Made by a program: the position numbers and the translations under genes. Shown here one piece after another: positions 1 to 64,000 of a DNA stretch of 64,000 nucleotides (the stretch's first letter is position 1; every line of letters begins with the position of its first letter). The stretch is from contig CAVSGG010000017.1 in the NCBI GenBank assembly GCA_963727455.1, positions 1 to 64,000 on the forward strand, given 5' to 3'. The notes beneath the pieces are model-generated. The model was not told where the DNA came from and did not search any database. It saw only the letters and a list, made by a program, of their open reading frames with translations. The stretch is from Candidatus Krumholzibacteriota bacterium. Its GTDB lineage: Bacteria > Krumholzibacteriota > Krumholzibacteriia > JAJRXK01.

Positions 1-102
1 TGGGGCTGTTGCAACAGATTGGGGCTTTTCCCATTCCCGGCAAGGCGAGCTGACCCCAAAGCCTGGAGAACTGCGCTCACCTCCCTCAGGAGTTGTTCAG
101 AA

Positions 103-402
103 ATGCTCTCTTGTCCTCTTTGCCAACAGGAGGTCAATCTGCGCAATGTAAAGCGCCCAAAACTGTTCCAGAGCGAGCGCGAGTGCCCTCATTGTGGAGG
201 GCTCTTCACCGTAGACTCCGCAACCAAGAGGAGACAGGCCATCTTCCTGGTTCTGGCAGTGGTGGCTCTGGCGGTGACCATGCTGCTCTATTATGAAGGG
301 ACTGAGTGGCTGATTCCCGCCCTGGTGGTCTATGGAATCGATGCGGTCTATCTATACTGGGCCAACCAGAAAGTCTACCTGGTACCCCCCAGATCGCGAT
401 GA
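103..402 (+). CDS. Small zinc-ribbon membrane protein (hypothetical)
   Basis: AGGAG at 88-92 precedes ATG 103. CPLC...CPHC pair followed by two hydrophobic helices. Stop overlaps the next ATG (ATGA). Confidence 0.7.
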   Translation: MLSCPLCQQEVNLRNVKRPKLFQSERECPHCGGLFTVDSATKRRQAIFLVLAVVALAVTMLLYYEGTEWLIPALVVYGIDAVYLYWANQKVYLVPPRSR

Positions 403-908
403 GAATGAAAATCCGTCAACTAACCCCCGCAGATACCACGCTCTACATCGAACACCGTCGCCAGGCCCTACAAATGGAGCCGCTCGCGTTCCTTTCCTCG
501 CCGCAGGATGATCTCACCGCGGATGCCGACGACTTCCGTAAGAGACTCGGGCAAGCGCCACTCTCGGTCGTCTTTGGTGCATTCGAGGATGAGCTGGTGG
601 GATCGGTTGGAATTTATCGCGAGCCGAAGTTGAAGGCGGCGCACAAAGCGCACATCTGGGGAATGTATGTCGCGGAGCATTGTCGTCGCCGGGGTATCGG
701 CCGCGGACTTCTGCTGGAGGCTGTCCAACACGGTCGCAGCTTGTCCGGTGTGATTCAGCTTCAGTTAGGCGTGTCCGAGGTGGCGGTGGGCGCGCGCAAA
801 CTCTATGAAAGCATGGGATTTCGCTCGTGGGGAGAAGAGCCCCGTTACCTTCAGCACGAGGGTCGATATGTCAGCTGCCAGTATCTTGTCCTTCGACTGG
901 ATGCCTAG
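399..908 (+). CDS. GNAT family N-acetyltransferase
   Basis: Motif A 'WGMYVAEHCRRRGIGRGLL' and 'ARKLYESMGF'. ATGA coupling to the upstream gene. Confidence 0.9.
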   Translation: MRMKIRQLTPADTTLYIEHRRQALQMEPLAFLSSPQDDLTADADDFRKRLGQAPLSVVFGAFEDELVGSVGIYREPKLKAAHKAHIWGMYVAEHCRRRGIGRGLLLEAVQHGRSLSGVIQLQLGVSEVAVGARKLYESMGFRSWGEEPRYLQHEGRYVSCQYLVLRLDA

Positions 909-992
909 TCGAACGCCTTCGCATCCCTGGCGATGAATGACGTTCGACTTCACTCTGCTTGAGCGATTTGCGAACCGGAGAGGAGAATTCAC

Positions 993-1730
993 ATGGATGA
1001 GACTCATTTCAGTCGGAGAATGCTTCTTGCCCGCGGTGGAATGGTGCTCGCAGCCTCTGTGCTCAGTCGTCCCGTTTGGGCGGAGGAGGAGGACGAAGTT
1101 CCCGAAGAGGGGATTTCGCCACCCGAAGATTTGATGCGCGAGCATGGGGTCCTGAACCGAATCCTATTGATCTACGAAGAGGCGCTGCACCGCCTGGAGG
1201 CCAAGGACTCTCTGCCCCAAGAGCCGCTGTTGGCCGCAGCCCGCCTTGTGCGCGAATTCGTGGAGGACTACCACGAGAGGCTGGAGGAGGAGCACCTCTT
1301 TCCCCGCTTTCGAAAGGCGAAGAAGCTCGTCAGATTGGTCGACGTTCTCCTGGAACAGCATCGCGCAGGACGCGGTCTGACAGATGTAACGATTCGCCTC
1401 GTCACCCCAAAGGCGCTCGAGAATCAAGATGATCGCCGCGAACTCGCCGACACTCTGCGCCAGTTCGTTCGTATGTACCGCCCACACGAGGCTCGCGAGG
1501 ATACCGTGCTCTTTCCTGCCTTTCGAAGCGTAGTCAGTGAGGCGGAATTCCGTGAGCTTGGCGAACAGTTCGAGCGGAAAGAGGATGAACTCTTTGGCTC
1601 CGAGGGCTTTTTCAAGGTCGTCGACCGGGTCGCGGAAATCGAACGAGAATTTGGCATCCACGAACTCGCCAAATTCACCCCGACCTTCGTTCCACGCGGC
1701 AAGCCGACGCCGAAGAATCACGGCAACTAG
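993..1730 (+). CDS. Hemerythrin-like (HHE) domain protein with Tat signal
   Basis: N-terminal SRRMLL plus hydrophobic stretch ending VWA. Motifs 'LMREHG', 'YHERLEEEHLFP', 'EQH' and 'HEAREDTVLFP'. RBS AGGAG. Confidence 0.85.
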   Translation: MDETHFSRRMLLARGGMVLAASVLSRPVWAEEEDEVPEEGISPPEDLMREHGVLNRILLIYEEALHRLEAKDSLPQEPLLAAARLVREFVEDYHERLEEEHLFPRFRKAKKLVRLVDVLLEQHRAGRGLTDVTIRLVTPKALENQDDRRELADTLRQFVRMYRPHEAREDTVLFPAFRSVVSEAEFRELGEQFERKEDELFGSEGFFKVVDRVAEIEREFGIHELAKFTPTFVPRGKPTPKNHGN

Positions 1731-1751
1731 TTAGCTCGAAGGACGGACGCC

Positions 1752-2687
1752 ATGGCCCAAAGCTCCGACATTCTCGGCTCGATCGGCAGAACCCCTCTGG
1801 TGGAACTGCGCAAGATCGTTCCTGCCGGATCCGCCCGCGTTCTGCTGAAACTCGAGAGCCAGAACCCCACCGGCAGCATGAAAGACCGCATGGCGCGGGC
1901 CGTCATCGAGGGAGCGATCTCTCGCGGGGAGTTGCCCCAGGGAGGGAGAGTCGTCGAATACACCGGGGGCAGCACGGGAACCTCGCTGGCCTTCGTCTGT
2001 GCGGCTATGGGCTACCCCATCACCCTCGTGAGCTCGGATGCCTTCAGCCGAGAGAAGCGCGATCACATGCGGGCGCTGGGCGCGGAAGTCATCGAAATAG
2101 CCAGCGAGGGGGGACACACGACGAAGGAACTCATCCAGCGCATGATCGCCAAGGCGGGCGAAATGGCCGAGGAGCCCAACACCTTCGCGGCGGACCAGTT
2201 CAACAATCCCGATGCCGCCGATGGCTATGCACCGATGGCCGAGGAGATCTGGCAGCAATCGGGCCGGAGCGTGGATGCTTTCGTGCAATCGGTCGGAACC
2301 GCGCAGTGCATTACAGGAGCGGCTCGCGTCCTGCGCGCAAGGAATCCGAAGATCATCATCGTGGCGGTCGAACCAGCTGAGTCGCCGGTTCTCTCCGGCG
2401 GGTCATCCGGTCCCCACGAGATCGAGGGAGTGGGGCCCGGATTCGTGCCGCCACTGTGGGAGCCGGAACTTGCGAACGAGATCGCCCAGGTCTCAAGTAG
2501 CGAGGCCCAGGAGATGGCTCGGCGGCTCGCCAAGGAGGAGGCTATTTTCGCGGGAACCTCAACCGGTGCCAACCTCGTAGTGGCATTGAGCCTGGCCGCC
2601 GTCCTCGGCTCAGGCTGCACCGTCGTGACCCTCACATGCGACAGTGGGTTGAAATATCTTTCGACGGATCTGTATGCTTCAGGCTGA
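1752..2687 (+). CDS. PLP-dependent cysteine synthase family protein
   Basis: 'IGRTPLVEL', 'KLESQNPTGSMKDR' (PLP Lys), 'HEIEGVG', 'CDSGLKYLST'. The substrate loop reads EYTGGSTG rather than EPTSGNTG, so this is a divergent subfamily. Confidence 0.9.
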   Translation: MAQSSDILGSIGRTPLVELRKIVPAGSARVLLKLESQNPTGSMKDRMARAVIEGAISRGELPQGGRVVEYTGGSTGTSLAFVCAAMGYPITLVSSDAFSREKRDHMRALGAEVIEIASEGGHTTKELIQRMIAKAGEMAEEPNTFAADQFNNPDAADGYAPMAEEIWQQSGRSVDAFVQSVGTAQCITGAARVLRARNPKIIIVAVEPAESPVLSGGSSGPHEIEGVGPGFVPPLWEPELANEIAQVSSSEAQEMARRLAKEEAIFAGTSTGANLVVALSLAAVLGSGCTVVTLTCDSGLKYLSTDLYASG

Positions 2688-2761
2688 GCTTTCCCCCTCG
2701 CAGCTTTGCATAGCGAGAGTCCTGTACCATTCTTTTCTTGATCCCGATGGAAGGGGGAAGC

Positions 2762-3814
2762 GTGAATTCCATACGCATTTTCTTTTGTACTTCAATACTC
2801 CTGCTGACCGCCGTTGCCGCTCAGGCCCAGCCCACGCAGCCATCCAAGGTGGCCATCTTTCTGTTCGACAACGTCCAGACGATCGACTACGCGGCTCCTC
2901 TGGAAGTCTTTGGAACCGGTCGTCTCTTCAATACCTATACCGTGGGACAAAGGCCGGGTCCGATCACCACTATTCATGGCACCAAGGTCATTCCAGACTA
3001 TACCTTCGAAAACATGCCGAAGCCGGACATCCTAGTGATCCCCGGTGGCGGCAAGCGCTATCCCGACAACAAAGGTCCCTTTGCCCGCGGTCTTCCCTAT
3101 GCGCAGGATCCGGCGATCACCGATTGGATTCGCCGCACGGCAAAGGAAAGTCAGATCGTGATGTCGGTCTGTAATGGCGCGTTTGGTCTGGCGGAGGCCG
3201 GCTTGCTCGATGGTCTGGAGGCGACGACGACAGCTCCCCTGATTCCAATGCTCCAGAAGAGTCTCCCCAATACCGAAGTACGACACGACAAACGGTTCGT
3301 GGACAACGGGCACATCATCACTTCGGCCGGACTGACCGCGGGGATGGATGCATCGCTGCATGTCGTCGAGCGCATCTACGGCCGCGGTGTGGCGGAGACC
3401 CGGGCCTTGGGATTGGAGTATAACTGGGATCCAGAAGGTACTTGGACGCGCGCCGATTTGGCGGATCAATACATGAAATTCGATTTCCAGGGTTTCGATG
3501 ATTCAGGCTGGACTCCCATCGAACGTAAGGGGAACGAGAATCACTGGGTGAACCGCTGGACCGTTGTGATGCCGCAGTCTGCCAGCGAGATTTTGGCGAT
3601 CATGGACAAGACCCTGGAGACGAATCACACCTATCAGAAGATGCCGGTGAGCTGGAAGCGCGCGGGGCAAGTGCAGAGCAACGAAACCAAGAGCTATTGG
3701 CAGTTCACGGATGAAGACGGGTCGCAGTGGCTCGGAATTGCCAGTGTGACGCCGATCGCGAAAGAGCAAGCTAAGAACCAGTACGAACTGAAGCTCACCA
3801 TCACCAAGCAGTAG
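2762..3814 (+). CDS. Secreted DJ-1/PfpI family protein with C-terminal extension
   Basis: Signal peptide ending AQA. Motifs 'DILVIPGG', 'MSVCNGAFGLAEAGLLDG' (nucleophile Cys) and 'ITSAGLTAGMD'. Confidence 0.85.
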   Translation: MNSIRIFFCTSILLLTAVAAQAQPTQPSKVAIFLFDNVQTIDYAAPLEVFGTGRLFNTYTVGQRPGPITTIHGTKVIPDYTFENMPKPDILVIPGGGKRYPDNKGPFARGLPYAQDPAITDWIRRTAKESQIVMSVCNGAFGLAEAGLLDGLEATTTAPLIPMLQKSLPNTEVRHDKRFVDNGHIITSAGLTAGMDASLHVVERIYGRGVAETRALGLEYNWDPEGTWTRADLADQYMKFDFQGFDDSGWTPIERKGNENHWVNRWTVVMPQSASEILAIMDKTLETNHTYQKMPVSWKRAGQVQSNETKSYWQFTDEDGSQWLGIASVTPIAKEQAKNQYELKLTITKQ

Positions 3815-3853
3815 AGCAGCTCGACGCGGAGAAACAAGGGAGAAGATCCGATC

Positions 3854-4246
3854 ATGTTTGAAAGTAAGCAGAGCATCCACAGCGTCAAGGCGAGCGAGCG
3901 CACGATACTGCCCGGGCCCGAAGACGCCCCCTTCATTCGGGAAGAGATGTTCGACAATGGGCACATATGGATGGGAATCGTGACTCTCGAGCCAGGGCGC
4001 ATGTCTCCCTGGCACCATCACGGCCAGTACGAAACCTTCGCCTACGTACTAGAAGGGGAGGCCATCGTCGAACACGGACCGGGAGGTAGCCAACGGCTGG
4101 AAGCCACCGCCGATGGCTCGTTGCACATCATTCCTCCTGGAACTCCCCATCGGGAGGTCAATCCAGGGACCGTGCGTAATCGATTGCTCGTGGTGCGGGT
4201 GGGCGAGGGGCCGCCAATATTCCCTTTGGACGGTCCTCCGGCCTGA
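3854..4246 (+). CDS. Cupin domain protein
   Basis: 'SPWHHHGQYETFAYVLEG' and 'IPPGTPHREVN' are cupin metal motifs. Confidence 0.85.
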   Translation: MFESKQSIHSVKASERTILPGPEDAPFIREEMFDNGHIWMGIVTLEPGRMSPWHHHGQYETFAYVLEGEAIVEHGPGGSQRLEATADGSLHIIPPGTPHREVNPGTVRNRLLVVRVGEGPPIFPLDGPPA

Positions 4247-4334
4247 GGCAACCCCCTGCTTGTTGTCGCGGGTCTTCTGGCGTGCCATACTCGCGGCAGT
4301 TTCGAGTTACCAGTCCTACGCGGAGGGATTCTCG

Positions 4335-4559
4335 ATGATCAAGAACATGGGTTCCACGGATCGCGTCGTTCGCGTACTCATCGCCCTGGTTGCGGCGCTG
4401 CTGTATTTCACCGGAAGAGTCGAGGGTGTTCTGGGAGTGATTCTGGTGATCGTGGCCGCGATATTCTTGGTGACCAGTCTCATGGGTCATTGTCCAGGGT
4501 ACTTGCCCCTGGGGATATCTACCTGCAAGAAGCCCAAGGATCCATCCTCCATTGCCTGA
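4335..4559 (+). CDS. DUF2892/YgaP-like small membrane protein
   Basis: 'KNMGSTDRVVR', two TM segments, 'CPGYLPLGISTC'. RBS GGAGG. Confidence 0.85.
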   Translation: MIKNMGSTDRVVRVLIALVAALLYFTGRVEGVLGVILVIVAAIFLVTSLMGHCPGYLPLGISTCKKPKDPSSIA

Positions 4560-4583
4560 TTTCCTGGCACTAGAATCTGCGAG

Positions 4584-5024
4584 GTGCCAAGCGTGAAGCA
4601 ATTCGCTTTGTTGTTTGCCTTTGTGCTGATTGCTCTGGGGGGCTGTTCGCGTGAGGATCGCGCAACACTTGAGTTTCGGATCGCCGAAGAGAATCCGGGT
4701 CCGGGTTTGACAGAATTCACCGCTGAGTCTTCTAGCACCCCTCTTTATCTCCACGAGTCGTTCATCAGCGAAGCCGACGTCGATTCCACCGCCGTAATCA
4801 GCCTGGAAGGGCAGACCGGAATCGCAGTTTTGCTCAAACCGGAAGCAGCCCAGAGGCTGGCGGAGGTGACCGAGCAGAATGTGGGCAAGCGATGCTGCAT
4901 CATCCTGAACGGGAAACTCGTGTCCTCGCCGCGGATTCTCGATCCCATTCGCGGGGGCCGCGCCGTGATCACGGCAGACCTCACGGAGGCCCAAGCGAAG
5001 GAGATCGCGCGGCAACTGCGATGA
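4584..5024 (+). CDS. Lipoprotein with SecD/SecF P1-head-like domain
   Basis: Lipobox LGGC. 'LAEVTEQNVGKRCCIILNGKLVSSPRILDPIRGGRAVIT' resembles the SecD P1 head. Confidence 0.75.
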   Translation: MPSVKQFALLFAFVLIALGGCSREDRATLEFRIAEENPGPGLTEFTAESSSTPLYLHESFISEADVDSTAVISLEGQTGIAVLLKPEAAQRLAEVTEQNVGKRCCIILNGKLVSSPRILDPIRGGRAVITADLTEAQAKEIARQLR

Positions 5025-5102
5025 GACGCTGAGAATGCGGGCCAATCGGGATTCCCTTAGATTCTGTGCATCCCCAAAAATCCAGATGTCGAGGAGGATG
5101 CC

Positions 5103-6062
5103 ATGGCCACACCCAAGATCATCGCCGTCGTCGGAGCCACCGGAGCCCAGGGCGGCGGCCTCGCCCGAGCCATCCTGAGCGATTCAGAAAGCCCCTTTTC
5201 CGTGCGGGCTATCACCCGCAAACCCAACTCCGAGAATGCCCAGAGCTTGGCCAAGATGGGCGCCCAAGTCGTGCAAGCTGATCTCGACGATCCCGAGAGT
5301 CTCAAGAAGGCATTTTCTGGCTGTTATGGAGCGTTCTGCGTCACCAATTTCTGGGAGCACTTTTCGGCGGAGAAGGAAAAGGAGCAGGCCAAGAATCTGG
5401 CCAAGGCCGCCAAGGCGGCAGGCCTTCAGCATGTGATCTGGTCCACCTTGGAGGACACCCGCAAGCTGCTTCCCATCAGCGACGATCGGATGCCCGTCTT
5501 GCAGGACAAGTACAACGTGCCTCACCTGGACGCCAAAGGCGAGGCCGACCAATACTTCCTCGACGAGGGTGTACCGACGACCCTCCTTCGGACCTCGTTC
5601 TTCTGGGAGAATTTCATCAGCTTTGGTTCCGGTCCTCAGCCTGGACCCGATGGTGTGCTTGCTCTGACCATGCCCATGGGCGACGCCAAGTTGCCCGGCA
5701 TCGCGGTCGGAGATATCGGCAAGGCCGCTTACGGCATTTTTCGAGAAGGCCCCTCTTACGTCGGCAAAACGGTCGGAATCGCGGGAGAGCACCCTACGGG
5801 TAGGCAGATGGCAGAGGCGTTCACCGAGGCCTTGGGTCAAGAGGTGCGCTATAACGCCGTGCCAGCCGATGTCTATCGTGGTTTTGCCTTTCCCGGGGCA
5901 GAGGAACTGGGCAACATGTTTCAGTTCAAACGCGACTTCAACGAGGAGTATTGCGGCGCGCGCGACTTGGAGGTGACGCGGAGCCTCAATCCCGAGTTGC
6001 AAGACCTGAAGGGGTGGCTCTCTCAGCACAAGGACCAAATCCCCTTGGAGTCTGCGGGATGA
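5103..6062 (+). CDS. NmrA/HSCARG family NAD(P)-binding protein
   Basis: 'VVGATGAQGG' Rossmann motif, 'VTNFWEH', 'HLDAKGE'. RBS GAGGAGG. Confidence 0.92.
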   Translation: MATPKIIAVVGATGAQGGGLARAILSDSESPFSVRAITRKPNSENAQSLAKMGAQVVQADLDDPESLKKAFSGCYGAFCVTNFWEHFSAEKEKEQAKNLAKAAKAAGLQHVIWSTLEDTRKLLPISDDRMPVLQDKYNVPHLDAKGEADQYFLDEGVPTTLLRTSFFWENFISFGSGPQPGPDGVLALTMPMGDAKLPGIAVGDIGKAAYGIFREGPSYVGKTVGIAGEHPTGRQMAEAFTEALGQEVRYNAVPADVYRGFAFPGAEELGNMFQFKRDFNEEYCGARDLEVTRSLNPELQDLKGWLSQHKDQIPLESAG

Positions 6063-6098
6063 GATCCTGAAGGCATCCGCTTTCGCACAAGGAACGGG

Positions 6099-6710
6099 AT
6101 GAGCGGCAGCGAACCCAAGTTCTTTCGCGAGCCCTCGCGATTCCGCGCATGGCTTCAGAAGAATCACGCTACTCAAAAGGAACTGCTCGTCGGCTTCCAC
6201 AAGAAGGGCTCCGGCGAAGCCAGTATCACTTGGCCCCAGTCGGTCGACGAGGCACTTTGCTTCGGCTGGATCGACGGGATCCGTAGGCGCATCGACGATT
6301 CCAGCTACAGCATTCGCTTCACACCACGCAGGCCGGGAAGCATCTGGAGCAAAGTGAACATCACGCGGGCGGAAGCCCTCATCGAGGAAGGGCGCATGCA
6401 GGCGGCCGGCTTGGCCGCCTACAAGTGCCGCAAGGAAAACAAGTCGGGCATCTACTCCTACGAAAAGCGCAAGCCACAGCTGGAAGAGCCCTACGCGGGG
6501 CTTCTGAAGCGCAAGAAGAAGGCCTGGGAGTTCTTTCAGGGGCAGCCACCCTCATATCGCAAAGCGGTGAGCTGGTGGATCGTGAGCGCCAAGAGAGAGG
6601 AGACGCGACTGCGCCGGTTGGATCAGCTCGTCGAATGCTCGAGGCAAGGGGTGAGGATTCCCCAGTTCCTGTCGAGGCGGCCATCGCCGAAGAAGCGCGG
6701 ATCGAAGTGA
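6099..6710 (+). CDS. YdeI/OmpD-associated family protein
   Basis: 'FRAWLQKNH', 'VDEALCFGWIDG', 'FTPRRPGSIWS', 'AKREETRLRRL'. Confidence 0.9.
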   Translation: MSGSEPKFFREPSRFRAWLQKNHATQKELLVGFHKKGSGEASITWPQSVDEALCFGWIDGIRRRIDDSSYSIRFTPRRPGSIWSKVNITRAEALIEEGRMQAAGLAAYKCRKENKSGIYSYEKRKPQLEEPYAGLLKRKKKAWEFFQGQPPSYRKAVSWWIVSAKREETRLRRLDQLVECSRQGVRIPQFLSRRPSPKKRGSK

Positions 6711-6792
6711 GGGCGTTGCACTCGATAGGTTTTGTGATTGGGACGGCCCACCGAATCCAGCGGTTCCGACAGTGAAAGGAAGGAGAGCAGTA

Positions 6793-7713
6793 GTGCACAC
6801 CATTCTCGGCGCCAACGGCGTCATCGCACAAGGACTCTCGAGCGAGTTGGGCGAGACGGGGATGAAAATCCGGCAGGTAAGTCGGCATCCGGCGAAGGCG
6901 AATCCCACCGACGAGACTCTTGCCGCGGATCTCCTCGATGCCAAGGCGACGGCCCGCGCTGTCGAGGGCAGCGAAGTCGCCTATCTGGTGGCAGGCCTGC
7001 AATACAGCACGGCAGTATGGCGTGAGCAATGGCCCCGTATCATGCGGAACGTGATCGACGCCTGCAAGCAACATCGCTCGCGCCTGGTGTTCTTCGACAA
7101 CGTCTACGCCTATGGCCGGGTGGACGGTGTGATGACCGAAGAGACCCCCTTCAATCCTTGTAGCAAGAAGGGCGAGGTGCGGGCGCAGATTGCCACGACG
7201 CTGCTGGAGGAGATGAAAGCGGGCAATGTAGAGGCTATGATCGTACGGGCGGCCGATTTCTATGGTCCCGGTGCCCTCTTGAGTCTGACCCACTCCACGG
7301 TCTTCGAGAAACTGCGGGCGGGCAAGTCACCCCAGTGGATCGGGAACCCGAAGACAGTTCATACTTTCAGCTATACGCCGGATGCGAGCCACGCGGTAGC
7401 GGTCCTGGCGCAATCCCCCGAAGCTTACGGCCAGACCTGGCATTCGCCCACGAGCAAGGAGGAGTTGACGGGGGAAGACTTCGCGCGCCTGGCGTGTGGA
7501 CAGGCAGGCAGACCCTTCAAGTTGCAAGTCGTCCCGCGCTGGCTGCTGAAGTTGATGGGGATATTCATCCCGGTTTTGCGTGAGAACGACGAAATGATGT
7601 ACCAGTTCGAGTGCGACTATCGCTTCGACAGCTCCAAAGTCGAATCCGCCTACGGCTTGCACGCGACTCCCTACGCGGAAGGCATCAATGCTTCGTTGGA
7701 AGCGGTCCCGTGA
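6793..7713 (+). CDS. NAD-dependent epimerase/dehydratase family protein
   Basis: 'TILGANGVIA', 'FFDNVYAYG', 'RAADFYGP'. GTG start follows AGGAG. Confidence 0.88.
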   Translation: MHTILGANGVIAQGLSSELGETGMKIRQVSRHPAKANPTDETLAADLLDAKATARAVEGSEVAYLVAGLQYSTAVWREQWPRIMRNVIDACKQHRSRLVFFDNVYAYGRVDGVMTEETPFNPCSKKGEVRAQIATTLLEEMKAGNVEAMIVRAADFYGPGALLSLTHSTVFEKLRAGKSPQWIGNPKTVHTFSYTPDASHAVAVLAQSPEAYGQTWHSPTSKEELTGEDFARLACGQAGRPFKLQVVPRWLLKLMGIFIPVLRENDEMMYQFECDYRFDSSKVESAYGLHATPYAEGINASLEAVP

Positions 7714-8288
7714 AGCGATCGATCCTGCCTAGACTGCTCGCGCCGTATCTCGCAGTTGCCGTATTTTGGATCGGTCTGTCCAACGCCTGGCTCACCATCC
7801 TGGCCTATCACGCGCAAATTTTGTACTGGGCTTTCCGGACGGAGAGAGTGGGCTTCAGGCTAATCTCGAAGCCCCAGCTACTCCTTGCCCTACCTACCGT
7901 ATTGACGGGTCCCTTGACCTTCTTCGTTCTTCCTTTCCTCCTGAAAATGAGCCTTTCTGATTGGCTCTTGGCGCACCATCTCTCGGGCCTCTCCTTCATG
8001 CTCATGATTCCGTACTATGGATTCGTGCACCCCATTTTGGAGCAGATGCATTGGGAACCGCTTCGCCGCGCTACCCCGTGGGCACACCCGACCTTCGCCG
8101 CATACCATATGCTGGTTCTCTTCACGCTGCTCGAGGCCCCTTGGCTGTTGTTCTGCTTTGCGATTCTGACGGCAGCGTCCTTTCTGTGGCGCGAGATGGT
8201 TCGTCACAGCGAGAGCCTCGGCGTACCCATCGTCTCGCATATTTTGGCGGATTTTGGTATGGTGCTCGCGGCCTGGTTCCTGCGCTGA
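7710..8288 (+). CDS. Membrane protein, CPBP/Abi intramembrane metalloprotease-like
   Basis: Multiple TM segments. 'ILEQMHW', 'FAAYH' and 'SHILAD' resemble the CPBP motifs EExxxR, FxxxH and HxxxN/D. GTGA overlap with the upstream gene. Confidence 0.6.
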   Translation: MKRSILPRLLAPYLAVAVFWIGLSNAWLTILAYHAQILYWAFRTERVGFRLISKPQLLLALPTVLTGPLTFFVLPFLLKMSLSDWLLAHHLSGLSFMLMIPYYGFVHPILEQMHWEPLRRATPWAHPTFAAYHMLVLFTLLEAPWLLFCFAILTAASFLWREMVRHSESLGVPIVSHILADFGMVLAAWFLR

Positions 8289-8341
8289 GCATCCATCGTC
8301 CTAGGCGTCCAAAGCAGTGGGATCACGGAAGGGGAACCCGC

Positions 8342-8899
8342 ATGCATGTGACCAGACTCAAGCCCGCGCTACTTGCGCTCTGCGTTCTTCTCGGGGCAGC
8401 ATCCGCCGCCGCGAAGCAGCCCCACGTGCTGGGCGACAAGCTGAGCTTCAAGCTGCCCGATCTACAGGGCGAACTGATCAGCTCCTCCGACGAGAGTTTC
8501 GAAGGAAAAGTTATTCTGGTCACGCTCTGGGGTCCGTGGTGCCCTCCTTGCATTAGCGAGATTCCTACCTTCAATCGCCTCCAGTTACGGTATGTAGACC
8601 AGGGTCTCGTGGTGGTGGCGATTGCCTTCGACCGCGGACCAGCCGCGGAGAGCTGGAAGAAAACGCTTCGCATGTTCGTAAAGAAGCATGGAATTATCTA
8701 CTTGATCTTGGACGGAGGTTCCACGGAATCGTTCTCCAAGACTCTGCCAATGATCGACGAGGTGCACGGCCTGCCAGTGGAGATCTTGATCGATCGGAGC
8801 GGGCGGGTCGTGGACTGCCGAAACGGCTACGGCTACAAAGGTAGTTGGGAGAAGAAGCTGGAGGGTCGAATCAAGAAGCTTCTGCAGGAAGCTCCCTGA
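8342..8899 (+). CDS. Exported TlpA/redoxin family thiol-disulfide oxidoreductase
   Basis: Signal peptide, 'WGPWCPPCISEIP', and cis-Pro motif 'GLPVEILIDRSG'. Confidence 0.88.
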   Translation: MHVTRLKPALLALCVLLGAASAAAKQPHVLGDKLSFKLPDLQGELISSSDESFEGKVILVTLWGPWCPPCISEIPTFNRLQLRYVDQGLVVVAIAFDRGPAAESWKKTLRMFVKKHGIIYLILDGGSTESFSKTLPMIDEVHGLPVEILIDRSGRVVDCRNGYGYKGSWEKKLEGRIKKLLQEAP

Positions 8900-9041
8900 G
8901 GCATTCCCTCGCTTCAGTCCTGGCGGGTGATACGTTTCCGCCGAGAGGCTCATATTGAGGGTGACTCTTGTTGCGATCGAGGTAAAATCGAAGCCGCCTT
9001 GTGACGAATCGGATTGGTAAATCTGACAGATTGGACTGAAG

Positions 9042-10070
9042 ATGTCGTTGAAACTCCGCTTCGCCTTCGTCTGCCTCCTCTTGAGTATCGCTTCCACCGC
9101 TTATGCCCAGAGCGTTTTCGTGAGGATCAGGTCGAGCTACGCCGCTTTTGAAATTTTTCGGTCCAGTCGCCTGGACATGTTGGGAGGAGAGGATGTGGCC
9201 GATCCCGGTCCCGCCGCGGTGTTGGTCAATCCCGCGCCCCTGATCGAGAGGGACAGTGCGAATCTAAGCTTCGACCACGCTGACTACTTTCTCGATCTCT
9301 CCTTCAATACCTACGCTGCAGCCGTCGCTCACAAGAACTGGGTTGTTGATATAGCCGTGCAGGAGGTGCATTCCGGTCCAACCCCGGAACGCACCGCCTT
9401 CCAGCCTGGTGGCACGGGACGGACGTTTGAAACGCGCGAGTGGATGGCAGTCGTGGGCCTGAGCTATAACCTGAGCTCCCTGCTCATGCCGGAGACCAAG
9501 ATGCGTTGGTCTGCGGGTGCATCCTGGCACAATTACGCCGGCTCAGGTACCTTCGATCCCGGGACGGCAAACTCCTTCGATCTGGGAACCTCGGCCAGTC
9601 AGCGCTCGGAATATGCAGGCGGGTGGACAGTCTTTTCGGGCGCTCTCATTTTACAGAATGCCTTCGACAATGTCTTTCACATCTATGGACACAGAGTTCA
9701 CTTAAGGAGATTCCTTCGCGCCGGAATGTCTGTTACATCCGCTTGGACGAATGAGGGAAGCCAGGTCGCTCCATTGGCGTTCACCTTGACCTACAGCCGC
9801 GATTTCGAGTTGGGAAGGTACCTCTCCGGAGATTCCGACCACATGGGAGCGGAGGCCCTGCTTTTCCACGCTCTGGCCCTGCGCTACGGCTACAATTCTG
9901 GCTTTGCCGGCGGGCGAGACAGCTGGGGGATCGGGATCCTGCTCGATGATCGTCTCTTGAAATCCCTTCCGATGGAGTTGGAACTGAACCTCGGACGCAC
10001 CTCGTTCGACAACGAGTTCTTCGCAGGGACCAAGACGATTTTTGGCGTCCGCACGCAGTACCAGTTCTAA
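9042..10070 (+). CDS. PorV/PorQ-like (FadL superfamily) outer-membrane beta-barrel
   Basis: Signal peptide ending AYA. 'LGG...AAVLVNPAPL' resembles the PorV/FadL NPA motif. 'GAEALLFHALALRYGY', amphipathic strands and terminal QYQF. Confidence 0.65.
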   Translation: MSLKLRFAFVCLLLSIASTAYAQSVFVRIRSSYAAFEIFRSSRLDMLGGEDVADPGPAAVLVNPAPLIERDSANLSFDHADYFLDLSFNTYAAAVAHKNWVVDIAVQEVHSGPTPERTAFQPGGTGRTFETREWMAVVGLSYNLSSLLMPETKMRWSAGASWHNYAGSGTFDPGTANSFDLGTSASQRSEYAGGWTVFSGALILQNAFDNVFHIYGHRVHLRRFLRAGMSVTSAWTNEGSQVAPLAFTLTYSRDFELGRYLSGDSDHMGAEALLFHALALRYGYNSGFAGGRDSWGIGILLDDRLLKSLPMELELNLGRTSFDNEFFAGTKTIFGVRTQYQF

Positions 10071-10197
10071 GCTACAGGTTCCATCTCTCGCTTAGCGAGA
10101 CCATAATCCACTTCCCGTCCTGAACTTGCGGATCTTCTAGAATGGCCGCTAGATGGAGGTACTGTACTCTCGTGTATTCCCCCTGAAAGGAGGATTC

Positions 10198-10797
10198 GTG
10201 TCGGCACAGCTCGACGATCAGGCTCTGGACATCATTTTGCGTAAGGCTCGCACACATCGGAAGTGGGTCGACCAGCCGGTGAGCGATGAACTTCTCGGAC
10301 AACTCTATGAGCTGGCAAAGTGGGGACCGACCTCCTCCAACATCTGCCCGATGCGCTTGGTATTCGTGAAGTCGAAGGAAGCCAAAGAGCGTCTGAAGCC
10401 GAGCTTGTCCGCGGGGAATGTCGAGCAGACGATGGCGGCACCAGTGTGCGCGATCGTGGCTTGGGACAGTCGTTTCTTCGAGCTCATGCCGAAGCTCTCT
10501 CCGCACAATCCTAAAATCGGAGAGCACTTTGCCAAGCCTGAGAATGCGGAGTCTACCCGGGTACACGCCTTTCGCAATTCTTCCTTGCAAGGGGCCTACC
10601 TCATCCTCGCTGCCCGGGCCCTCGGGCTCGACGCTGGTCCCATGTCGGGTTTCGATAACGAAAAGCTCGATGAAGAGTTCTTCCCCGATGGCCGCTACAA
10701 GTCGAATTTTCTGCTGAACCTCGGCTACGGCGATGCATCCAAGCTCTATCCGCGCGCACCACGACCCGAGTTCGACGCGGCCTGCAAGATTCTCTGA
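10198..10797 (+). CDS. rutE: Nitroreductase, malonic semialdehyde reductase (RutE-like) family
   Basis: 'ARTH', 'WGPTSSNICPMRLVF', 'RNSSLQGAYLILAARALGLDAGPMSGFD'. RBS AGGAGG. No other rut genes nearby. Confidence 0.85.
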   Translation: MSAQLDDQALDIILRKARTHRKWVDQPVSDELLGQLYELAKWGPTSSNICPMRLVFVKSKEAKERLKPSLSAGNVEQTMAAPVCAIVAWDSRFFELMPKLSPHNPKIGEHFAKPENAESTRVHAFRNSSLQGAYLILAARALGLDAGPMSGFDNEKLDEEFFPDGRYKSNFLLNLGYGDASKLYPRAPRPEFDAACKIL

Positions 10798-10823
10798 CGA
10801 GGAACTGCAATGAAGGAGGAGAT

Positions 10824-11366
10824 ATGCGCAGAGTCCTGGATTCGATCGAGGCCGAGTATCGCCGCCACAAGCTCCTTGCCGAAGGGGCGATCGGACAGCT
10901 CTCGGAGACGGAATTGTGCCATCGCAGCAGTGTCACCGGCAATTCGGTCGCAACGATCGTATGGCACATCGCAGGCAACCTCGAATCACGCTTTAGCGAT
11001 TTCTTGACTACCGACGGAGAGAAACCGTGGAGGCATCGTGACACCGAGTTCGACCGGCGGGAAGTGTCGCGTGAAACACTCCAGGAGAAGTGGGAAACAG
11101 GATGGACGGTTCTGTTCGAGTCTCTCGGCGCACTGGATGATGGCAATCTCGACCAAGTCGTGACGATTCGCGGGGTGGAGCATACGGTTCTCGCGGCGCT
11201 CCATCGCTCGCTGGCTCACGCAAGCTACCACGTCGGGCAGCTCGTCTTTCTCGCAAAGGAGATCCGTGGCAAGCATTGGCGCTACTTGAGCATTCCACCG
11301 GGCGGGACCGAGGCCTACAACAAGAATCCCATCCGGGAGAAGCCACGGGGCAAGCTCGAGAGCTAG
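10824..11366 (+). CDS. DUF1572 / DinB superfamily protein
   Basis: 'NSVATIVWHIAGNLESRFSDFLTTDGEKPWRHRDTEF' and 'HASYHVGQ'. Confidence 0.88.
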   Translation: MRRVLDSIEAEYRRHKLLAEGAIGQLSETELCHRSSVTGNSVATIVWHIAGNLESRFSDFLTTDGEKPWRHRDTEFDRREVSRETLQEKWETGWTVLFESLGALDDGNLDQVVTIRGVEHTVLAALHRSLAHASYHVGQLVFLAKEIRGKHWRYLSIPPGGTEAYNKNPIREKPRGKLES

Positions 11367-11464
11367 AACTGCGTAGCCTTTCTGGATTGGGTCGAGGAGG
11401 TTTGACTCAAGCGGAATGGAGGCGCCAGGTAGCAAGAAGTTTCTCAGCACGAACCCTCTCCCAG

Positions 11465-12171
11465 GTGCGCGACCCGGGCAGGGGGCTGTCGTCGATACTT
11501 GCGGCTCTGGCCCTGATGCTGCTCCTCGCGAGTTGCTCAGAGAACGAGAGTCCACTGGCGCCTCCCATCGACCAGTGGGAGTCGGTAAGCCCGGCGGATG
11601 CCGGCTGGTCCAGCTCGGGTTTGGAGCTTATGTCGTCCTACGCCGATTCCATTGGGTGTTCCGCCATCGTGATGTTGTACGATGGCCGAGTGATGTATGC
11701 GTGGGGCGATACTGGCACCGCGTTCTGGGTCCATTCGTCTCGGAAGGCTCTCCTGAATTCCTTGTACGGAATCTTCGTGGACACCGGCATGATCGATCTT
11801 CAGAGCACACTGGGGGAATTGGGAGTCGACGACATTCCTCCCAGCCTGAGCGATACCGAAAAGACCGCCACGGTGCAGGAGCTCCTGCAGTCGCGCTCGG
11901 GCGTGTATCACGAGGCAGCCACCTTCCGGGGACCTACTTTTACTACACCAACTTCGATTTCAACGTCTTGGGCACGATCTTCGAACAGCAGGTCGGGCAT
12001 GGCATCTTCGAGGAGTTCCAAGAGCGCATCGCCAAACCCCTGGGCATGGAGGACTACCTTCCTGGCCGCTGCTTCTACCAGTACGAACTGGACAAGTCGA
12101 TGCACCCGGCCTACCACATGCGGATGAGCGCCCGTGATCTGGCGCGTTACGGGCAACTCTACATTGATTGA
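11465..12171 (+). pseudogene. Frameshifted, truncated beta-lactamase-family serine hydrolase lipoprotein
   Basis: One frame carries lipobox LASC, SxxK ('SSRK') and 'LLQSRSGVYHEAA'. A second frame carries 'RGSHLPGTYFYYTN' (YxN) to 'MSARDLARYGQLY', then stops early. Frames switch at 11911-11920. Start is approximate. Confidence 0.8.
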
Positions 12172-12370
12172 GGTGGAGGGCTCGCACTCACCCCCGGGAT
12201 CCGCAATCGACAACTGGTGCGAATTCTCTGATTTATTTTCAGGTTCATTTGGATAGCTCTGTACGATTTCCCAGGCCATCATTGTGGGTTGGACGAAGTT
12301 TCCTTAGGCTGCCCGTACCCCCCTTGACGCGGTCCCCCCTCCCACGCCAGCCACTGAAAGGAGTGCTTCC

Positions 12371-13117
12371 ATGAGCCGGGCTCTGTCCTTCCTTTACGGA
12401 CTACTTTGTTATTGCGTGTTTCTTCTGTCCTTTCTTTACGCAGTCGCATTTGTGGGGAACTTCCTGGTGCCCCGTACGATCGATGCGGGACCCCGGGCCA
12501 GTCTCCCTGGAGCTCTGCTCGTCGATCTCCTCTTGTTGGGGCTCTTCGCAGTGCAGCACACCGTCATGGCGAGACCGGGCTTCAAGCGAGTTTGGACCAA
12601 GATGGTCCCGGTCCACATCGAACGCAGCACTTACGTACTCGCCGCAAGCCTTCTACTCTTTCTTCTCTATTGGCAGTGGCGCCCGCTGCCAACGGTGATC
12701 TGGAACGTGAACTCGGGCGCTGCCAGCACTCTGCTCTGGGCCCTTTATGGACTGGGATGGTTCCTCGTGCTGATCTCCACCTTCATGGTGGATCACTTCG
12801 ACCTCTTTGGGCTCCGGCAGATTTGGAAGCATCTTCGCTCCGAGGAATACCACCACGTCAAATTCAAGACGACCGCCCTATACCGCCACCTGCGACATCC
12901 CATCATGCTCGGTTTCATCATCGCATTTTGGGCAACGCCGCACATGACCGGAGGGCATCTGCTCTTCGCGATCGCGACCACGCTGTACATTCTGGTGGGA
13001 ATCCAATTCGAGGAACGCGATCTGATGCGCTTTCTTGGCAACGAATACAAGAGTTACCGGCAGCGCGTCCCCATGTTCGTGCCCTTCCTGAAGCGGGGAG
13101 GCTCAGGCGAGGACTGA
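12371..13117 (+). CDS. mddA: Methanethiol S-methyltransferase (ICMT-like membrane methyltransferase)
   Basis: 'FAVQHTVMARPGFK', 'IERSTYVL', 'LLYWQWRP', 'DHFDLFGLRQ', 'RHPIMLGF', 'FEERDL', 'YRQRVPM'. Confidence 0.85.
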   Translation: MSRALSFLYGLLCYCVFLLSFLYAVAFVGNFLVPRTIDAGPRASLPGALLVDLLLLGLFAVQHTVMARPGFKRVWTKMVPVHIERSTYVLAASLLLFLLYWQWRPLPTVIWNVNSGAASTLLWALYGLGWFLVLISTFMVDHFDLFGLRQIWKHLRSEEYHHVKFKTTALYRHLRHPIMLGFIIAFWATPHMTGGHLLFAIATTLYILVGIQFEERDLMRFLGNEYKSYRQRVPMFVPFLKRGGSGED

Positions 13118-13229
13118 GGCTGAGGACAGTTCGCAAAATCCCAACATTCTTTTCCGTACTGCTGCTTCCCTAGATGGCGGCGAGGCACTAAGCTCCATCG
13201 AGGAACCCAGGCGAAAATCGGAGGATCCC

Positions 13230-13625
13230 ATGAAACGCGTGGTTGGTATCGGGGGTGTCTTCATCAAGTCCAAGAATCCCGAAGCACTGAAGTCCTGGTA
13301 CAGGACACATTTGGGAATGGACATTCAGGAATGGGGTGGTGTGACGTTTCACTGGAGAACGCCGGAGAATCCCGATCAAGATGGGGCAACAGTGTGGAGT
13401 GTCTTCGACGAATCCTCCACCTACTTCGATCCCAGTGAGGCATCGTTCATGATCAACTATCGGGTGGAGAATCTCCATGCGGTCTTGAAAGCCTTGAGAG
13501 CGGAAGGCTGTGAGGTTGACGAGAAGACAGAGGAATCGGAATTCGGGAAGTTCGGTTGGGTGATGGATCCCGACGGGAATCGGGTAGAGTTGTGGGAGCC
13601 GCCAAGGGGATCGACCAAGGAATGA
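13230..13625 (+). CDS. VOC (glyoxalase/bleomycin resistance) family protein
   Basis: 'RVVGIGGVFIK', 'FMINYRV', 'GKFGWVMDPDGNRVELWEP'. Confidence 0.9.
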   Translation: MKRVVGIGGVFIKSKNPEALKSWYRTHLGMDIQEWGGVTFHWRTPENPDQDGATVWSVFDESSTYFDPSEASFMINYRVENLHAVLKALRAEGCEVDEKTEESEFGKFGWVMDPDGNRVELWEPPRGSTKE

Positions 13626-13662
13626 ACGGTTACCTGCGATGTCATCGCGTCAGGACGAAGCG

Positions 13663-15192
13663 ATGAAGCTCCGCGAGGTGCTGCGGACCGGTCGCGAAAC
13701 CGCAATTCTTGCGCTGCTGATCACCCTGCTTTGCATCCTAACTGCCAAGGGCTACGGGATCTTCCGCGATGAGCTTTACTACCTGGCGTGCTCCAAACAC
13801 CTCGCCTTCGGATACGTCGATCAACCGCCACTGGTGGCGCTGGGGGCCTGGTTCCTCCGTCATACTCTGGGCACCTCTCTCCACGCTCTGAGGCTCCTGC
13901 CGGCGATTGCCGCCGGGATCACGGTATTCCTCAGCGGCACCATTGCGCGTCACCTCGGTGGCAGTCGCTTCGCGCAGTTCCTTGCCGCGCTCTCGGTGGC
14001 GTTGGCGCCGGAGTTTCTGGGCGTGGTATCGATCTACTCCATGAACGCCTTGGATTTGGTGGTGTGGACGGCACTCTGTTTGATCGTGGTGCTGATTCTA
14101 AAGAATGGCGATCCGAGGCTTTGGCTCGTGTTCGGGCTCGTAGCGGGCATCGGACTCGAAAACAAGCTGAGTGTCCTTTTTCTGGGTTTCGGCATCGCGG
14201 TGGGCCTGGTGGCGGCCCGGGAATGGAAGCAGATCCGAGATCGCCACCTCTGGTTGGGACTGGTGATCGCAAGTCTTCTCTTCTTGCCCCACATCCTCTG
14301 GCAAGTGGCACACGGTTGGCCGACTCTCGAGTTCATCAAGAGCGCCACCGAGACCAAGAACGTGGCTCTGTCGCCGATCGAGTTTTTTGTGCGGCAAGCG
14401 ATGATCATGAATCCCATTGCTTTGCCGCTTTGGTTCGGAGGCCTGCTGTATCTGCTCTTTGCCAAGTCCGCTAAATCCTTCCGAGCCCTGGGCATCGCTT
14501 ACCTCGCGATATTCGTCGTGATGGTGTTGCGTCATGCCAAGCCGTACTATCTCACTCCCATCTATCCAGTTTTCCTGGCGACGGGGGCCGTCGTGCTGGA
14601 GAGGGCGGCGAAAGGGCGGCACTTTGGATGGTTGCGTCCGGCCAGCCTCGTCCTGATCGTGCTTTCGGGGATTGCACTCGCGCCGCTTGCCAAGCCTCTC
14701 CTACAAGAAGATACCTACGTCCGCTACGCGGCTGCCCTGGGCGTAGCTCCTGGATCGGATGAGAAGCACGAGCTTGGCCGACTCCCACAGTTCTTCGCCG
14801 ACATGCACGGTTGGCGCGAGCTGGCGGCATCGGTGAGCGAAGTCTTTGAAGCTCTGCCCGAGACCGACAAGCAACACGCCTACGTCTATGCCTCGAACTA
14901 CGGGGAAGCTGGTGCCATCGACTTCTTCCGGTCCAGCTTCGCTCTGCCGCCGGTGATCTGCGACCACAACAACTACTGGTTGTGGGGCCCGGGGAATTGG
15001 GATGGCCAGGTCCTCATCGTCCTCGGCGAAGAGCGCTCGGATCTGGAAAGTCTCTTCGCTACTGTGGAAGAAGCCGGGCAGTTTCATTGTCAGGACTGCC
15101 AGCCGAGTGAGAATGATCAGACTCTTTGGGTAGCCCGTGACATGAAGATCTCCCCCGCGGGCCTGTGGCCGCGCCTCAAGCACTACGACTAG
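13663..15192 (+). CDS. Glycosyltransferase family 39 / ArnT-like (GT-C) membrane protein
   Basis: 'FRDELYYLAC', 'GYVDQPPL', many TM segments, 'NYGEAGAI'. Start is 13639 or 13663. Confidence 0.88.
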   Translation: MKLREVLRTGRETAILALLITLLCILTAKGYGIFRDELYYLACSKHLAFGYVDQPPLVALGAWFLRHTLGTSLHALRLLPAIAAGITVFLSGTIARHLGGSRFAQFLAALSVALAPEFLGVVSIYSMNALDLVVWTALCLIVVLILKNGDPRLWLVFGLVAGIGLENKLSVLFLGFGIAVGLVAAREWKQIRDRHLWLGLVIASLLFLPHILWQVAHGWPTLEFIKSATETKNVALSPIEFFVRQAMIMNPIALPLWFGGLLYLLFAKSAKSFRALGIAYLAIFVVMVLRHAKPYYLTPIYPVFLATGAVVLERAAKGRHFGWLRPASLVLIVLSGIALAPLAKPLLQEDTYVRYAAALGVAPGSDEKHELGRLPQFFADMHGWRELAASVSEVFEALPETDKQHAYVYASNYGEAGAIDFFRSSFALPPVICDHNNYWLWGPGNWDGQVLIVLGEERSDLESLFATVEEAGQFHCQDCQPSENDQTLWVARDMKISPAGLWPRLKHYD

Positions 15193-15202
15193 GAAGGAAG
15201 CG

Positions 15203-15733
15203 ATGACTCTCGATCGTCAGCCAACTCTTCGGGGGGATCTTCTCGAGCTGCGGCCCTTGAAAGCGGACGATTTCCAAGGCCTGTTCGCCGTGGCCTCCGA
15301 CCCGCTCCTCTGGGAGCAGCATCCCGAGAGCAATCGCTACCAAGAAAAGGTCTTCCGGCGCTTTTTTGCGGATGCGCTAGAATCCGGCGGGGCGCTCGTG
15401 GCCTTGGCACGATCGAGTGGTGCGATCATCGGTTCCTCGCGCTATCACGGCTACGATCCCCAGCGGAGTGTCGTGGAAATCGGCTGGACCTTCCTGGGAC
15501 GTGACTACTGGGGCGGCCGCTACAATGGCGAGATGAAACGGCTCATGCTGCAGCACGCCTTTCAGTTCGTGCAGCGGGTCATTTTCCGTATCGGTCCCGA
15601 GAATTTCCGGTCCCAGAAAGCGGTGGAGAAAATCGGCGGCGTCTTCACCAAGAAGACCACCGACTCTCAGGGGGAGGAGATCTGGGTGTACGAACTCACG
15701 GCCGAGAAGTTTTCAGCTTCGAAGAAGGGCTAG
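15203..15733 (+). CDS. GNAT N-acetyltransferase, RimJ/RimL type
   Basis: 'VEIGWTFL', 'YWGGRYNGEMKRLML', 'NFRSQKAVEKIG'. Confidence 0.9.
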   Translation: MTLDRQPTLRGDLLELRPLKADDFQGLFAVASDPLLWEQHPESNRYQEKVFRRFFADALESGGALVALARSSGAIIGSSRYHGYDPQRSVVEIGWTFLGRDYWGGRYNGEMKRLMLQHAFQFVQRVIFRIGPENFRSQKAVEKIGGVFTKKTTDSQGEEIWVYELTAEKFSASKKG

Positions 15734-16389
15734 TACGCCGCCTTCAACGCGCCCCAGCTTCGGTCTTGGATCGCGACGACTTCGCTACAAGTCTCAGGTG
15801 GTGTGTAGGGATCGAAGAGGATGATAATACAGCCATCTGGGACGTAAGCACCGTAGGCGAGGTTCGAGTGGACACCGAACGTCATCGGAACGGGATTGTC
15901 CACGCACTCGAGGTACTGCGGAGCAGTACTCTGCGAAGCAACAGAGAGTGCGATGCAGAATAGGACGTCCTCATTGGGAACGGCGCTCCAGGAAAAAACG
16001 TGCTTTGCCAGGCGAATATGCCCCGGATCCGGGCCCGCCTCGGGATCTCCCCGGTGGAAGCACACCCCCGTTCCTACCCGTACATCACCGTTGATTCCAG
16101 AATTCACGGCGGTGGAAGGATAGAAGACGGGCGTTTCGGCGATGATCGCCGCATCGCTCGAGCCAAGCCAGTAGTCGTACCCAAACAGCTCAGGGAGGTC
16201 CCAAGCGCCGACGTACACCTCTGTCGAAAGCAGACCCCCGAGATCAGGGTTCGGGACAAGTTCCGTAGGACCATCGATGCACGGATTCGTGCCGAGTTCA
16301 TCGAAGGACAGGCCGATATTCTGTGAGGACGCCATGGAGGCCACAGCAAGAATGGTCAGCGTTGCCACGGCCATGGTCAGTGTCTTCAT
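15730..16389 (-). CDS. Secreted Cys-rich hypothetical protein, paralog 1 (C-terminal SWGALKAAY)
   Basis: RBS AAGGAGG and signal peptide. Shares 'DVRxxTGxCF...EAGPDPxxIRLAKH' with the two neighbouring paralogs. Confidence 0.85.
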   Translation of the reverse strand: MKTLTMAVATLTILAVASMASSQNIGLSFDELGTNPCIDGPTELVPNPDLGGLLSTEVYVGAWDLPELFGYDYWLGSSDAAIIAETPVFYPSTAVNSGINGDVRVGTGVCFHRGDPEAGPDPGHIRLAKHVFSWSAVPNEDVLFCIALSVASQSTAPQYLECVDNPVPMTFGVHSNLAYGAYVPDGCIIILFDPYTPPETCSEVVAIQDRSWGALKAAY

Positions 16390-16435
16390 GATCGGCTCCT
16401 CCTTGTGAATTACGGAATCCAGGCGATGTTCTTAT

Positions 16436-17110
16436 CTAGTAGGCCGCTTTCAAGGCTCCCCAAGTCGAGGCCTTCGAGGGAACCCTGTGTAGAACTGGGA
16501 CGCAGTTTGCCGGGGTAACTGCGTTCTCCCATTCGAAATACACTTTGATGCAGGCATCGGAGAGGCAGTTGTCGGCGTAGCGATCATAAATCTCGAAGGA
16601 CAGAGATGTGGGAGAGACCTCGCATTCCGTATATTGCGGAACCGAGGCCCCCGATTCGATGGAAGGTCCGATGCAATACAAAACGTCAGTGCTGGGAAGG
16701 GTGAGCCAACTGAACACGTGCTTCGCTAGACGAATCTGATTGGGATCCGGGCCGGCTTCAAGGGCTCCTTGTTGAAAGCAGGCCCCGGTAGCAACCCGGA
16801 CATCACCTGGCGCGCTGCCAGAGTCCACTCCGGTCGAGGGATAGATGACGGGAGTACCCTCCACGGCCGTCATGTCGGTCGAGGAGAGCTTGTACTCATA
16901 TCCGGAAAGCTCTGCGATCTCGAAGGCAATCACATACACCTCCGCCGAAGGCAGGTCTCCGAGAGTTTGGTTGGGGACGAGATCGAGACGGCCGTCGAGA
17001 ACAAAACGCGTCGCGGCCTCATCGAACGCCACACCGATTTTCTGAGCGGAGGATACTGAGGCCAGGAGCAGAGTGCTCAGGATCAGCGAAATAATCGAGA
17101 GCTTCTTCAT
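16436..17110 (-). CDS. Secreted Cys-rich hypothetical protein, paralog 2 (C-terminal TWGALKAAY)
   Basis: ATG at 17110 (MKKLSII) gives a signal peptide ending SSA. Clear similarity to paralogs 1 and 3. Confidence 0.85.
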   Translation of the reverse strand: MKKLSIISLILSTLLLASVSSAQKIGVAFDEAATRFVLDGRLDLVPNQTLGDLPSAEVYVIAFEIAELSGYEYKLSSTDMTAVEGTPVIYPSTGVDSGSAPGDVRVATGACFQQGALEAGPDPNQIRLAKHVFSWLTLPSTDVLYCIGPSIESGASVPQYTECEVSPTSLSFEIYDRYADNCLSDACIKVYFEWENAVTPANCVPVLHRVPSKASTWGALKAAY

Positions 17111-17318
17111 GGCGAAGCCGTCCTTCCAAAGCCATCTAAGATCGATTCTATGCCATTTTCGCCGCTGATGCAAGGGAGCGCCAAGCAGCGCTTGCGACAG
17201 GCGCGTAATTTTGCAACTCTGCAGGTACAAGCGCGGGCCAGCTTTCCTCCTTCAGTGCCTGCACTTGCATCCCCCGATCGCTCGAACGAATTCCAGCTCT
17301 CTCAGGAACCAACAAGCA

Positions 17319-18224
17319 ATGCACGACCGTGAACTGGAACAGTGGCGCCACGATCACACCTTTGCGCAGGACTTGCAGAGGCCAGGAGAGCCACGCACGA
17401 AAATCGTGATTGTCATCACTGCCAGCATGATGGTGATCGAGATTCTAGCCGGCCTGAAGTACGGATCCATGGCGCTCCTCGCCGACGGATTACACATGGC
17501 CTCGCATACAGTGGCACTGAGCATCACTGCATTCGCCTACCTCTATGCGCGGCGCAATGCAGGAAATCCACGCTTCAGTTTCGGAACCGGAAAAGTCAAT
17601 GCGCTGGGCGGTTTCACCGGGGCGGTTCTCTTGGCCGTGTTTGCGCTTTTCATGGCCATCGAGAGCGTGGGACGATTGCTTCACCCTGTGCGGATCGGCT
17701 TCAACCAAGCAATTCTCGTTGCGATCGTGGGATTGGTCATCAACGGGATTTCGGCGATGATCCTGGGTGCGAGGGGCGAATCCCACGATCATCATGGGCA
17801 CGATCACAACTTGAGGTCCGCATATCTTCACGTAATGGCGGATGCACTTACTTCGATCACCGCCATTCTCGCGTTGCTGGGCGCCAAGTACTTCGGCTTT
17901 GTCTGGATGGATCCGGTAATGGGACTCGTGGGATCGCTTCTGGTAGCTCGCTGGTCGTACGGCTTACTGGAAACGACGGGAGCCGTTTTGCTGGATAGGC
18001 AGGCCTCGGCGGAACTGGGCAATACCGTCAAGGCAGCACTGGAGGCGGACGGAGATACCCGGGTTACCGACTTGCATGTGTGGGCAATCGGGCCGGAGAT
18101 TTACTCGGCGCTCATCTCGGTGGTAGCGTACGATCCGGCGTCCCCAGCTGAATACAAGTCGCGGCTTCCCGACACACTGGGACTCGTTCACGTGTCCATC
18201 GAAATTCAGGAGTGCCCGCACTAA
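17319..18224 (+). CDS. dmeF: CDF family Co(II)/Ni(II) efflux transporter, DmeF-like
   Basis: 'WRHDHTF', 'GSMALLADGLHMASH', 'FSFGTGKV', His-rich loop followed by 'DHNLRSAYLHVMADALTS', and 'DLHVW'. Confidence 0.85.
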   Translation: MHDRELEQWRHDHTFAQDLQRPGEPRTKIVIVITASMMVIEILAGLKYGSMALLADGLHMASHTVALSITAFAYLYARRNAGNPRFSFGTGKVNALGGFTGAVLLAVFALFMAIESVGRLLHPVRIGFNQAILVAIVGLVINGISAMILGARGESHDHHGHDHNLRSAYLHVMADALTSITAILALLGAKYFGFVWMDPVMGLVGSLLVARWSYGLLETTGAVLLDRQASAELGNTVKAALEADGDTRVTDLHVWAIGPEIYSALISVVAYDPASPAEYKSRLPDTLGLVHVSIEIQECPH

Positions 18225-18229
18225 GAAGA

Positions 18230-18259
18230 GACGCGGCTCCGAGTTCTCGGGGCCGCGTC
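18230..18259. terminator. Strong hairpin between convergent genes, likely terminator
   Basis: GACGCGGCTCCGAG-tt-CTCGGGGCCGCGTC is a near-perfect inverted repeat. TCTTCTT follows it on the minus strand. Confidence 0.6.
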
Positions 18260-18295
18260 AGCTTCCTCGATGAGGAAGAATCGCTCAGATCTAGC

Positions 18296-18967
18296 TTAGA
18301 AGCTGGACTTCAAAGAACCCCAGCTCTTCTCCTGCGAACCGACAACGTCACGCTGGCAGTTGGTAGGAGTCGTGGCATCGTCCCACTCGAAAACGACAGC
18401 CGCGCAACCGTTAGGGGTGCAGGTGTCCTGGGAGATGTTTGCGACCCCAAAGGGTCCCTTGGTCGCGTCCTGATTGCACATGGCGTACTGCGGAACACTC
18501 GCACCCGAACCGATCGAGGGTCCGATGCAGTAGAGCACGTCCACCGTCGGGAGGGCACCCCAGGTAAAGGTATGCTTCGCCAGGCGGATGTGCGTGGGAT
18601 CGGGTCCCGCCTCGGCATCTCCCTGGTGGAAGCAAACCCCGGTACCGGCACGAACGTCACCGATCGAATGGTTGCCGAAGTCCTGCGCCGTTGAGGGGTA
18701 GACGACCGGAGTGGCGGCGTTGGCCGTAGCGTCCGAGCTGGACACATTGTACTCGTACCCGAAGAGCTCGGAAAGGTCGTACGCGACGACCCACACGTTG
18801 ACCGAGGGGAGGTTGAAAAAGTCAGGATTGGGGATGGTTTCCGAGCGGCCGTCGATGACCGTGGTCGTCCCGGCCTCGTCGAACGTCAAACCGATGTTCT
18901 GGGCAAACGACATGGAAGCCATGGCGAGGATGCCGAGAGTCGTGGCGAGAATCATTAGCTTCTTCAT
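18296..18967 (-). CDS. Secreted Cys-rich hypothetical protein, paralog 3 (C-terminal SWGSLKSSF)
   Basis: ATG 18967 (MKKLMIL) follows AAGGAG. Signal peptide ends SFA. Same core motif as paralogs 1 and 2. Confidence 0.85.
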   Translation of the reverse strand: MKKLMILATTLGILAMASMSFAQNIGLTFDEAGTTTVIDGRSETIPNPDFFNLPSVNVWVVAYDLSELFGYEYNVSSSDATANAATPVVYPSTAQDFGNHSIGDVRAGTGVCFHQGDAEAGPDPTHIRLAKHTFTWGALPTVDVLYCIGPSIGSGASVPQYAMCNQDATKGPFGVANISQDTCTPNGCAAVVFEWDDATTPTNCQRDVVGSQEKSWGSLKSSF

Positions 18968-19260
18968 TATGCCTCTTTCTCCTTCTTGCTTACTGGGAAC
19001 TCCACCTTTCCGGAGCCATACCAGCACGATCTTACGATATCGTCAGGCCCACGGTCAAGCCAGTCGAACTACCTAAGTGCCAGGAAATTGGCGGCCTTAT
19101 AGGCAAAAGACCCCATTGGCGAAGATAAAAGAAAAGCCGGCGTTGTTGGACCTTGCGCCATATGCTGGGCTCCTTCTGGACTTTCACTCCCAAGAGTGGC
19201 TCCCAGAGTCTGCCGAAGCACAGCATTTTCCCCCAAAGGAACAACTCAACGGGTGGACCG

Positions 19261-19578
19261 ATGTCCAGATTCGTCTGTTCCAGAGTACTTTTCGTGCTCG
19301 CGAGCCTCGCTCTCTCGGCTTGCGGAGACGACGACCCCACCTCACCCGCGCCCCAGATCGCCGGCGATGGCCGCATGGCCTATCTCGGCTGCTCCGGGAA
19401 CGCCAGCACCTCCAGCGGGCATGCCAACCATGGCACCTTGCTTGGCGGAGCCTACGGAACGGCGCCGTTAGGCCGATCAGGCGGAGTTGCAGGAAGCGAG
19501 GCGGTTCCGATGCCCCGGGCGGCATTGAAACTTCATGAATGCGAGGTCCGTAGTATGAGATTCGAATCCATGTTCTAG
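19261..19578 (+). pseudogene. Probable truncated lipoprotein with the start of a LamG-like domain
   Basis: Lipobox LSAC followed by GDDDPTSP. 'MAYLGCSGNASTSSGHANHGTLLGG' resembles the LamG opening 'LVAYYPFNGNANDxSGNGNHGT'. The similarity then decays. Confidence 0.45.
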
Positions 19579-19720
19579 CATTTCGCGGCTACGCTCTGGT
19601 ATCTCTGAAAGCCACACAGCGTAGGTTGAAGCACGTATGTGATGTTCCACTTCGATGAAGGAGGGCGCTTGCGCAGGTGCTGTTCCAGAGATTCCAGCCT
19701 CTAGGCACGCGGGAGAAGCT

Positions 19721-20110
19721 ATGAACTGCGAATATGAATACGATTCGAACTCCGATACGATCGAGGTTACCACGACCGGGGCAGCGGATGTCGATGAACT
19801 CGTCGATATGGTGAAAAGCATCGCCAAGCTATGCGGAGAGAGACCGTCGGCCAATATCCTCGTCGATCATTCCTCGTTGGATGCCGGCTCGGTAACGATG
19901 GAGGAAGTGCGGACCCTGAGTTCCGTAACGGTATCTTCTAAGAACACCCTGGGCGGGAGAAAATGCGCGCATGTCGTCAAGAATGACCTGCAATATGGTT
20001 TGGTCCGCGCCTGGGAGATGATGGTGGAGGTTAACGGTTATCCCGAACTGAAGACGAGAATCTTCCGCGAGCGGGTGGATGCATTACAGTGGACCGGATC
20101 CGGTCTGTGA
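19721..20110 (+). CDS. SpoIIAA-like (STAS/SEC14) small protein
   Basis: RBS GGGAG. 'ILVDHS', 'KCAHVV...QYGLVRAW' and 'IFRERVDALQW' fit the pattern. Confidence 0.6.
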   Translation: MNCEYEYDSNSDTIEVTTTGAADVDELVDMVKSIAKLCGERPSANILVDHSSLDAGSVTMEEVRTLSSVTVSSKNTLGGRKCAHVVKNDLQYGLVRAWEMMVEVNGYPELKTRIFRERVDALQWTGSGL

Positions 20111-20131
20111 TCGCCTGAAATCAGGAGCGCA

Positions 20132-21070
20132 ATGCTGTTGTCGAATAGATCAATCTCGGTTCTGGTCCTCTGTTTGTGCGCATGGTCTTCAACTTCACGC
20201 GCAGAGACGTATATCAATCGCCGTGTAGACTACAGTTTTCCATCCTGGGAAGAGGCGCTGAATTCCTCCGACGTCGACCGCTATGCTGACAAAGCAGAAT
20301 ATGAGGTCGCTGTCACGGATACGAGCTATCGGCTGGAGAAGCTCCATTACTCGAGCGATGGTCTCGATGTGATCGCCTACCTCTATGCGCCGCGAAACTC
20401 GAGCCACAAGAAGCGTCCTGCAATCGTATTCAATCGAGGAAGCTACGTTCGGGGAGAGATCGCTCCGGAACTTGTCGTGATGCTGCACCGCCTGGCGATG
20501 GCTGGCTTTACCGTGCTTGCTCCTCTATACCGCGGAAGTGATGGGGGGGAGGGGCACGACGAAATGGGTGGGGCCGATCTCGACGATCTCATGAACCTCC
20601 CGGCTGTGCTCGAGGAGCTGGGCTCGATCGACACGCGCAATGTCTTCCTCTACGGAGAGTCACGTGGGGGGATGATGGTATTCCAGGCGGTTCGAGATGG
20701 CTTTCCAGCCCGGGCGGCCGCCACCTATGGAGCATTCACGAATCTCGAAGCATTGGTGGGCGGTGAGAAGGGGCATTCCCTGGCGGTGTCCATCTGGCCC
20801 CAATTCGACGAGGAGCGGAGTCAGATCATTCAGCGTCGTTCCGCAATGCACTGGCCAGAGAGGCTGAATCTCCCTCTCTTGCTGATGCACGGTAGCAAGG
20901 ACGAATCGGTGCCCGTGGCCCAGACGCTAGGTCTGGCCACTGCCTTGAGTAAGGAGAGGAAGGACTTCGGGGTCATCGTCTTCCCCGGGGCGAACCACAT
21001 ACTGAGGAACCAGGGGGAAGAGCGGGATCGCTGCGCCGTCGATTTTTTTCGCCGGCACATGATCAAGTAG
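20132..21070 (+). CDS. Secreted S9 family peptidase (alpha/beta hydrolase)
   Basis: Signal peptide. Catalytic triad motifs GESRGG, 'HGSKDESV' and 'GANH'. Confidence 0.88.
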   Translation: MLLSNRSISVLVLCLCAWSSTSRAETYINRRVDYSFPSWEEALNSSDVDRYADKAEYEVAVTDTSYRLEKLHYSSDGLDVIAYLYAPRNSSHKKRPAIVFNRGSYVRGEIAPELVVMLHRLAMAGFTVLAPLYRGSDGGEGHDEMGGADLDDLMNLPAVLEELGSIDTRNVFLYGESRGGMMVFQAVRDGFPARAAATYGAFTNLEALVGGEKGHSLAVSIWPQFDEERSQIIQRRSAMHWPERLNLPLLLMHGSKDESVPVAQTLGLATALSKERKDFGVIVFPGANHILRNQGEERDRCAVDFFRRHMIK

Positions 21071-21104
21071 TTTGCTCGCGCTACGAGTTCCCTCGTGGGT
21101 TGCC

Positions 21105-23126
21105 TCACCGCCAGTAGGCGGATACCGCCTCGCTTGGGAGGCTCTCCGAACCCCCAGCGTCTACCGAAGTCACTGCATAAACATAGGTGATGCCTTGCTT
21201 CGCCGTCGTATCCATCCACGACCCCGAAGCGAGTTCTGGTTTCGCGATGAGCGCGGCCGGTTCGCCTGCCGTGTGTCGGTAGACGCGATATCCCACGACA
21301 CGCTCGTCCAAGACTTGGGACCATGAAAGCTGGATGCCTTTCGCGACCCCCGTAGCGCGAACTCCAGAGGGCGATGGCAGTGAAGTGCCGGGCTTGGGTA
21401 TCTGGATCGATAGAGGTGAGCTGAGCGCACTCTTGACTCCGTTTACGTCGATTGCCTGGACGGCGTACTCATAACTTGCTCCGGCCGTTACCGTGGAGTC
21501 GGTGCCGTAGTTTTGGTGGGGGGCATAGGACCGTGATGAGAAGATCTTCGCGAATTCTCCGTCGGGAAGATTCCGGCGAAAGACCGCGTAAGCTGCCAGA
21601 GTTGGATCGCGCTGGAGCGAAACGTCCCAGAACAGTTGCACGCGATCCGCTGCCACCCTCGCTCGTAGATTCATGGGAGTGGAAAGCGTGTAGTCAGCCG
21701 GGGGGCGCGCCGAGGCGCTCTCGGAAATTTCACTTAGGGCATAGCCATCACTTACGGTGCGAACCGCGTACAGATAGGTCGTGCGACCGTCCAGAGTCTG
21801 CGTTGTATCCTCGTAGCTCACCGAAGTCGAATCGGATTGAATAAGAGAAGAAATCTGCTTCCAGTCGCGTCCCTCGGATGCCCGGTAGACGTAATATCCC
21901 AAAATGTGCGGTCCCAATCCCCGCCACGAGATTCGAATGCTCTCGTGGGTAGACTCAGCTTGTACTCCTTGGGGCGGAAGAGGAACGTCTCCCTGGGTCG
22001 CCATGGCCGCTACGACCGCGCTCATTGCAGACTCATCGGCCCCCGAAGTTATGATCCGGTAGTAAGCGTTCTCGTTGGCAGTGGGAACCACATCGAGAAA
22101 CTCGCGCGTCTCGGGCGATAGGGTGGCGATCCGCTGGAATGGTCCGTCGAAACTGTCGCTGCGCTCGATTTCGATGCTTCGCAAGTAGGACTGTCCCACG
22201 AGCTCCCACTCGAGTCGAACCTGGTGATTTTCACCTAGCGCCCGCGCGTGTAGAGTAGCCACCGTAGGGACGCTTCCTGCGGGAAAAGTCGAGACTGTCA
22301 CCGGCACCGATGATGGCCCGGGATTGGCGAAGTGATCGACGAGCGAGGCCGTGTATTCGTACACGGAGTTGGGCACCACCTGATCGTCGCGTCCCACGGC
22401 GAAGACCGTATCTCCTAGGGCATGAAAGCCGCTGATCGTTGGAATTGGCGCGAAATCGCCCTTCATCTCGCTTCGGCGTCGGATGAGAACGCCGGCGGGC
22501 TCGCTGTCCGCTGGAACCAGCCAGCGGAGACGGACCCGTGCTCCGTCGTAGCGCCCCTCCAAGGACTTGACAAGTTTCGGTGCGGGCAAGGAGGTGTGCG
22601 GCGGCCAGGTCACGCTCTGCGTCTCCTCACTCGCGTTGCCAAGCTGAATGTGATAGCGAAAACTAGCGCCATCCTTGGCTCCGGTTGCAGCCGTGTCGAG
22701 CACCGCCGTTCCCAGCGCGAGATGCGAAAGAGGGATGTTTACGGCGGGGAGTCTGCTTACGTCGTCGTGCGCCTGGAGATAGCTCCAGAGGCGGTCGATG
22801 CCAGCCGAATCGACCTGGGCCAGTCCTTGGAAATAGGGGGCGAAATGCTGGATGCGATTCGCGAGTTCCTCGCGCGAAGCTGGCGCGGAGCTACGCGTGA
22901 AAGGCTTCTGGCCGCTGGCCTCACGAGAAACCAGGTACGGTTCGTCCTTGGGGATCGCGCTTCCGAGAAAGATCCAGATGCCACGGGGCGATGCCACGGC
23001 CATCGCATGGGGTCGCTTCGACGCTTCATTCTGTGCCCGCGCACCGAACGCGCCTAGAAGGAGGACCAGCGCCGCGACCGTGGAAATGGAGCGCCCCCAT
23101 AGGGCTGTATTTCGTATCCCGTTCAT
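21105..23126 (-). CDS. Secreted fibronectin type III repeat protein
   Basis: Signal peptide ending ARA. About five repeats of the type 'L.W...GY.VYR...Y.Y.V..VD..G.ES..S'. ATG lies 2 nt after the stop of the giant gene. Confidence 0.88.
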   Translation of the reverse strand: MNGIRNTALWGRSISTVAALVLLLGAFGARAQNEASKRPHAMAVASPRGIWIFLGSAIPKDEPYLVSREASGQKPFTRSSAPASREELANRIQHFAPYFQGLAQVDSAGIDRLWSYLQAHDDVSRLPAVNIPLSHLALGTAVLDTAATGAKDGASFRYHIQLGNASEETQSVTWPPHTSLPAPKLVKSLEGRYDGARVRLRWLVPADSEPAGVLIRRRSEMKGDFAPIPTISGFHALGDTVFAVGRDDQVVPNSVYEYTASLVDHFANPGPSSVPVTVSTFPAGSVPTVATLHARALGENHQVRLEWELVGQSYLRSIEIERSDSFDGPFQRIATLSPETREFLDVVPTANENAYYRIITSGADESAMSAVVAAMATQGDVPLPPQGVQAESTHESIRISWRGLGPHILGYYVYRASEGRDWKQISSLIQSDSTSVSYEDTTQTLDGRTTYLYAVRTVSDGYALSEISESASARPPADYTLSTPMNLRARVAADRVQLFWDVSLQRDPTLAAYAVFRRNLPDGEFAKIFSSRSYAPHQNYGTDSTVTAGASYEYAVQAIDVNGVKSALSSPLSIQIPKPGTSLPSPSGVRATGVAKGIQLSWSQVLDERVVGYRVYRHTAGEPAALIAKPELASGSWMDTTAKQGITYVYAVTSVDAGGSESLPSEAVSAYWR

Positions 23127-23128
23127 GC

Positions 23129-26100
23129 TTACCACCCCGAACTCAGTCCGGCCTCGTTGCCCGAGCAGGTTCCGAGTCCCAGGGAAGCATCAGAACCGCT
23201 CGTGCCCATGGCCATCGTCATTTTGAGTGATTTCTGCACCGACAACCCGGCGCACAACTCGCAGGAGACACCGTCGAGGGAAAGCGTCGGTATGCACTGC
23301 TGGAGCTCTCCCGCCAAAGAGATGCTCGCGCATCCCTCGAGGTCGAACTGGCCATTGGTGTTGAGAATGCCTTTCGCCCCCAGTTCGGCAGATACCTCTC
23401 CACTGACCTTGGTGCAAGTGACACTCGACAGAATGAAGTAGGCGTGGATGAAGCCCATGGCGCCGATCCCCAGCTCGGTGCCCGGCCCGGCGAAACTCAT
23501 CCAGACCCGGGCGTCCAGTCCGGTCTCACCGCCGAGATGTGCAGACACCGCGCCCAGATTGAATCCGGTGTCCGGGATGCTGAACTGGGGAATGTTCTTG
23601 CGTCCAGTGAAGAAGAAGCCCGAGACACCGTGCTGAAAGGCCACCGGAATGTGCTTGTCATAGGCGAATTGCAAGAGGGTCTTGGCGACCTCTGCGGGCA
23701 TGGTGTCATAGTCACCGATCAACATTCCCGCCTTGAGGTTCCCAAATCCCGACATCGTGACAGCGCCACCGGTGAGAAAATACCACCCGTCACCGTCGAC
23801 GCACATGTTTGCCGTTCCTACGAAGTGCGTTCCCGAAAAGGTCTGGTCGATGTCGAGCGTGCCCGTCATCCTTCCATGGGGGTAATCGTAGGTCATCGAG
23901 ATATCGCCAAAGGGAGTCGGGATGTTCTTTACATCGACTCCCTGGTTGTCTGCGGTGATGTCACCGTGAACCGTGAAGGTCTTTCGCGTGTCCCCCTGCA
24001 TCCCCTTCGCACCTTGCATATCGCCGCTGAAGACGAATTTGCTCCAATCGTTGGAGCTTGATGCAACGTGCATCTCGCCTTCGACCGAGGAGAGCTTGGT
24101 TTTCGTTTTTCCGATCGGTAGCGTTTGCCCCAAAGGATCCACTTCGATCCAGATCTTCTTGGTGGTCCGGTGCAGCCTTGTTTTCAATACCACACCTTCG
24201 CTGGACTCGATCTTCCCTTCGGCCAAGAAGCCGTCCGTACCGAGGGTTTGCGCTCCTTCGCTCTGGTGCGCGATGAACTTCACCTTGCCCGGCGCATCGA
24301 AGGCGAAGGGAATCGGCGAGAGGTCCAGGGCGGTTTTCCCCGCCTTTTCGCGGAAGGTCAGCGTCGCCTGGTAGCTGCTTGCCAGCCGTGGGACGCCGAG
24401 GTCCACAGTTCCCGAGATTTGAAAGTAGTCGTCGTAGGCGATGAGATTGCCCGGCACGAGAGTGAAAACGTCATAGAACGTCACGGGAGGCGAGTTCGCG
24501 CCAAAACCGAGCAACTGCTCGCCATTGCTCAACAGATCGATGGACTCCAGGGTGAATGCCGCGCCCTTCTTCATTCCGGGGAGACCGGCGAGCTTTGCCG
24601 CCGGGGTTCCGCCATCCGCCAAAAGCGATAGCTTCCAGTGTCCCTTCCGATCTTCTCCGACCTTGGGATCATAGCCGAAGCCGGCATTCTGGGTGAGAAC
24701 CTGGAGCGGGGCTACGCCGCCCAGCGAGATATCCTGGAGATCGACTTGGTCGATTTTCAAGTCCGCGGGCGTGATGTGGAGGCTCTTGGCCGGAACGCTG
24801 ATCGCGCCGGTATTGATTGTCGCCGTCTCGAAAAGAAGACCGTTGGTGGAGCTGGAGAGCTTCCATTTTGTGGCGTTCAGTTTCCACTGTTCGAGTTTCA
24901 GCGTGAGCGTACCGGGATTTTCGATGGGTGGAACGCTGGTGGGGAGGGCACGCACCCATCCGGCGGGTATCGAGAGTTGATTGGGAGCTGACTTGTCGAG
25001 CTTAGCGTGCAGGGTGGTATCGATTGCGAGCGTGTCCTTACGGACATACGCTCCACCGACTTCAGCGGTCGCCGTGAAACCATGCAGCGTGTACGACAGG
25101 GCACCGTGGGTCTCACTCCCGCGGATTGTGTAGGAGCCTGCGTTCACCTGCGCCGGCTCTGAGGCAAATGCGACTACTGTCGTTTGGCTGGCATCGTTCC
25201 GTGGAGCTAGAGTAAGAATGCCGGGAGCCATGACGTTTGACGAAAATGAGAAGCTCGACGGTGCAATGCGGACCTGACCGCGAATTTCTCCGCCTCCATC
25301 GCTTCGTGGCGCGACCGACACCATCCCCCCCTGGATTGCAGGGAGAAGCGTGACATCGAAAGCATCGAAGAGTTTCAAGTCGATTTTGGACACCATGGTT
25401 TGTATGGGAGGATTCTGTGGTACGGCGTAGGGAACGCCCTGTACGTCGAGTTTCGCGCCCTTTTGTAAGGTCAGGTCGTGAAATGGCAGGGTTAGCTTCG
25501 ATTCCTTCGCTTTGAAGCTCGAGTTCTCGGGCAGGTTTACGAAAGCGCCATCGATGGTCACCGCGCTTCCGGATTCCTTGAGCGAACTAATTTCAATGGG
25601 AAATCCGAGCAACTGCGTGATGTCCATGTCGTTGTAGATCGACAGATTCAAATTCACCGGCTGGTCAGTGGGCACCGTGATCGACTTGGAGTCGCCCACG
25701 TATGTGACGGTATTCGAGGATCGAGTGGCGTGGATGGTAACGTCGGCGGGACTCAGTGGAATTCCGTGTAGAGTGTAGTTTCCCCCCTGGCCACTGACAG
25801 TTTCCACCGGAATGACATTCGAGCCCGTACCCACGTCGGCGAACACGCGTGCACCAGCGACCACTACGGAATCTCCCACCGTGATGACACCGGAGATGTG
25901 CGCGGCCGGGTCCAGAACACAACTGTAATCGCTTGCCGCAGTATTCGTCAGGTTGAAGAATTTGTAGTAGCGCGCGACGTAGTCAGCATTCTCGGGTGGC
26001 GTGACCTTCGCCTTGAAGTTGACTGCCTGATTGTCGAACGTGAAGGTGACAAGCCCTCGCGGATCGGTCTTCTTGACTTGGCCCAAGAGCTCCACGCTGG

Positions 26101-28834
26101 CTCCCGCCAGGGGTTTGAGCGTGGGCACCATGGTGCTGCGAGCGAAGGAGTGCGCGTCTCTTCCGCGCAGTACCGTGATGCGAACACGATGACGTCTGCG
26201 CACGAACTGAAACTTACCGAGATTCACCGCTTTCTTGGACTTCGGGATGTCCACCGTGAAGCTCTTGGTGGGATAGTCCTTGTTGCTGGGAATGATGGTG
26301 AGTTGCTGGTTCTTACCCGATGGTGCCTGCAGGTGAAAGATCTGCGCACCCTGGAACCAATTCGTCGAGGTGGAAATTCCGCTCGAGAAATGGACTTCAG
26401 CCGGAATGCCGGCTCCGGTCTCCAAGTCTGACACGGTACCGTAGACCTTCCCGTCGGGCTCGAGTTTGATCTCGGAGCTGAGATCGACTTGGCGTCCCCA
26501 ATCCAGGATGCCCAGATTCTTCTTCCGCGGAGAATAGCCCTTTTTGTGCGCGTAGAGCGTTCGATCCGGTCCCACCAGGGCCCCACTCTGGTCCTCTTGT
26601 ACGTCGAGATGGTTGAAGTGAAAGTAGCCTTGCGAGCCGCTCTGAGTGGATAGCCAGGGCCACTGCTTTTCGCCGCTGTCACCGGAGAAGAGTTGGGAGA
26701 AAGCATTTCCGCCGGTTTCCTTGTACTCGCTCTGAAGCACGAGCTGCGACTGTGCAATCGGCGTGTTCTTGTTGGATGCGTCCATGACACGGCCGAAGAT
26801 GCGTGGGTTCAAGGGTCTCAGGAAGGCGGCCGTTTGGAAGACGTCCTTGTAGGAAAGTCGGCTGTTGAAAAGGGGATGGGTGTTGTACTTCGCCGGGTAG
26901 GCCCAGTAGTCGAGATAGGGTTCGTAGTTGTAGTTGCCTTTGGTTTTGGAAGTCGAGACGTAGAAGTAATACACGTCGTTGGAATTCCACGGACGCACGA
27001 CTCGCGAGAATTTCGCAAAGCCATCCGGATCGGTCAGCTGCTCATCGACTACGGAAAATGTGCCCTCGGGGAGAGTGATTTTACGGTGCGCGCTAGGGTC
27101 CCCCTCGTCGGGGGGGATCTCTGGGTTGCGGGGATGTTTGCGGAGTACCAACACCTTGGCTCCGGGGATTTTCCCGGTAGCCTGTTGGTTCTGCTTGAAG
27201 ATGTCGGGCACAACTTTCAGCCGGAAAAGGTAGGTCTTGACCCAGGAGACCATCGTGCCCAAGTCGGTGTTACCCCAGGGCTGGATCACGATGTCCTTGT
27301 CAGGGCTGCAATAGTACGGACTGTCGACGATGAGTCGCAGGGTGCGCGTGATCTTCTGGGCGGAAAGCTCGTCCTTGAGGCCACCTTGCTGATTGTATTT
27401 GTTGTCGACGAACTGGCTGACATTCTTTTCGAAGACCCCGGTTTTGAATCCTTGCTCGAAGGTGAAAGAGAATCCTCCATCACTCTTCGTCGTCGTGGTG
27501 GCGATCACCTTGTCAATTTCGGGAAACATCGAATTGATGTCGCCGTTCGAATAACCTTGTTTGAGCAGCGCATCCTTCGACAGCACGATCTCGTCCTGAT
27601 CTTTTGCGCCGTAGTCGCCCAGGTGGCCACCCAAGATGCGGTAGGTCATGACGAGACTCACCCTTACGCCGCCCAGAGCTTCCGAGCCCGCAGGGTCGAT
27701 GAATCCCGATTCGTAGTAAGTCTGATCGGGATTGAAATGCTGATTGCCGATGGTTGCCGAACCCGCGCTAGAGCTGAGGGCTCCCCGATTGTTCGAGCTG
27801 GAATTCTCGCCGTAAGGTTTGAACTTGTAGGCGAGCGTGCCCTGTATGGTGCTGAAGGGGGAGTTGGGCAAGTTCGTGGGAGCTTGAGGGTTGAAGCTTG
27901 GACCACTCTTTTTCCCGGTCGGCTTCACCGTGATGGGAGGCAGGAGGGACCGCGAATCCACCCAAGTGAACGAGCATACCTCGCTGTGCCCGTCATTCGC
28001 GAAGGGAATGTTTCGCTCGTCATTTCGTACCGTCACACGCCAGGCATAGCGGCGTCCCGCTTCGAAGAGCGGTTGCGTGGGGCCGTAGAAAAACGAGGTT
28101 CCAGAAACCTCCTGGTCGAAGAATTCGGGCGTCGTGGCGCTCCGCATCGCATCCTCTGGCGCCATGTCGGGATCAACCATCTCTACGATTTCGAGCTCGT
28201 AGCGGGTCGTGGCCGGGGGCGCTCCGGGAGCTGGGGACCAGGAGAAGGTGAGCGCCTGGAGCGACTGCGGAGTAATCGTCTCGCCGCAGGGGGGAGCGAT
28301 CAGATAGGGCGGTTCGGCCGCTTGGATCTGGAAGGTGTTGCTGCAGCCCGCCGGTGGCGGTGGGGAATGCACGATCTCCCTACCGCAGATGGATGCCGGA
28401 CAGATCGATTGGAAACACAGGCGGTAGCTGCCGGGAGGAAGACCTTTGTCGTAGTACTGATCCCGGGTCATTCCGCTGAAGAGGAGGTTCGAGGGATCGA
28501 ACAGGGCCGCGAGATCGGCGCCGGTCAGGGTGACCGGTGTGCTGACCGCGAGGGGGAAGGGTGGACCCGGATCGAATCCCGGTGGAGTCCGTAGTTCGAT
28601 ACCGTTGTCCCCAAGCACTTGCAACGAGAGGTAATTCTCCGCGGAACCGTCGGCGCTGGTGGCAACCAAGGTCACCCGCGTGTGGTCCGAGATAGAGAAG
28701 AGATCGTTCGTAACCGTCCCGGTAACTTGCGCCATGACCGATAGATCGTACTGCGCCGACGCCCGTGACGCTCCCAGTAGCGCGACCGCTCCCATGATGA
28801 GCGCGGCCACAATACTTCTAGAAGGAGACCGCAT
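23129..28834 (-). CDS. Giant (~1900 aa) secreted TANFOR-domain protein with Ig-like repeats and a beta-rich C-terminal half
   Basis: RBS GGAGG before ATG 28834 and signal peptide ending ASA. 'GDNGIELRT...LTGADLAALF...GLPPGSYRLC' then 'FSW...Y...GRRYAWRV...GHSEVCSF' resembles TANFOR proteins. Several 'I.G.V.D' carboxypeptidase-regulatory-like modules follow. Confidence 0.75.
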   Translation of the reverse strand: MRSPSRSIVAALIMGAVALLGASRASAQYDLSVMAQVTGTVTNDLFSISDHTRVTLVATSADGSAENYLSLQVLGDNGIELRTPPGFDPGPPFPLAVSTPVTLTGADLAALFDPSNLLFSGMTRDQYYDKGLPPGSYRLCFQSICPASICGREIVHSPPPPAGCSNTFQIQAAEPPYLIAPPCGETITPQSLQALTFSWSPAPGAPPATTRYELEIVEMVDPDMAPEDAMRSATTPEFFDQEVSGTSFFYGPTQPLFEAGRRYAWRVTVRNDERNIPFANDGHSEVCSFTWVDSRSLLPPITVKPTGKKSGPSFNPQAPTNLPNSPFSTIQGTLAYKFKPYGENSSSNNRGALSSSAGSATIGNQHFNPDQTYYESGFIDPAGSEALGGVRVSLVMTYRILGGHLGDYGAKDQDEIVLSKDALLKQGYSNGDINSMFPEIDKVIATTTTKSDGGFSFTFEQGFKTGVFEKNVSQFVDNKYNQQGGLKDELSAQKITRTLRLIVDSPYYCSPDKDIVIQPWGNTDLGTMVSWVKTYLFRLKVVPDIFKQNQQATGKIPGAKVLVLRKHPRNPEIPPDEGDPSAHRKITLPEGTFSVVDEQLTDPDGFAKFSRVVRPWNSNDVYYFYVSTSKTKGNYNYEPYLDYWAYPAKYNTHPLFNSRLSYKDVFQTAAFLRPLNPRIFGRVMDASNKNTPIAQSQLVLQSEYKETGGNAFSQLFSGDSGEKQWPWLSTQSGSQGYFHFNHLDVQEDQSGALVGPDRTLYAHKKGYSPRKKNLGILDWGRQVDLSSEIKLEPDGKVYGTVSDLETGAGIPAEVHFSSGISTSTNWFQGAQIFHLQAPSGKNQQLTIIPSNKDYPTKSFTVDIPKSKKAVNLGKFQFVRRRHRVRITVLRGRDAHSFARSTMVPTLKPLAGASVELLGQVKKTDPRGLVTFTFDNQAVNFKAKVTPPENADYVARYYKFFNLTNTAASDYSCVLDPAAHISGVITVGDSVVVAGARVFADVGTGSNVIPVETVSGQGGNYTLHGIPLSPADVTIHATRSSNTVTYVGDSKSITVPTDQPVNLNLSIYNDMDITQLLGFPIEISSLKESGSAVTIDGAFVNLPENSSFKAKESKLTLPFHDLTLQKGAKLDVQGVPYAVPQNPPIQTMVSKIDLKLFDAFDVTLLPAIQGGMVSVAPRSDGGGEIRGQVRIAPSSFSFSSNVMAPGILTLAPRNDASQTTVVAFASEPAQVNAGSYTIRGSETHGALSYTLHGFTATAEVGGAYVRKDTLAIDTTLHAKLDKSAPNQLSIPAGWVRALPTSVPPIENPGTLTLKLEQWKLNATKWKLSSSTNGLLFETATINTGAISVPAKSLHITPADLKIDQVDLQDISLGGVAPLQVLTQNAGFGYDPKVGEDRKGHWKLSLLADGGTPAAKLAGLPGMKKGAAFTLESIDLLSNGEQLLGFGANSPPVTFYDVFTLVPGNLIAYDDYFQISGTVDLGVPRLASSYQATLTFREKAGKTALDLSPIPFAFDAPGKVKFIAHQSEGAQTLGTDGFLAEGKIESSEGVVLKTRLHRTTKKIWIEVDPLGQTLPIGKTKTKLSSVEGEMHVASSSNDWSKFVFSGDMQGAKGMQGDTRKTFTVHGDITADNQGVDVKNIPTPFGDISMTYDYPHGRMTGTLDIDQTFSGTHFVGTANMCVDGDGWYFLTGGAVTMSGFGNLKAGMLIGDYDTMPAEVAKTLLQFAYDKHIPVAFQHGVSGFFFTGRKNIPQFSIPDTGFNLGAVSAHLGGETGLDARVWMSFAGPGTELGIGAMGFIHAYFILSSVTCTKVSGEVSAELGAKGILNTNGQFDLEGCASISLAGELQQCIPTLSLDGVSCELCAGLSVQKSLKMTMAMGTSGSDASLGLGTCSGNEAGLSSGW

Positions 28835-30566
28835 ACGAAACCTCCCCGCGTCTTTCTGTGTAGGAAGTAGCCCCCGAGGATTTTGCAGTGTTGTCATGCA
28901 CATAGAATCGCGCCGTTACCCGCTCGCGTTTGCCTCCCCTGAGCGAAGCGTTGAGCTGAAACGTGTTCGTGTCGTCCGTATCAGTTCCGTCGACAGAGGT
29001 CGTGCTCAACGCCAGAGAAGCCCCCAGGGTGAGCTTGTGTCGCATCAGGGCGAGATTCGCCCCCACCAGTGGCCCCGCGACTTCCGTTTTGCTCGTGGAG
29101 AGATCGTAAACTGAACGATTGAAGCCCCCGGTCAAACTCAGATTCCAGGGAATCCAGGTAAACACGTAGGAGGCGTTGAGCTGCGAAGACGTATAACTCT
29201 GGTCGACTAGTCCGTTCTCCGTCTTGTCCTGCATGTCCTGAAGCGACCACACCAGAGAAAGATTGTGCGCGGTGCGCTCGCGTACCAACGAGAGCGTCTG
29301 CGTCAGGCCGAGATTGTTGGTGGCCTGGGCAATTTTGGTAGAAGTACTGTCGATCTGGCTCTTGCCGGGCTTTTGGTCGATCGAATAATTCGAATAGGAG
29401 ACGCCGGCGCTATACTGAGGCAACGGAGTCCAGTCGAGTCGCGTCGAACCAATGATACGATCGGTCTGGAGGTTCTTGTTGGCACTGAGGTTATCGTGCT
29501 GCAGGCCGAGGCTCGCACTGCCCCGGAGTTTCCTCTTGAATGCGATGACGGTAGGTTCGAGGGTGATCTTCTGGAGATCGTTGTTGAAGTAGTAGGCGCC
29601 CATCGAACGGTATTTGGGATCGATACGTTCGAAGCGGAGTTTCGCGCCGCCCCACTTGTCCTTCCAGTCTAATGCCGCGTCGATCGCATTCGATTCCTGC
29701 GTGCTCTCCCGGTGATCCATCAAAAATCCGAAGGCCTTGAGCAAGGGTCCCTGATAGTCACCCTGTAAGGGACTATCCGCGTTCTCCGTGTAGGCACTCT
29801 GGGCCCACTCGATGTGAAAAGTGAGGCGGGGCGTAATCCGGGTCTTCGTGACCAGTCCCACCGCGAGGTTCTCCTCCGGCAAGGCGTTGACCGCAGACGG
29901 TGTTATGTTCAACGAATTCTCGTCGTCCTTACCGTGAACCACCACCAAGGAGGCCGTGTCCTTCTCATTGCCAGCTCCAATGCGCAGGGCATAGCCGTTG
30001 CGCTTGTACACGGGCTGAACCGCGCCCGCGGTGGAGGTGCTGTCGGACTCGATGGCGCGGCGTAGACGTCCGCCGATGAATCCGAAGTGAAACAGCCCGG
30101 GGGACAACTCGACGCCCCCGCCCATGATGCTGTGACCAGCGAGAGTGAATCTCGACCAGGAGAGGCTGCGATATCCCATGTGGAATGTGGCCCAGCGGTA
30201 ATACGGGCTGGCGCCGAAGCGATTCAGCGGCTGCCGGAAGCTACGATTCTGTTCGGTGAGCGTGAAAGCAAAGGGGACCGTCAACCCGTAGAGCTCGAGG
30301 GTGGGGTTGCCGCGGAGGAACCAGGAGTTCGCCTCACGGGTCGCGGGCCGGCCGTCCACGCCATACGAGGCGAGGCCGGCTGAGATCGTGCCGTGGATCT
30401 TTACATCCCGAGACTGGCCCAATTCCTCGAGGTTCTGGGCTCTCAGAGGAGCGGCGAGCAGAGACAGGGCCCCCAGGACTGCGACGGCGAGGCTTCGCAA
30501 CGCGCAGGTCCTGTAGATGGATACATGGACAGGACGAAAGAGTGAGAACGGAGCTTGAAGAAACAT
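28818..30566 (-). CDS. Outer-membrane beta-barrel protein (hypothetical)
   Basis: Signal peptide ending LRA-Q. Amphipathic strands throughout. C-terminal 'GEVSYAVSF' beta-signal. Overlaps the giant gene's start by 17 nt. The true start may be slightly downstream. Confidence 0.8.
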   Translation of the reverse strand: MFLQAPFSLFRPVHVSIYRTCALRSLAVAVLGALSLLAAPLRAQNLEELGQSRDVKIHGTISAGLASYGVDGRPATREANSWFLRGNPTLELYGLTVPFAFTLTEQNRSFRQPLNRFGASPYYRWATFHMGYRSLSWSRFTLAGHSIMGGGVELSPGLFHFGFIGGRLRRAIESDSTSTAGAVQPVYKRNGYALRIGAGNEKDTASLVVVHGKDDENSLNITPSAVNALPEENLAVGLVTKTRITPRLTFHIEWAQSAYTENADSPLQGDYQGPLLKAFGFLMDHRESTQESNAIDAALDWKDKWGGAKLRFERIDPKYRSMGAYYFNNDLQKITLEPTVIAFKRKLRGSASLGLQHDNLSANKNLQTDRIIGSTRLDWTPLPQYSAGVSYSNYSIDQKPGKSQIDSTSTKIAQATNNLGLTQTLSLVRERTAHNLSLVWSLQDMQDKTENGLVDQSYTSSQLNASYVFTWIPWNLSLTGGFNRSVYDLSTSKTEVAGPLVGANLALMRHKLTLGASLALSTTSVDGTDTDDTNTFQLNASLRGGKRERVTARFYVHDNTAKSSGATSYTERRGEVSYAVSF

Positions 30567-30759
30567 GACGATCGTCGATGACGAGCTGCTCGTTATCGAC
30601 TTGGGCAGGCTATTCCTGCTCCTCCCCGATGGTCAAGGACGAAACCTTGCAAAGTGTTCGAAGAAAAGAGTTTAAGAGCACGATATCTGGAGACCGTGAC
30701 AGCTTGGATCTGAGACTCTAGAGTCATATGCTGTTGTATGCTGCGAAGGAAGTGGATCC

Positions 30760-31503
30760 ATGAGCGATGGTTTTTTTCTCATCACAGGAAGCTCGCGCGG
30801 AATTGGCGAAGCTCTGGCGCGCCGTCTTCTTGGCGAGGGACACCTGGTTCTGGGCGTCTCGAGATCCAACCCCGAGAGCCTGGAGTCGGAACGATATCAT
30901 CACCTGAAATGCGATTTGGCGGACACCTCTGCGGCCAGTCAGATCGTGACGAAGGCGGAATCGCTCGTCGACGAGAAGAGCTGTGCGTTCCTCTGTCTCG
31001 TCAACAACGCAGCGCGCCTGGAACCCCTCAAGGCGATCGAAGAGTGCTCGAGCTTCGAGCTCGAAGCTCACGTCCAAATAGGACTCATCGCACCGATGGT
31101 GCTCACTTCCAAGTTCATTCACACCTTTGCGCATCTTCCCTGCCGCAAGAAGGTCGCGTTCATCTCGTCCGGCGCCGCCATTCAGGCCATGCCCGACGCA
31201 AGCGCCTACTGCAGCACCAAAGCCGGTTTGACCATGTTCGCGTGCTGTGTCGGACTCGAGCAGACCCAAGAGGAGGGTGGCTTCGAGACGGTTTCCATCA
31301 ATCCCGGAATGGTGGAAACCGCAATGCAGGTCACCGCGCGATCCAAATCGGATGAAGAATTCAAGATGGCGCCCTATTTCAAGGAAGCCCAGCGGAGTGG
31401 CAAGGTGCAGAAGCTCGAGCCGGTAGTGGAGAAAATCGCGCGGATCCTCCTGCAGCATCAAGATCCGGGAGCGCTCGTGCATTGTGCCGAGATGGAGTCG
31501 TGA
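30760..31503 (+). CDS. SDR family oxidoreductase (benzil/sepiapterin reductase-like)
   Basis: 'ITGSSRGIG', 'NNAA', 'ISSGAA', YxxxK ('YCSTK'), 'PGMVETAMQ'. Confidence 0.9.
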   Translation: MSDGFFLITGSSRGIGEALARRLLGEGHLVLGVSRSNPESLESERYHHLKCDLADTSAASQIVTKAESLVDEKSCAFLCLVNNAARLEPLKAIEECSSFELEAHVQIGLIAPMVLTSKFIHTFAHLPCRKKVAFISSGAAIQAMPDASAYCSTKAGLTMFACCVGLEQTQEEGGFETVSINPGMVETAMQVTARSKSDEEFKMAPYFKEAQRSGKVQKLEPVVEKIARILLQHQDPGALVHCAEMES

Positions 31504-31633
31504 AACCCCATGGCCGCGCTGTTGCGCAGACGTCGAATCCATCAAAACGAGGTGAGAAGGATGCGTCGCTCGACTATCAAGGCAGATTTTCACTGAACGC
31601 GAATTGGACCTGGCCCTTGGAAGGAGAACGAGG

Positions 31634-32110
31634 ATGAAAACTCTTGGGCGTGGAATTTACTTCAGTTTAGTCGGTATGATGTTGCTCATGAGCGGATGTG
31701 GAAAGCAGCCCGGGATCGCTGACCAACGCGCCCTTCTCCTTCAGACGGATCGGGAGTTCTCCGCCTATTCCGTTCTGCACGGCGCGGCCGAAGCATTCAA
31801 GGAGTACTTGGTGGAGGACGCGCTTCAGCTGCCAGCGGGGGAGACTCCCATTCACGGCCGGAAGGGCATCTACGAGGCAATGTCCAAGAGCAGCGGGAGC
31901 TATACTCTCAGTTGGGAACCACAGGACGGCGCGGTCGCGGCGTCGGGAGACATGGCCTACACCTGGGGTATCTATACCGTCAAAATGCCCCAGAAAGACG
32001 GAAGCGAATCGACGAGTCAGGGAAAATACCTGAACGTATGGCGGAAGACAGTCGATGGACAGTGGAGAGTGTTGGTCGATATGGGGAATCAGAGCCCGCC
32101 CGCCGAATGA
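31634..32110 (+). CDS. DUF4440 / NTF2-like lipoprotein
   Basis: Lipobox MSGC. 'LSWEP', 'SGDMAYTWG', 'GKYLNVWRK...WRVLVD'. Confidence 0.85.
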   Translation: MKTLGRGIYFSLVGMMLLMSGCGKQPGIADQRALLLQTDREFSAYSVLHGAAEAFKEYLVEDALQLPAGETPIHGRKGIYEAMSKSSGSYTLSWEPQDGAVAASGDMAYTWGIYTVKMPQKDGSESTSQGKYLNVWRKTVDGQWRVLVDMGNQSPPAE

Positions 32111-32143
32111 GTTGGTTGGGTTGGTGGTGCAAGAATCCGTCGG

Positions 32144-32311
32144 CTAAAACTCATCGAAGTCCTCGTCTTCTTCTTCGAACTCGTCCCGAGGGTGCTCGGG
32201 TTCGCCGCCGCGACGCTTCAGGCGCTTTCGCTCCAGTTTTTCTTCTCGTTTCTTTTTCTTCTTCAATTCCTTCTTTCGTTTCTCCACGCCATAGTTGGTC
32301 CGTTTCGCCAT
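32144..32311 (-). CDS. 55-aa basic/acidic small protein (below the ORF-track cutoff)
   Basis: Strong RBS AGGAGGTG. Translation by hand: MAKRTNYGVEKRKKELKKKKKREEKLERKRLKRRGGEPEHPRDEFEEEDEDFDEF*. Confidence 0.8.
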   Translation of the reverse strand: MAKRTNYGVEKRKKELKKKKKREEKLERKRLKRRGGEPEHPRDEFEEEDEDFDEF

Positions 32312-32450
32312 TGCGTTGAGCACCTCCTGACATGCTCGGGTTCCTCCGGCGGCGAGAGCCGGACACCCATGCCGCGCCCTTTGCCAAATTTCGACCTGCA
32401 GTAGATTTTATCCGATTCGCGCCAGCGAGGGAATTGCCAAAGGCCCGGAA

Positions 32451-33104
32451 TTACAGCACGTAGCGCAAAACCGCGAAGTAGTGGCAAGCACTGCCCGCCA
32501 GCACGAAGAGATGCCAAATTGCGTGATGGTAGGGAACGCGCCGGGAGAGGTAGAAGTAGATTCCTCCAGAATAGGCCGCCCCTCCGGCAGCGAGCAAGAG
32601 AATGCCGCCCGAAGGTAAATTCGTCGCCAAGGGCCGGGCCGGCACCACCACGAGCCATCCCATGAGAAGGTACAGGGCCAATGAGATCCAGCGAAAGCGC
32701 CGCCGGAGCACCGCTTCCTGGGCCACCCCGATCAGGGCCAGCCCCCAGATCACCCCGAACAGGCTCCAGCCCCATGCGCCTCGAAGCGTAACCAGAGTGA
32801 AAGGCGTGTAAGTCCCGGCGATGAGCAGATAAATTGCGCTGTGGTCGAGCGCGCGGAAGACGTTCTTTGCCCGCGAGGGGGGCAGGCCGTGGTACAGAGT
32901 CGAGACGAGGTAGAGGAGGAAGAGGCTCGTGCCGTAGACCGAGGCTGCCACGATCCGCCATGGATCGCCACCTTCTGCGGCATCGACCACCAGCACCAAA
33001 AGCCCCCCGAGCGCGAGAAGGGCGCCCAGGCCGTGGGTGAGGACGTGCGCGCGTTCCTCGGCGCGCGTGTGCCGGTACTCGCCGCGGTTCTCGATGGCAG
33101 GCAT
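32451..33104 (-). CDS. Hemolysin III / PAQR (TrhA-like) membrane protein
   Basis: 'EERAHVLTHGLG', 'STLYH', 'DHSAIYLLIAGTYTPF', 'HAIWHLFVLAGSACH'. Confidence 0.93.
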   Translation of the reverse strand: MPAIENRGEYRHTRAEERAHVLTHGLGALLALGGLLVLVVDAAEGGDPWRIVAASVYGTSLFLLYLVSTLYHGLPPSRAKNVFRALDHSAIYLLIAGTYTPFTLVTLRGAWGWSLFGVIWGLALIGVAQEAVLRRRFRWISLALYLLMGWLVVVPARPLATNLPSGGILLLAAGGAAYSGGIYFYLSRRVPYHHAIWHLFVLAGSACHYFAVLRYVL

Positions 33105-33374
33105 CCTCGCGTAGAAGGTTCGAAGACAATGGATAGGTAGGCTGGCGAGGGCGCATTGCCAAATTGGCAGAGCGGCTCTAATCTGGAAGCTAAGTCTGCG
33201 CGGCCCGCGCCCAGTGGCCGACGCAAACTTACTTTGTGCGTCCCCCACTGCAAAAAGGAGTCCGCGGACACGGAGGCCTGGCTGCACGCCGGAGCTGGTT
33301 CTCTGTGGCCGATCGAGGGTCCTTGCGCGGGGAGTGCGCGGAGTGCTCCTACAGCTCGAAAGCCGAGTGAAGCC

Positions 33375-33731
33375 ATGCCCGAGAACCTGCGCATCGATCG
33401 CGAGCGGGGGATCATCCTGGTCGAGTCCCGTGGCGCCGTCAGTGTGGCCGACATTCGTGCGTCCATCGAGGCAGTGGAGGCGATCTTCGCCGAGGAAGGC
33501 CTCGACAAGACCCTGGTCGATGCGCGAACCCAGGACCAACCCCCCTCGATCACCGAGCTTTACGAAATCGCCTCGAATCTGCCCCGGGGCATACGGATCG
33601 CCCTTTTGACCAGCAGTGGGACTCCCGCCGAGGATGGCCTGCGCTTTTTGGAGACGGTGGCCAAGAACACCGGGCTGGAAGTGAGGGTGTTTCTCGACGA
33701 GGACGAGGCTCTACGCTGGTTGAATCACTGA
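33375..33731 (+). CDS. SpoIIAA-like (STAS/SEC14) small protein
   Basis: 'TLVDAR', 'RIALL', 'FLETVAKNTG.EVRVF.DEDEALRWL'. Confidence 0.65.
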   Translation: MPENLRIDRERGIILVESRGAVSVADIRASIEAVEAIFAEEGLDKTLVDARTQDQPPSITELYEIASNLPRGIRIALLTSSGTPAEDGLRFLETVAKNTGLEVRVFLDEDEALRWLNH

Positions 33732-34780
33732 GCCTTGAGTTCGGCGTGATACACCTGACCGTAGATCTCCCATAGCGTCAGGCACACCGCCGCCAGAATG
33801 GGGCCCAGAAGAAGTCCGGGGATGCCGAACAAACTCAGACCCCCCAAAGTGCTGAAGAGAATCATGAGCTGGTGCATCTGGGTGTCCTTCCCCGCCATCA
33901 AGGGCCGCAGGAAATTGTCGACGGCTCCCACGATCAAGAGGAACCACAGGGAGAGCAAGATCGCAGTGGTCAAGTGTCCAGCCACCGCCAGATAGATCAC
34001 AGCGGGTACCCAGATGAGGCCGGTGCCCACTCCCGGAACCACGGAGAGCACGACCATGAGGGCCCCCCAGAAGACCGGACCGTGGAGACCGGCGACCCAA
34101 AAACCGATTCCGCCGAGAAGTCCCTGCAAGAGCCCGATGGCCAGCGTGCCGCGCAGCATGGCTCGGCCCACCGACACGAAGCGACTGATCATCTTCATCT
34201 CGTCATCGCGTGAAAGCGGAAGATAGTAGAGGAACTTGTCCAGGGCCTTCTGCCCATCCTTGAGCAGAAAGTACATGCAGTAGCCGAAGAGAAAGAAGTG
34301 GAAGAGGAAGTTCGCGGTGCGTCCGGTGACCCCTGCAACTCCGCTGACGAAGTAGTGACCCGTACTCTGCACGATCGCCATCACTTTGGTCAGCACTTCT
34401 TTTCGATCCAAGCCAATGTCATCGAGAATCGGCAGTAGATCGTAAACTCGGGCCAAGGGATCCGGTTTGGCGAGTTGCTGTTCCACCCATGGCCGTATGG
34501 TGTGACTCACCTCGATGGCTTGATTCGCCGCGACCACCACCATGAACAGCAAGGGGACGATCACGATCAGCAGAACGATGAGGAGAGTGGTAAGGGAGGC
34601 GAGGCTACGCTTTCCCCGGAACAGTCGTTCCAGACCTCGATAGAGCGGCTGAGACAGCCCCGAGAAGATGGCGGCCAAGAGAAAGGTGACCAGGAAATGC
34701 TTGACCATCGCGAAGAAGAGCGCGGTGATCAAGAGAGTGATCGCGAGCACGCTTGCCTTGACGAATGTCGGACGACTCAT
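33725..34780 (-). CDS. AI-2E family transporter
   Basis: 'YFLLKDG', 'PGVGTGLIWVP', 'DNFLRP', 'GGLSLFGIPGLLLGP'. Confidence 0.92.
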   Translation of the reverse strand: MSRPTFVKASVLAITLLITALFFAMVKHFLVTFLLAAIFSGLSQPLYRGLERLFRGKRSLASLTTLLIVLLIVIVPLLFMVVVAANQAIEVSHTIRPWVEQQLAKPDPLARVYDLLPILDDIGLDRKEVLTKVMAIVQSTGHYFVSGVAGVTGRTANFLFHFFLFGYCMYFLLKDGQKALDKFLYYLPLSRDDEMKMISRFVSVGRAMLRGTLAIGLLQGLLGGIGFWVAGLHGPVFWGALMVVLSVVPGVGTGLIWVPAVIYLAVAGHLTTAILLSLWFLLIVGAVDNFLRPLMAGKDTQMHQLMILFSTLGGLSLFGIPGLLLGPILAAVCLTLWEIYGQVYHAELKAQ

Positions 34781-34856
34781 GCGTGGAGGCTAGCATTGGC
34801 TGCGCAGGGGGCCAAGAACTATCGCTTCCCCTCAACCCGAGCCTGTCGCCCCGGGT

Positions 34857-35288
34857 TCAGCCAGTCATGATGTATTTCTCGAGCTGTTCTATGTGGAATT
34901 CGTGCTCCGAGATGATGGCTTTCACGACGTCGCCAATGGAGATGACTCCGACCACGTTGCCGCTGTCCACGACGGGCAGGTGGCGGATGCGGCGCTCTGT
35001 CATCACGGCCATCGCCTCTTCCACCGGAGCGTCGGGAGGGATGCACAGGACTTTAGTCGACATGATCTCCTCGACTTTGCATTCGCGTGAGGACTTTCCC
35101 TGGAGAATGACCTTGCGCGCGTAGTCTCTTTCGGAAAGCAGACCCACGAGTTTGTCGTCGGTCATCACGAGCAGGGCACCGACCCCTTTTTCCGAGAGCA
35201 TTTGGACGGCCTCGTAGACCGTAGCGTCAGGGGAGATGTGATAGATTTCGTAGCCTTTGCTCTTCAACAGGTGTTTGATCTTCTTCAT
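34857..35288 (-). CDS. CBS domain pair protein
   Basis: RBS AGGAG. 'GVGALLV', 'SERDYARKV', 'IRHLPV', 'ISIGDVVK'. Confidence 0.92.
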   Translation of the reverse strand: MKKIKHLLKSKGYEIYHISPDATVYEAVQMLSEKGVGALLVMTDDKLVGLLSERDYARKVILQGKSSRECKVEEIMSTKVLCIPPDAPVEEAMAVMTERRIRHLPVVDSGNVVGVISIGDVVKAIISEHEFHIEQLEKYIMTG

Positions 35289-35469
35289 ACGAACTCCTCT
35301 TGAGCGGGCGCAAACGAGAAGGCACCAAGGGACGTCCCTTTCAAAAGATCTACAGCGGCGGAGGGGTGGGCGCAAGCCAAGGTTCCATCCGCCAAGGGCT
35401 TAGGACGGAGTCTTTTGGCCGCGTTTCCGCCTGCACAGTTTGCTAGGCAAGGGGGCCGAGGCATGGTAG

Positions 35470-35509
35470 GAAGTCTCCTAGTGGCTTGTTCCTCAGCCCA
35501 GGAGACTTC
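35470..35509 (+). promoter_or_regulatory. Hairpin sequestering the Shine-Dalgarno sequence of the alanine/glycine symporter gene
   Basis: GAAGTCTCCT (35470-35479) is the exact reverse complement of AGGAGACTTC (35500-35509), which contains the SD. An inner GGCT/AGCC stem adds 4 bp. Confidence 0.5.
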
Positions 35510-35511
35510 GC

Positions 35512-36870
35512 ATGGCGCAGCTCACCTTCCTCTTGAGGCAGGCTTCGGATTTCATTTGGGGTCCGTGGCTGCTCATTCCTCTGCTGCTCTTTACAGGCCT
35601 CTACCTGACGCTGCGCCTCAAGGGTCTGCAGTTCAAGGAGCTGTACGGTGCCCTGTACTTGGCATTGATCGTCCGCAAGGACAAGGGTGCCACGGGGGAC
35701 ATCTCGCACTTTCAGGCGCTGATGACCGCACTGGCCGCTACGGTCGGTACGGGGAACATCGTAGGCGTGGCCACCGCGATTGCCCTGGGTGGACCAGGCG
35801 CCGTTTTTTGGATGTGGATGACCGGCCTGTTGGGGATGGCTACCAAGTACTCCGAAGCTCTGCTCGCCGTCCACTATCGCGTAACCGATCACCGCGGCGA
35901 GCAGGCGGGTGGTCCCATGTACTATCTCTCGCGGGGAATTCGCGCGCAGCCCTTGGGCAAGATCCTCGGCCTTCTCTTCGCGATCTTCGCAGCAATCGCG
36001 GCCTTCGGGATTGGCAACATGGTGCAATCGAACTCCGTTGCACAAGCATTGCACGAGAGCTTCAACATCTCCGTCGTCCTCACGGGGATCGTGCTGGCCG
36101 TTGGCGCGGGAGCGGTGATCCTAGGGGGAATTCGCAGTATTGGAAGGTTCACTTCTGCCTTCGTGCCCGTGATGATCGCCGTATACATGGCGGGGACGCT
36201 CGTCATTTTGCTTCGATTCGCCGGGGCAATTCCCCACGCGCTGGTGCTCATCATCCACGACGCCTTCAACGGAACTGCACTCAGCGGTGGATTTGCCGGT
36301 GCGGCAGTGGCTGCCGCGATCCGCTTCGGAGTTGCCCGGGGAATCTTCTCGAACGAATCGGGATTGGGCTCCGCCGCCATCGCCGCTGCGGCAGCGCAAA
36401 CCGAAGAACCCGTCCGGCAGGCCATGGTCTCCATGACCCAGACTTTCATCGATACCATCGTCGTATGTTCACTCACTGCCCTGGTCATTCTTACCACCGG
36501 CGCCTGGGAGAGCGGCGCAAACGGCGCCCCTCTCACCCAACTGGCGTTCAGTCGTGGTCTTCCCGGAGAATGGGGGGGATGGCTGGTGGCGATCAGTCTT
36601 TCGATGTTCGCCTTCTCGACCATTCTAGGCTGGAGTTACTACGGGGAGAAGAGCATCGAGTATCTGCTCGGAGAACGCTGGATTCCGGTCTACCGGGTTC
36701 TCTTCGTGGCAGCAGTTCTGTTTGGGGCCATTCGCAGTCTCAATTTTGTGTGGACCGTTTCGGACGTAATGAACGGTCTGATGGCTCTGCCGAACCTCAT
36801 CGGTCTTTTGCTCTTGAGCGGGGTCATCGTCGGCCAGACGCGCAGCTACTTCCAAAGGCGAGCGCGCTAG
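35512..36870 (+). CDS. Alanine/glycine:cation symporter (AGCS)
   Basis: '[15 protein letters not shown]', '[10 protein letters not shown]', 'GGPMYY', '[12 protein letters not shown]', 'FIDTIVVC'. Confidence 0.95.
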
Positions 36871-36892
36871 GAGAGTCTCGAGCCCACGCGTT

Positions 36893-37564
36893 TCAGTGTA
36901 GTACTCTCTTCAGCCACGCGCCGATGGCCTGGATCTCTTCCAGCACGACCTGGTGTTGCATGGGGTACTCGTGCCATTGTACCGAGTAACCCAATTCCCG
37001 CAGACGGTCGCGCGCCGCGGTGCCCTTGTCGAAGGGAACCATGGGGTCGAAGGTTCCGTGAGCCTGAAAGATGGGAATGTCGGCGTTGATCCCACTGCGC
37101 TCCCGCTCGAGACTCGACTCCAGGAGCAAATAGGTGCTCAGAGCCAGGATACCCGCTAGACGCTCTGAGTAGCGCAACCCCGTGAACAGTGAAATCGCTC
37201 CGCCCTGGGAGAACCCGGCCAGGAGGATACACTCGCTGGGGACGCCGCGCTCGTTTTCCCGGACGATGAGTTCCTCGAGCCGTCCCGAGGAATCTCGGAT
37301 GCCCTTTTCGTCGTGTCCACGCTTCAAATCGAGCTCGACGATGTCGTACCAAGCTCGCATGACCATTCCCTGGTTCAGGGTCACCGGGATTCTAGGCGCA
37401 TGAGGGAAGACGAAACGAATCGCGTGGTCCTCGGGAAGTCCCAGGGCAGGCACGATCGGCGGAAAATCGTGGCCGTCAGCGCCCAATCCGTGCAGCCAGA
37501 TCACCGAGCTGGTGGCCTTTTGGCGGGGTTCGATTTCAACGCATTCCAGATATGCGGCACTCAC
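36893..37564 (-). CDS. Carboxylesterase/phospholipase (alpha/beta hydrolase)
   Basis: 'WLHGLGADG', 'MRAWYDI', GFSQGG, 'HGTFD', 'YPMQH'. Confidence 0.93.
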   Translation of the reverse strand: MSAAYLECVEIEPRQKATSSVIWLHGLGADGHDFPPIVPALGLPEDHAIRFVFPHAPRIPVTLNQGMVMRAWYDIVELDLKRGHDEKGIRDSSGRLEELIVRENERGVPSECILLAGFSQGGAISLFTGLRYSERLAGILALSTYLLLESSLERERSGINADIPIFQAHGTFDPMVPFDKGTAARDRLRELGYSVQWHEYPMQHQVVLEEIQAIGAWLKRVLH

Positions 37565-37713
37565 ATCGCTTCCTCGCGAAACAGGGTCCCCGGCAAGCTA
37601 TTTCCAGCCGAAGCTGTGGGCAAGTCCAATTCCACTCACCCGATGCTCGCGCATGGCTTCCTTTGCGCGTACTCTTCGAGCTAGGAGTTTCGCACCACAT
37701 CTGGAGGCATAGG

Positions 37714-38376
37714 ATGAAACGCTTCACTCTCGCGCGGGTCTTCGTCCTCGCACTCGTCTTCGGGCTATTCTCTTCGGCTACGGCTACGGCAGCCAAGAAG
37801 GACCGTCAGCAGCCACGCATTGCCAAGCAAAAGGTCGATGTGCCGCTCGACAAGATTCGAGTGAGCGACGGCGATACCATGGTCATCGATTGGGCCGAGG
37901 GTGATCGCGAGCGAGTTCGTGTCTTGGGAATCGATACCCCTGAGATCGCCCACGAAGGCCACTTTCTCACCGAGGATCAACCGCACGGGCAGGAAGCGCG
38001 CGAATTCGCCACGAAACTCTTCGCTGAGGCCAAGCACATTCAGCTCTTGCGTGCCGACCAAACCGATACCTACGGTCGCACCCTCGGCTTCTTCTTCCTG
38101 GACGGGGAAAACTACTCGCCGATGGTGTTGCGCGCGCGGCTGGCCTACGAGACGGTGAGTCATTACGGCGACAACGGCTTCCCTGAGGAGGCGGCAGAGT
38201 GTCTGCAGGCCGCGAAGGAGGCCCAGAAGGAAGGGAAGTTGGACTTCGAGCAGCCCTATCTCTTTCGGCGCATGATGCGCGAGCGTCAGGAGGCTGCCAA
38301 GGCACCCAAGTCGAAGCGGCCGAGCAAGGCTTCCGAGAATGCCAAGGAGAAGAAGGCCGAAGGGGGCGGGCGCTAG
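37714..38376 (+). CDS. Exported thermonuclease (SNase) family protein
   Basis: Signal peptide. 'DGDT', 'RVLGIDTPE', 'DTYGRTLG'. Confidence 0.88.
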   Translation: MKRFTLARVFVLALVFGLFSSATATAAKKDRQQPRIAKQKVDVPLDKIRVSDGDTMVIDWAEGDRERVRVLGIDTPEIAHEGHFLTEDQPHGQEAREFATKLFAEAKHIQLLRADQTDTYGRTLGFFFLDGENYSPMVLRARLAYETVSHYGDNGFPEEAAECLQAAKEAQKEGKLDFEQPYLFRRMMRERQEAAKAPKSKRPSKASENAKEKKAEGGGR

Positions 38377-39626
38377 GCGGGGGCTTCGAGCTTGGTTTCT
38401 CCCAAAGTCTCATTCAAAACGCGGTGAAGTCGTTCCCCGCGCGAGTCGGGACCGTAATTGGCTCGCACGAACTCATAGCCCGCCACGGACAGCTCGCTGG
38501 AACGCTCGGGATCCTCCAGGAAGCGCCAGGCTCGCGCCCATTCGGCCGGGTTCTCGGCCTGCAAATAGTGAGTTCCAGCCTCCGCTCCCGATCCCCTGGC
38601 CGCCACCGGGGTGCAGATGACGGGGCGCCCGGCGGCCTGCGCCTCCAGCATGCGATAGCGCAGGCCCCCCGCGTATTCCAGGGGGACCACGACCGCGTCG
38701 CAGGCCGCGAGTTCCCTCTCCAAGTCGTCCACCCAGCCCACTGCAACTGCACCGGCCTTCTCGATGATACGTCTGAGCTTCGAGCCGAGACCGGCGCCCG
38801 CCACGCGTAGCTCCGGCGGGCGCTCGATGCCGCGCAAGATTGCGGGCCAGCTCTCCTGCAGAAAGCGAACGAGGCCATCGCGATTGAAACTGGCTGACCA
38901 GTGCCCGTAGCAGAGCCAGCGTTGGGGCGCCTCGGCCTTTCTCGGTGCGGGATCCAGCGGGTTCGTTCTGACCGGCACCACCGCGGGCCACACGCCAAGA
39001 GCCGGTCGCTTCTTGCCAGGCATGGTATCCAGGGCGTGCGAAGCCAGGCGCATATCATCCTCGGTCAAACACAACAGGGCGTCGCAGGAGAGAAGAGCTT
39101 TTTTCTCCGCGCGGCGCAGACGTTCGGCGATGCGGGGAAGCGGACCTTCGGGATCGCTGTTCAGTCGCGCCGCCTCGCGCTGGTACTCCAGATCGGAGAG
39201 CACGAGTACACGTCGGCCGGCCGGGCCCAGTGCCACCGCCGCGGACTGGTACCAAAACGGGCCGACGACGATCGCCTCGGGATCGGCCGCCACCTCTTCC
39301 CTTACCATCTCCTGCATGCGTTCCGTGCACGCAAAGATCTGGATTCGCGGCACATTCTCCCGCCACGACCGCAGTGACGAATCCAACCTTCTGCGAAGGC
39401 GCGAAAACGCGCGTAGGTCGGCCCAATCCTGATCCAGGCGGATCTGAAAGCCTTCGCTCTGAAGTTGCTGACGGGCCGCTTCGCTGCCCGCTCCCGCGCG
39501 TGAGATCCAGCGGACCTGTCCCAAGGCGAGGAGGCTTCGCGCCAATTCGAGAGTGAAGCGCCGGCTACCCTGGTTGGCGGGCCAGGGGAGGAGGGTCGTG
39601 CTCAAGACGAAGCGTGGACCACTCAT
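38373..39626 (-). CDS. Glycosyltransferase family 4 protein
   Basis: 'PWPANQG', 'GWVDDL...VVVPL..GGLRYRMLEAQAAGRPVICT'. Confidence 0.85.
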   Translation of the reverse strand: MSGPRFVLSTTLLPWPANQGSRRFTLELARSLLALGQVRWISRAGAGSEAARQQLQSEGFQIRLDQDWADLRAFSRLRRRLDSSLRSWRENVPRIQIFACTERMQEMVREEVAADPEAIVVGPFWYQSAAVALGPAGRRVLVLSDLEYQREAARLNSDPEGPLPRIAERLRRAEKKALLSCDALLCLTEDDMRLASHALDTMPGKKRPALGVWPAVVPVRTNPLDPAPRKAEAPQRWLCYGHWSASFNRDGLVRFLQESWPAILRGIERPPELRVAGAGLGSKLRRIIEKAGAVAVGWVDDLERELAACDAVVVPLEYAGGLRYRMLEAQAAGRPVICTPVAARGSGAEAGTHYLQAENPAEWARAWRFLEDPERSSELSVAGYEFVRANYGPDSRGERLHRVLNETLGETKLEAPA

Positions 39627-40777
39627 GCGCGCTCGCCCCCGTGTACCGCGAAGGTGGAGGATGTCATTCTCTGCAGCGTGTGATGCATCTGGTAGCGTTG
39701 TCTACCTGCACGGCCGAAGCGAATGCGAGTGGCACGGTCCGCCATCAGTTCTCCGAGTGCGAAATAGAGGGCTCGCGAATCTGTGGGTGGAACGAGTAGA
39801 CCGTTCTCATCGTGTTTCAGGAGTTCCTTGACTCCGTCCACATCTGTTGCCACCAGGGGAAGTCCCTGACAGATCCCCTCCAAGAGCGACAGCGGCATGC
39901 CTTCTCTGCGACTCGCCAATACCATTAGGTCACAAGCCCGGAGAATCTCCACCACGTCGTCGCGATGGCCCGCCAGATGGATTCTCTCGTTGAGCCCCGC
40001 CTCGCCGATATGGCGTTTCAACTCGGATCGATCCGATCCTTCACCCACGAACCACATCTGAAAGGGAGTTCCCTGACCCGCGAGCCGAGCGAGTCCTGCG
40101 ATCAGCACGTCTCCTCCCTTTCGCAGATCGAGCGCTCCCAGCTGGACGATGCGCGGGCCGCCTCCGCGCTCGCGGGCCGCCAAATCCGCTGGCATCGGTG
40201 CCTCTTCCTCGGCCCAGATCACACCCTGGGGATTTCTATCGGGCACTCCGTTGAGCACCGTGAATACGCGTGCGGGTGAGTAGTGAAATGTGTCGATCAG
40301 GACAGAGCGGTGAGCCTCACACACCGCGATAGTGGCATCCACGGCATGGACTGCGACGCGCTTGGCCCAGTAACGCTTTCCCACTTTGCCCACCCCGGGG
40401 AGGTGCTCGGTGGCCACGATGCGTCCCACCTTCGCCCATTTGGCGGCCAATGGGGCCAGCCCGAAGATTCCGTCGTAGGGATGGGGGAAATTGAAGTGCA
40501 CTATCTCGGGAGCCAGGCTTTCGAGTTCGCGGTAGAGCCCCCTCCACTGCGCCCGCCAAGATCCTTCGGGCAGGCGCCGGACGGCGAATCCGTTCTTCTC
40601 CAGTTTCTCGAGCCAAGGCAATAGGGTGGGCCGCTCGAGGGCGATCAGGCCCAGTCGTTCGGGCCCGGCTGCCTCCAGGTGCCACTGGAGATAGGTTTCC
40701 GCCCCTCCGAAATAGGGGGCGTCACAGTAGAACCAGTGCGGTGGGAGAGACGAAGTTCTCATGGCCGCGGTGACCAT
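39623..40777 (-). CDS. Glycosyltransferase family 4 protein
   Basis: 'FGGAE', 'RKG', 'SRREGMPLSLLE', 'VATDVDGVKE'. Coupled to the downstream glycosyltransferase. Confidence 0.9.
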   Translation of the reverse strand: MVTAAMRTSSLPPHWFYCDAPYFGGAETYLQWHLEAAGPERLGLIALERPTLLPWLEKLEKNGFAVRRLPEGSWRAQWRGLYRELESLAPEIVHFNFPHPYDGIFGLAPLAAKWAKVGRIVATEHLPGVGKVGKRYWAKRVAVHAVDATIAVCEAHRSVLIDTFHYSPARVFTVLNGVPDRNPQGVIWAEEEAPMPADLAARERGGGPRIVQLGALDLRKGGDVLIAGLARLAGQGTPFQMWFVGEGSDRSELKRHIGEAGLNERIHLAGHRDDVVEILRACDLMVLASRREGMPLSLLEGICQGLPLVATDVDGVKELLKHDENGLLVPPTDSRALYFALGELMADRATRIRFGRAGRQRYQMHHTLQRMTSSTFAVHGGERA

Positions 40778-40788
40778 GACACAGAGAG

Positions 40789-40818
40789 AAGCCCCACGTC
40801 CAGATCGACCTGGGGCTT
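40789..40818 (-). terminator. Hairpin downstream of the ECF/anti-sigma/PDZ operon
   Basis: AAGCCCCA-c-GTC...GAC-c-TGGGGCTT inverted repeat. The pyrimidine tail is weak. Confidence 0.35.
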
Positions 40819-40866
40819 GCCCGAAGCAGGTGTCGCATCACTCAGCAGCGGCCATCCGCTTCACCG

Positions 40867-41829
40867 TTACTTGGACTTTCGCTCTTCCAGCAGCTTCTGA
40901 AGTTTCTTCTCGATAGCCTCGAGTCTTTTCTGCAGGTCCTCCATCTCGACCTGCTTGTCCTCCAGCTTCTTCTGATACGCCTCGAGCGCCTTTTCCGTCG
41001 GCGAGATGATTCCTACGCTTGCTCCGTCATCGTCCCCACCCTGGCTGTAGAAGCGGAAGGTGTGGGGCAGATCCGGGGTATCGACGTCGTAATTGAAGTC
41101 CTTGTTGAAGTTGAAATTGAAGTTCTTCCCGTCGAGGGCGAAGAACCCGTGACCCTCGTTCTTTTCGGGCTTGGCCTTGATGGTAATGCTCTTGCCCTTG
41201 CGCAAGACGGTCAGGGTAATCGTGTCGCCTTCCTTGATCTCCCGCAGCTTCTTGCGGAGGTCGGAAATGTCACTCACTTCCTCGCCGTCGATGCGGGTGA
41301 TGATATCGTAGGCCTTCAATCCCGCCTTCTCGGCTGGACTGTCCTCGATGACCGAACGCACTAAAATCCCCTCATCTTCGTCCAGTCCCAGTTGGGCGGT
41401 CATGGCATCGTCGACCTCGCCGATGGTGACACCGAGGTAGAGGCCCTGGTTCATCTTGCCGATGGTCCAGCTGTGGGACTTGCCGCTGGGAACCGTTGAG
41501 GAATAGATCACATTTCCCTCGTCATCAACGAGGCACTGGTAGACCACCCGGCCATCGTCATCGAGAACGATGCGGGTGTTTCCATGCTTGATGATCCGGT
41601 CCTCGGGCAGGGGCTCACCATCCTCGAGGATGCTCCATTTCCCGTCTTGCTTCTGCACGACGTAGGAGTGTTGCTGCCCGTCGTCGCCGACGATCGTGAT
41701 GTTGCTGGTGGACTTGTCCTTGGACTTGGCCTCGGCTGCGTTCGCCAACGCTCCCCACAGGGCCAGCGCGCCCATCACGAAGAGCACCGCAACCACGATT
41801 TGAATGACTCGTTCCTTGTTGACTATCAC
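40867..41829 (-). CDS. Exported PDZ-domain protein with C-terminal coiled coil, no protease domain
   Basis: N-terminal TM/signal. PDZ 'YLGVTI...VIEDSPAEKAGLKAYDIITRIDG...LTVLRKG'. Leu-rich heptad tail. Confidence 0.88.
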   Translation of the reverse strand: MIVNKERVIQIVVAVLFVMGALALWGALANAAEAKSKDKSTSNITIVGDDGQQHSYVVQKQDGKWSILEDGEPLPEDRIIKHGNTRIVLDDDGRVVYQCLVDDEGNVIYSSTVPSGKSHSWTIGKMNQGLYLGVTIGEVDDAMTAQLGLDEDEGILVRSVIEDSPAEKAGLKAYDIITRIDGEEVSDISDLRKKLREIKEGDTITLTVLRKGKSITIKAKPEKNEGHGFFALDGKNFNFNFNKDFNYDVDTPDLPHTFRFYSQGGDDDGASVGIISPTEKALEAYQKKLEDKQVEMEDLQKRLEAIEKKLQKLLEERKSK

Positions 41830-41887
41830 GTCGTTTCCTCCCAGGTGGGCCGTGCAGGCCGAGATGGGGACCCTTGGTCCCCGGCTA

Positions 41888-42499
41888 CTAGAGATGTTCG
41901 CGCCGGTCGGGTTCGTATTTGGCCGGAATGACCACGGGGTTGCCCCATTCGTCGGGCGCGGCTTCGTAGAGACTCTTCACGCGCCGGCGCTCGAGCATGC
42001 GGCGCAGGTAGACGACTTCGGTTCCCTTTCCCTGAGGCGCCGGCTTGCGGTCGACGACCAAAAGGGGGAGTTCCTCCACCAGGCGTCCCTCGCGGGTGCC
42101 CGCCTGCCGGTAAAGGTCGAGGGCTTGCTGCATCGTGGCGGCCTCCGCGGGCGGAGCCGTCGTCGAAGGGGTGCCGGGGATACCGGTCAGCCAGAAAAGA
42201 GCGATGCAGGCGGCGACGGCCCAGCCAATCCAGGGACCCGGACGGAAACGCCGGATCGGAGCGGGGCTGGTCGAGGAGCGCTGGGCGGCCGCCGCGCGGA
42301 GATCGTCCAGCTCCAGGGCTTCGGCTCGGAGCGCGGTATCGGCGACCCCCAGATTCAGCTCGTTCTGGTCCTTCAACGACAGTGCGAGGCGGTGCCAGAG
42401 CTGTGGATCCTGCTGAGCCTTGAGCTCGAGTTCTTCCCAGGCGGCTGGCTCAGCCGAACCGCTGAGTACGCGATGAATGAGGGTAGCTTCGTGTCTCAT
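41888..42499 (-). CDS. Putative membrane anti-sigma factor
   Basis: Directly after an ECF gene. Helical N-terminal domain, 'PIRRF', then a single TM 'WIGWAVAACIALFW'. Confidence 0.7.
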   Translation of the reverse strand: MRHEATLIHRVLSGSAEPAAWEELELKAQQDPQLWHRLALSLKDQNELNLGVADTALRAEALELDDLRAAAAQRSSTSPAPIRRFRPGPWIGWAVAACIALFWLTGIPGTPSTTAPPAEAATMQQALDLYRQAGTREGRLVEELPLLVVDRKPAPQGKGTEVVYLRRMLERRRVKSLYEAAPDEWGNPVVIPAKYEPDRREHL

Positions 42500-42500
42500 G

Positions 42501-43094
42501 TCATTCTCCTTGCCGTGCCAACGCGGCAGATGCGGCGGGACGGGGTGCGGAGAGTTGCTTCCGCAAGAGCTGGCGTGCCCGGACCAGGCGCGTTTCCACC
42601 GTGGTCTCGGGCAATTCGAGGCTCTCAGCGATGCTCTTCTGGCTCATGCCCTCCAGTGCACGCAGGAGCAGAGGCTCGCGGTACTTCAGAGGGAGCTCGC
42701 GCGCCGCGGAGAGCGCCCGCTGCGCCGCGAGACCGGCCTCGAGGGCCTCAAAACTGCGCTCCGCCGCGGTATCTGCGACGCCCTCGTGGTGGCTTTGCAG
42801 GCGGCTGAGGATCCGGCGTCTCAAGCCCGCTTTTCGTCCCGCCGAACGGGCAGTATTGAGCGCCACGTGCCGCAACCACGGCCGCAGCTTCGCCGGATCC
42901 TCCAGACTCTGAATTCCCGCCACCACCTTCAAGGCAACCTCCTGCAACAAATCTTCGAGTTCGCCCTCACGGGGCATGTGCGCCAAGAGAACCACCGCGA
43001 GCCAGCGTCGGTTCTCTCTCCACAGCCGATCCAGGGCCGCGGTATCTCCAGCGTGGGCTTGCTGGAGGGACAGGACTTCGGGGCTTGTGTCCAT
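42501..43094 (-). CDS. ECF (sigma-70 group 4) RNA polymerase sigma factor
   Basis: Region 2 'EDLLQEV...LRPWLRHVALN'. Region 4 'LPLKYREPLLL...GMSQKSIAESL.LPETTVETRLVRAR'. Confidence 0.93.
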   Translation of the reverse strand: MDTSPEVLSLQQAHAGDTAALDRLWRENRRWLAVVLLAHMPREGELEDLLQEVALKVVAGIQSLEDPAKLRPWLRHVALNTARSAGRKAGLRRRILSRLQSHHEGVADTAAERSFEALEAGLAAQRALSAARELPLKYREPLLLRALEGMSQKSIAESLELPETTVETRLVRARQLLRKQLSAPRPAASAALARQGE

Positions 43095-43294
43095 CTACTC
43101 CACTAGGACGCACCAGAGAAAAGGTTCCGTCCAAAAAATTTCGGAAGACTCCTCGCTGGGGCGCTCGGTCGGGTGAGACGCTTCCTTGTCCGGGCGCAAC
43201 CCAGTTCCTACCGTGGGGCGAATTCCGCGAACCAGATCCTGGCCTCCGCAGGCCTGCGGAAGGCTCCAGTTCCTCAACCCGTCAAGAGTGAGCC

Positions 43295-44434
43295 ATGGAC
43301 TACGATTTCAATGAACGCGAGCTGATGATCCGCGACCTGACCCGTAAGATCGCCAAGGAGAAGGTTTTACCCGTCCGGGCCGAGTTGGACGAGAAGAGCG
43401 AGTTCCCGTATGAGGCCATGGCCGCCATGGCCCAGGCCGACCTCTTCCGGGTGTTCATCCCCGAGGAATACGAGGGAATCGGCGGGGGCTGCATGGAAAT
43501 CTGCATCGTGGCCGAGGAATTGAGCCGGGTCTGCGCCGGCGTGGCCACCACCTACTCGGCGAATGCCCTGGCTGCCCAGCCCATCGTCATCGCGGGCAAC
43601 GAGGAGCAGAAGCGCAAGTACCTCTCGCGCATCGCCAGCGGCAAGAGCTTTGCCGCCTTTGCGCTTACCGAGCCGGGAGCGGGAAGCGACGCCGGAGGAA
43701 TCCAGACCACGGCCAAGGAGACCGAAACCGGTTTCGTGCTCAACGGCACCAAGCAGTTCATCACCAACGGTGAGGTCGCCGAGATCTACACCGTACTCGC
43801 CAGCACCGATCCCTCCCGCGGCGCGCGCGGTCTCAGCGCTTTCATCGTCGAAAAGGGCACCCCCGGATTTTCCTTCGGCAAGGAGGAGAACAAGATGGGG
43901 ATTCGCGCCTCCAAGACCACCGAGCTCATCTTCCAGGACTGCGAGATTCCCAAGGAGAACCTCTTGGGCCGCAAAGGCGCCGGCTTTTTGACCGCGATGA
44001 AGACCTTCGACCATACCCGCCCCGGGGTGGGAGCGCAGGCGGTGGGGATCGCGCAGGGCGCGCTGGACGAGGCCATCCACTATGCCAAGGAACGCGAGCA
44101 GTTCGGCAAGCCCATCACCACCTTTCAGGGCATCCAGTTCATGATCGCGGACATGGCGACGCAGATCGAAGCGGCTCGCGCCCTGGTCTACTCCACGGCG
44201 CGGATGATCGATCGCGGCGTCAAGAACACCGCGCGCGAATCCGCCATGGCCAAGATGTTTGCCAGCGACATGGCCATGCGCGTGACGACCGATGCGGTGC
44301 AGGTTGTCGGGGGTTACGGCTACATGCGCGACTATCCCATGGAGAAGTTCATGCGCGACGCCAAGATTACCCAGATCTACGAGGGCACGAACCAGATCCA
44401 GCGCCTGGTGGTGGCAAACGCGGTACTGAAGTAG
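43295..44434 (+). CDS. Acyl-CoA dehydrogenase
   Basis: 'FALTEPGAGSD', 'NGTKQFITN', 'KMGIRAS', 'REQFGKPI', 'GGYGY', 'QIYEGTNQIQR'. Confidence 0.96.
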   Translation: MDYDFNERELMIRDLTRKIAKEKVLPVRAELDEKSEFPYEAMAAMAQADLFRVFIPEEYEGIGGGCMEICIVAEELSRVCAGVATTYSANALAAQPIVIAGNEEQKRKYLSRIASGKSFAAFALTEPGAGSDAGGIQTTAKETETGFVLNGTKQFITNGEVAEIYTVLASTDPSRGARGLSAFIVEKGTPGFSFGKEENKMGIRASKTTELIFQDCEIPKENLLGRKGAGFLTAMKTFDHTRPGVGAQAVGIAQGALDEAIHYAKEREQFGKPITTFQGIQFMIADMATQIEAARALVYSTARMIDRGVKNTARESAMAKMFASDMAMRVTTDAVQVVGGYGYMRDYPMEKFMRDAKITQIYEGTNQIQRLVVANAVLK

Positions 44435-44456
44435 CGCGCGGTACTTTCCGTGGTGC

Positions 44457-45545
44457 TCAGCCCAGCCAGCCCTTCCTCTTGAAGTACAGAAGGAGGACGA
44501 TGGCAACCGCGATCATCAGGCCCCAGGCAAAGGGGTAGCCGAAGTACCAGTTCAGCTCCGGCATGTTCCAGGGGGATTTCTCAGGGTTGAAGTTCATGCC
44601 ATACAGCCCCGCGATGAAGGAGAGCGGGATGAACAGGGTCGCAATGATGGTCAGCACCTTCATGATCTCGTTCATGCGATTGCTCACGATGCTGAGGTAG
44701 AGGTCCATCAATCCGGAGCTGACGTCGCGATACGATTCGACGATGTCCATCAGCCGCAGGGCGTGGTCGTGACAGTCCCTCAGATAGACCTGCGTCGTCT
44801 CATCGATGAGACCGCTCTCGTCCCGTGCCAGTGAGCTCATCAATTCGCGTAGGGGCCAGATGTAGCGCCTCAGAGTGGCGAGGTCACGCTTGACCTGGTG
44901 GAGACTTCTGATCGTTTCTTGGTTCTGGTGATCCAGAACATCCGCCTCCAGATCTTCCAACTGATCTCCGTAGTACTCCAACAAGGGAAAGTACGCGTCG
45001 ACGATGGCGTCGAGAATGGCGTAGGCCAGATAGCCTGCCGATCCTTCGCGAATCCTGGGGCGGCCTTCGCGAAGACGCGCGCGGACCGGTTCGAGGCAGT
45101 CGCCGATCTGCTCCTGGAAAGTGAGCACGATTCCCGGACCCAAAAGCAGACTGAACTGCTCGGTCTCGAGCGTGTCGCTCGACCTCGGCATACGAAGCAC
45201 CACAAAGCGAAGATCCCCGTACTCATCCACCTTGGGCCTCTGGTTGACGTGCACGATGTCTTCGACCGCCAAAAGGTGCAGGCCGAAGGCCTTGGCCACC
45301 TCTTGAATGACATTTTCATTGCCCAGGCCGTCCACGTTGACCCAGGTCACCGCGCGTTCGCGGACTCGCGAGCGTAATGACGACAGATTGGTGATGTCCT
45401 CCTCGACGAGTTCCTGCTCGTTGTAGGAGGTGAGATGCACCTTGCTGGGCGCGGCTTCGGGATCTGAAAAAATCGTGCCGGGAGAGGCCCCGACGGGGGC
45501 ACGCCGCTTGGCGGGGTTCTTACGCTTCTTGGAGTGCTTCCTCAT
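44457..45545 (-). CDS. corA: Magnesium/cobalt transporter CorA
   Basis: 'GASPGT', 'QRPKVD', 'MNEIMKVLT', GMN motif 'YGMNF', 'MPEL'. RBS GAGGAG before ATG 45545. Confidence 0.95.
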   Translation of the reverse strand: MRKHSKKRKNPAKRRAPVGASPGTIFSDPEAAPSKVHLTSYNEQELVEEDITNLSSLRSRVRERAVTWVNVDGLGNENVIQEVAKAFGLHLLAVEDIVHVNQRPKVDEYGDLRFVVLRMPRSSDTLETEQFSLLLGPGIVLTFQEQIGDCLEPVRARLREGRPRIREGSAGYLAYAILDAIVDAYFPLLEYYGDQLEDLEADVLDHQNQETIRSLHQVKRDLATLRRYIWPLRELMSSLARDESGLIDETTQVYLRDCHDHALRLMDIVESYRDVSSGLMDLYLSIVSNRMNEIMKVLTIIATLFIPLSFIAGLYGMNFNPEKSPWNMPELNWYFGYPFAWGLMIAVAIVLLLYFKRKGWLG

Positions 45546-45947
45546 TGCGGGCTCCTCACGGGGATGGATCGTAAACGCGCGCAATCACGGTGTTGGGCAC
45601 GGATGGGGAGCGGAGGCGATCATATCAGAATCAATCCGTTAGGAAAGGCCGAGCTATTTTTCACAAAGTAGGGGGGATTCCGTGTGGGTTCTCGTCCTCA
45701 ATAGAGAGTCCGCTACTCAGTCGGTGCTGGTCCCGACCAGCCGAAAGAGTTGGGCTCCTGGGGTTGGGGCTGACCGCGCGAGGAAAGGGAGCCTCCTCGT
45801 CGGGAATGCCCCTCCCCACTCGTGCTTCCCGCGGAACGACAAACTCCCGTACTGGCAGGGTCACTGGACAGTGTGCCACGAGACACGATATTATCTATAA
45901 GTCCGCAATATTTTCATAGTGATTCACTGATTGAAAGTGATCTCGCT

Positions 45948-47294
45948 TTGAGGAGACTCTCCATACTTGGCTCATTGCCTTCCCGGCAGATTCGGCGCCG
46001 CGCCGGACTGCTCGTTCTCTCTACTTGTCTGTTCTGCGCCTTCACGAGCACATCCCGTGCTGAAGTCTCACCGGATATGGCCGAGCATATGATCATCTGT
46101 CCGGCCGAGTTTGCACCCCAATTCGAGGTCCTTGCGACTCACCGTACTGTCGTCGCAGATTTGCCGAGCTGTGTGGTGACTCTCGAGGATGTCCTGAGCA
46201 GCGCGCCCCAAGGGCGCGACGATGCGGAGACTCTGCGCAACTACCTCATTCAACAGCACGATCTGGGTCATCTCCAGTACGTTCTCTTGGGAGGGGACAG
46301 CAGCGTCATGCCGGTGCGGTTTGCGAGGAGCACGTTCTATCCGCAAGGAGGATTCTCGGACATTCCATCCGATCTTTATTTCGCCTGTTTGAACGGAGAC
46401 TGGGATGCCGATGGAGACTCCATCTTCGGTGAGGCCTATCTTGCATACGATGATCCGGGTGATGATGTGGATCTCGATCCCGAGCTTGCAGTGGGACGCG
46501 CGCCCGTGAATACGGTTGTCCAGGCAGAGCGGTTTGTACAGGGCATCCTCGCGTACGATACACTGAATCCAGCTCCACATCTCGCGTCCGCCACGATGCT
46601 CGCGGAGGTACTCTTCCCCAGCGATTGGGACGGCACAGCAGCAATTAATCTCGACGGTGCATCCTATGGCGAGCACTTTGCGGCCGCGCTGGGTACGCAT
46701 CCCTTCCCTCCGATGGTTGCTCGGGTCTACGAGAACTGGTTGGCCTATCCCGGCTCCACGAGACTAACCGTGAGTTCGGCCCTCGACGTTCTCAGTTCGG
46801 GCAACCAGGGTCTTCTGTGCTTCATTGGCCACGGAACTGCCGACGACTTCTCTGTAGGCGACGGCAGTATCACTCTCGCTCAACTCGACGCTCTGGCCAA
46901 CGCGCCGGACTACTTCCTCACCCTCGCCTTTTCGAGTAGCGCGGCGGCATTCACCCGGGATTGCGTGCTGGGGCATCTGGTAACCGCTCCTGCGGGAGGA
47001 AGCGCCGGCGCACTGGGATTCACGAGCGAGGTATTTCCCAGCACTGGCGATGACTACTTCGATGAATTTCTTGAAAACCTCAGCGCAAGTTCTGGCGTGC
47101 TCTTGGGAGATGCCATGAAGGCCGTCCTCAAGAGCTATGTGCCAGGCTTCCCCTCAGAGACTCTCCAGCGTTGGGCGAGCTTTGGTTGGTGCCTCCTGGG
47201 AGACCCCGCGACCCCGTTCCGCACCGAGTTGAACCCCATATCGACTCAGAATTCGAGCCTGGGTGGCTTGAAAGCGCGGTTCGGGCGACACTAG
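45948..47294 (+). CDS. Secreted peptidase C25 (gingipain) family protein, catalytic Cys apparently replaced by Ser
   Basis: 'YVLLGGD', 'PSDLYF', 'LAVGRAP', 'FIGHG', 'LLGDP'. C-terminal 'SSLGGLKARF'. Start uncertain (45948-45975). Confidence 0.85.
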   Translation: MRRLSILGSLPSRQIRRRAGLLVLSTCLFCAFTSTSRAEVSPDMAEHMIICPAEFAPQFEVLATHRTVVADLPSCVVTLEDVLSSAPQGRDDAETLRNYLIQQHDLGHLQYVLLGGDSSVMPVRFARSTFYPQGGFSDIPSDLYFACLNGDWDADGDSIFGEAYLAYDDPGDDVDLDPELAVGRAPVNTVVQAERFVQGILAYDTLNPAPHLASATMLAEVLFPSDWDGTAAINLDGASYGEHFAAALGTHPFPPMVARVYENWLAYPGSTRLTVSSALDVLSSGNQGLLCFIGHGTADDFSVGDGSITLAQLDALANAPDYFLTLAFSSSAAAFTRDCVLGHLVTAPAGGSAGALGFTSEVFPSTGDDYFDEFLENLSASSGVLLGDAMKAVLKSYVPGFPSETLQRWASFGWCLLGDPATPFRTELNPISTQNSSLGGLKARFGRH

Positions 47295-47394
47295 GGCTGA
47301 GCAAATCCCCTTGGAGGCGCGAGGGTTGCCCCTTTTGCTCGATTTGCGGTAGACTTGGCAGGGCTCCTTCCACTCGCCAGATAGGAGGCGCGCC

Positions 47395-48954
47395 GTGTTC
47401 CCCCGACGCCGTATTGGGTGCATCCTTCTTCTATTCACGTTGATCGCGGCACTTAACTTCTCTGCTCACGCCGCGACGCTTCTTGTTCCTGAAGATTTCA
47501 CATTCGAAACTGCTCTGAACAGCACCACTCCCGGAGATACCATTTCCGTCGCGGGGGGCACTCTCGAACACGGTTACGGGAAACTCCCACCAGGCATCGT
47601 TCTTCTCTCGCGCGAATCGCAGGGAAACACCCTGGTACAGTTGCTTGCCTGGGATCTATCCGAACCCTCTGTAGTGAAGGGCTTTCGCTTCGGATCGTCT
47701 GATTACTGGTATTACGACTGGAATCATATATCGCCGAGCTGGCTTGGCGTCATCGTTGACAATTCTCAAGTTTCGTTCGTCGACTGTCGTTTCATCGAGT
47801 TGGGATCGGGGTCCGGTTTCTTTCCCGATGAGGAATATCCGGGAGCTCAATACCAGCGTTACCCGCTCAATTTCGTGAATAAATCCGTGGTGAGTTTGAA
47901 TTCGTGCGTTCTCGCAGGCAACTTCATGGACGTGGACAGTATTCCCACCATGCCGCGCGGGATCAACTGTCACGACTCTTCGCTGGAAATCCGGAAATGC
48001 ATCATTGAGCAACAAGCTTTCGCCATTCGCGCAGACGGTCCTTTGACCATCACCGATAGTACTTTCCGCAATTCTCACGGTTACGTTCTGCAGTCCTTTG
48101 GCTCCCTTTGGATGTTGGGAAACCTGATTGTGGATTGTGGTCCCGAGTACTGGGTTGATCGCTACTTGTCGACGACGAAAGTGGCCTATTGCCGCACATT
48201 CGAAGGGATTCATCTGGCAGGATCGGTCCATCTTTACCGCAATACTTTTGTCGATAATCCAGTCTTGATAACCTCCGATTACAACATCTATTGCGAAGCA
48301 CCTGAACCAGACGCGCGGATGGCATTGGTCACGATCGAGTCGGGCGCCCAGGGTTGGATCGAGCGCAACCTCTTCATTGGATTGACGGGTCCCGCGGTCC
48401 AAGCTCCGGCCTCGATCGAGGTCTCGTGCAACGATGCTTGGGACGGCCTGGGGCAGTACTGGAGGGGCGGGATCGGCGACGTGACCGGAACAAACGGCAA
48501 CATTTCCGAGGCGCCCATGTTCTGCGGACGCAGCGAGGGGGATTATACCCTCAGCATTTATTCCCCGGCGGCCACCGCCGAATGTGGATCGATGGGGGCG
48601 TTTCCCACCGCCTGCGACACGAAGCTGGAGATTCCCGACGATGGCGGGCCCGGGCCCCAGGGGCAACCGGCGAAGCTGCAGACGCGCCTGCTCGGGGCCG
48701 CACCCAATCCCTTCAACCCGCGTACCGAGATCCGCTTCGAGCTGGAGCACGTGGGAGACGTACGGCTCGAGATCTTCGACGTCGCGGGCCGGCTGGTGCG
48801 CAGCTGGAGTCTGCCGCAGCTCGCCGCTGGACCGCATTCGATCCCCTGGGACGGCCACGATGCCCACGGCAATGCGGTCTCCAGCGGGGTGTACTATCTC
48901 CGATTGCAGTATGCGGGGAAAGTGCTCAGCGACCGCATGGCGCTGTTGCGCTGA
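47395..48954 (+). CDS. Secreted parallel beta-helix protein with C-terminal FlgD-Ig (T9SS type A-like) sorting domain
   Basis: RBS AGGAGG and signal peptide ending AHA. 'PGDTISV', beta-helix repeats, 'NGNISEAPMFC...DY.L...SP'. Tail 'PNPFNPRTEIRF...IFDVAGRLVR...WDG.D..G..VSSGVYYLRL'. Confidence 0.85.
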   Translation: MFPRRRIGCILLLFTLIAALNFSAHAATLLVPEDFTFETALNSTTPGDTISVAGGTLEHGYGKLPPGIVLLSRESQGNTLVQLLAWDLSEPSVVKGFRFGSSDYWYYDWNHISPSWLGVIVDNSQVSFVDCRFIELGSGSGFFPDEEYPGAQYQRYPLNFVNKSVVSLNSCVLAGNFMDVDSIPTMPRGINCHDSSLEIRKCIIEQQAFAIRADGPLTITDSTFRNSHGYVLQSFGSLWMLGNLIVDCGPEYWVDRYLSTTKVAYCRTFEGIHLAGSVHLYRNTFVDNPVLITSDYNIYCEAPEPDARMALVTIESGAQGWIERNLFIGLTGPAVQAPASIEVSCNDAWDGLGQYWRGGIGDVTGTNGNISEAPMFCGRSEGDYTLSIYSPAATAECGSMGAFPTACDTKLEIPDDGGPGPQGQPAKLQTRLLGAAPNPFNPRTEIRFELEHVGDVRLEIFDVAGRLVRSWSLPQLAAGPHSIPWDGHDAHGNAVSSGVYYLRLQYAGKVLSDRMALLR

Positions 48955-48969
48955 GGCGGGCGGGAGTTC

Positions 48970-50634
48970 TCAGTTCTGCTGGGCCTTGTGGACTGCGGTG
49001 CGTAGCAATTGCGCCCAGCTGTCGTCAGGCGCGAATTCCTCGTAGCGTTGTAGGAGTTGCTCCGCATCCTTGACTTTTCCCAGTGCCAAGCTCACCTGAA
49101 TCTGGTCATACAGCGCCCGCAGATAATTCGGGGTCGAGCTCTCGACGCGGGTCAGCAGCGCATCGGCTTGCTCGAGCAGCTTGCGGCGCTCGCTCTCCGA
49201 GACCGATTTCAGGGAACGCTGGTACTCCACGATGGCCAGACCGATGAGCGCTTCGGAATTGAGAGGGTCGTGTCGAAGTGCGGTTTGGTAGCTCTCTTCG
49301 GCCAGTATCAATTTCCCCCGGGCGAGCTTCAGATGGGCGAGAGCATTGCTTGTGCCGACCGGATCGATGCCCTTGCTCCGCTGGAGAATGAGCGTTTCCT
49401 CGGCCGCGACCATCTGGGACTCGCTGGAGGCTTCTTGGCTCCCGCGCAAGATTCCGGGATCCTCCGCGGAGAAATCCTGTGCGAGCCGGAGGGGCGCAGC
49501 GATACCGCTGGGATATCGTAGATGAAGTTCTCGGGCCGCCGGAGACTGCTTTCCTCCCAGAAGTGATCCCAAAGGAAGTCGGGAACGCACGAGGGGAGAG
49601 ACCAGCACCACGAGCGCCGCCGCGCACGCCACCAGAGTTTGGACGGCCTGGCGCCGGGGCCAGCGTGGGAAGGGGACGATTCGCGAGGAGTCTCGCTTCC
49701 TGGCTCGCTCAAGGATGGCTGCGTAGTACTCCGGAATGTCCTCCTGGCGGAGGTGCGCCCATTGCTGGGAATCCAGAGGGGCATCCAGGATGGAGACGAC
49801 TTTCGCCAGTTCACGGCGGGCCTCATCGTCGCGGCTCAGCAACTCCATGCGACGTGCAGTAGTCGTCTCGTCCAGCTCTCCCAAGACGAAGTCCAGAATC
49901 TCCTCGGAATCACGCCATCCCTCCCCTGTGGGACCATCGGGTTCGGGGTGGCCATCGTCGACCGAACGGGAACGAGCGCCGGGTCCTCCGAAATTCTGCC
50001 GGAGGATCTTGCGACCCCGCTCGATCACCTTCTCCACGCCGCCCCGGCTCAAGCCGAAGCTCTCGATCGAGGCAATGCGCGCAGCGGATAGTCCATCCAT
50101 GAGAGCCATGTTGCAGATGATGATATCGCGCTCGCAGGTGGGACGATTCTCCCAGTACTTTCGCAGAACGGGCGTGATGCGCTCTTGGATTTGTTTGATC
50201 TCGATTTCTACATCGATGGGCATGCCGCCGTCCCGCGCCTGTGCGATGAGCTGATCATGCGTCTCCTCATCCAAGGCCGCATACTTGGGGCGTCTTTGCG
50301 CGCCGTCCCGTTTCAGCTTGTCCCGAACCACGTTCGAAGCGGTCTTCCGTAAGTACATGTGAAACTCGCCTTCGCTGCGATCAGGATAACTACGGAGGTG
50401 TTTTCGGCCGTTTCCACAGAGTTTGGCCCAGCTGTCCTGACACGCATCTTCCACATCATCGTGGCTGAAGCGGCCGGGCACCTGCACCTGAAACATCCTC
50501 ACCACTGCCTGCCGAACCACTGAATCGAAGCGGCGGATCAATTCCGACCAGGCCCGATCGTCGTCGCTCGTCGCACAGAGTGCGTACACAACCGAAAACG
50601 GGGTGTCCTTTCCGCAATTCACGCTGGCTCCCAC
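48970..50634 (-). CDS. ECF sigma factor fused to anti-sigma-like domain, TM helix and TPR domain
   Basis: Sigma2 'AWSELIRRF...DVEDACQDSWAKL...YLRKTASNVVRD'. Sigma4 'RDIII...DGLSAARIAS..FGLSRGGVEKVIER'. Then 'EEILDFVLGELD...RRELA', TM 'TLVACAAALVVLVSPLV' and TPRs 'AEESYQTALRHDP.NSEAL'. Confidence 0.8.
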   Translation of the reverse strand: MGASVNCGKDTPFSVVYALCATSDDDRAWSELIRRFDSVVRQAVVRMFQVQVPGRFSHDDVEDACQDSWAKLCGNGRKHLRSYPDRSEGEFHMYLRKTASNVVRDKLKRDGAQRRPKYAALDEETHDQLIAQARDGGMPIDVEIEIKQIQERITPVLRKYWENRPTCERDIIICNMALMDGLSAARIASIESFGLSRGGVEKVIERGRKILRQNFGGPGARSRSVDDGHPEPDGPTGEGWRDSEEILDFVLGELDETTTARRMELLSRDDEARRELAKVVSILDAPLDSQQWAHLRQEDIPEYYAAILERARKRDSSRIVPFPRWPRRQAVQTLVACAAALVVLVSPLVRSRLPLGSLLGGKQSPAARELHLRYPSGIAAPLRLAQDFSAEDPGILRGSQEASSESQMVAAEETLILQRSKGIDPVGTSNALAHLKLARGKLILAEESYQTALRHDPLNSEALIGLAIVEYQRSLKSVSESERRKLLEQADALLTRVESSTPNYLRALYDQIQVSLALGKVKDAEQLLQRYEEFAPDDSWAQLLRTAVHKAQQN

Positions 50635-50794
50635 CAGAAAGACGAATTTCTTCGATTCCGGACGAAACCAGTGTGCTGGCTGCCTTCGGGGGCGTCAAGC
50701 CGCGCCCCCATCATTGCCTCTACACTCAAGACGAAAAAGCGTGGATACTTCCTAGTGGGATTTGCGAATTCTCAAACTCCGGTGGGAACCGACA

Positions 50795-53700
50795 TTGAGC
50801 AAAGCCGAGAAGCTGAGCAGTCGGGCTGCGCCCTCCTCTGCGGGGCGGCCCCTCTTGGCGTTGATCTGCGCCCTCTTGGCCCTTTTCGCGGGAGCTGCCG
50901 CGCACGGGGAGGAGCTCGCTCGCTTCACCCCTCTCTTACCTCCGGAGTCCCTGGCCAAGAGCTCCTGGATCGCCTCCAGTCCCGAACAGGCGGAAGGGGA
51001 GCTGGACGAGCTCACCGCCCGCACCGCCACTCAGCCCCAGCGACTGGAAAACTGGACCCACGCGACCATTCTGCAGTTGATTCTGCGTCGCCCCTTGGCG
51101 GCGCTGCGAACTCTGAAGCGGGCACAGAACTTCTCCTGGTCCCCCGAGGGGAAGCTGCAACTGGATTTCCTGGAAGCCGCGGCACAACTCGCGGTGGAGC
51201 CTCTGGAAATCGATGCCTTGGTGGGAGAGGATCACCTGGCCCGGGCCCGCGAGATTTTCCAGGAGCTGAAAAGACACCCTGAAACGGAGCTGCCTGCGAG
51301 CTTCGGGCTCGCCTGGATCGCATGCGAGATGGGCCACCCTGCGGCGGCACAGGAACTTCTCGACTCCACACGCGAACTTCCACTACAGGCCAGACAGCGA
51401 CTCTGGGAAGCCATGGTCCGCGCCTGTGGATCCACCATGGACAGCTGGCTACCGCATTTCAAGCGCGCGCTCGAGCAGAACGACCGTGCTCGACTCTCCG
51501 CCGCCGCTCGCCTGGCGCCCGGTCCCTTGCTCCTCCACTTGCAGCAAGCTCTCGACGATCCGATCGAGGAGGGGCTTGCGCTGGGCAAGGGGGGGAAAGC
51601 GGTAGATTTCTCCGCGGTCGACTCCCTTCTGAATCGAGTGAAGGAACCATTTCCCGGCGCCTATGCCGGCGTGCGCAAGCGCATGAGGAGTATCAGGGAG
51701 CTCGATCGGCAGGAAGGATCCCTTGCCCTGAGACTGGTGAAGGAGCTGCATCGTTTCGATAGCACATTCGGAAATCTGGATCTCCCCTGGGAGGAGCGCT
51801 GCCAGAGGGCCGTCCAAGTCTCGACGGGCAAGGCCGACACCTGCGAGGCCATGGGTCTCTGGTACCTCGCGGGGCGCTGGCACTGGGGTCGCGGCTACGC
51901 GCAAGCGCAGCTCGGGCATCCTCTGCAGCAATTGAGCGAGTACGAAGCCGCGCTCGAAGCGGCCAAGAAGCTGGATGATGCAGCCTATCTCTCCAAGACC
52001 GCGTTCAACCTCTTCATGGTGTGCGACGAGACCGCGAAGCAGGCGCAGCGCTTGGAGCTGCTACCCATGTTGGTGGAGCTTGCCGAGAGGACGGGAGTTT
52101 CGGTCGCGGAAGTTCTGATTGCAGAAGGCCGGGCCTACGAAGACCTCGGTGATCTGAAGAGGGCCTGGCGGCTCACGACCCACGCCTACCGTGAGAGCCG
52201 GCGTCGCGGCGCTCCCTACACTTCGATCAGCGCGCTTTCCAATTTGGCGTGGTTGGCGTTCCGTCAGAGCGAGAATCAGAAGGTGCAGCGTTACGCGCGT
52301 GAAATCCTCATGAGGACAGAGCCGGAGAATCTCCCCAAGAATCTTCCATCGTATAGAGAGACTATTTCCGCGATGCGGACCTGGGCCATGTTGGACCTGG
52401 GCCGGGCTCTGCCTTCGAATGATCCCCAGCGGCTGAAGTGGTACGAGAAGGCCGAAAAATCGGCGCGAGGTCAGGAACAGTACGCTCAGCTTCTTCATAT
52501 CCGCCTGGCTCGGGCTGAGGAGTTCTTGGCCGAGACGGATCTCGATGCCGCGCGGAAGTCGCTTCGCTCTGCCCGTACGCTCGCCCGCAAGAACGACTAT
52601 CGGTACGGTCTTTGGCGAATCGATGCTCTCCAGGCGCGTTACGAGAGTTTGCAGGGCGATTATTCCGCGGCGGCGCGCAGCTACGAGGCCGCCCTTTCGG
52701 GTCTGGAGGGAATCAGCGAACACATCAACGACGCCGAGCATCGCGCGAGTTTTCTCTTACCGGCCTCCGAAGTTTTCGAGGAGACAATCTCGCTCTTGCG
52801 AGGCCCGCTCCACGAACCTGGCGCGGCATACGCGGTCGACGAGCGCGCGCGGGCTCGGGCCCTCCTGCAGAAAGTCAGCGGGCGTGTCAACGGTTCCGAG
52901 CTTCGCAGCGCCGCGGAGGTGCAATCCAGCCTGAAGCACGACCAGGTTCTCCTTCAGTATCGCGTCCACGGGAAGGGCATCGATCTGTGGATACTCTGCT
53001 CCACGCAGCTCCGCTTCGTGGAAATCACCCAGAACGCCGATGAACTCGCGCAAAAAATCTCCCAGTGGCGTGAGGGTATCGAACGAGGTCTGCGGACCGA
53101 GCTGGGGGCACAGCTCGGTTCCCTCCTTCTGGGTCCGGCGGCCGGCGAACTGGCAGCTTGTGAGCACTTGATCATCGTCGCCAACGCACCATTGAGCCGC
53201 GTACCCTTCGCGCTCTTGAAACTGGATGGGCAGTACTTGCTTCAGCGCCACGCCGTTTCCTACGAACTCAGCGGCAGTATTCGCTGCGCCTTGCGAAACA
53301 GAAGGGCGCTTCAAGGAGACGAGAGGCTGCTCGCGGTGGGCTACGATGGGGGCAGCGCGGCGCGAAGTCTGCGACTGCCGGAGCTGCCCTTTGCGGAAGC
53401 CGAGGCCAGGATGGTGGAGGTGACCGCGCCTGCCGGACGACTTCTCTTGGGAAGGAGCGCCACGGCGGACAGCGTCGCCGCCCTGCTTCCCGGCGTGGGA
53501 GTTCTCCATCTGGCGACTCACGCCGGTCTCGACGAGTTCGGCGAGCCCTTCATCTTGCTGGCGCCGCAAGGGGGCGGCGCCGGTCTGATGCGCGAAGAGC
53601 AACTTTCGGCGTGGCCGTTGACGGACGTCTCTCTGGTTACCCTGGCTGGCTGTGAGACCGCGCAGCTCGGCTCCACGGAAGTGCAGGGCGATCTCTCTTC

Positions 53701-53923
53701 GTTGGGAGCCTCTATCTTCGCAGGGGGAAGTCGGGATCTAATTGCGTCTTTATGGAGTGTGGGGGACGACTCGACCATGAAACTGATGGTATCGTTCTAT
53801 CATGAACTTTTCGAGTCGCGCCGTCCTCCCGTGCAGGCGCTCCGCCACGCTCAATTGGAATTGGCACGGACCAATGGGACTCTCGAACGTGAATGGGGTG
53901 CGTTCTGCTTGTTCGGCCCATGA
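50795..53923 (+). CDS. TPR-CHAT (caspase-like, clan CD) protease with N-terminal signal/TM
   Basis: 'LLALICALLALFAGAAAHG' at the N-terminus. TPR region. 'ERARARALL', 'VPFALL', 'LPFAEAEA'. Catalytic 'LHLATHA' and 'LAGCET', then 'ASLWSVGD' and 'WGAF'. Start approximate. Confidence 0.9.
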   Translation: MSKAEKLSSRAAPSSAGRPLLALICALLALFAGAAAHGEELARFTPLLPPESLAKSSWIASSPEQAEGELDELTARTATQPQRLENWTHATILQLILRRPLAALRTLKRAQNFSWSPEGKLQLDFLEAAAQLAVEPLEIDALVGEDHLARAREIFQELKRHPETELPASFGLAWIACEMGHPAAAQELLDSTRELPLQARQRLWEAMVRACGSTMDSWLPHFKRALEQNDRARLSAAARLAPGPLLLHLQQALDDPIEEGLALGKGGKAVDFSAVDSLLNRVKEPFPGAYAGVRKRMRSIRELDRQEGSLALRLVKELHRFDSTFGNLDLPWEERCQRAVQVSTGKADTCEAMGLWYLAGRWHWGRGYAQAQLGHPLQQLSEYEAALEAAKKLDDAAYLSKTAFNLFMVCDETAKQAQRLELLPMLVELAERTGVSVAEVLIAEGRAYEDLGDLKRAWRLTTHAYRESRRRGAPYTSISALSNLAWLAFRQSENQKVQRYAREILMRTEPENLPKNLPSYRETISAMRTWAMLDLGRALPSNDPQRLKWYEKAEKSARGQEQYAQLLHIRLARAEEFLAETDLDAARKSLRSARTLARKNDYRYGLWRIDALQARYESLQGDYSAAARSYEAALSGLEGISEHINDAEHRASFLLPASEVFEETISLLRGPLHEPGAAYAVDERARARALLQKVSGRVNGSELRSAAEVQSSLKHDQVLLQYRVHGKGIDLWILCSTQLRFVEITQNADELAQKISQWREGIERGLRTELGAQLGSLLLGPAAGELAACEHLIIVANAPLSRVPFALLKLDGQYLLQRHAVSYELSGSIRCALRNRRALQGDERLLAVGYDGGSAARSLRLPELPFAEAEARMVEVTAPAGRLLLGRSATADSVAALLPGVGVLHLATHAGLDEFGEPFILLAPQGGGAGLMREEQLSAWPLTDVSLVTLAGCETAQLGSTEVQGDLSSLGASIFAGGSRDLIASLWSVGDDSTMKLMVSFYHELFESRRPPVQALRHAQLELARTNGTLEREWGAFCLFGP

Positions 53924-53946
53924 TTTCTCGTTTCAGGAGGTGCCTG

Positions 53947-54612
53947 GTGAGTCATTTCAAAGTCAGCAATCCAAGTCGCAAGAATCCTCAGATAGATGAC
54001 GCCATCCAAGGTGCCAGTCTCTCGGTTCGAAGCGGCAAAATGTCCTTCATCCAATACGGTTTTCTTCAAGATCCTGGTCCGGAAGTAGAGGGCCATTTTG
54101 ACCCAAAGCGAGTGGTCCTCCTCGTATTGAATGATTCCAAGAATGTTCAATACGAAATCGAGGGCGCCGAGAGTACGCGCGCATTAGGCCCTCACGGGGA
54201 AGACCATGTCATCATTCTGTGGCCAAAGAGCATGGAAGGGCCGCCTCCCAAAGCGCTCTCACCGAAGCATCTTTTCGGGTATCACCTGGAAGACGCCCGA
54301 AAAACGGGCCCGAGGGATTGGCCGCGTGAGTCGTTCAGGGGGAAAGACGGCCAAGGCCAGTGGAATTCAGCTTTGGTCTACTACGATCCCTCGGGAAGCT
54401 ACGGCTACTACTACAATACGGGGCCGGGAAAATGCACCGATGACTACCGCTTCGTACTCAAGTCCGAGGAACTCATTGCTTGGGTGTGGGAGAGCGAGGC
54501 GGACGAGCCAAGGCATCTGCTCGAGGACGGAGAGACCGTCAAGAACGCCCTAGAAGCGCAAGCCGGTGGTTCCCAGGGCGAGGGAGGAGCGCTGCCCTAT
54601 CCTCCGGGCTAG
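53947..54612 (+). CDS. Hypothetical protein in the CHAT operon
   Basis: RBS AGGAGG before GTG 53947. Fills the gap between CHAT and the S8-like gene. No recognisable domain. Confidence 0.7.
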   Translation: MSHFKVSNPSRKNPQIDDAIQGASLSVRSGKMSFIQYGFLQDPGPEVEGHFDPKRVVLLVLNDSKNVQYEIEGAESTRALGPHGEDHVIILWPKSMEGPPPKALSPKHLFGYHLEDARKTGPRDWPRESFRGKDGQGQWNSALVYYDPSGSYGYYYNTGPGKCTDDYRFVLKSEELIAWVWESEADEPRHLLEDGETVKNALEAQAGGSQGEGGALPYPPG

Positions 54613-54621
54613 GAATGAGCC

Positions 54622-56007
54622 GTGTCTCTGTACTCGTCTGACGGCAAGGCGGCGTTGCTGGTCCAGGGAGCTTGGCCCTCGCCGGTGACGCTGCCTCTTC
54701 TTGCCTCTGCGGACCAACGGAATGCACTCTGGGTTCAGAGTGAGGAACTCAGCGCACGCATTGAAGGCGAGTTTCCCGAGGTGCAAGTCCTGGGCGCCTG
54801 TACTCTCGCACCCCTTCTCTTGCTGCGTTGCGACGAAGAACAATGCGCGGGCATCCTCGAGGAACTCTCGCGCTGGCCACAGATCGAACGAGCGGAGGAG
54901 ACGCTTCCCGAAGAGGAAGGCGCGCTCCTTCAGCCTGTGAAGATCCCCGTCCTCGAGGAGGCGAAGGCCTGCATTGCCGGCTTTGCCGAGCTAGGCAATC
55001 CGCTCCTCGTGGAACTCGTATCCAACAAAGGCTGGGAGAGACTTCGAGACGCTCTTCGCCGAGCTCCTGGCAGCGATGGTCCTGAAAGCTCGCATGCGGA
55101 TTCCGTCCTGGCTGCCTTCCTCGAGACCCTGGGGCCAGAGCGCACCCCCCGATGCATTTTCGAGAGTCTGGGGCGTGGCGCGGGCCCCTTTGCATGGCTG
55201 GCGGCGATCGATCGACTCCTCTGTCGAGGGGCGAGCGTGATCAACTTGAGCTACGGCCGCTTGCCGATCGAACGCGAATTGGGCTGGAACGGATTGGAAT
55301 GGGGTACCCAGCTCCTCTGTCAGGGGAGTGGCCGGACAATCGTGGCAGCTGCGGGACGGGTCAACGAAGGCCTCAGCCTGGGAGATGCGCTGTACCTCCC
55401 GGCCTCTGTGCCGCAGGTGTTGGCCGCCGCCGATGAGCTGCGAGTGCAAGCCACCGGCTCAGAGCGGGAGGCCACAAAAGTTCTTCTAGCGTCGCAGTGC
55501 AATCCGCTCGAGGGCCGCTGGGGCTCCTCCTTCTCTGCTCCGCGGATCAGTGGACTGGCGGTGCGGGCCTACGATGATCTGCCGCGCGAGGCAAGGAAGC
55601 ACGAATCGGTTCTTTCCCTCCTTCTGGCCTCGGCCAGACCGTCCGGAACGTCGAGCCCCGGCTTTCCCGACTCGAAGCGGCTGTCCCAGATGATAGCGCG
55701 GGAAGACTATCGTCGTGGTCGGAACGAAGAACGAGCTGTGCTCCCGATCACTTCGGGCTTGCCGTTACGGCTCGCTCTCAGTTGGAGAGACAGCGATCTC
55801 GACCCGGATCTTTCCGTCTCCGCGGATCGAGACCAATCGCTTCTCCGACGGACCGGACAGTGGATGGTGATGGATTACCTCCCGACCAGCTCCAGAATCG
55901 AACTACGGGGTTTGTCAGGCCCTTGGTCCCTCGCCTGGCACCCCCTGAGCCCGGAGGAGTTCGCGATCTCGAAAGATGGATTGGGAAGCGTTGGAAAAGA
56001 GGCCTGA
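54622..56007 (+). CDS. Degenerate S8 (subtilase) family protein
   Basis: Propeptide-like N-terminus. 'SSHADSV', 'GASVINLSYG', 'IVAAAG', 'PASVPQVLA', 'GSSFSAPRISG'. C-terminal 'LRLALSW.D.DLD'. Confidence 0.75.
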   Translation: MSLYSSDGKAALLVQGAWPSPVTLPLLASADQRNALWVQSEELSARIEGEFPEVQVLGACTLAPLLLLRCDEEQCAGILEELSRWPQIERAEETLPEEEGALLQPVKIPVLEEAKACIAGFAELGNPLLVELVSNKGWERLRDALRRAPGSDGPESSHADSVLAAFLETLGPERTPRCIFESLGRGAGPFAWLAAIDRLLCRGASVINLSYGRLPIERELGWNGLEWGTQLLCQGSGRTIVAAAGRVNEGLSLGDALYLPASVPQVLAAADELRVQATGSEREATKVLLASQCNPLEGRWGSSFSAPRISGLAVRAYDDLPREARKHESVLSLLLASARPSGTSSPGFPDSKRLSQMIAREDYRRGRNEERAVLPITSGLPLRLALSWRDSDLDPDLSVSADRDQSLLRRTGQWMVMDYLPTSSRIELRGLSGPWSLAWHPLSPEEFAISKDGLGSVGKEA

Positions 56008-56106
56008 ATCGCCTCCAGCGAATCTCTTTCCCGCGTCCTGCAATCTGGACTTTTCTCACCGGCCAAAGCGCATCATATTCACCTGAGCCTAAAGCAGGGA
56101 GTCATC

Positions 56107-57129
56107 ATGGTGCGCAAGCCGGTTGTTCTGATAACGGGAGCCAACGGGGAGATCGGTCACGGACTGATCGAGAGAATGGCCGCAGACGGGAAGAAGGACG
56201 TCCTTGCGATCGATCTTCTGCCCCTCGATGACACTCTGCGTTCCTATTGCCACGATGCATTTGTGGGCAGCATCCTCGATTCCCATCTGAGTGAGCGCAT
56301 CGTCAGCCAATACGAAGTGGTGGAGATCTATCACCTGGCAGCCCTCCTCTCCACGCGAGCGGAGTTTACGCCGGAGACGGCACACCAGGTGAACGTCGAG
56401 GGCACCCTCGGGCTTCTCCAGCTCGCCCTGGAACAGTCGAGTTGGCGCGGGGAAGCGGTGAAGTTTCTCTTTCCCAGCTCCATCGCCGTCTATGGACTTC
56501 CGGACTCAAAGACCAAGAAGCGTGCGGGACGCGTGAAGGAGCACGAGTGGATCGCGCCGACCACCATGTATGGTTGTAACAAACTCTATTGCGAGGCCCT
56601 GGGCCGCTATTTTTCGCGCTACTACCGCCAGCTCGCTTCCGAGCCCGACCAACGCACCGTGGACTTTCGGAGCATTCGTTTCCCCGGACTCATTTCCGCA
56701 GTCACTCTGCCCAGCGGAGGAACCAGCGATTTTGCCCCGGAGATGCTCCACGCCGCCGCGAAGGGCGAACCCTACGCGTGCTTCGTGCGCGAAGATACGC
56801 AAATTCCCTTCATGGCCATGCCCGACGCGGTCGACGCCATCCTGAGCCTGACGGAGGCTCCGCGGGAGAGTCTGCGGCATTCGGTGTACAACATCGGCTC
56901 CTTCGCGCTCACGGCCGGCGAACTGGCCGCGACGGTGCGCAAGCACTACGCGGGCGCGGACATCAGCTTCGCCCCCGACCTGAAGCGACAGGGGATCGTG
57001 GATACCTGGCCCATGGACGTCAACGACGACGCGGCGCGCGAGGACTGGGGTTTCTCGCCCCGCTACGATCTCGATCGAGCGTTCACCGAATATCTCGTTC
57101 CCGCGATGCGCGAGCGCTACGCGGGCTGA
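56107..57129 (+). CDS. SDR-type L-threonine 3-dehydrogenase (NAD-dependent epimerase family)
   Basis: 'ITGANGEIG', 'YHLAALLS', 'PSSIAVYG', 'PTTMYGCNK', 'DFRSIRFPGLIS...GGTSD'. Confidence 0.85.
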   Translation: MVRKPVVLITGANGEIGHGLIERMAADGKKDVLAIDLLPLDDTLRSYCHDAFVGSILDSHLSERIVSQYEVVEIYHLAALLSTRAEFTPETAHQVNVEGTLGLLQLALEQSSWRGEAVKFLFPSSIAVYGLPDSKTKKRAGRVKEHEWIAPTTMYGCNKLYCEALGRYFSRYYRQLASEPDQRTVDFRSIRFPGLISAVTLPSGGTSDFAPEMLHAAAKGEPYACFVREDTQIPFMAMPDAVDAILSLTEAPRESLRHSVYNIGSFALTAGELAATVRKHYAGADISFAPDLKRQGIVDTWPMDVNDDAAREDWGFSPRYDLDRAFTEYLVPAMRERYAG

Positions 57130-57242
57130 GATCCCAGCACGAGAACTCGAAACTGTCGCCCGGCCTTTCCGCTGCCTACTTTGGAGCGCGCGCGAGTGCG
57201 CCCCTTGAGCATCGTATTGGAAGATTCGCCAGGAGGAATGTG

Positions 57243-58715
57243 ATGAGTGTCTCGGTCTTCGAGAAACTAAAGCCCGCTCTCATTTGGAAACACTTCGAAG
57301 CTCTGACGAGCATTCGGCGCCCCTCCGGCGAAGAGGAGCAAGCGCAGGAATATGTACGGAATTGGGCCCGGGAACATGACTTCGCGCTGCAGGAAGATGC
57401 CACCGGCAATCTGGTGGTGAGGGTGCCGGCGAGCCCGGGCAAGGAGAAGGCCCCGGTGGTGATCATCCAGGGTCATCTCGACATGGTCTGCGAGCGAAAT
57501 TCGGACAGCCCCTACGATTCCTTCGCGGGCAAGCTCCATCTCTTGCGCGAGGACGACTGGATCACGGCGGACGGCACCACACTGGGCGCCGACAACGGTA
57601 TCGGTGTTTGTGCGGGGATGGCAGTGGCGGAGGACCCCGCGGTCGAGCACGGTCCGCTCGAATTGCTGTACACCATCGACGAAGAGACGGGAATGACGGG
57701 CGCGCGGGGACTCTCGACCGAGATTTTGAGCGGTAAGCTGATGCTCAACCTGGATTCGGAAGACGACGACCTGATCTTCGTGGGTTGCTCGGGCGGGAAG
57801 GACACGCAGTATCGTTTGCCCATTACCCGCGAAAAAGTGCCCGCAGGACAGCTGGCAAGAAAGCTGAGCATCGCCGGGCTCAACGGCGGGCACTCCGGCT
57901 TGGATATCAACCGCAATCGCCTGAATGCGATCAAGGCCCTCGTCCAAATCCTCCACGAAAGTAGCAAGAGCGCAGCGTTCGAGTTAATACACATCGAAGG
58001 CGGTAAGATGCGCAACGCCATACCACGCGAAGCGCATGCCCTCCTCGCGCTGGATGCAGCGCAGGAAAATTCCCTGCGGCAAGCGGTGGAGACGGCGGCC
58101 ACTGAGCTGCGCGGGCAGTACGAGAAACTCGAGCCCGGCTTCGGCGTGCAGTTGGAGATGGTGGGCGAAGAGCTTCTTCAAGAGGGAGTCCTCCCGCGTG
58201 AGCTGAAGGAGCGCTTGCTCGCATTTCTTTTGGCGATTCCTAGCGGGGTGGTGGCGATGAGCCAGGACATCGAGGGTTTGGTCGAAACCTCCACCAACCT
58301 GGGAGTGCTGAAGACCGGCGCGAAGGCAGTGGAGGCCGTATCCTGCTCGCGCTCCTCGGTGGCGCCCGCACTGAAGACGGTGCTCGGACAATTGGCCGCC
58401 ATCGCGCGCCTGGCTGGCGTGGAAATCGAGGAAGTCGGCGGCTATCCGGGATGGAAGCCGGACATGGATTCCGTCGCCCTGAAGACGGTGAAAGAGAGCT
58501 ATCAGAAGCTCTTCGGAGAGGCCCCCCAAGTCACTGCCATCCACGCGGGGCTGGAATGTGGACTCATCGGTGAGCACCTACCCGGGATCGACATGGTCTC
58601 CTTCGGTCCCTCGATCCAGGGGGCCCACTCGCCCAACGAGCGGGTGAGCATCGCCTCGGTCCAGAAGTTCTACCGGCTGTTGAGCGAAGCGCTGAAGGAA
58701 TTGGCCAAGAGCTGA
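57243..58715 (+). CDS. pepD: Aminoacyl-histidine dipeptidase (M20C)
   Basis: RBS AGGAGG. 'QGHLDMVCE', 'TTLGADNGIG', 'DEETGMTGA', 'NLDSED', 'IHAGLECG', 'HSPNER'. Confidence 0.93.
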   Translation: MSVSVFEKLKPALIWKHFEALTSIRRPSGEEEQAQEYVRNWAREHDFALQEDATGNLVVRVPASPGKEKAPVVIIQGHLDMVCERNSDSPYDSFAGKLHLLREDDWITADGTTLGADNGIGVCAGMAVAEDPAVEHGPLELLYTIDEETGMTGARGLSTEILSGKLMLNLDSEDDDLIFVGCSGGKDTQYRLPITREKVPAGQLARKLSIAGLNGGHSGLDINRNRLNAIKALVQILHESSKSAAFELIHIEGGKMRNAIPREAHALLALDAAQENSLRQAVETAATELRGQYEKLEPGFGVQLEMVGEELLQEGVLPRELKERLLAFLLAIPSGVVAMSQDIEGLVETSTNLGVLKTGAKAVEAVSCSRSSVAPALKTVLGQLAAIARLAGVEIEEVGGYPGWKPDMDSVALKTVKESYQKLFGEAPQVTAIHAGLECGLIGEHLPGIDMVSFGPSIQGAHSPNERVSIASVQKFYRLLSEALKELAKS

Positions 58716-58739
58716 GCGGCCGGCGGGCGGACGCCGTGC

Positions 58740-58776
58740 TTGATTTTTTCCATTTATGATCATATGTTCATAATTG
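58740..58776 (+). promoter_or_regulatory. Sigma-70-like promoter overlapped by a 20-bp palindromic operator
   Basis: TTGATT (58740-45), 17 nt spacer, TATGTT (58763-68). Palindrome TTATGA-T-CATATG-T-TCATAA at 58754-58773 sits in an AT-rich patch. Confidence 0.65.
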
Positions 58777-58794
58777 TCACTTTCAGGAGAGTCC

Positions 58795-59217
58795 ATGCCC
58801 CGACCGCAGTCACCCCGCCGCATTTCTGAGGAACTGGCCGCCACGGTTTTCAAGCCGCGCGGGGTGCCGGTGGGGGAGCTGGAGACCCTCGAGCTCACTC
58901 TCGATGGACTCGAGGCGCTGCGCTTGGCCGATTTGGAAGGCCTCTATCAGGAGGAAGCGGCCCGGCGCATGGGGATTTCCCGCCCGACCTTCGCCCGTAT
59001 CGTGGCCGAGGCACGGCAGATCGTGGCCAGAGCTCTGCTGGAAGGCAAGGCCCTGACCGTACAGGGGGGGACGGTAGAGCGGGGCGCGCAGAAGGCGTGG
59101 CCCTGTCCCGTCCACGGACAAAGGCGACGGCGCGGACGCGGTTGCCGTTGCGAAGCGTTGCAATCTGGAGGCAAGAGACATGGAGACAAGTCGGCGGACG
59201 GTGGCGATCGCCAGTAA
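58795..59217 (+). CDS. DUF134 domain HTH protein
   Basis: 'MPRP..PRRI', 'FKPRGVP', 'EALRLADLEGLYQEEAARRMGISRPTFARI'. Confidence 0.92.
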   Translation: MPRPQSPRRISEELAATVFKPRGVPVGELETLELTLDGLEALRLADLEGLYQEEAARRMGISRPTFARIVAEARQIVARALLEGKALTVQGGTVERGAQKAWPCPVHGQRRRRGRGCRCEALQSGGKRHGDKSADGGDRQ

Positions 59218-59566
59218 CGGCACCTTGGGACTCAAGGGCAGCGTCAGTCAGCACTTTGGTCACTGCCGCAGTTGGGTGTTCGTGGATCTCGAGGGAGACG
59301 AGATTCTCGAGGTGCGGACTCTCGCGAACCCTTTCGAGTACGAACACAGCTGTGCGGAGGTGGCGGAGTTTTTGTCCGAACAGGGAGCGAATGTAGTCTT
59401 GGCCGGAGGGCTCGGGCGCAACGCGCACGGCCATCTCCTGAGTCTTGGAATCGAGGCAGTGTCCGGATTCGGTGGTGGAGTAGAGGAGTGCTTGGGGTCG
59501 TGGTTGAGGGGAGAGACGCCGGGACCAGCCGTGTGTGAACATCACGGGCAAGGCGACCACCACTGA
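59180..59566 (+). CDS. NifB/NifX family (FeMo-cofactor-binding-like) protein
   Basis: 'VAIAS', 'VSQHFGHC', 'VVLAGGLG', His/Cys-rich tail. Confidence 0.88.
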   Translation: METSRRTVAIASNGTLGLKGSVSQHFGHCRSWVFVDLEGDEILEVRTLANPFEYEHSCAEVAEFLSEQGANVVLAGGLGRNAHGHLLSLGIEAVSGFGGGVEECLGSWLRGETPGPAVCEHHGQGDHH

Positions 59567-59579
59567 TGCTGCTGGAAGC

Positions 59580-60068
59580 TCATATGCGCTGATAGCTCCA
59601 GGAGAGTGGTTCGTCGTTTTCGTAGGGCATGTAGCCGTGGAAGCAACGCGGATCGTCGTCGAAGACCAGCGGCAAGAAATAGCGATCGCCTTTCCACATG
59701 GGCAGACTATCCAGCTCGCCCAGCTCGTACCAGGCCAGCGTGCCTTCGGCATTCTCTTGAAAGGGAGTGCCTTCGAATTCCTCGATCAAGAAGATGAAGC
59801 CGAGCCAGTCCTCGCCATTGGGACCAAATCCGGTCCAGTTGACGGTGCCCCGTAGCCGCATCTTCCGTACCTGCAAGCTGGTCTCTTCCACGATCTCTCG
59901 CCGCATGCAGCTCACCACGTCTTCGGTGGGAAGCATCTTCCCCCCGACCCCGTTGAATTTGCCGAGCTGGTCGTCGTCGGCCCGGAAAGAGCGGTGGACC
60001 AGAAGAGTTTTGCTGCGATCGGGCGAGAGAATGTAAGCCAGAGTGCCGACGATGGGGGTGTAATGCAT
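59580..60068 (-). CDS. Nudix hydrolase, 8-oxo-dGTPase (MTH1-like)
   Basis: Nudix box 'GGKMLPTEDVVSCMRREIVEETSL', 'EGTLAW', 'LPMWKGDRYFLP'. RBS AAGGAG. Confidence 0.9.
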   Translation of the reverse strand: MHYTPIVGTLAYILSPDRSKTLLVHRSFRADDDQLGKFNGVGGKMLPTEDVVSCMRREIVEETSLQVRKMRLRGTVNWTGFGPNGEDWLGFIFLIEEFEGTPFQENAEGTLAWYELGELDSLPMWKGDRYFLPLVFDDDPRCFHGYMPYENDEPLSWSYQRI

Positions 60069-60205
60069 GGAGCTCCTTCCCGAGGCAAGCACGATGCAAC
60101 CATTCGTTGGATTCGTGCGTCTTGCCATAGTAACGTGTACTGACTCCTTGATCATCGATTTTCCGCGCCCGCCCGCGGCGGCTCGCGGCTCCAGTGGAGG
60201 ATCCC

Positions 60206-61354
60206 GTGTCCAAGCGTCTTGCCCGGTGCGCCCTCGCCGCACTCGTTTTTTCCTTGAGTCTTTCTCTTTTCAGCGCCTGCGGCCACCACGGCCCCCACAA
60301 GGATGGTACGGCGGCCGAGTCCGAGGCCTCCGGGGATTCGACGCTGCAGTCCGCGAAGACCGACTCGACGGCGAAGAAGGACGAAGCCATTCCCGTCGAA
60401 ATCGGAGTACTGCGGGAGGGTCCCATGGAGGCGGTGATCAAGTCGTCGACGAACATCGAGGCGGAGAGTCACATCCAAGTGGTCTCGGAGGCTGCCCGAC
60501 GCGTACGCCAACTCCTGGCCGAAGAGGGCGATCACGTCAAAAAGGGCGAGTTGCTCCTGCGACTGCAGGACGAAGATCAACGCAGCGGCGTGGAAAAGGC
60601 AAAGTCACAACTCGAACATTCGCGCGATGAGCTCACTCGCCAACAGGAGTTGCAGAAGAAGGGACTGACCACCGATCAGGCCCTCAAGGACGCGCGTTAC
60701 ACCTTCGAGCAGAACAAGCTGGCTTACGACGACGCAATGCGCGAGCTGAGCTATACCGAGGTGCGCGCTCCGATCGCCGGGACCATTACCAAGCGCCTGG
60801 TCAGCCTGGGCGACAATGTCACCGTCGGACAGCCCCTATTCGAGATCATCGACTTCGAGTCGATGGTGGCGCGCGTTTACATTCCCGAGGACGATCTGCC
60901 TCGACTGGCTCTGGGCCAGATCGCGCGGGTGCGCGCGTCGGCCGCGCGTGAAAAGGCCTACCACGGCGTAGTTTCGAGAATCTCTCCGGTGGTGGATGCG
61001 AAGAGCGGTACCGTGAAAGTGACAATTGCGTTGGGAGAGCAACCGGGCCTGAGACCGGGGCTCTTCGTGGATCTCGACCTGATTACCGCCGTGGACCAGA
61101 GCGCTCTGAGAATGCCCAAACGCGCCCTGGTCTACGACAACGACCAGATCTTCGCTTACCGCCTGGTGGCCGAGCGAAAGGTCGAGAAACTTCCCGTGGT
61201 GCCGGGTCTCACCGGGCAGGACTACTTGCAGCCTCTCACCAATTTCGCAGAGGGAGACACGGTCGTGGTGACCGGGCAGGCGGCGCTGAAAGATGGTGCC
61301 AGAGTGCGCGTTGTCAACGCCGATGCTCTGACTGCGGAGGCCACGCAGCAGTGA
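60206..61354 (+). CDS. RND efflux periplasmic adaptor (MFP) lipoprotein
   Basis: Lipobox FSAC. 'EGDHVKKGELL', 'VRAPIAG', 'ISPVVDAKSGTVKV', 'LRPGLFV'. Confidence 0.93.
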   Translation: MSKRLARCALAALVFSLSLSLFSACGHHGPHKDGTAAESEASGDSTLQSAKTDSTAKKDEAIPVEIGVLREGPMEAVIKSSTNIEAESHIQVVSEAARRVRQLLAEEGDHVKKGELLLRLQDEDQRSGVEKAKSQLEHSRDELTRQQELQKKGLTTDQALKDARYTFEQNKLAYDDAMRELSYTEVRAPIAGTITKRLVSLGDNVTVGQPLFEIIDFESMVARVYIPEDDLPRLALGQIARVRASAAREKAYHGVVSRISPVVDAKSGTVKVTIALGEQPGLRPGLFVDLDLITAVDQSALRMPKRALVYDNDQIFAYRLVAERKVEKLPVVPGLTGQDYLQPLTNFAEGDTVVVTGQAALKDGARVRVVNADALTAEATQQ

Positions 61355-64000
61355 GTTCCAAGACGGTTCGTTCCTTTGTGACCGACCGGCCGGTAGCGGT
61401 ATTGATGCTCTTCATCGCTGCGGTCGTGTTTGGTGGATTCTCCTACGGGAGACTCGCGCTCACCTTGATGCCCGAGTTGAGCTATCCCACGCTCACGGTA
61501 CGAACAGAATATCCCGGCGCTGCCCCGGAGGAAGTGGAGAACGATATCTCCCGACCGGTAGAGGAGGCCCTGGGAGTGATCGGGGGCCTGCGCAAGATCA
61601 GCAGCGTGAGTCGCTCCGAAGTGAGCGACGTGGTGCTGGAGTTCTCCTGGGACACCAATATCAACGACGCCACCCAGTCGGTGCTCGAACGCCTCGACCT
61701 GGTCTTTCTTCCCGACGAGGCGAAACGACCCCTCATTCTGCACTTTGATCCCTCCCTGGATCCTGTGATGGAGCTGAGCCTCTCCGGCAAGGGAAAGCGC
61801 TTCGAAGGCGAGGAGGGGCTGCGCAGATTGCGCCGCCTGGCGGATTTGTACGTAAAGCGCCAGCTGGAGCCCATCAAGGGGGTCGCCGCGGTCCGGGTGA
61901 AGGGCGGTTTGGAAGAGGAGATCAACATCCTGCTCGACGAAGGTGAGCTGCGTCGCACCGGCATTCCCATTCAGCAGGTCATCGATCGTCTCGCACAGGA
62001 GAACATCAACGTGGCCGGCGGCACCATTCAGGAGGGCCGCACGGAGTACCTCGTACGCACCCTGAACGAATACGAAAACCTGGGCCAGATCGAAGATACC
62101 ATCGTGGCCAGCATCAATGGCCGCGACGTGAGAGTAAAGGATCTGGGCAAGGTCGAGTTTTCGCACAAAGAGCGGCAGATCGTAACGCACACCGACGGCA
62201 GCGAGAGCGTTCAGATCGAGATTTACAAAGAGGCCGACGCCAACATCGTATCTCTGGCGAAGAACGTGAAGTTCCTCGTGGGCAAGGTCGACCCCGAATC
62301 GGATTCCAACCGCGGACTGTCGGGACAAATCTACAAGGACGAGGGCGCGCTACTCAAAGTCGTGGCCGACCGCTCCGTGTTCATCGAGAGCTCGATCAAA
62401 GAGCTACGAAACACAGCGCTGCTCGGTGGACTCCTGGCAATCTTCGTCCTCTACCTCTTCCTGCGGGAGTTCCGGAGCACTGCGATCATCGCCGTCAGCA
62501 TTCCGATCTCACTCTTGGTTACTTTCGCTCCCATGCACCTCTTCGGGGTGTCGCTCAACATCATGTCCCTAGGTGGGCTCGCCTTGGGGATAGGGATGTT
62601 GGTGGACTCGTCCATCGTCGTGCTGGAATCGATCCATCGCTGCCGGCAGGAAGGGGACGACTTTGTTCCGGCCGCAGTGCGAGGAACCCAGGAAGTGCGT
62701 TCCGCGGTATGGGCATCGACCCTCACCTCGATCGCGGTATTCTTCCCCATGGTATTCGTGCAGGGAGTTGCCGGGCAGGCTTTCGGCGATCTCGGATTGG
62801 CGGTAGTGGCGTCCCTCTTGGCCTCGGCGGCGGTGGCACTTTACCTCATTCCCATGCTGGCCAGCCGCAGCGGAGTCAAGGTGGAGGAACTCAGCGCCAA
62901 CGATCTGGGGCTTGCCCGCTTCGTCAGCTTCAGGAGATTCAAGAGCGCGTTCCGCGATCGCTCGCCGCGCGCGCGCATTCTGCTCATCGCAACGTTGCTC
63001 CCCGCCCTGTACTTCCTGCTACGTCTCTTGGTGGGAATTCTGCTCGAGCTCGTCGGAAAGCTCTTCTTGATCCTGTTCATGCTGGTGGTGGGCATCCTGC
63101 GGCGCATCTTGTGGCCGCTCGGCGCCCGCGTGCTCCACCTGGTCTTGTTCTTGTTCTTGAAAGCCACGAATGTCGGTCTGGGATGGCTACAGAGAGTGTA
63201 TCCCCCCGCCCTGCGCTGGATCCTGGCCAACCCGAGCATCACCATCGTCTTCATGTTGGCCGCCCTGGGAACGACGATTCTCGTGGGCGCTTCTCTCGAC
63301 AACGAGTTGTTGCCCCAGGTTCACCAGGGTGAATTCACGGTCGAGGTCAAGCTTCCGGTGGGTACCCCCCTGCAGGAGACCATGGCGCGGCTGGAGCCGG
63401 TGGAGAATGCCATCCTCACCAACAAGAAGGGGATCGAATCCCTGATCGTCACCTATGGCTACGATCCGGCGCAATCGGAAGAGTCGGACGAAGGGGAGCA
63501 CACCGCAAAGTTCAAGGTTCTGCTCGCCAAGGGCTCACGCGGGGCCAAGTCCGAGGAGAGGATCATCAAGAGCCTCAGAGCGCGCTTGGCGGATCTGCCC
63601 GACGTCAACGCACAGATCACGCGCCCAGTTCTGTTTTCCTCGAAGACCCCGGTCGAAGTGGAGATTTACGGTGACGATCTCGTCGAGCTTCGGCGCATGT
63701 CCGAGCGCGTGGGCAATGTCATGGCTGCGATGCCCGCTCTTGCCGATGTCGAAGCCACTCTGCAGAGCGGCGCGCCGGAAATCCAGGTCGTCTACGACCG
63801 CGATCGTCTGTCCCGCTTCGGTTTGAACATTCTGAAAGTCGCGCAGATGGTGCGCGACAAGGTTCAGGGACACGAGGCCACGCGTTTCAACCTCCTCGAC
63901 CGGCGCGTACCCATCTTGGTGCGCTTGGACGAGCGAGAACGAGAAACCGTCAGTGACGTGGAAGGTCTCGTCGTCAATCCGGAAGGCGAGCGCCCCATCA
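61351..64000 (+). CDS. RND efflux permease, AcrB family (partial, runs off the window)
   Basis: Translated by hand from GTG 61351: 'RPVAVLM...YPGAAPEEVE', 'LNIMSLGGLALGIGMLVDSSIVVLE', 'STLTSIAVFFP'. GTGA overlap with the MFP gene. Confidence 0.93.
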   Translation, partial: MSSKTVRSFVTDRPVAVLMLFIAAVVFGGFSYGRLALTLMPELSYPTLTVRTEYPGAAPEEVENDISRPVEEALGVIGGLRKISSVSRSEVSDVVLEFSWDTNINDATQSVLERLDLVFLPDEAKRPLILHFDPSLDPVMELSLSGKGKRFEGEEGLRRLRRLADLYVKRQLEPIKGVAAVRVKGGLEEEINILLDEGELRRTGIPIQQVIDRLAQENINVAGGTIQEGRTEYLVRTLNEYENLGQIEDTIVASINGRDVRVKDLGKVEFSHKERQIVTHTDGSESVQIEIYKEADANIVSLAKNVKFLVGKVDPESDSNRGLSGQIYKDEGALLKVVADRSVFIESSIKELRNTALLGGLLAIFVLYLFLREFRSTAIIAVSIPISLLVTFAPMHLFGVSLNIMSLGGLALGIGMLVDSSIVVLESIHRCRQEGDDFVPAAVRGTQEVRSAVWASTLTSIAVFFPMVFVQGVAGQAFGDLGLAVVASLLASAAVALYLIPMLASRSGVKVEELSANDLGLARFVSFRRFKSAFRDRSPRARILLIATLLPALYFLLRLLVGILLELVGKLFLILFMLVVGILRRILWPLGARVLHLVLFLFLKATNVGLGWLQRVYPPALRWILANPSITIVFMLAALGTTILVGASLDNELLPQVHQGEFTVEVKLPVGTPLQETMARLEPVENAILTNKKGIESLIVTYGYDPAQSEESDEGEHTAKFKVLLAKGSRGAKSEERIIKSLRARLADLPDVNAQITRPVLFSSKTPVEVEIYGDDLVELRRMSERVGNVMAAMPALADVEATLQSGAPEIQVVYDRDRLSRFGLNILKVAQMVRDKVQGHEATRFNLLDRRVPILVRLDERERETVSDVEGLVVNPEGERPI

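Follow-up and report, generated by a model that had tools for sequence, protein, structure and literature searches.

The region between positions 48970 and 56007 of the window (the whole stretch of 64,000 nucleotides analysed) contains a reverse-strand gene encoding a sigma/anti-sigma/membrane helix/TPR fusion, divergent from a forward-strand operon of three genes for a TPR-CHAT protein, an orphan protein and an S8-like protein (Table 1). This layout, described in a first-pass annotation, was confirmed on the ORF coordinates, with gaps of 23 nt (53924-53946) and 9 nt (54613-54621) inside the operon. The flanking genes, which that annotation had called unrelated, are indeed of housekeeping or secreted-protein type. 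The divergent spacer measures 127-172 nt, a value set by the starts chosen. The start of the fusion was refined to 50622, where the orthologue of genome G004 has an ATG at the equivalent codon, and that of the orphan to a GTG with AGGAGG 6 nt upstream and an ATG at the same position in G003 and G001.

Table 1. Features of the locus, in coordinates of the window
Feature	Position	Strand	Basis or remark
ORF, sigma fusion	48970..50634	-	ORF list
Sigma / anti-sigma / membrane helix / TPR fusion gene	48970..50622	-	550 aa from refined start
Outer (periplasmic) TPR domain, residues 413-550, predicted location	48973..49386	-	TPR_16 and TPR_19 above cut-offs
Outer juxtamembrane motif P..... PLRL.Q....E..G..R, residues 371-393	49444..49512	-	Conservation
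Single membrane helix, residues 324-349	49576..49653	-	Kyte-Doolittle 19-residue maximum 2.29
Anti-sigma domain, residues 238-300	49723..49911	-	Zinc ligands absent in the window's genus
Junction GGPGARS, residues 212-218	49969..49989	-	Invariant; between sigma-4 and anti-sigma domain
ECF-type sigma module (sigma-2 + sigma-4), residues 1-211	49990..50622	-	TIGR02937 and orthologues
Second conserved element CTTGACG-N17-CAnACT	50670..50698	-	Putative; points at sigma fusion gene
ECF-type promoter-like element TAGGAA-N14-TCGTC	50730..50754	-	Putative; points at sigma fusion gene
TPR-CHAT gene	50762..53923	+	Start TTG at 50762 or 50795
Hydrophobic N-terminal segment (export signal or anchor), residues 14-39 numbered from 50795	50834..50911	+	Kyte-Doolittle maximum 2.17
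CHAT caspase-like domain	53099..53920	+	Pfam PF12770, E 5.8e-43
CHAT His codon	53519-53521	+	Invariant in alignment
CHAT Cys codon	53651-53653	+	Invariant in alignment
ORF, orphan	53893..54612	+	ORF list
Orphan gene, 221 aa	53947..54612	+	Refined start GTG at 53947
Orphan conserved C-terminal tail, residues 207-221, GG.QGEGGALPYPPG	54565..54609	+	Alignment
Pro-subtilisin-like S8 gene, 461 aa	54622..56007	+	Without export signal
N-terminal beta-alpha-beta-beta-alpha-beta domain, residues 9-94	54646..54903	+	AF2 model; positioned like subtilisin propeptide
Subtilase catalytic domain	54973..55656	+	Family alignment; PDB profile match to PatA/PatG
Glu123 at Asp place	54988-54990	+	Family alignment
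His158	55093-55095	+	Family alignment
Arg246 at oxyanion Asn place	55357-55359	+	Family alignment
Ser303	55528-55530	+	Family alignment
C-terminal beta domain, residues 347-441	55660..55944	+	AF2 model

Residues 28-214 of the fusion match the ECF model TIGR02937 (E 2.1e-8) with 34 bits, below the cut-off of 42.9 bits, and Sigma70_r2 is matched in 6/8 fusion orthologues. A profile search with the fusion retrieved 865 proteins at E<=1e-10, hundreds of them stand-alone and sigma-sized; ten matches were scanned, of which nine are stand-alone (six above the ECF cut-off) and the tenth, the fused protein P0030, lies under it. The GGPGARS junction is invariant in 8/8 sequences and 100% identical to G005 and G006, against 11-47% for the neighbouring segments. 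A GGxxxR tail forms the C-terminal end of some stand-alone sigma relatives, and the junction could be nothing more than this sigma family's own C-terminal tail. The anti-sigma domain is indicated by a weak match of residues 246-345 to PRK13920 (E 0.022), by a zf-HC2 match in one of the eight fusion sequences (E 0.0049), and by an HxxxCxxC motif that the orthologues from G005 and G006 have at the corresponding position. The membrane segment is hydrophobic in every orthologue aligned and, because this single helix follows a cytoplasmic sigma domain, the TPR domain would lie outside. Just beyond the membrane, residues 371-393 (invariant P371, P377, L378, R379, L380, Q382, E387, G390 and R393) are 52-61% identical to G005/G006, whereas the linkers on both sides reach 5-26%, which makes this motif a candidate cleavage or docking site.

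Two conserved elements, both putative in function, lie upstream of the fusion gene and point at it, the first of them resembling an ECF-type promoter. TAGGA and TCGTC, at constant spacing, are invariant in the five genomes of the genus (5/5), the rest of the spacer diverging, and the CTTGACG-N17-CAnACT element is likewise kept in 5/5. No ECF-type motif was seen on the CHAT operon strand, so control of the operon by the sigma factor is left unsupported. An RNA-library contig of 378 nt matches positions 49665-50035 inside the fusion gene (371 nt identical); since such libraries can contain DNA, this is a weak hint that the gene is transcribed.

The TPR-CHAT protein carries its N-terminal hydrophobic segment, with basic residues before it, in all six aligned orthologues and in G006 (7/7), has no lipobox, and is predicted to be exported. 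The His-Cys pair is invariant in the 6/6 aligned sequences and kept in G006 as well (7/7 orthologues), the Cys codon lying at 53651, as the first-pass annotation had it. Taking into account the export signal, CHAT would meet the fusion only through its outer TPR portion. The earlier idea of a CHAT cut releasing sigma was overstated, since with an exported CHAT further intramembrane and cytoplasmic steps are needed. An RseP-type M50 protease is encoded in the genome (C5:5752-7050, E 1.2e-67).

The 221-aa orphan is a beta-rich protein matching no known family or fold, with zero matches in a domain-model search and no export signal or hydrophobic segment (hydropathy maximum 0.42). Its C-terminal tail is disordered (pLDDT <50 for residues 211-221 of the structure model) yet conserved, ending in [YW]PP, with P219 and P220 invariant in 12/12 sequences and G207, Q210, G214 and P217 nearly invariant. 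The S8-like protein, in which no export signal was found either (hydropathy maximum 1.33), scores 21.1 bits against the subtilase domain model (cut-off 21.8). From residue 8 onwards, its AF2 model can be superposed on pro-subtilisin E in the unprocessed form (3whi; Z 22.3, rmsd 3.4, 271 aligned) and also on PCSK9; the structural match to 5vla has a Z of 21.6, and residues 115..441 align with the subtilase KP-43 (1wmd; Z 20.5, rmsd 3.6, 294 aligned). The propeptide-like domain is absent from G006 and probably from G002 too. The description of this protein as a degenerate subtilase stands as regards the Glu at the Asp place and the Arg at the oxyanion Asn, but not further: Ser is kept in 12/12 sequences and His in 10/10, so the protein is not clearly inactive.

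Of 208 Krumholzibacteriota genomes, seven encode the sigma fusion, and these same seven, with no others, have the full-length CHAT, the orphan and the S8-like protein; they belong to uncultured wetland bacteria from three genera of one family. A co-occurrence survey, set beforehand as a test of the proposed system, found the four genes together in 7/7 carriers, adjacent and in constant order, with flanks that differ between genera: acyl-CoA dehydrogenase and CorA / epimerase in the window's genus, hisS downstream in G005/G006. This supports the existence of a co-inherited unit of four genes. The orphan and the S8-like protein, the latter taken to be cytoplasmic, are members of it, although neither has an export signal, which does not agree with a cascade confined to the periplasm. 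In the comparison of G000 with G003, identity is 61% for the orphan and 60% for the S8-like protein (syntenic baseline about 85-90%); their dS is 1.2, compared with 0.5-0.66 in the fusion and CHAT genes, and their dN/dS 0.23-0.24; across the module genes dN/dS is 0.11-0.24, indicating purifying selection. The fusion gene of G001 is divided between two frames, its three partner genes being complete; unless this reflects a faulty assembly, the operon can be maintained where no intact fusion exists.

A membrane anti-sigma factor with a periplasmic TPR-CHAT region, DdvA from Myxococcus xanthus, holds the ECF sigma factor DdvS (PMC6061681; PMC11506125; PDB 8ROT, 8RW5). DdvA without its TPR-CHAT domain is cut by RseP, and CHAT self-cleavage has been proposed as the first step (PMC11506125). 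Fused proteins of sigma and membrane anti-sigma type (ECF48/52/53, IutY) are also thought to be freed by proteolysis, as outlined in PMC8999054. We put at about 0.45, somewhat short of even odds, the probability that the locus is a lineage-specific, rearranged DdvS/DdvA-type switch, in which a membrane-held ECF sigma factor is freed by regulated proteolysis. The observed basis comprises gene content, domains, the co-inheritance of four genes, intact catalytic residues and the RseP homologue; the protein locations are inferred, and the cleavage steps, together with signal and regulon, are hypothetical, as follows. A periplasmic signal would activate or recruit the CHAT protease, which would then cleave the fusion on its outer side, probably within the Arg-containing motif of residues 371-393 (R379 and R393 invariant). 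The trimmed stub could then become a substrate for the RseP-type intramembrane protease, after which the sigma/anti-sigma piece would enter the cytoplasm, its anti-sigma portion would be removed, and the freed sigma factor would drive its own promoter plus further targets.

The two systems share a membrane-held ECF sigma factor, a class I anti-sigma domain, one helix, a periplasmic TPR and a His-Cys CHAT; in both, an RseP-type second cut is available and a first cut by CHAT is proposed. However, a CHAT-protein profile did not retrieve DdvA from PDB sequences at E<=0.01, so the likeness is one of architecture only. Besides, in DdvA it is the anti-sigma factor that bears the TPR-CHAT, the sigma factor being separate, whereas the locus studied here joins sigma and anti-sigma in one chain and encodes the TPR-CHAT as a predicted exported protein of its own, so that cleavage would take place in trans. 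The window's anti-sigma domain is also without zinc ligands, and its locus adds two conserved genes (orphan and S8-like) and has no CBASS or CRISPR genes nearby.

An unlikely alternative, though one to be taken seriously, is that the operon is an output or a neighbour of the switch and not its trigger. The fusion TPR would then sense something else, a general envelope protease (Prc- or DegS-like) would make the first cut, and CHAT, orphan and S8-like protein would act on other substrates, e.g., envelope or secreted proteins. Across the phylum, 110/208 genomes encode CHAT-domain proteins of some sort, in most cases without this sigma factor, and neither of the two further CHAT genes in the window's genome lies next to a sigma gene, so the CHAT of this locus could have other substrates. 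Target operons often adjoin ECF sigma genes, and it has been stated by the authors of the ECF classification that regulators and targets are indistinguishable in conserved neighbourhoods (PMC7826278). The retention of the operon in G001 despite the split fusion gene points the same way. Nevertheless, an output operon is not what the lack of an ECF-type element on its strand suggests, the strict co-occurrence of full-length CHAT with the fusion (7/7 carriers, 0/201 elsewhere) fits a dedicated partner at least equally well, and DdvA joins exactly these two domain types, as described in PMC11506125.

It appears improbable that the locus is instead a peptide-signal loop, in which the cytoplasmic S8-like protein would cut the tail of the orphan, and the exported product, read by the TPRs of CHAT or of the fusion, would set off the cascade; in that case, the fast divergence of both proteins would reflect a diversified signal specificity. 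Among PDB sequences, the S8-like family best matches PatA/PatG/PagA, cyanobactin proteases of peptide maturation (E 2.2e-15 to 7.8e-14), and the best NCBIfam match of the S8-like protein, a weak one, is QhpE (E 3.6e-4). With these and other processing subtilases and pro-subtilisins (EpiP, pro-subtilisin E, PCSK9) it shares the subtilase fold and a propeptide-like domain, and with the cytoplasmic maturation proteases the absence of an export signal, which the orphan lacks as well. Unlike them, it has Glu at the Asp place, Arg at the oxyanion Asn and an extra C-terminal beta domain, and cyanobactin, lanthipeptide and quinohemoprotein genes are absent near the locus. The orphan tail, disordered and conserved, would suit a cleaved peptide, but the orphan, with 221 aa and a folded body, is unlike the usual precursor peptides, the unit contains neither an exporter nor a peptide-modifying enzyme, and the Arg at the oxyanion place speaks against the required cut. 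Structure prediction for the S8-like/orphan complex gives weak support, with a score of 0.50 (best of three controls, 0.00), runs sharing at least 68% of contacts and a partner pLDDT of at least 68, while the complex tool reported no interface for the pair. The mark is passed by 58/80 solved complexes and 2/110 mismatched pairs, and passes at 0.60 or under comprise 7 of the 80 solved complexes and both passing mismatches; according to the tool, a pass in this low range is wrong in more cases than it is right, unless the pairing was likely beforehand.

As for the CRISPR systems, the first-pass annotation had taken the locus to be CRISPR-independent, and it was right: no cas genes were seen in the flanks, no tandem array within the window, and a search of the genome (88.85% complete) did not reveal Cas1. 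In the type III-E craspase, Csx30 is reportedly linked to an RpoE-like sigma factor, so that there, too, the function of a TPR-CHAT protease is coupled to an ECF-like sigma. That craspase uses the TPR-CHAT protein Csx29 (PMC10028731), but it is cytoplasmic and RNA-guided by Cas7-11, whereas the window's CHAT is predicted to be exported, and the fusion scores 17.3 bits against the NCBIfam III-E sigma model (cut-off 100). An anti-phage or conflict module, in which a periplasmic CHAT would detect an invader and induce a defence regulon, as has been suggested for DdvA (PMC11506125), or act as a caspase-like executioner, is very improbable: the control of a CBASS/CRISPR island by DdvS/DdvA (PMC11506125), the function of TPR-CHAT proteases in type III-E defence (PMC10028731) and the divergence of orphan and S8-like protein ahead of their neighbours favour it, but PADLOC families match 0/4 of the proteins, the flanks of the window, G005 and G006 are without defence genes, Cas1 was not found, the chromosomal contexts are stable and syntenic, selection is purifying, and only a subset of DdvA-like pairs lies near defence systems according to PMC11506125. 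Thus, the earlier suggestion of a defence module finds no backing.

Returning to the rearranged DdvS/DdvA-type switch, the claim that the system was undescribed does not hold, since an ECF sigma factor under a periplasmic TPR-CHAT has been published for DdvS/DdvA (PMC11506125, PMC6061681), and CHAT and subtilase genes beside ECF54 are already mentioned in PMC8999054. Conserved neighbours of ECF54 bear carboxypeptidase, subtilase and CHAT domains and proteolytic control has been proposed, but this group, compared here by its description, is actinobacterial and said to be without an anti-sigma factor, whereas the window's sigma has a fused one (PMC8999054). ECF48, ECF52 (SCO4117), ECF53 and IutY (ECF243) do place sigma, (zinc-finger) anti-sigma, helix and outer domain in one chain, with proteolytic activation proposed (PMC8999054), and reported for IutY with Prc and RseP (PMC8999054; PMC5826349). 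These proteins, compared by architecture, come from other phyla (Actinobacteria, Pseudomonas) and have proline-rich, carbohydrate-binding or FecR-like outer domains in place of TPR (PMC8999054), and the available text of both reports describes no dedicated CHAT or S8 partner (PMC8999054; PMC5826349). The fusion of sigma with anti-sigma and TPR, together with a separate exported CHAT, is thus probably a variant of a known switch principle.

The four genes of the locus, which code for a sigma/anti-sigma/TPR fusion, a TPR-CHAT protein, an orphan and a subtilase-like (S8-like) protein, are carried by the same seven genomes, G000 (the genome of the window) and G001 to G006, belonging to three genera of one family. 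Among the 208 genomes of the phylum that were surveyed, G000 included, the sigma fusion (E<=1e-10), the full-length CHAT protein, the orphan and the S8-like family (E 2.3e-43 or better) were each found in 7, and a CHAT domain of any kind, for comparison, in 110. The first-pass annotation had regarded these genes as parts of one system, and a survey of the neighbourhoods of their homologues bears out the co-occurrence elsewhere, the four genes being adjacent and in the same order in 7/7 carriers. Four further genomes gave weak, generic S8 matches only, and in a fourth genus of the family, represented by three genomes, neither the sigma fusion nor the orphan nor the S8-like gene is present; two of these three show CHAT-domain matches only, the full-length CHAT protein being absent.

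Between genera, protein identity within the unit falls to 22-39%, and its surroundings differ: in the window's genus it is bordered by genes for an acyl-CoA dehydrogenase and CorA and, at its other end, by an epimerase gene, and in G005 and G006 hisS is found downstream and unrelated genes upstream. Since the four genes have been kept together across this depth and this change of context, although the carriers are kin and not independent of each other, the survey supports the view that they would form a functional unit. In G000 the fusion, orphan and S8-like genes are without paralogues, and neither of its two other CHAT genes lies beside a sigma gene.

The window covers bases 1-64000 of contig C17 of G000, a metagenome-assembled genome of 3.46 Mb (88.85% complete, 6.68% contamination), and DNA nearly identical to the locus is present in wetland and salt-marsh metagenome runs. 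An ORF listing of the window contains all four ORFs named in the first-pass annotation, and the intergenic gaps reported there (23 nt and 9 nt) are exact, as is the position of the CHAT cysteine codon. The fusion most likely starts at 50622, judging from the ATG at the equivalent codon of G004. The orphan starts with GTG at 53947, which is preceded by AGGAGG 6 bases 5' and replaced by ATG at the same place in G003 and G001. An Rfam scan of 44000-60000 matched no family.

Features of the locus, its surroundings and related loci (positions in the window unless a contig is given)
Feature	Position	Strand	Remarks
Gene(s) flanking the variable stretch, one side	43295-45584		
Gingipain-like Peptidase_C25 gene	45822-47294	+	E 2.1e-43; directly upstream
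Gene with C-terminal FlgD_ig domain	47395-48954	+	directly upstream
Sigma fusion gene	48970-50622	-	550 aa
Match to metatranscriptome contig	49665-50035		within fusion gene
CTTGACG-N17-CAnACT	50670-50698	-	fusion-gene strand; conserved 5/5
TAGGAA-N14-TCGTC	50730-50754	-	fusion-gene strand; conserved 5/5
CHAT gene	50762-53923	+	start at 50762 or 50795
CHAT Cys codon	53651	+	
Orphan gene	53947-54612	+	221 aa
S8-like gene	54622-56007	+	461 aa
Epimerase gene, flanking on the other side	56107-57129		
ORF with M20 peptidase match	56589-58715		overlaps epimerase gene
Further large TPR-CHAT gene (L034)	G000 C1:10301-13258		
Further large TPR-CHAT gene (L035)	G000 C3:47757-50738		
Fusion gene of G001 (L008), in two frames	G001 C7:4075-5734	-	query residues 1-401 and 393-553

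Some neighbouring genes deserve mention in their own right. The Peptidase_C25 gene is missing from the syntenic region of G003, and G001 has it at 66% identity. In the ORF that overlaps the epimerase gene, the match to M20 peptidases does not begin until residue 293, so that the real start of the M20 gene is probably much later.

The N-terminal part of the fusion is, judging from its relatives, probably a divergent but genuine ECF-type sigma factor. On the window protein, TIGR02937 (ECF) matches residues 28-214 below its cut-off (E 2.1e-8, 34 bits vs 42.9) and Pfam Sigma70_r2 gives E 0.042, this last model matching 6/8 orthologues at E<=0.01. A profile of eight orthologues retrieved, from 1.84 billion representatives, 2872 proteins at E<=0.001 and 865 at E<=1e-10. 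The best 150 of these 2872 matches include four full-length fused forms (database proteins P0026, P0027, P0028 and P0030) and two fragments; nearly all others are stand-alone proteins, mostly of 190-310 aa, covering only profile positions ~5-215, and sigma-sized stand-alone relatives score E 1e-41 to 1e-19 in this search. When ten relatives were scanned with TIGR02937, six of the nine stand-alone proteins passed the cut-off, and the tenth, the fused P0030, failed it. It is this dominance of stand-alone relatives, together with the six of them that pass the ECF cut-off, that argues both for the assignment of the sigma part and for the apparent rarity of the sigma/anti-sigma fused form among its relatives. 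None of the phylum's other 201 genomes has a match to the sigma part at E<=1e-10, as against the 865 proteins worldwide, which suggests that the unit, or its sigma, may have been acquired from outside the phylum. A tblastn search of plasmids with the sigma part gave no match, and a word-indexed protein search with the fusion returned at least five proteins.

A putative anti-sigma domain follows at residues 238-300, between sigma-4 and the membrane helix, as expected for class I. The classical zinc anti-sigma motif HxxxCxxC is found at the aligned place in 2/8 sequences, those of G005 and G006, the two deepest orthologues, and the zinc ligands appear to have been lost in the window's genus; zf-HC2 matched 1/8 orthologues (E 0.0049), and PRK13920 matched the window fusion weakly (E 0.022). 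A single membrane helix (residues 324-349) leads through a linker to a TPR domain above Pfam cut-offs. Taking into account that the sigma part must be cytoplasmic and that one helix lies in between, this TPR domain would be located outside the membrane.

The second protein of the unit carries a Pfam CHAT domain (PF12770, caspase-like clan CD; E 5.8e-43, 147.8 bits vs a cut-off of 24), and its caspase-like His-Cys pair is invariant in 6/6 aligned orthologues and kept in G006 too (7/7). In all CHAT orthologues a hydrophobic N-terminal segment comes after basic residues, for which reason the protein is read as exported or membrane-anchored, with its bulk probably in the periplasm; in G002 and G006 the N-terminus has the appearance of a classical signal peptide. 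A lipoprotein was considered and rejected, the signal having no lipobox. A profile search of genome contigs with the CHAT alignment returned only the five known relatives. As to the further large TPR-CHAT genes of G000, downstream of the one on contig C3 the opposite strand encodes a protein with a Peptidase_S74 (endosialidase chaperone) domain and a small one bearing a type IX secretion sorting domain.

Of the systems described so far, DdvS/DdvA of Myxococcus xanthus comes closest, by analogy. In the available text on this system, DdvA is described as starting with a zinc anti-sigma domain, which a single membrane helix connects to a TPR-CHAT in the periplasm; when its outer domain is removed it is cut by RseP, and signal-induced CHAT self-cleavage has been proposed as the first step, whose validation awaits knowledge of the signal (PMC11506125). 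The locus described here resembles DdvS/DdvA, as far as can be predicted from sequence, in its sigma and anti-sigma domains with a single-pass helix and in the presence of an M50 protease in the genome. It differs in that TPR-CHAT, which in DdvA is within the anti-sigma chain, has a gene to itself and a predicted export signal, and in that the fusion bears only TPR on its outer side and has the sigma joined to the anti-sigma. Since the parts of DdvS/DdvA are present in another arrangement, and G000 encodes an RseP-type M50 protease, the best-supported reading is one of regulated proteolysis, in which the CHAT protein would be the trans-acting first protease and the outer part of the fusion its substrate. 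Against it, many genomes of the phylum have CHAT proteins but not this sigma; in G001 the operon (CHAT, orphan and S8-like genes) is whole despite a split fusion gene, although the split may be a frameshift or an assembly error; and a profile of six CHAT orthologues did not retrieve DdvA from the PDB sequences, the sole match at E<=0.01 being the TPR of an unrelated protein.

Sigma factors fused to membrane anti-sigma factors are known in groups ECF48, ECF52 and ECF53, for which release by proteolysis has been proposed, and IutY (ECF243) is reported to be freed by proteolysis with Prc and RseP; the fusion resembles all four groups by architecture alone (PMC8999054, available text). In the same source, genes for CHAT, subtilase and carboxypeptidase proteins are reported to adjoin ECF54 sigmas (section 3.3), and the available text of an ECF classification paper (PMC7826278) makes no mention of CHAT. 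As regards the combination of genes found here, nothing was found in the literature beyond the accessible parts of PMC11506125, PMC6061681, PMC8999054, PMC7826278, PMC5826349 and PMC10028731. The new features are the sigma/anti-sigma fusion with an outer TPR domain, the presumably cytoplasmic pro-subtilisin-like protein and the orphan.

Other known contexts fit less well. The first-pass annotation had stated that cas genes are missing, and indeed the flanks are devoid of them and Cas1 was not found in the 88.85%-complete genome; this, and the predicted export signal of the CHAT protein, set the locus apart from the type III-E craspase, whose sigma model (NF041236) scores 17.3 bits on the fusion vs a cut-off of 100. 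The further suggestion of a defence module is unsupported. A context such as that of PatA/PatG is unlike the present one, where the flanks hold no cyanobactin precursor-peptide or heterocyclase genes.

The S8-like protein had been described as a degenerate subtilase. It falls 0.7 bits short of the Pfam subtilase S8 cut-off (21.1 vs 21.8 bits), its G006 orthologue scores 45.4 bits on the same model, and three database relatives bear PF00082. Among PDB sequences, the family profile best matches the cyanobactin proteases PatA/PatG/PagA (E 2.2e-15 to 7.8e-14), the likeness to PatA/PatG (E 2.2e-15) covering residues 177-344. The AF2 model (pLDDT 78.6, pTM 0.85) has a subtilisin fold, and its best match is pro-subtilisin E in unprocessed form (3whi; Z 22.3, rmsd 3.4, 271 aligned residues), the alignment beginning at residue 8; it also aligns with PCSK9 and, over residues 115-441, with the subtilase KP-43, and subtilisin BPN' and its engineered variants are among the matches listed (Z 17.3-17.9). 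The predicted architecture has three parts: a propeptide-like domain at the N-terminus, which is absent in G006 and probably also in G002 according to the family alignment, then the catalytic domain, and a beta domain at the C-terminus. In this alignment, the Ser is present in 12/12 sequences and the His in the 10/10 covering its place; the acid place, set like that of the His by motif likeness and the fold model and not by residue-level superposition, holds Asp in 6/9 and Glu in 3/9, and the oxyanion place Asn in 2/12, Gln in 6/12 and Arg in 4/12. The window protein has Glu and Arg at these two places; it can fairly be called divergent, but degeneracy is not borne out. Hydropathy shows no export signal; a signal peptide at the N-terminus was considered and rejected, residues 9-16 being the first strand of the propeptide-like domain (pLDDT ~86). 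A profile search of metagenome contigs with the S8-like alignment gave three close relatives, on short contigs, and a word-indexed protein search at least seven proteins.

The orphan has no match in Pfam, NCBIfam or PADLOC, and only ten relatives were returned by a word-indexed search of 5.8 billion clusters. Its hydropathy reveals no hydrophobic segment. A beta-rich fold is predicted with middling confidence (pLDDT 72.7, pTM 0.75), and for this reason a new fold is not claimed. With Foldseek, the model found nothing at E<=0.001 in the PDB, a search of BFVD gave nothing at the same threshold, the best Z with VIA-align against 48,161 chains was 3.6, and the ESM Atlas gave no usable match. The final 15 residues, which the model shows as disordered, are conserved and end in [YW]PP in 12/12 sequences. 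The complex predicted for the orphan and the S8-like protein scored 0.50 (best of three controls, 0.00), on a scale where the mark is reached by 58 of 80 solved complexes and 2 of 110 mismatched pairs, and where scores at the mark but <=0.60 include only 7 of those 80 solved complexes, yet both of the passing mismatches; the prediction runs agree in at least 68% of contacts, the partner has a pLDDT of at least 68, and no interface was reported. This lends weak support to a physical pairing of the two proteins.

The same two genes stand out when G000 is compared with G003, whose syntenic ORFs are mostly 85-95% identical.

Divergence between G000 and G003
Gene	Identity	dS	dN/dS
Sigma fusion	91%	0.50	0.11
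CHAT	86%	0.66	0.13
Orphan	61%	1.24	0.23
S8-like	60%	1.22	0.24
CorA (flank)	96-97%	0.10	0.21
Epimerase (flank)	99%	0.19	0.02

The fusion and CHAT genes keep to the syntenic baseline, and the orphan and S8-like genes are outliers, so that these two diverge jointly and more quickly than their neighbours; their divergence is under purifying selection, positive selection not being indicated. This joint divergence is compatible with co-evolution of the two as well as with an exchange of old alleles. The genes flanking the variable stretch on both sides (acyl-CoA dehydrogenase 99%, CorA 97%, epimerase 99%; dS 0.10-0.19) lie far above a baseline identity of about 85-90%, a mosaic pattern which suggests that recombination may have taken place between the species of G000 and G003. 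The FlgD_ig proteins are only 60% identical, as far off the baseline as the orphan.

The linkers of the fusion, otherwise variable, contain two short conserved islands. One is the junction GGPGARS, identical in 8/8 sequences, and the other an outer motif at residues 371-393, which has two invariant arginines and is 52-61% identical to G005/G006, vs 5-26% for the adjacent linkers. A more elaborate form of the proteolytic reading, which we regard as rather improbable, is a relay across two compartments, with two dedicated proteases and these two recognition islands in one substrate. In its outer step, the exported CHAT protein would cut the fusion at the motif of residues 371-393; in the inner step, after an intramembrane cut, the cytoplasmic S8-like protein would sever sigma from anti-sigma at GGPGARS. 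The orphan would gate or guide the S8-like protease as an inhibitor, decoy substrate or adaptor, and the rapid joint divergence of both would reflect the co-evolution of that pair. The junction, on the other hand, may be just the plain end of the sigma module, since some stand-alone relatives finish in a similar GGxxxR tail.

Two blocks of the spacer between the divergent fusion and CHAT genes are conserved in the five genomes of the window's genus, the remaining spacer being divergent, and both lie on the strand of the fusion gene; no such conserved element was seen on the CHAT operon strand. ECF promoters include a type with the consensus GGAA(C)...CGT, which TAGGAA-N14-TCGTC resembles, and the arrangement fits autoregulation of the fusion gene, with CTTGACG-N17-CAnACT as a possible second promoter. 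A genome scan for AGGAA-N14-16-TCGTC gave 38 matches vs ~15 expected by base composition, which is too unspecific for naming targets, and consensus promoter and terminator scans yielded nothing useful. In G006 the spacer between the fusion and CHAT genes is only ~42 nt, so the blocks of the window's genus are not in the same arrangement there. One metatranscriptome library contains a 378-nt contig with 371 nt identical to the fusion gene. This is a weak hint of transcription, since such RNA libraries can contain DNA, and the lack of RNA contigs on the rest of the locus in that single library is uninformative.

The lineage is uncultured, and the unit is confined to 7/208 genomes of one phylum. 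In DdvA, according to the available text, the caspase-like first cut has so far been untestable, protease and substrate being one chain and the signal unidentified (PMC11506125). In the present locus, presumed protease and presumed substrate are two different proteins, with clear catalytic and candidate target residues, so that cleavage in trans could be tested by simple co-expression. The covalent fusion of a sigma factor with its presumed inhibitor raises the question of how both come apart, and a pro-subtilisin-like protein, presumably cytoplasmic, and another protein, of unknown fold, are inherited strictly with this putative switch.
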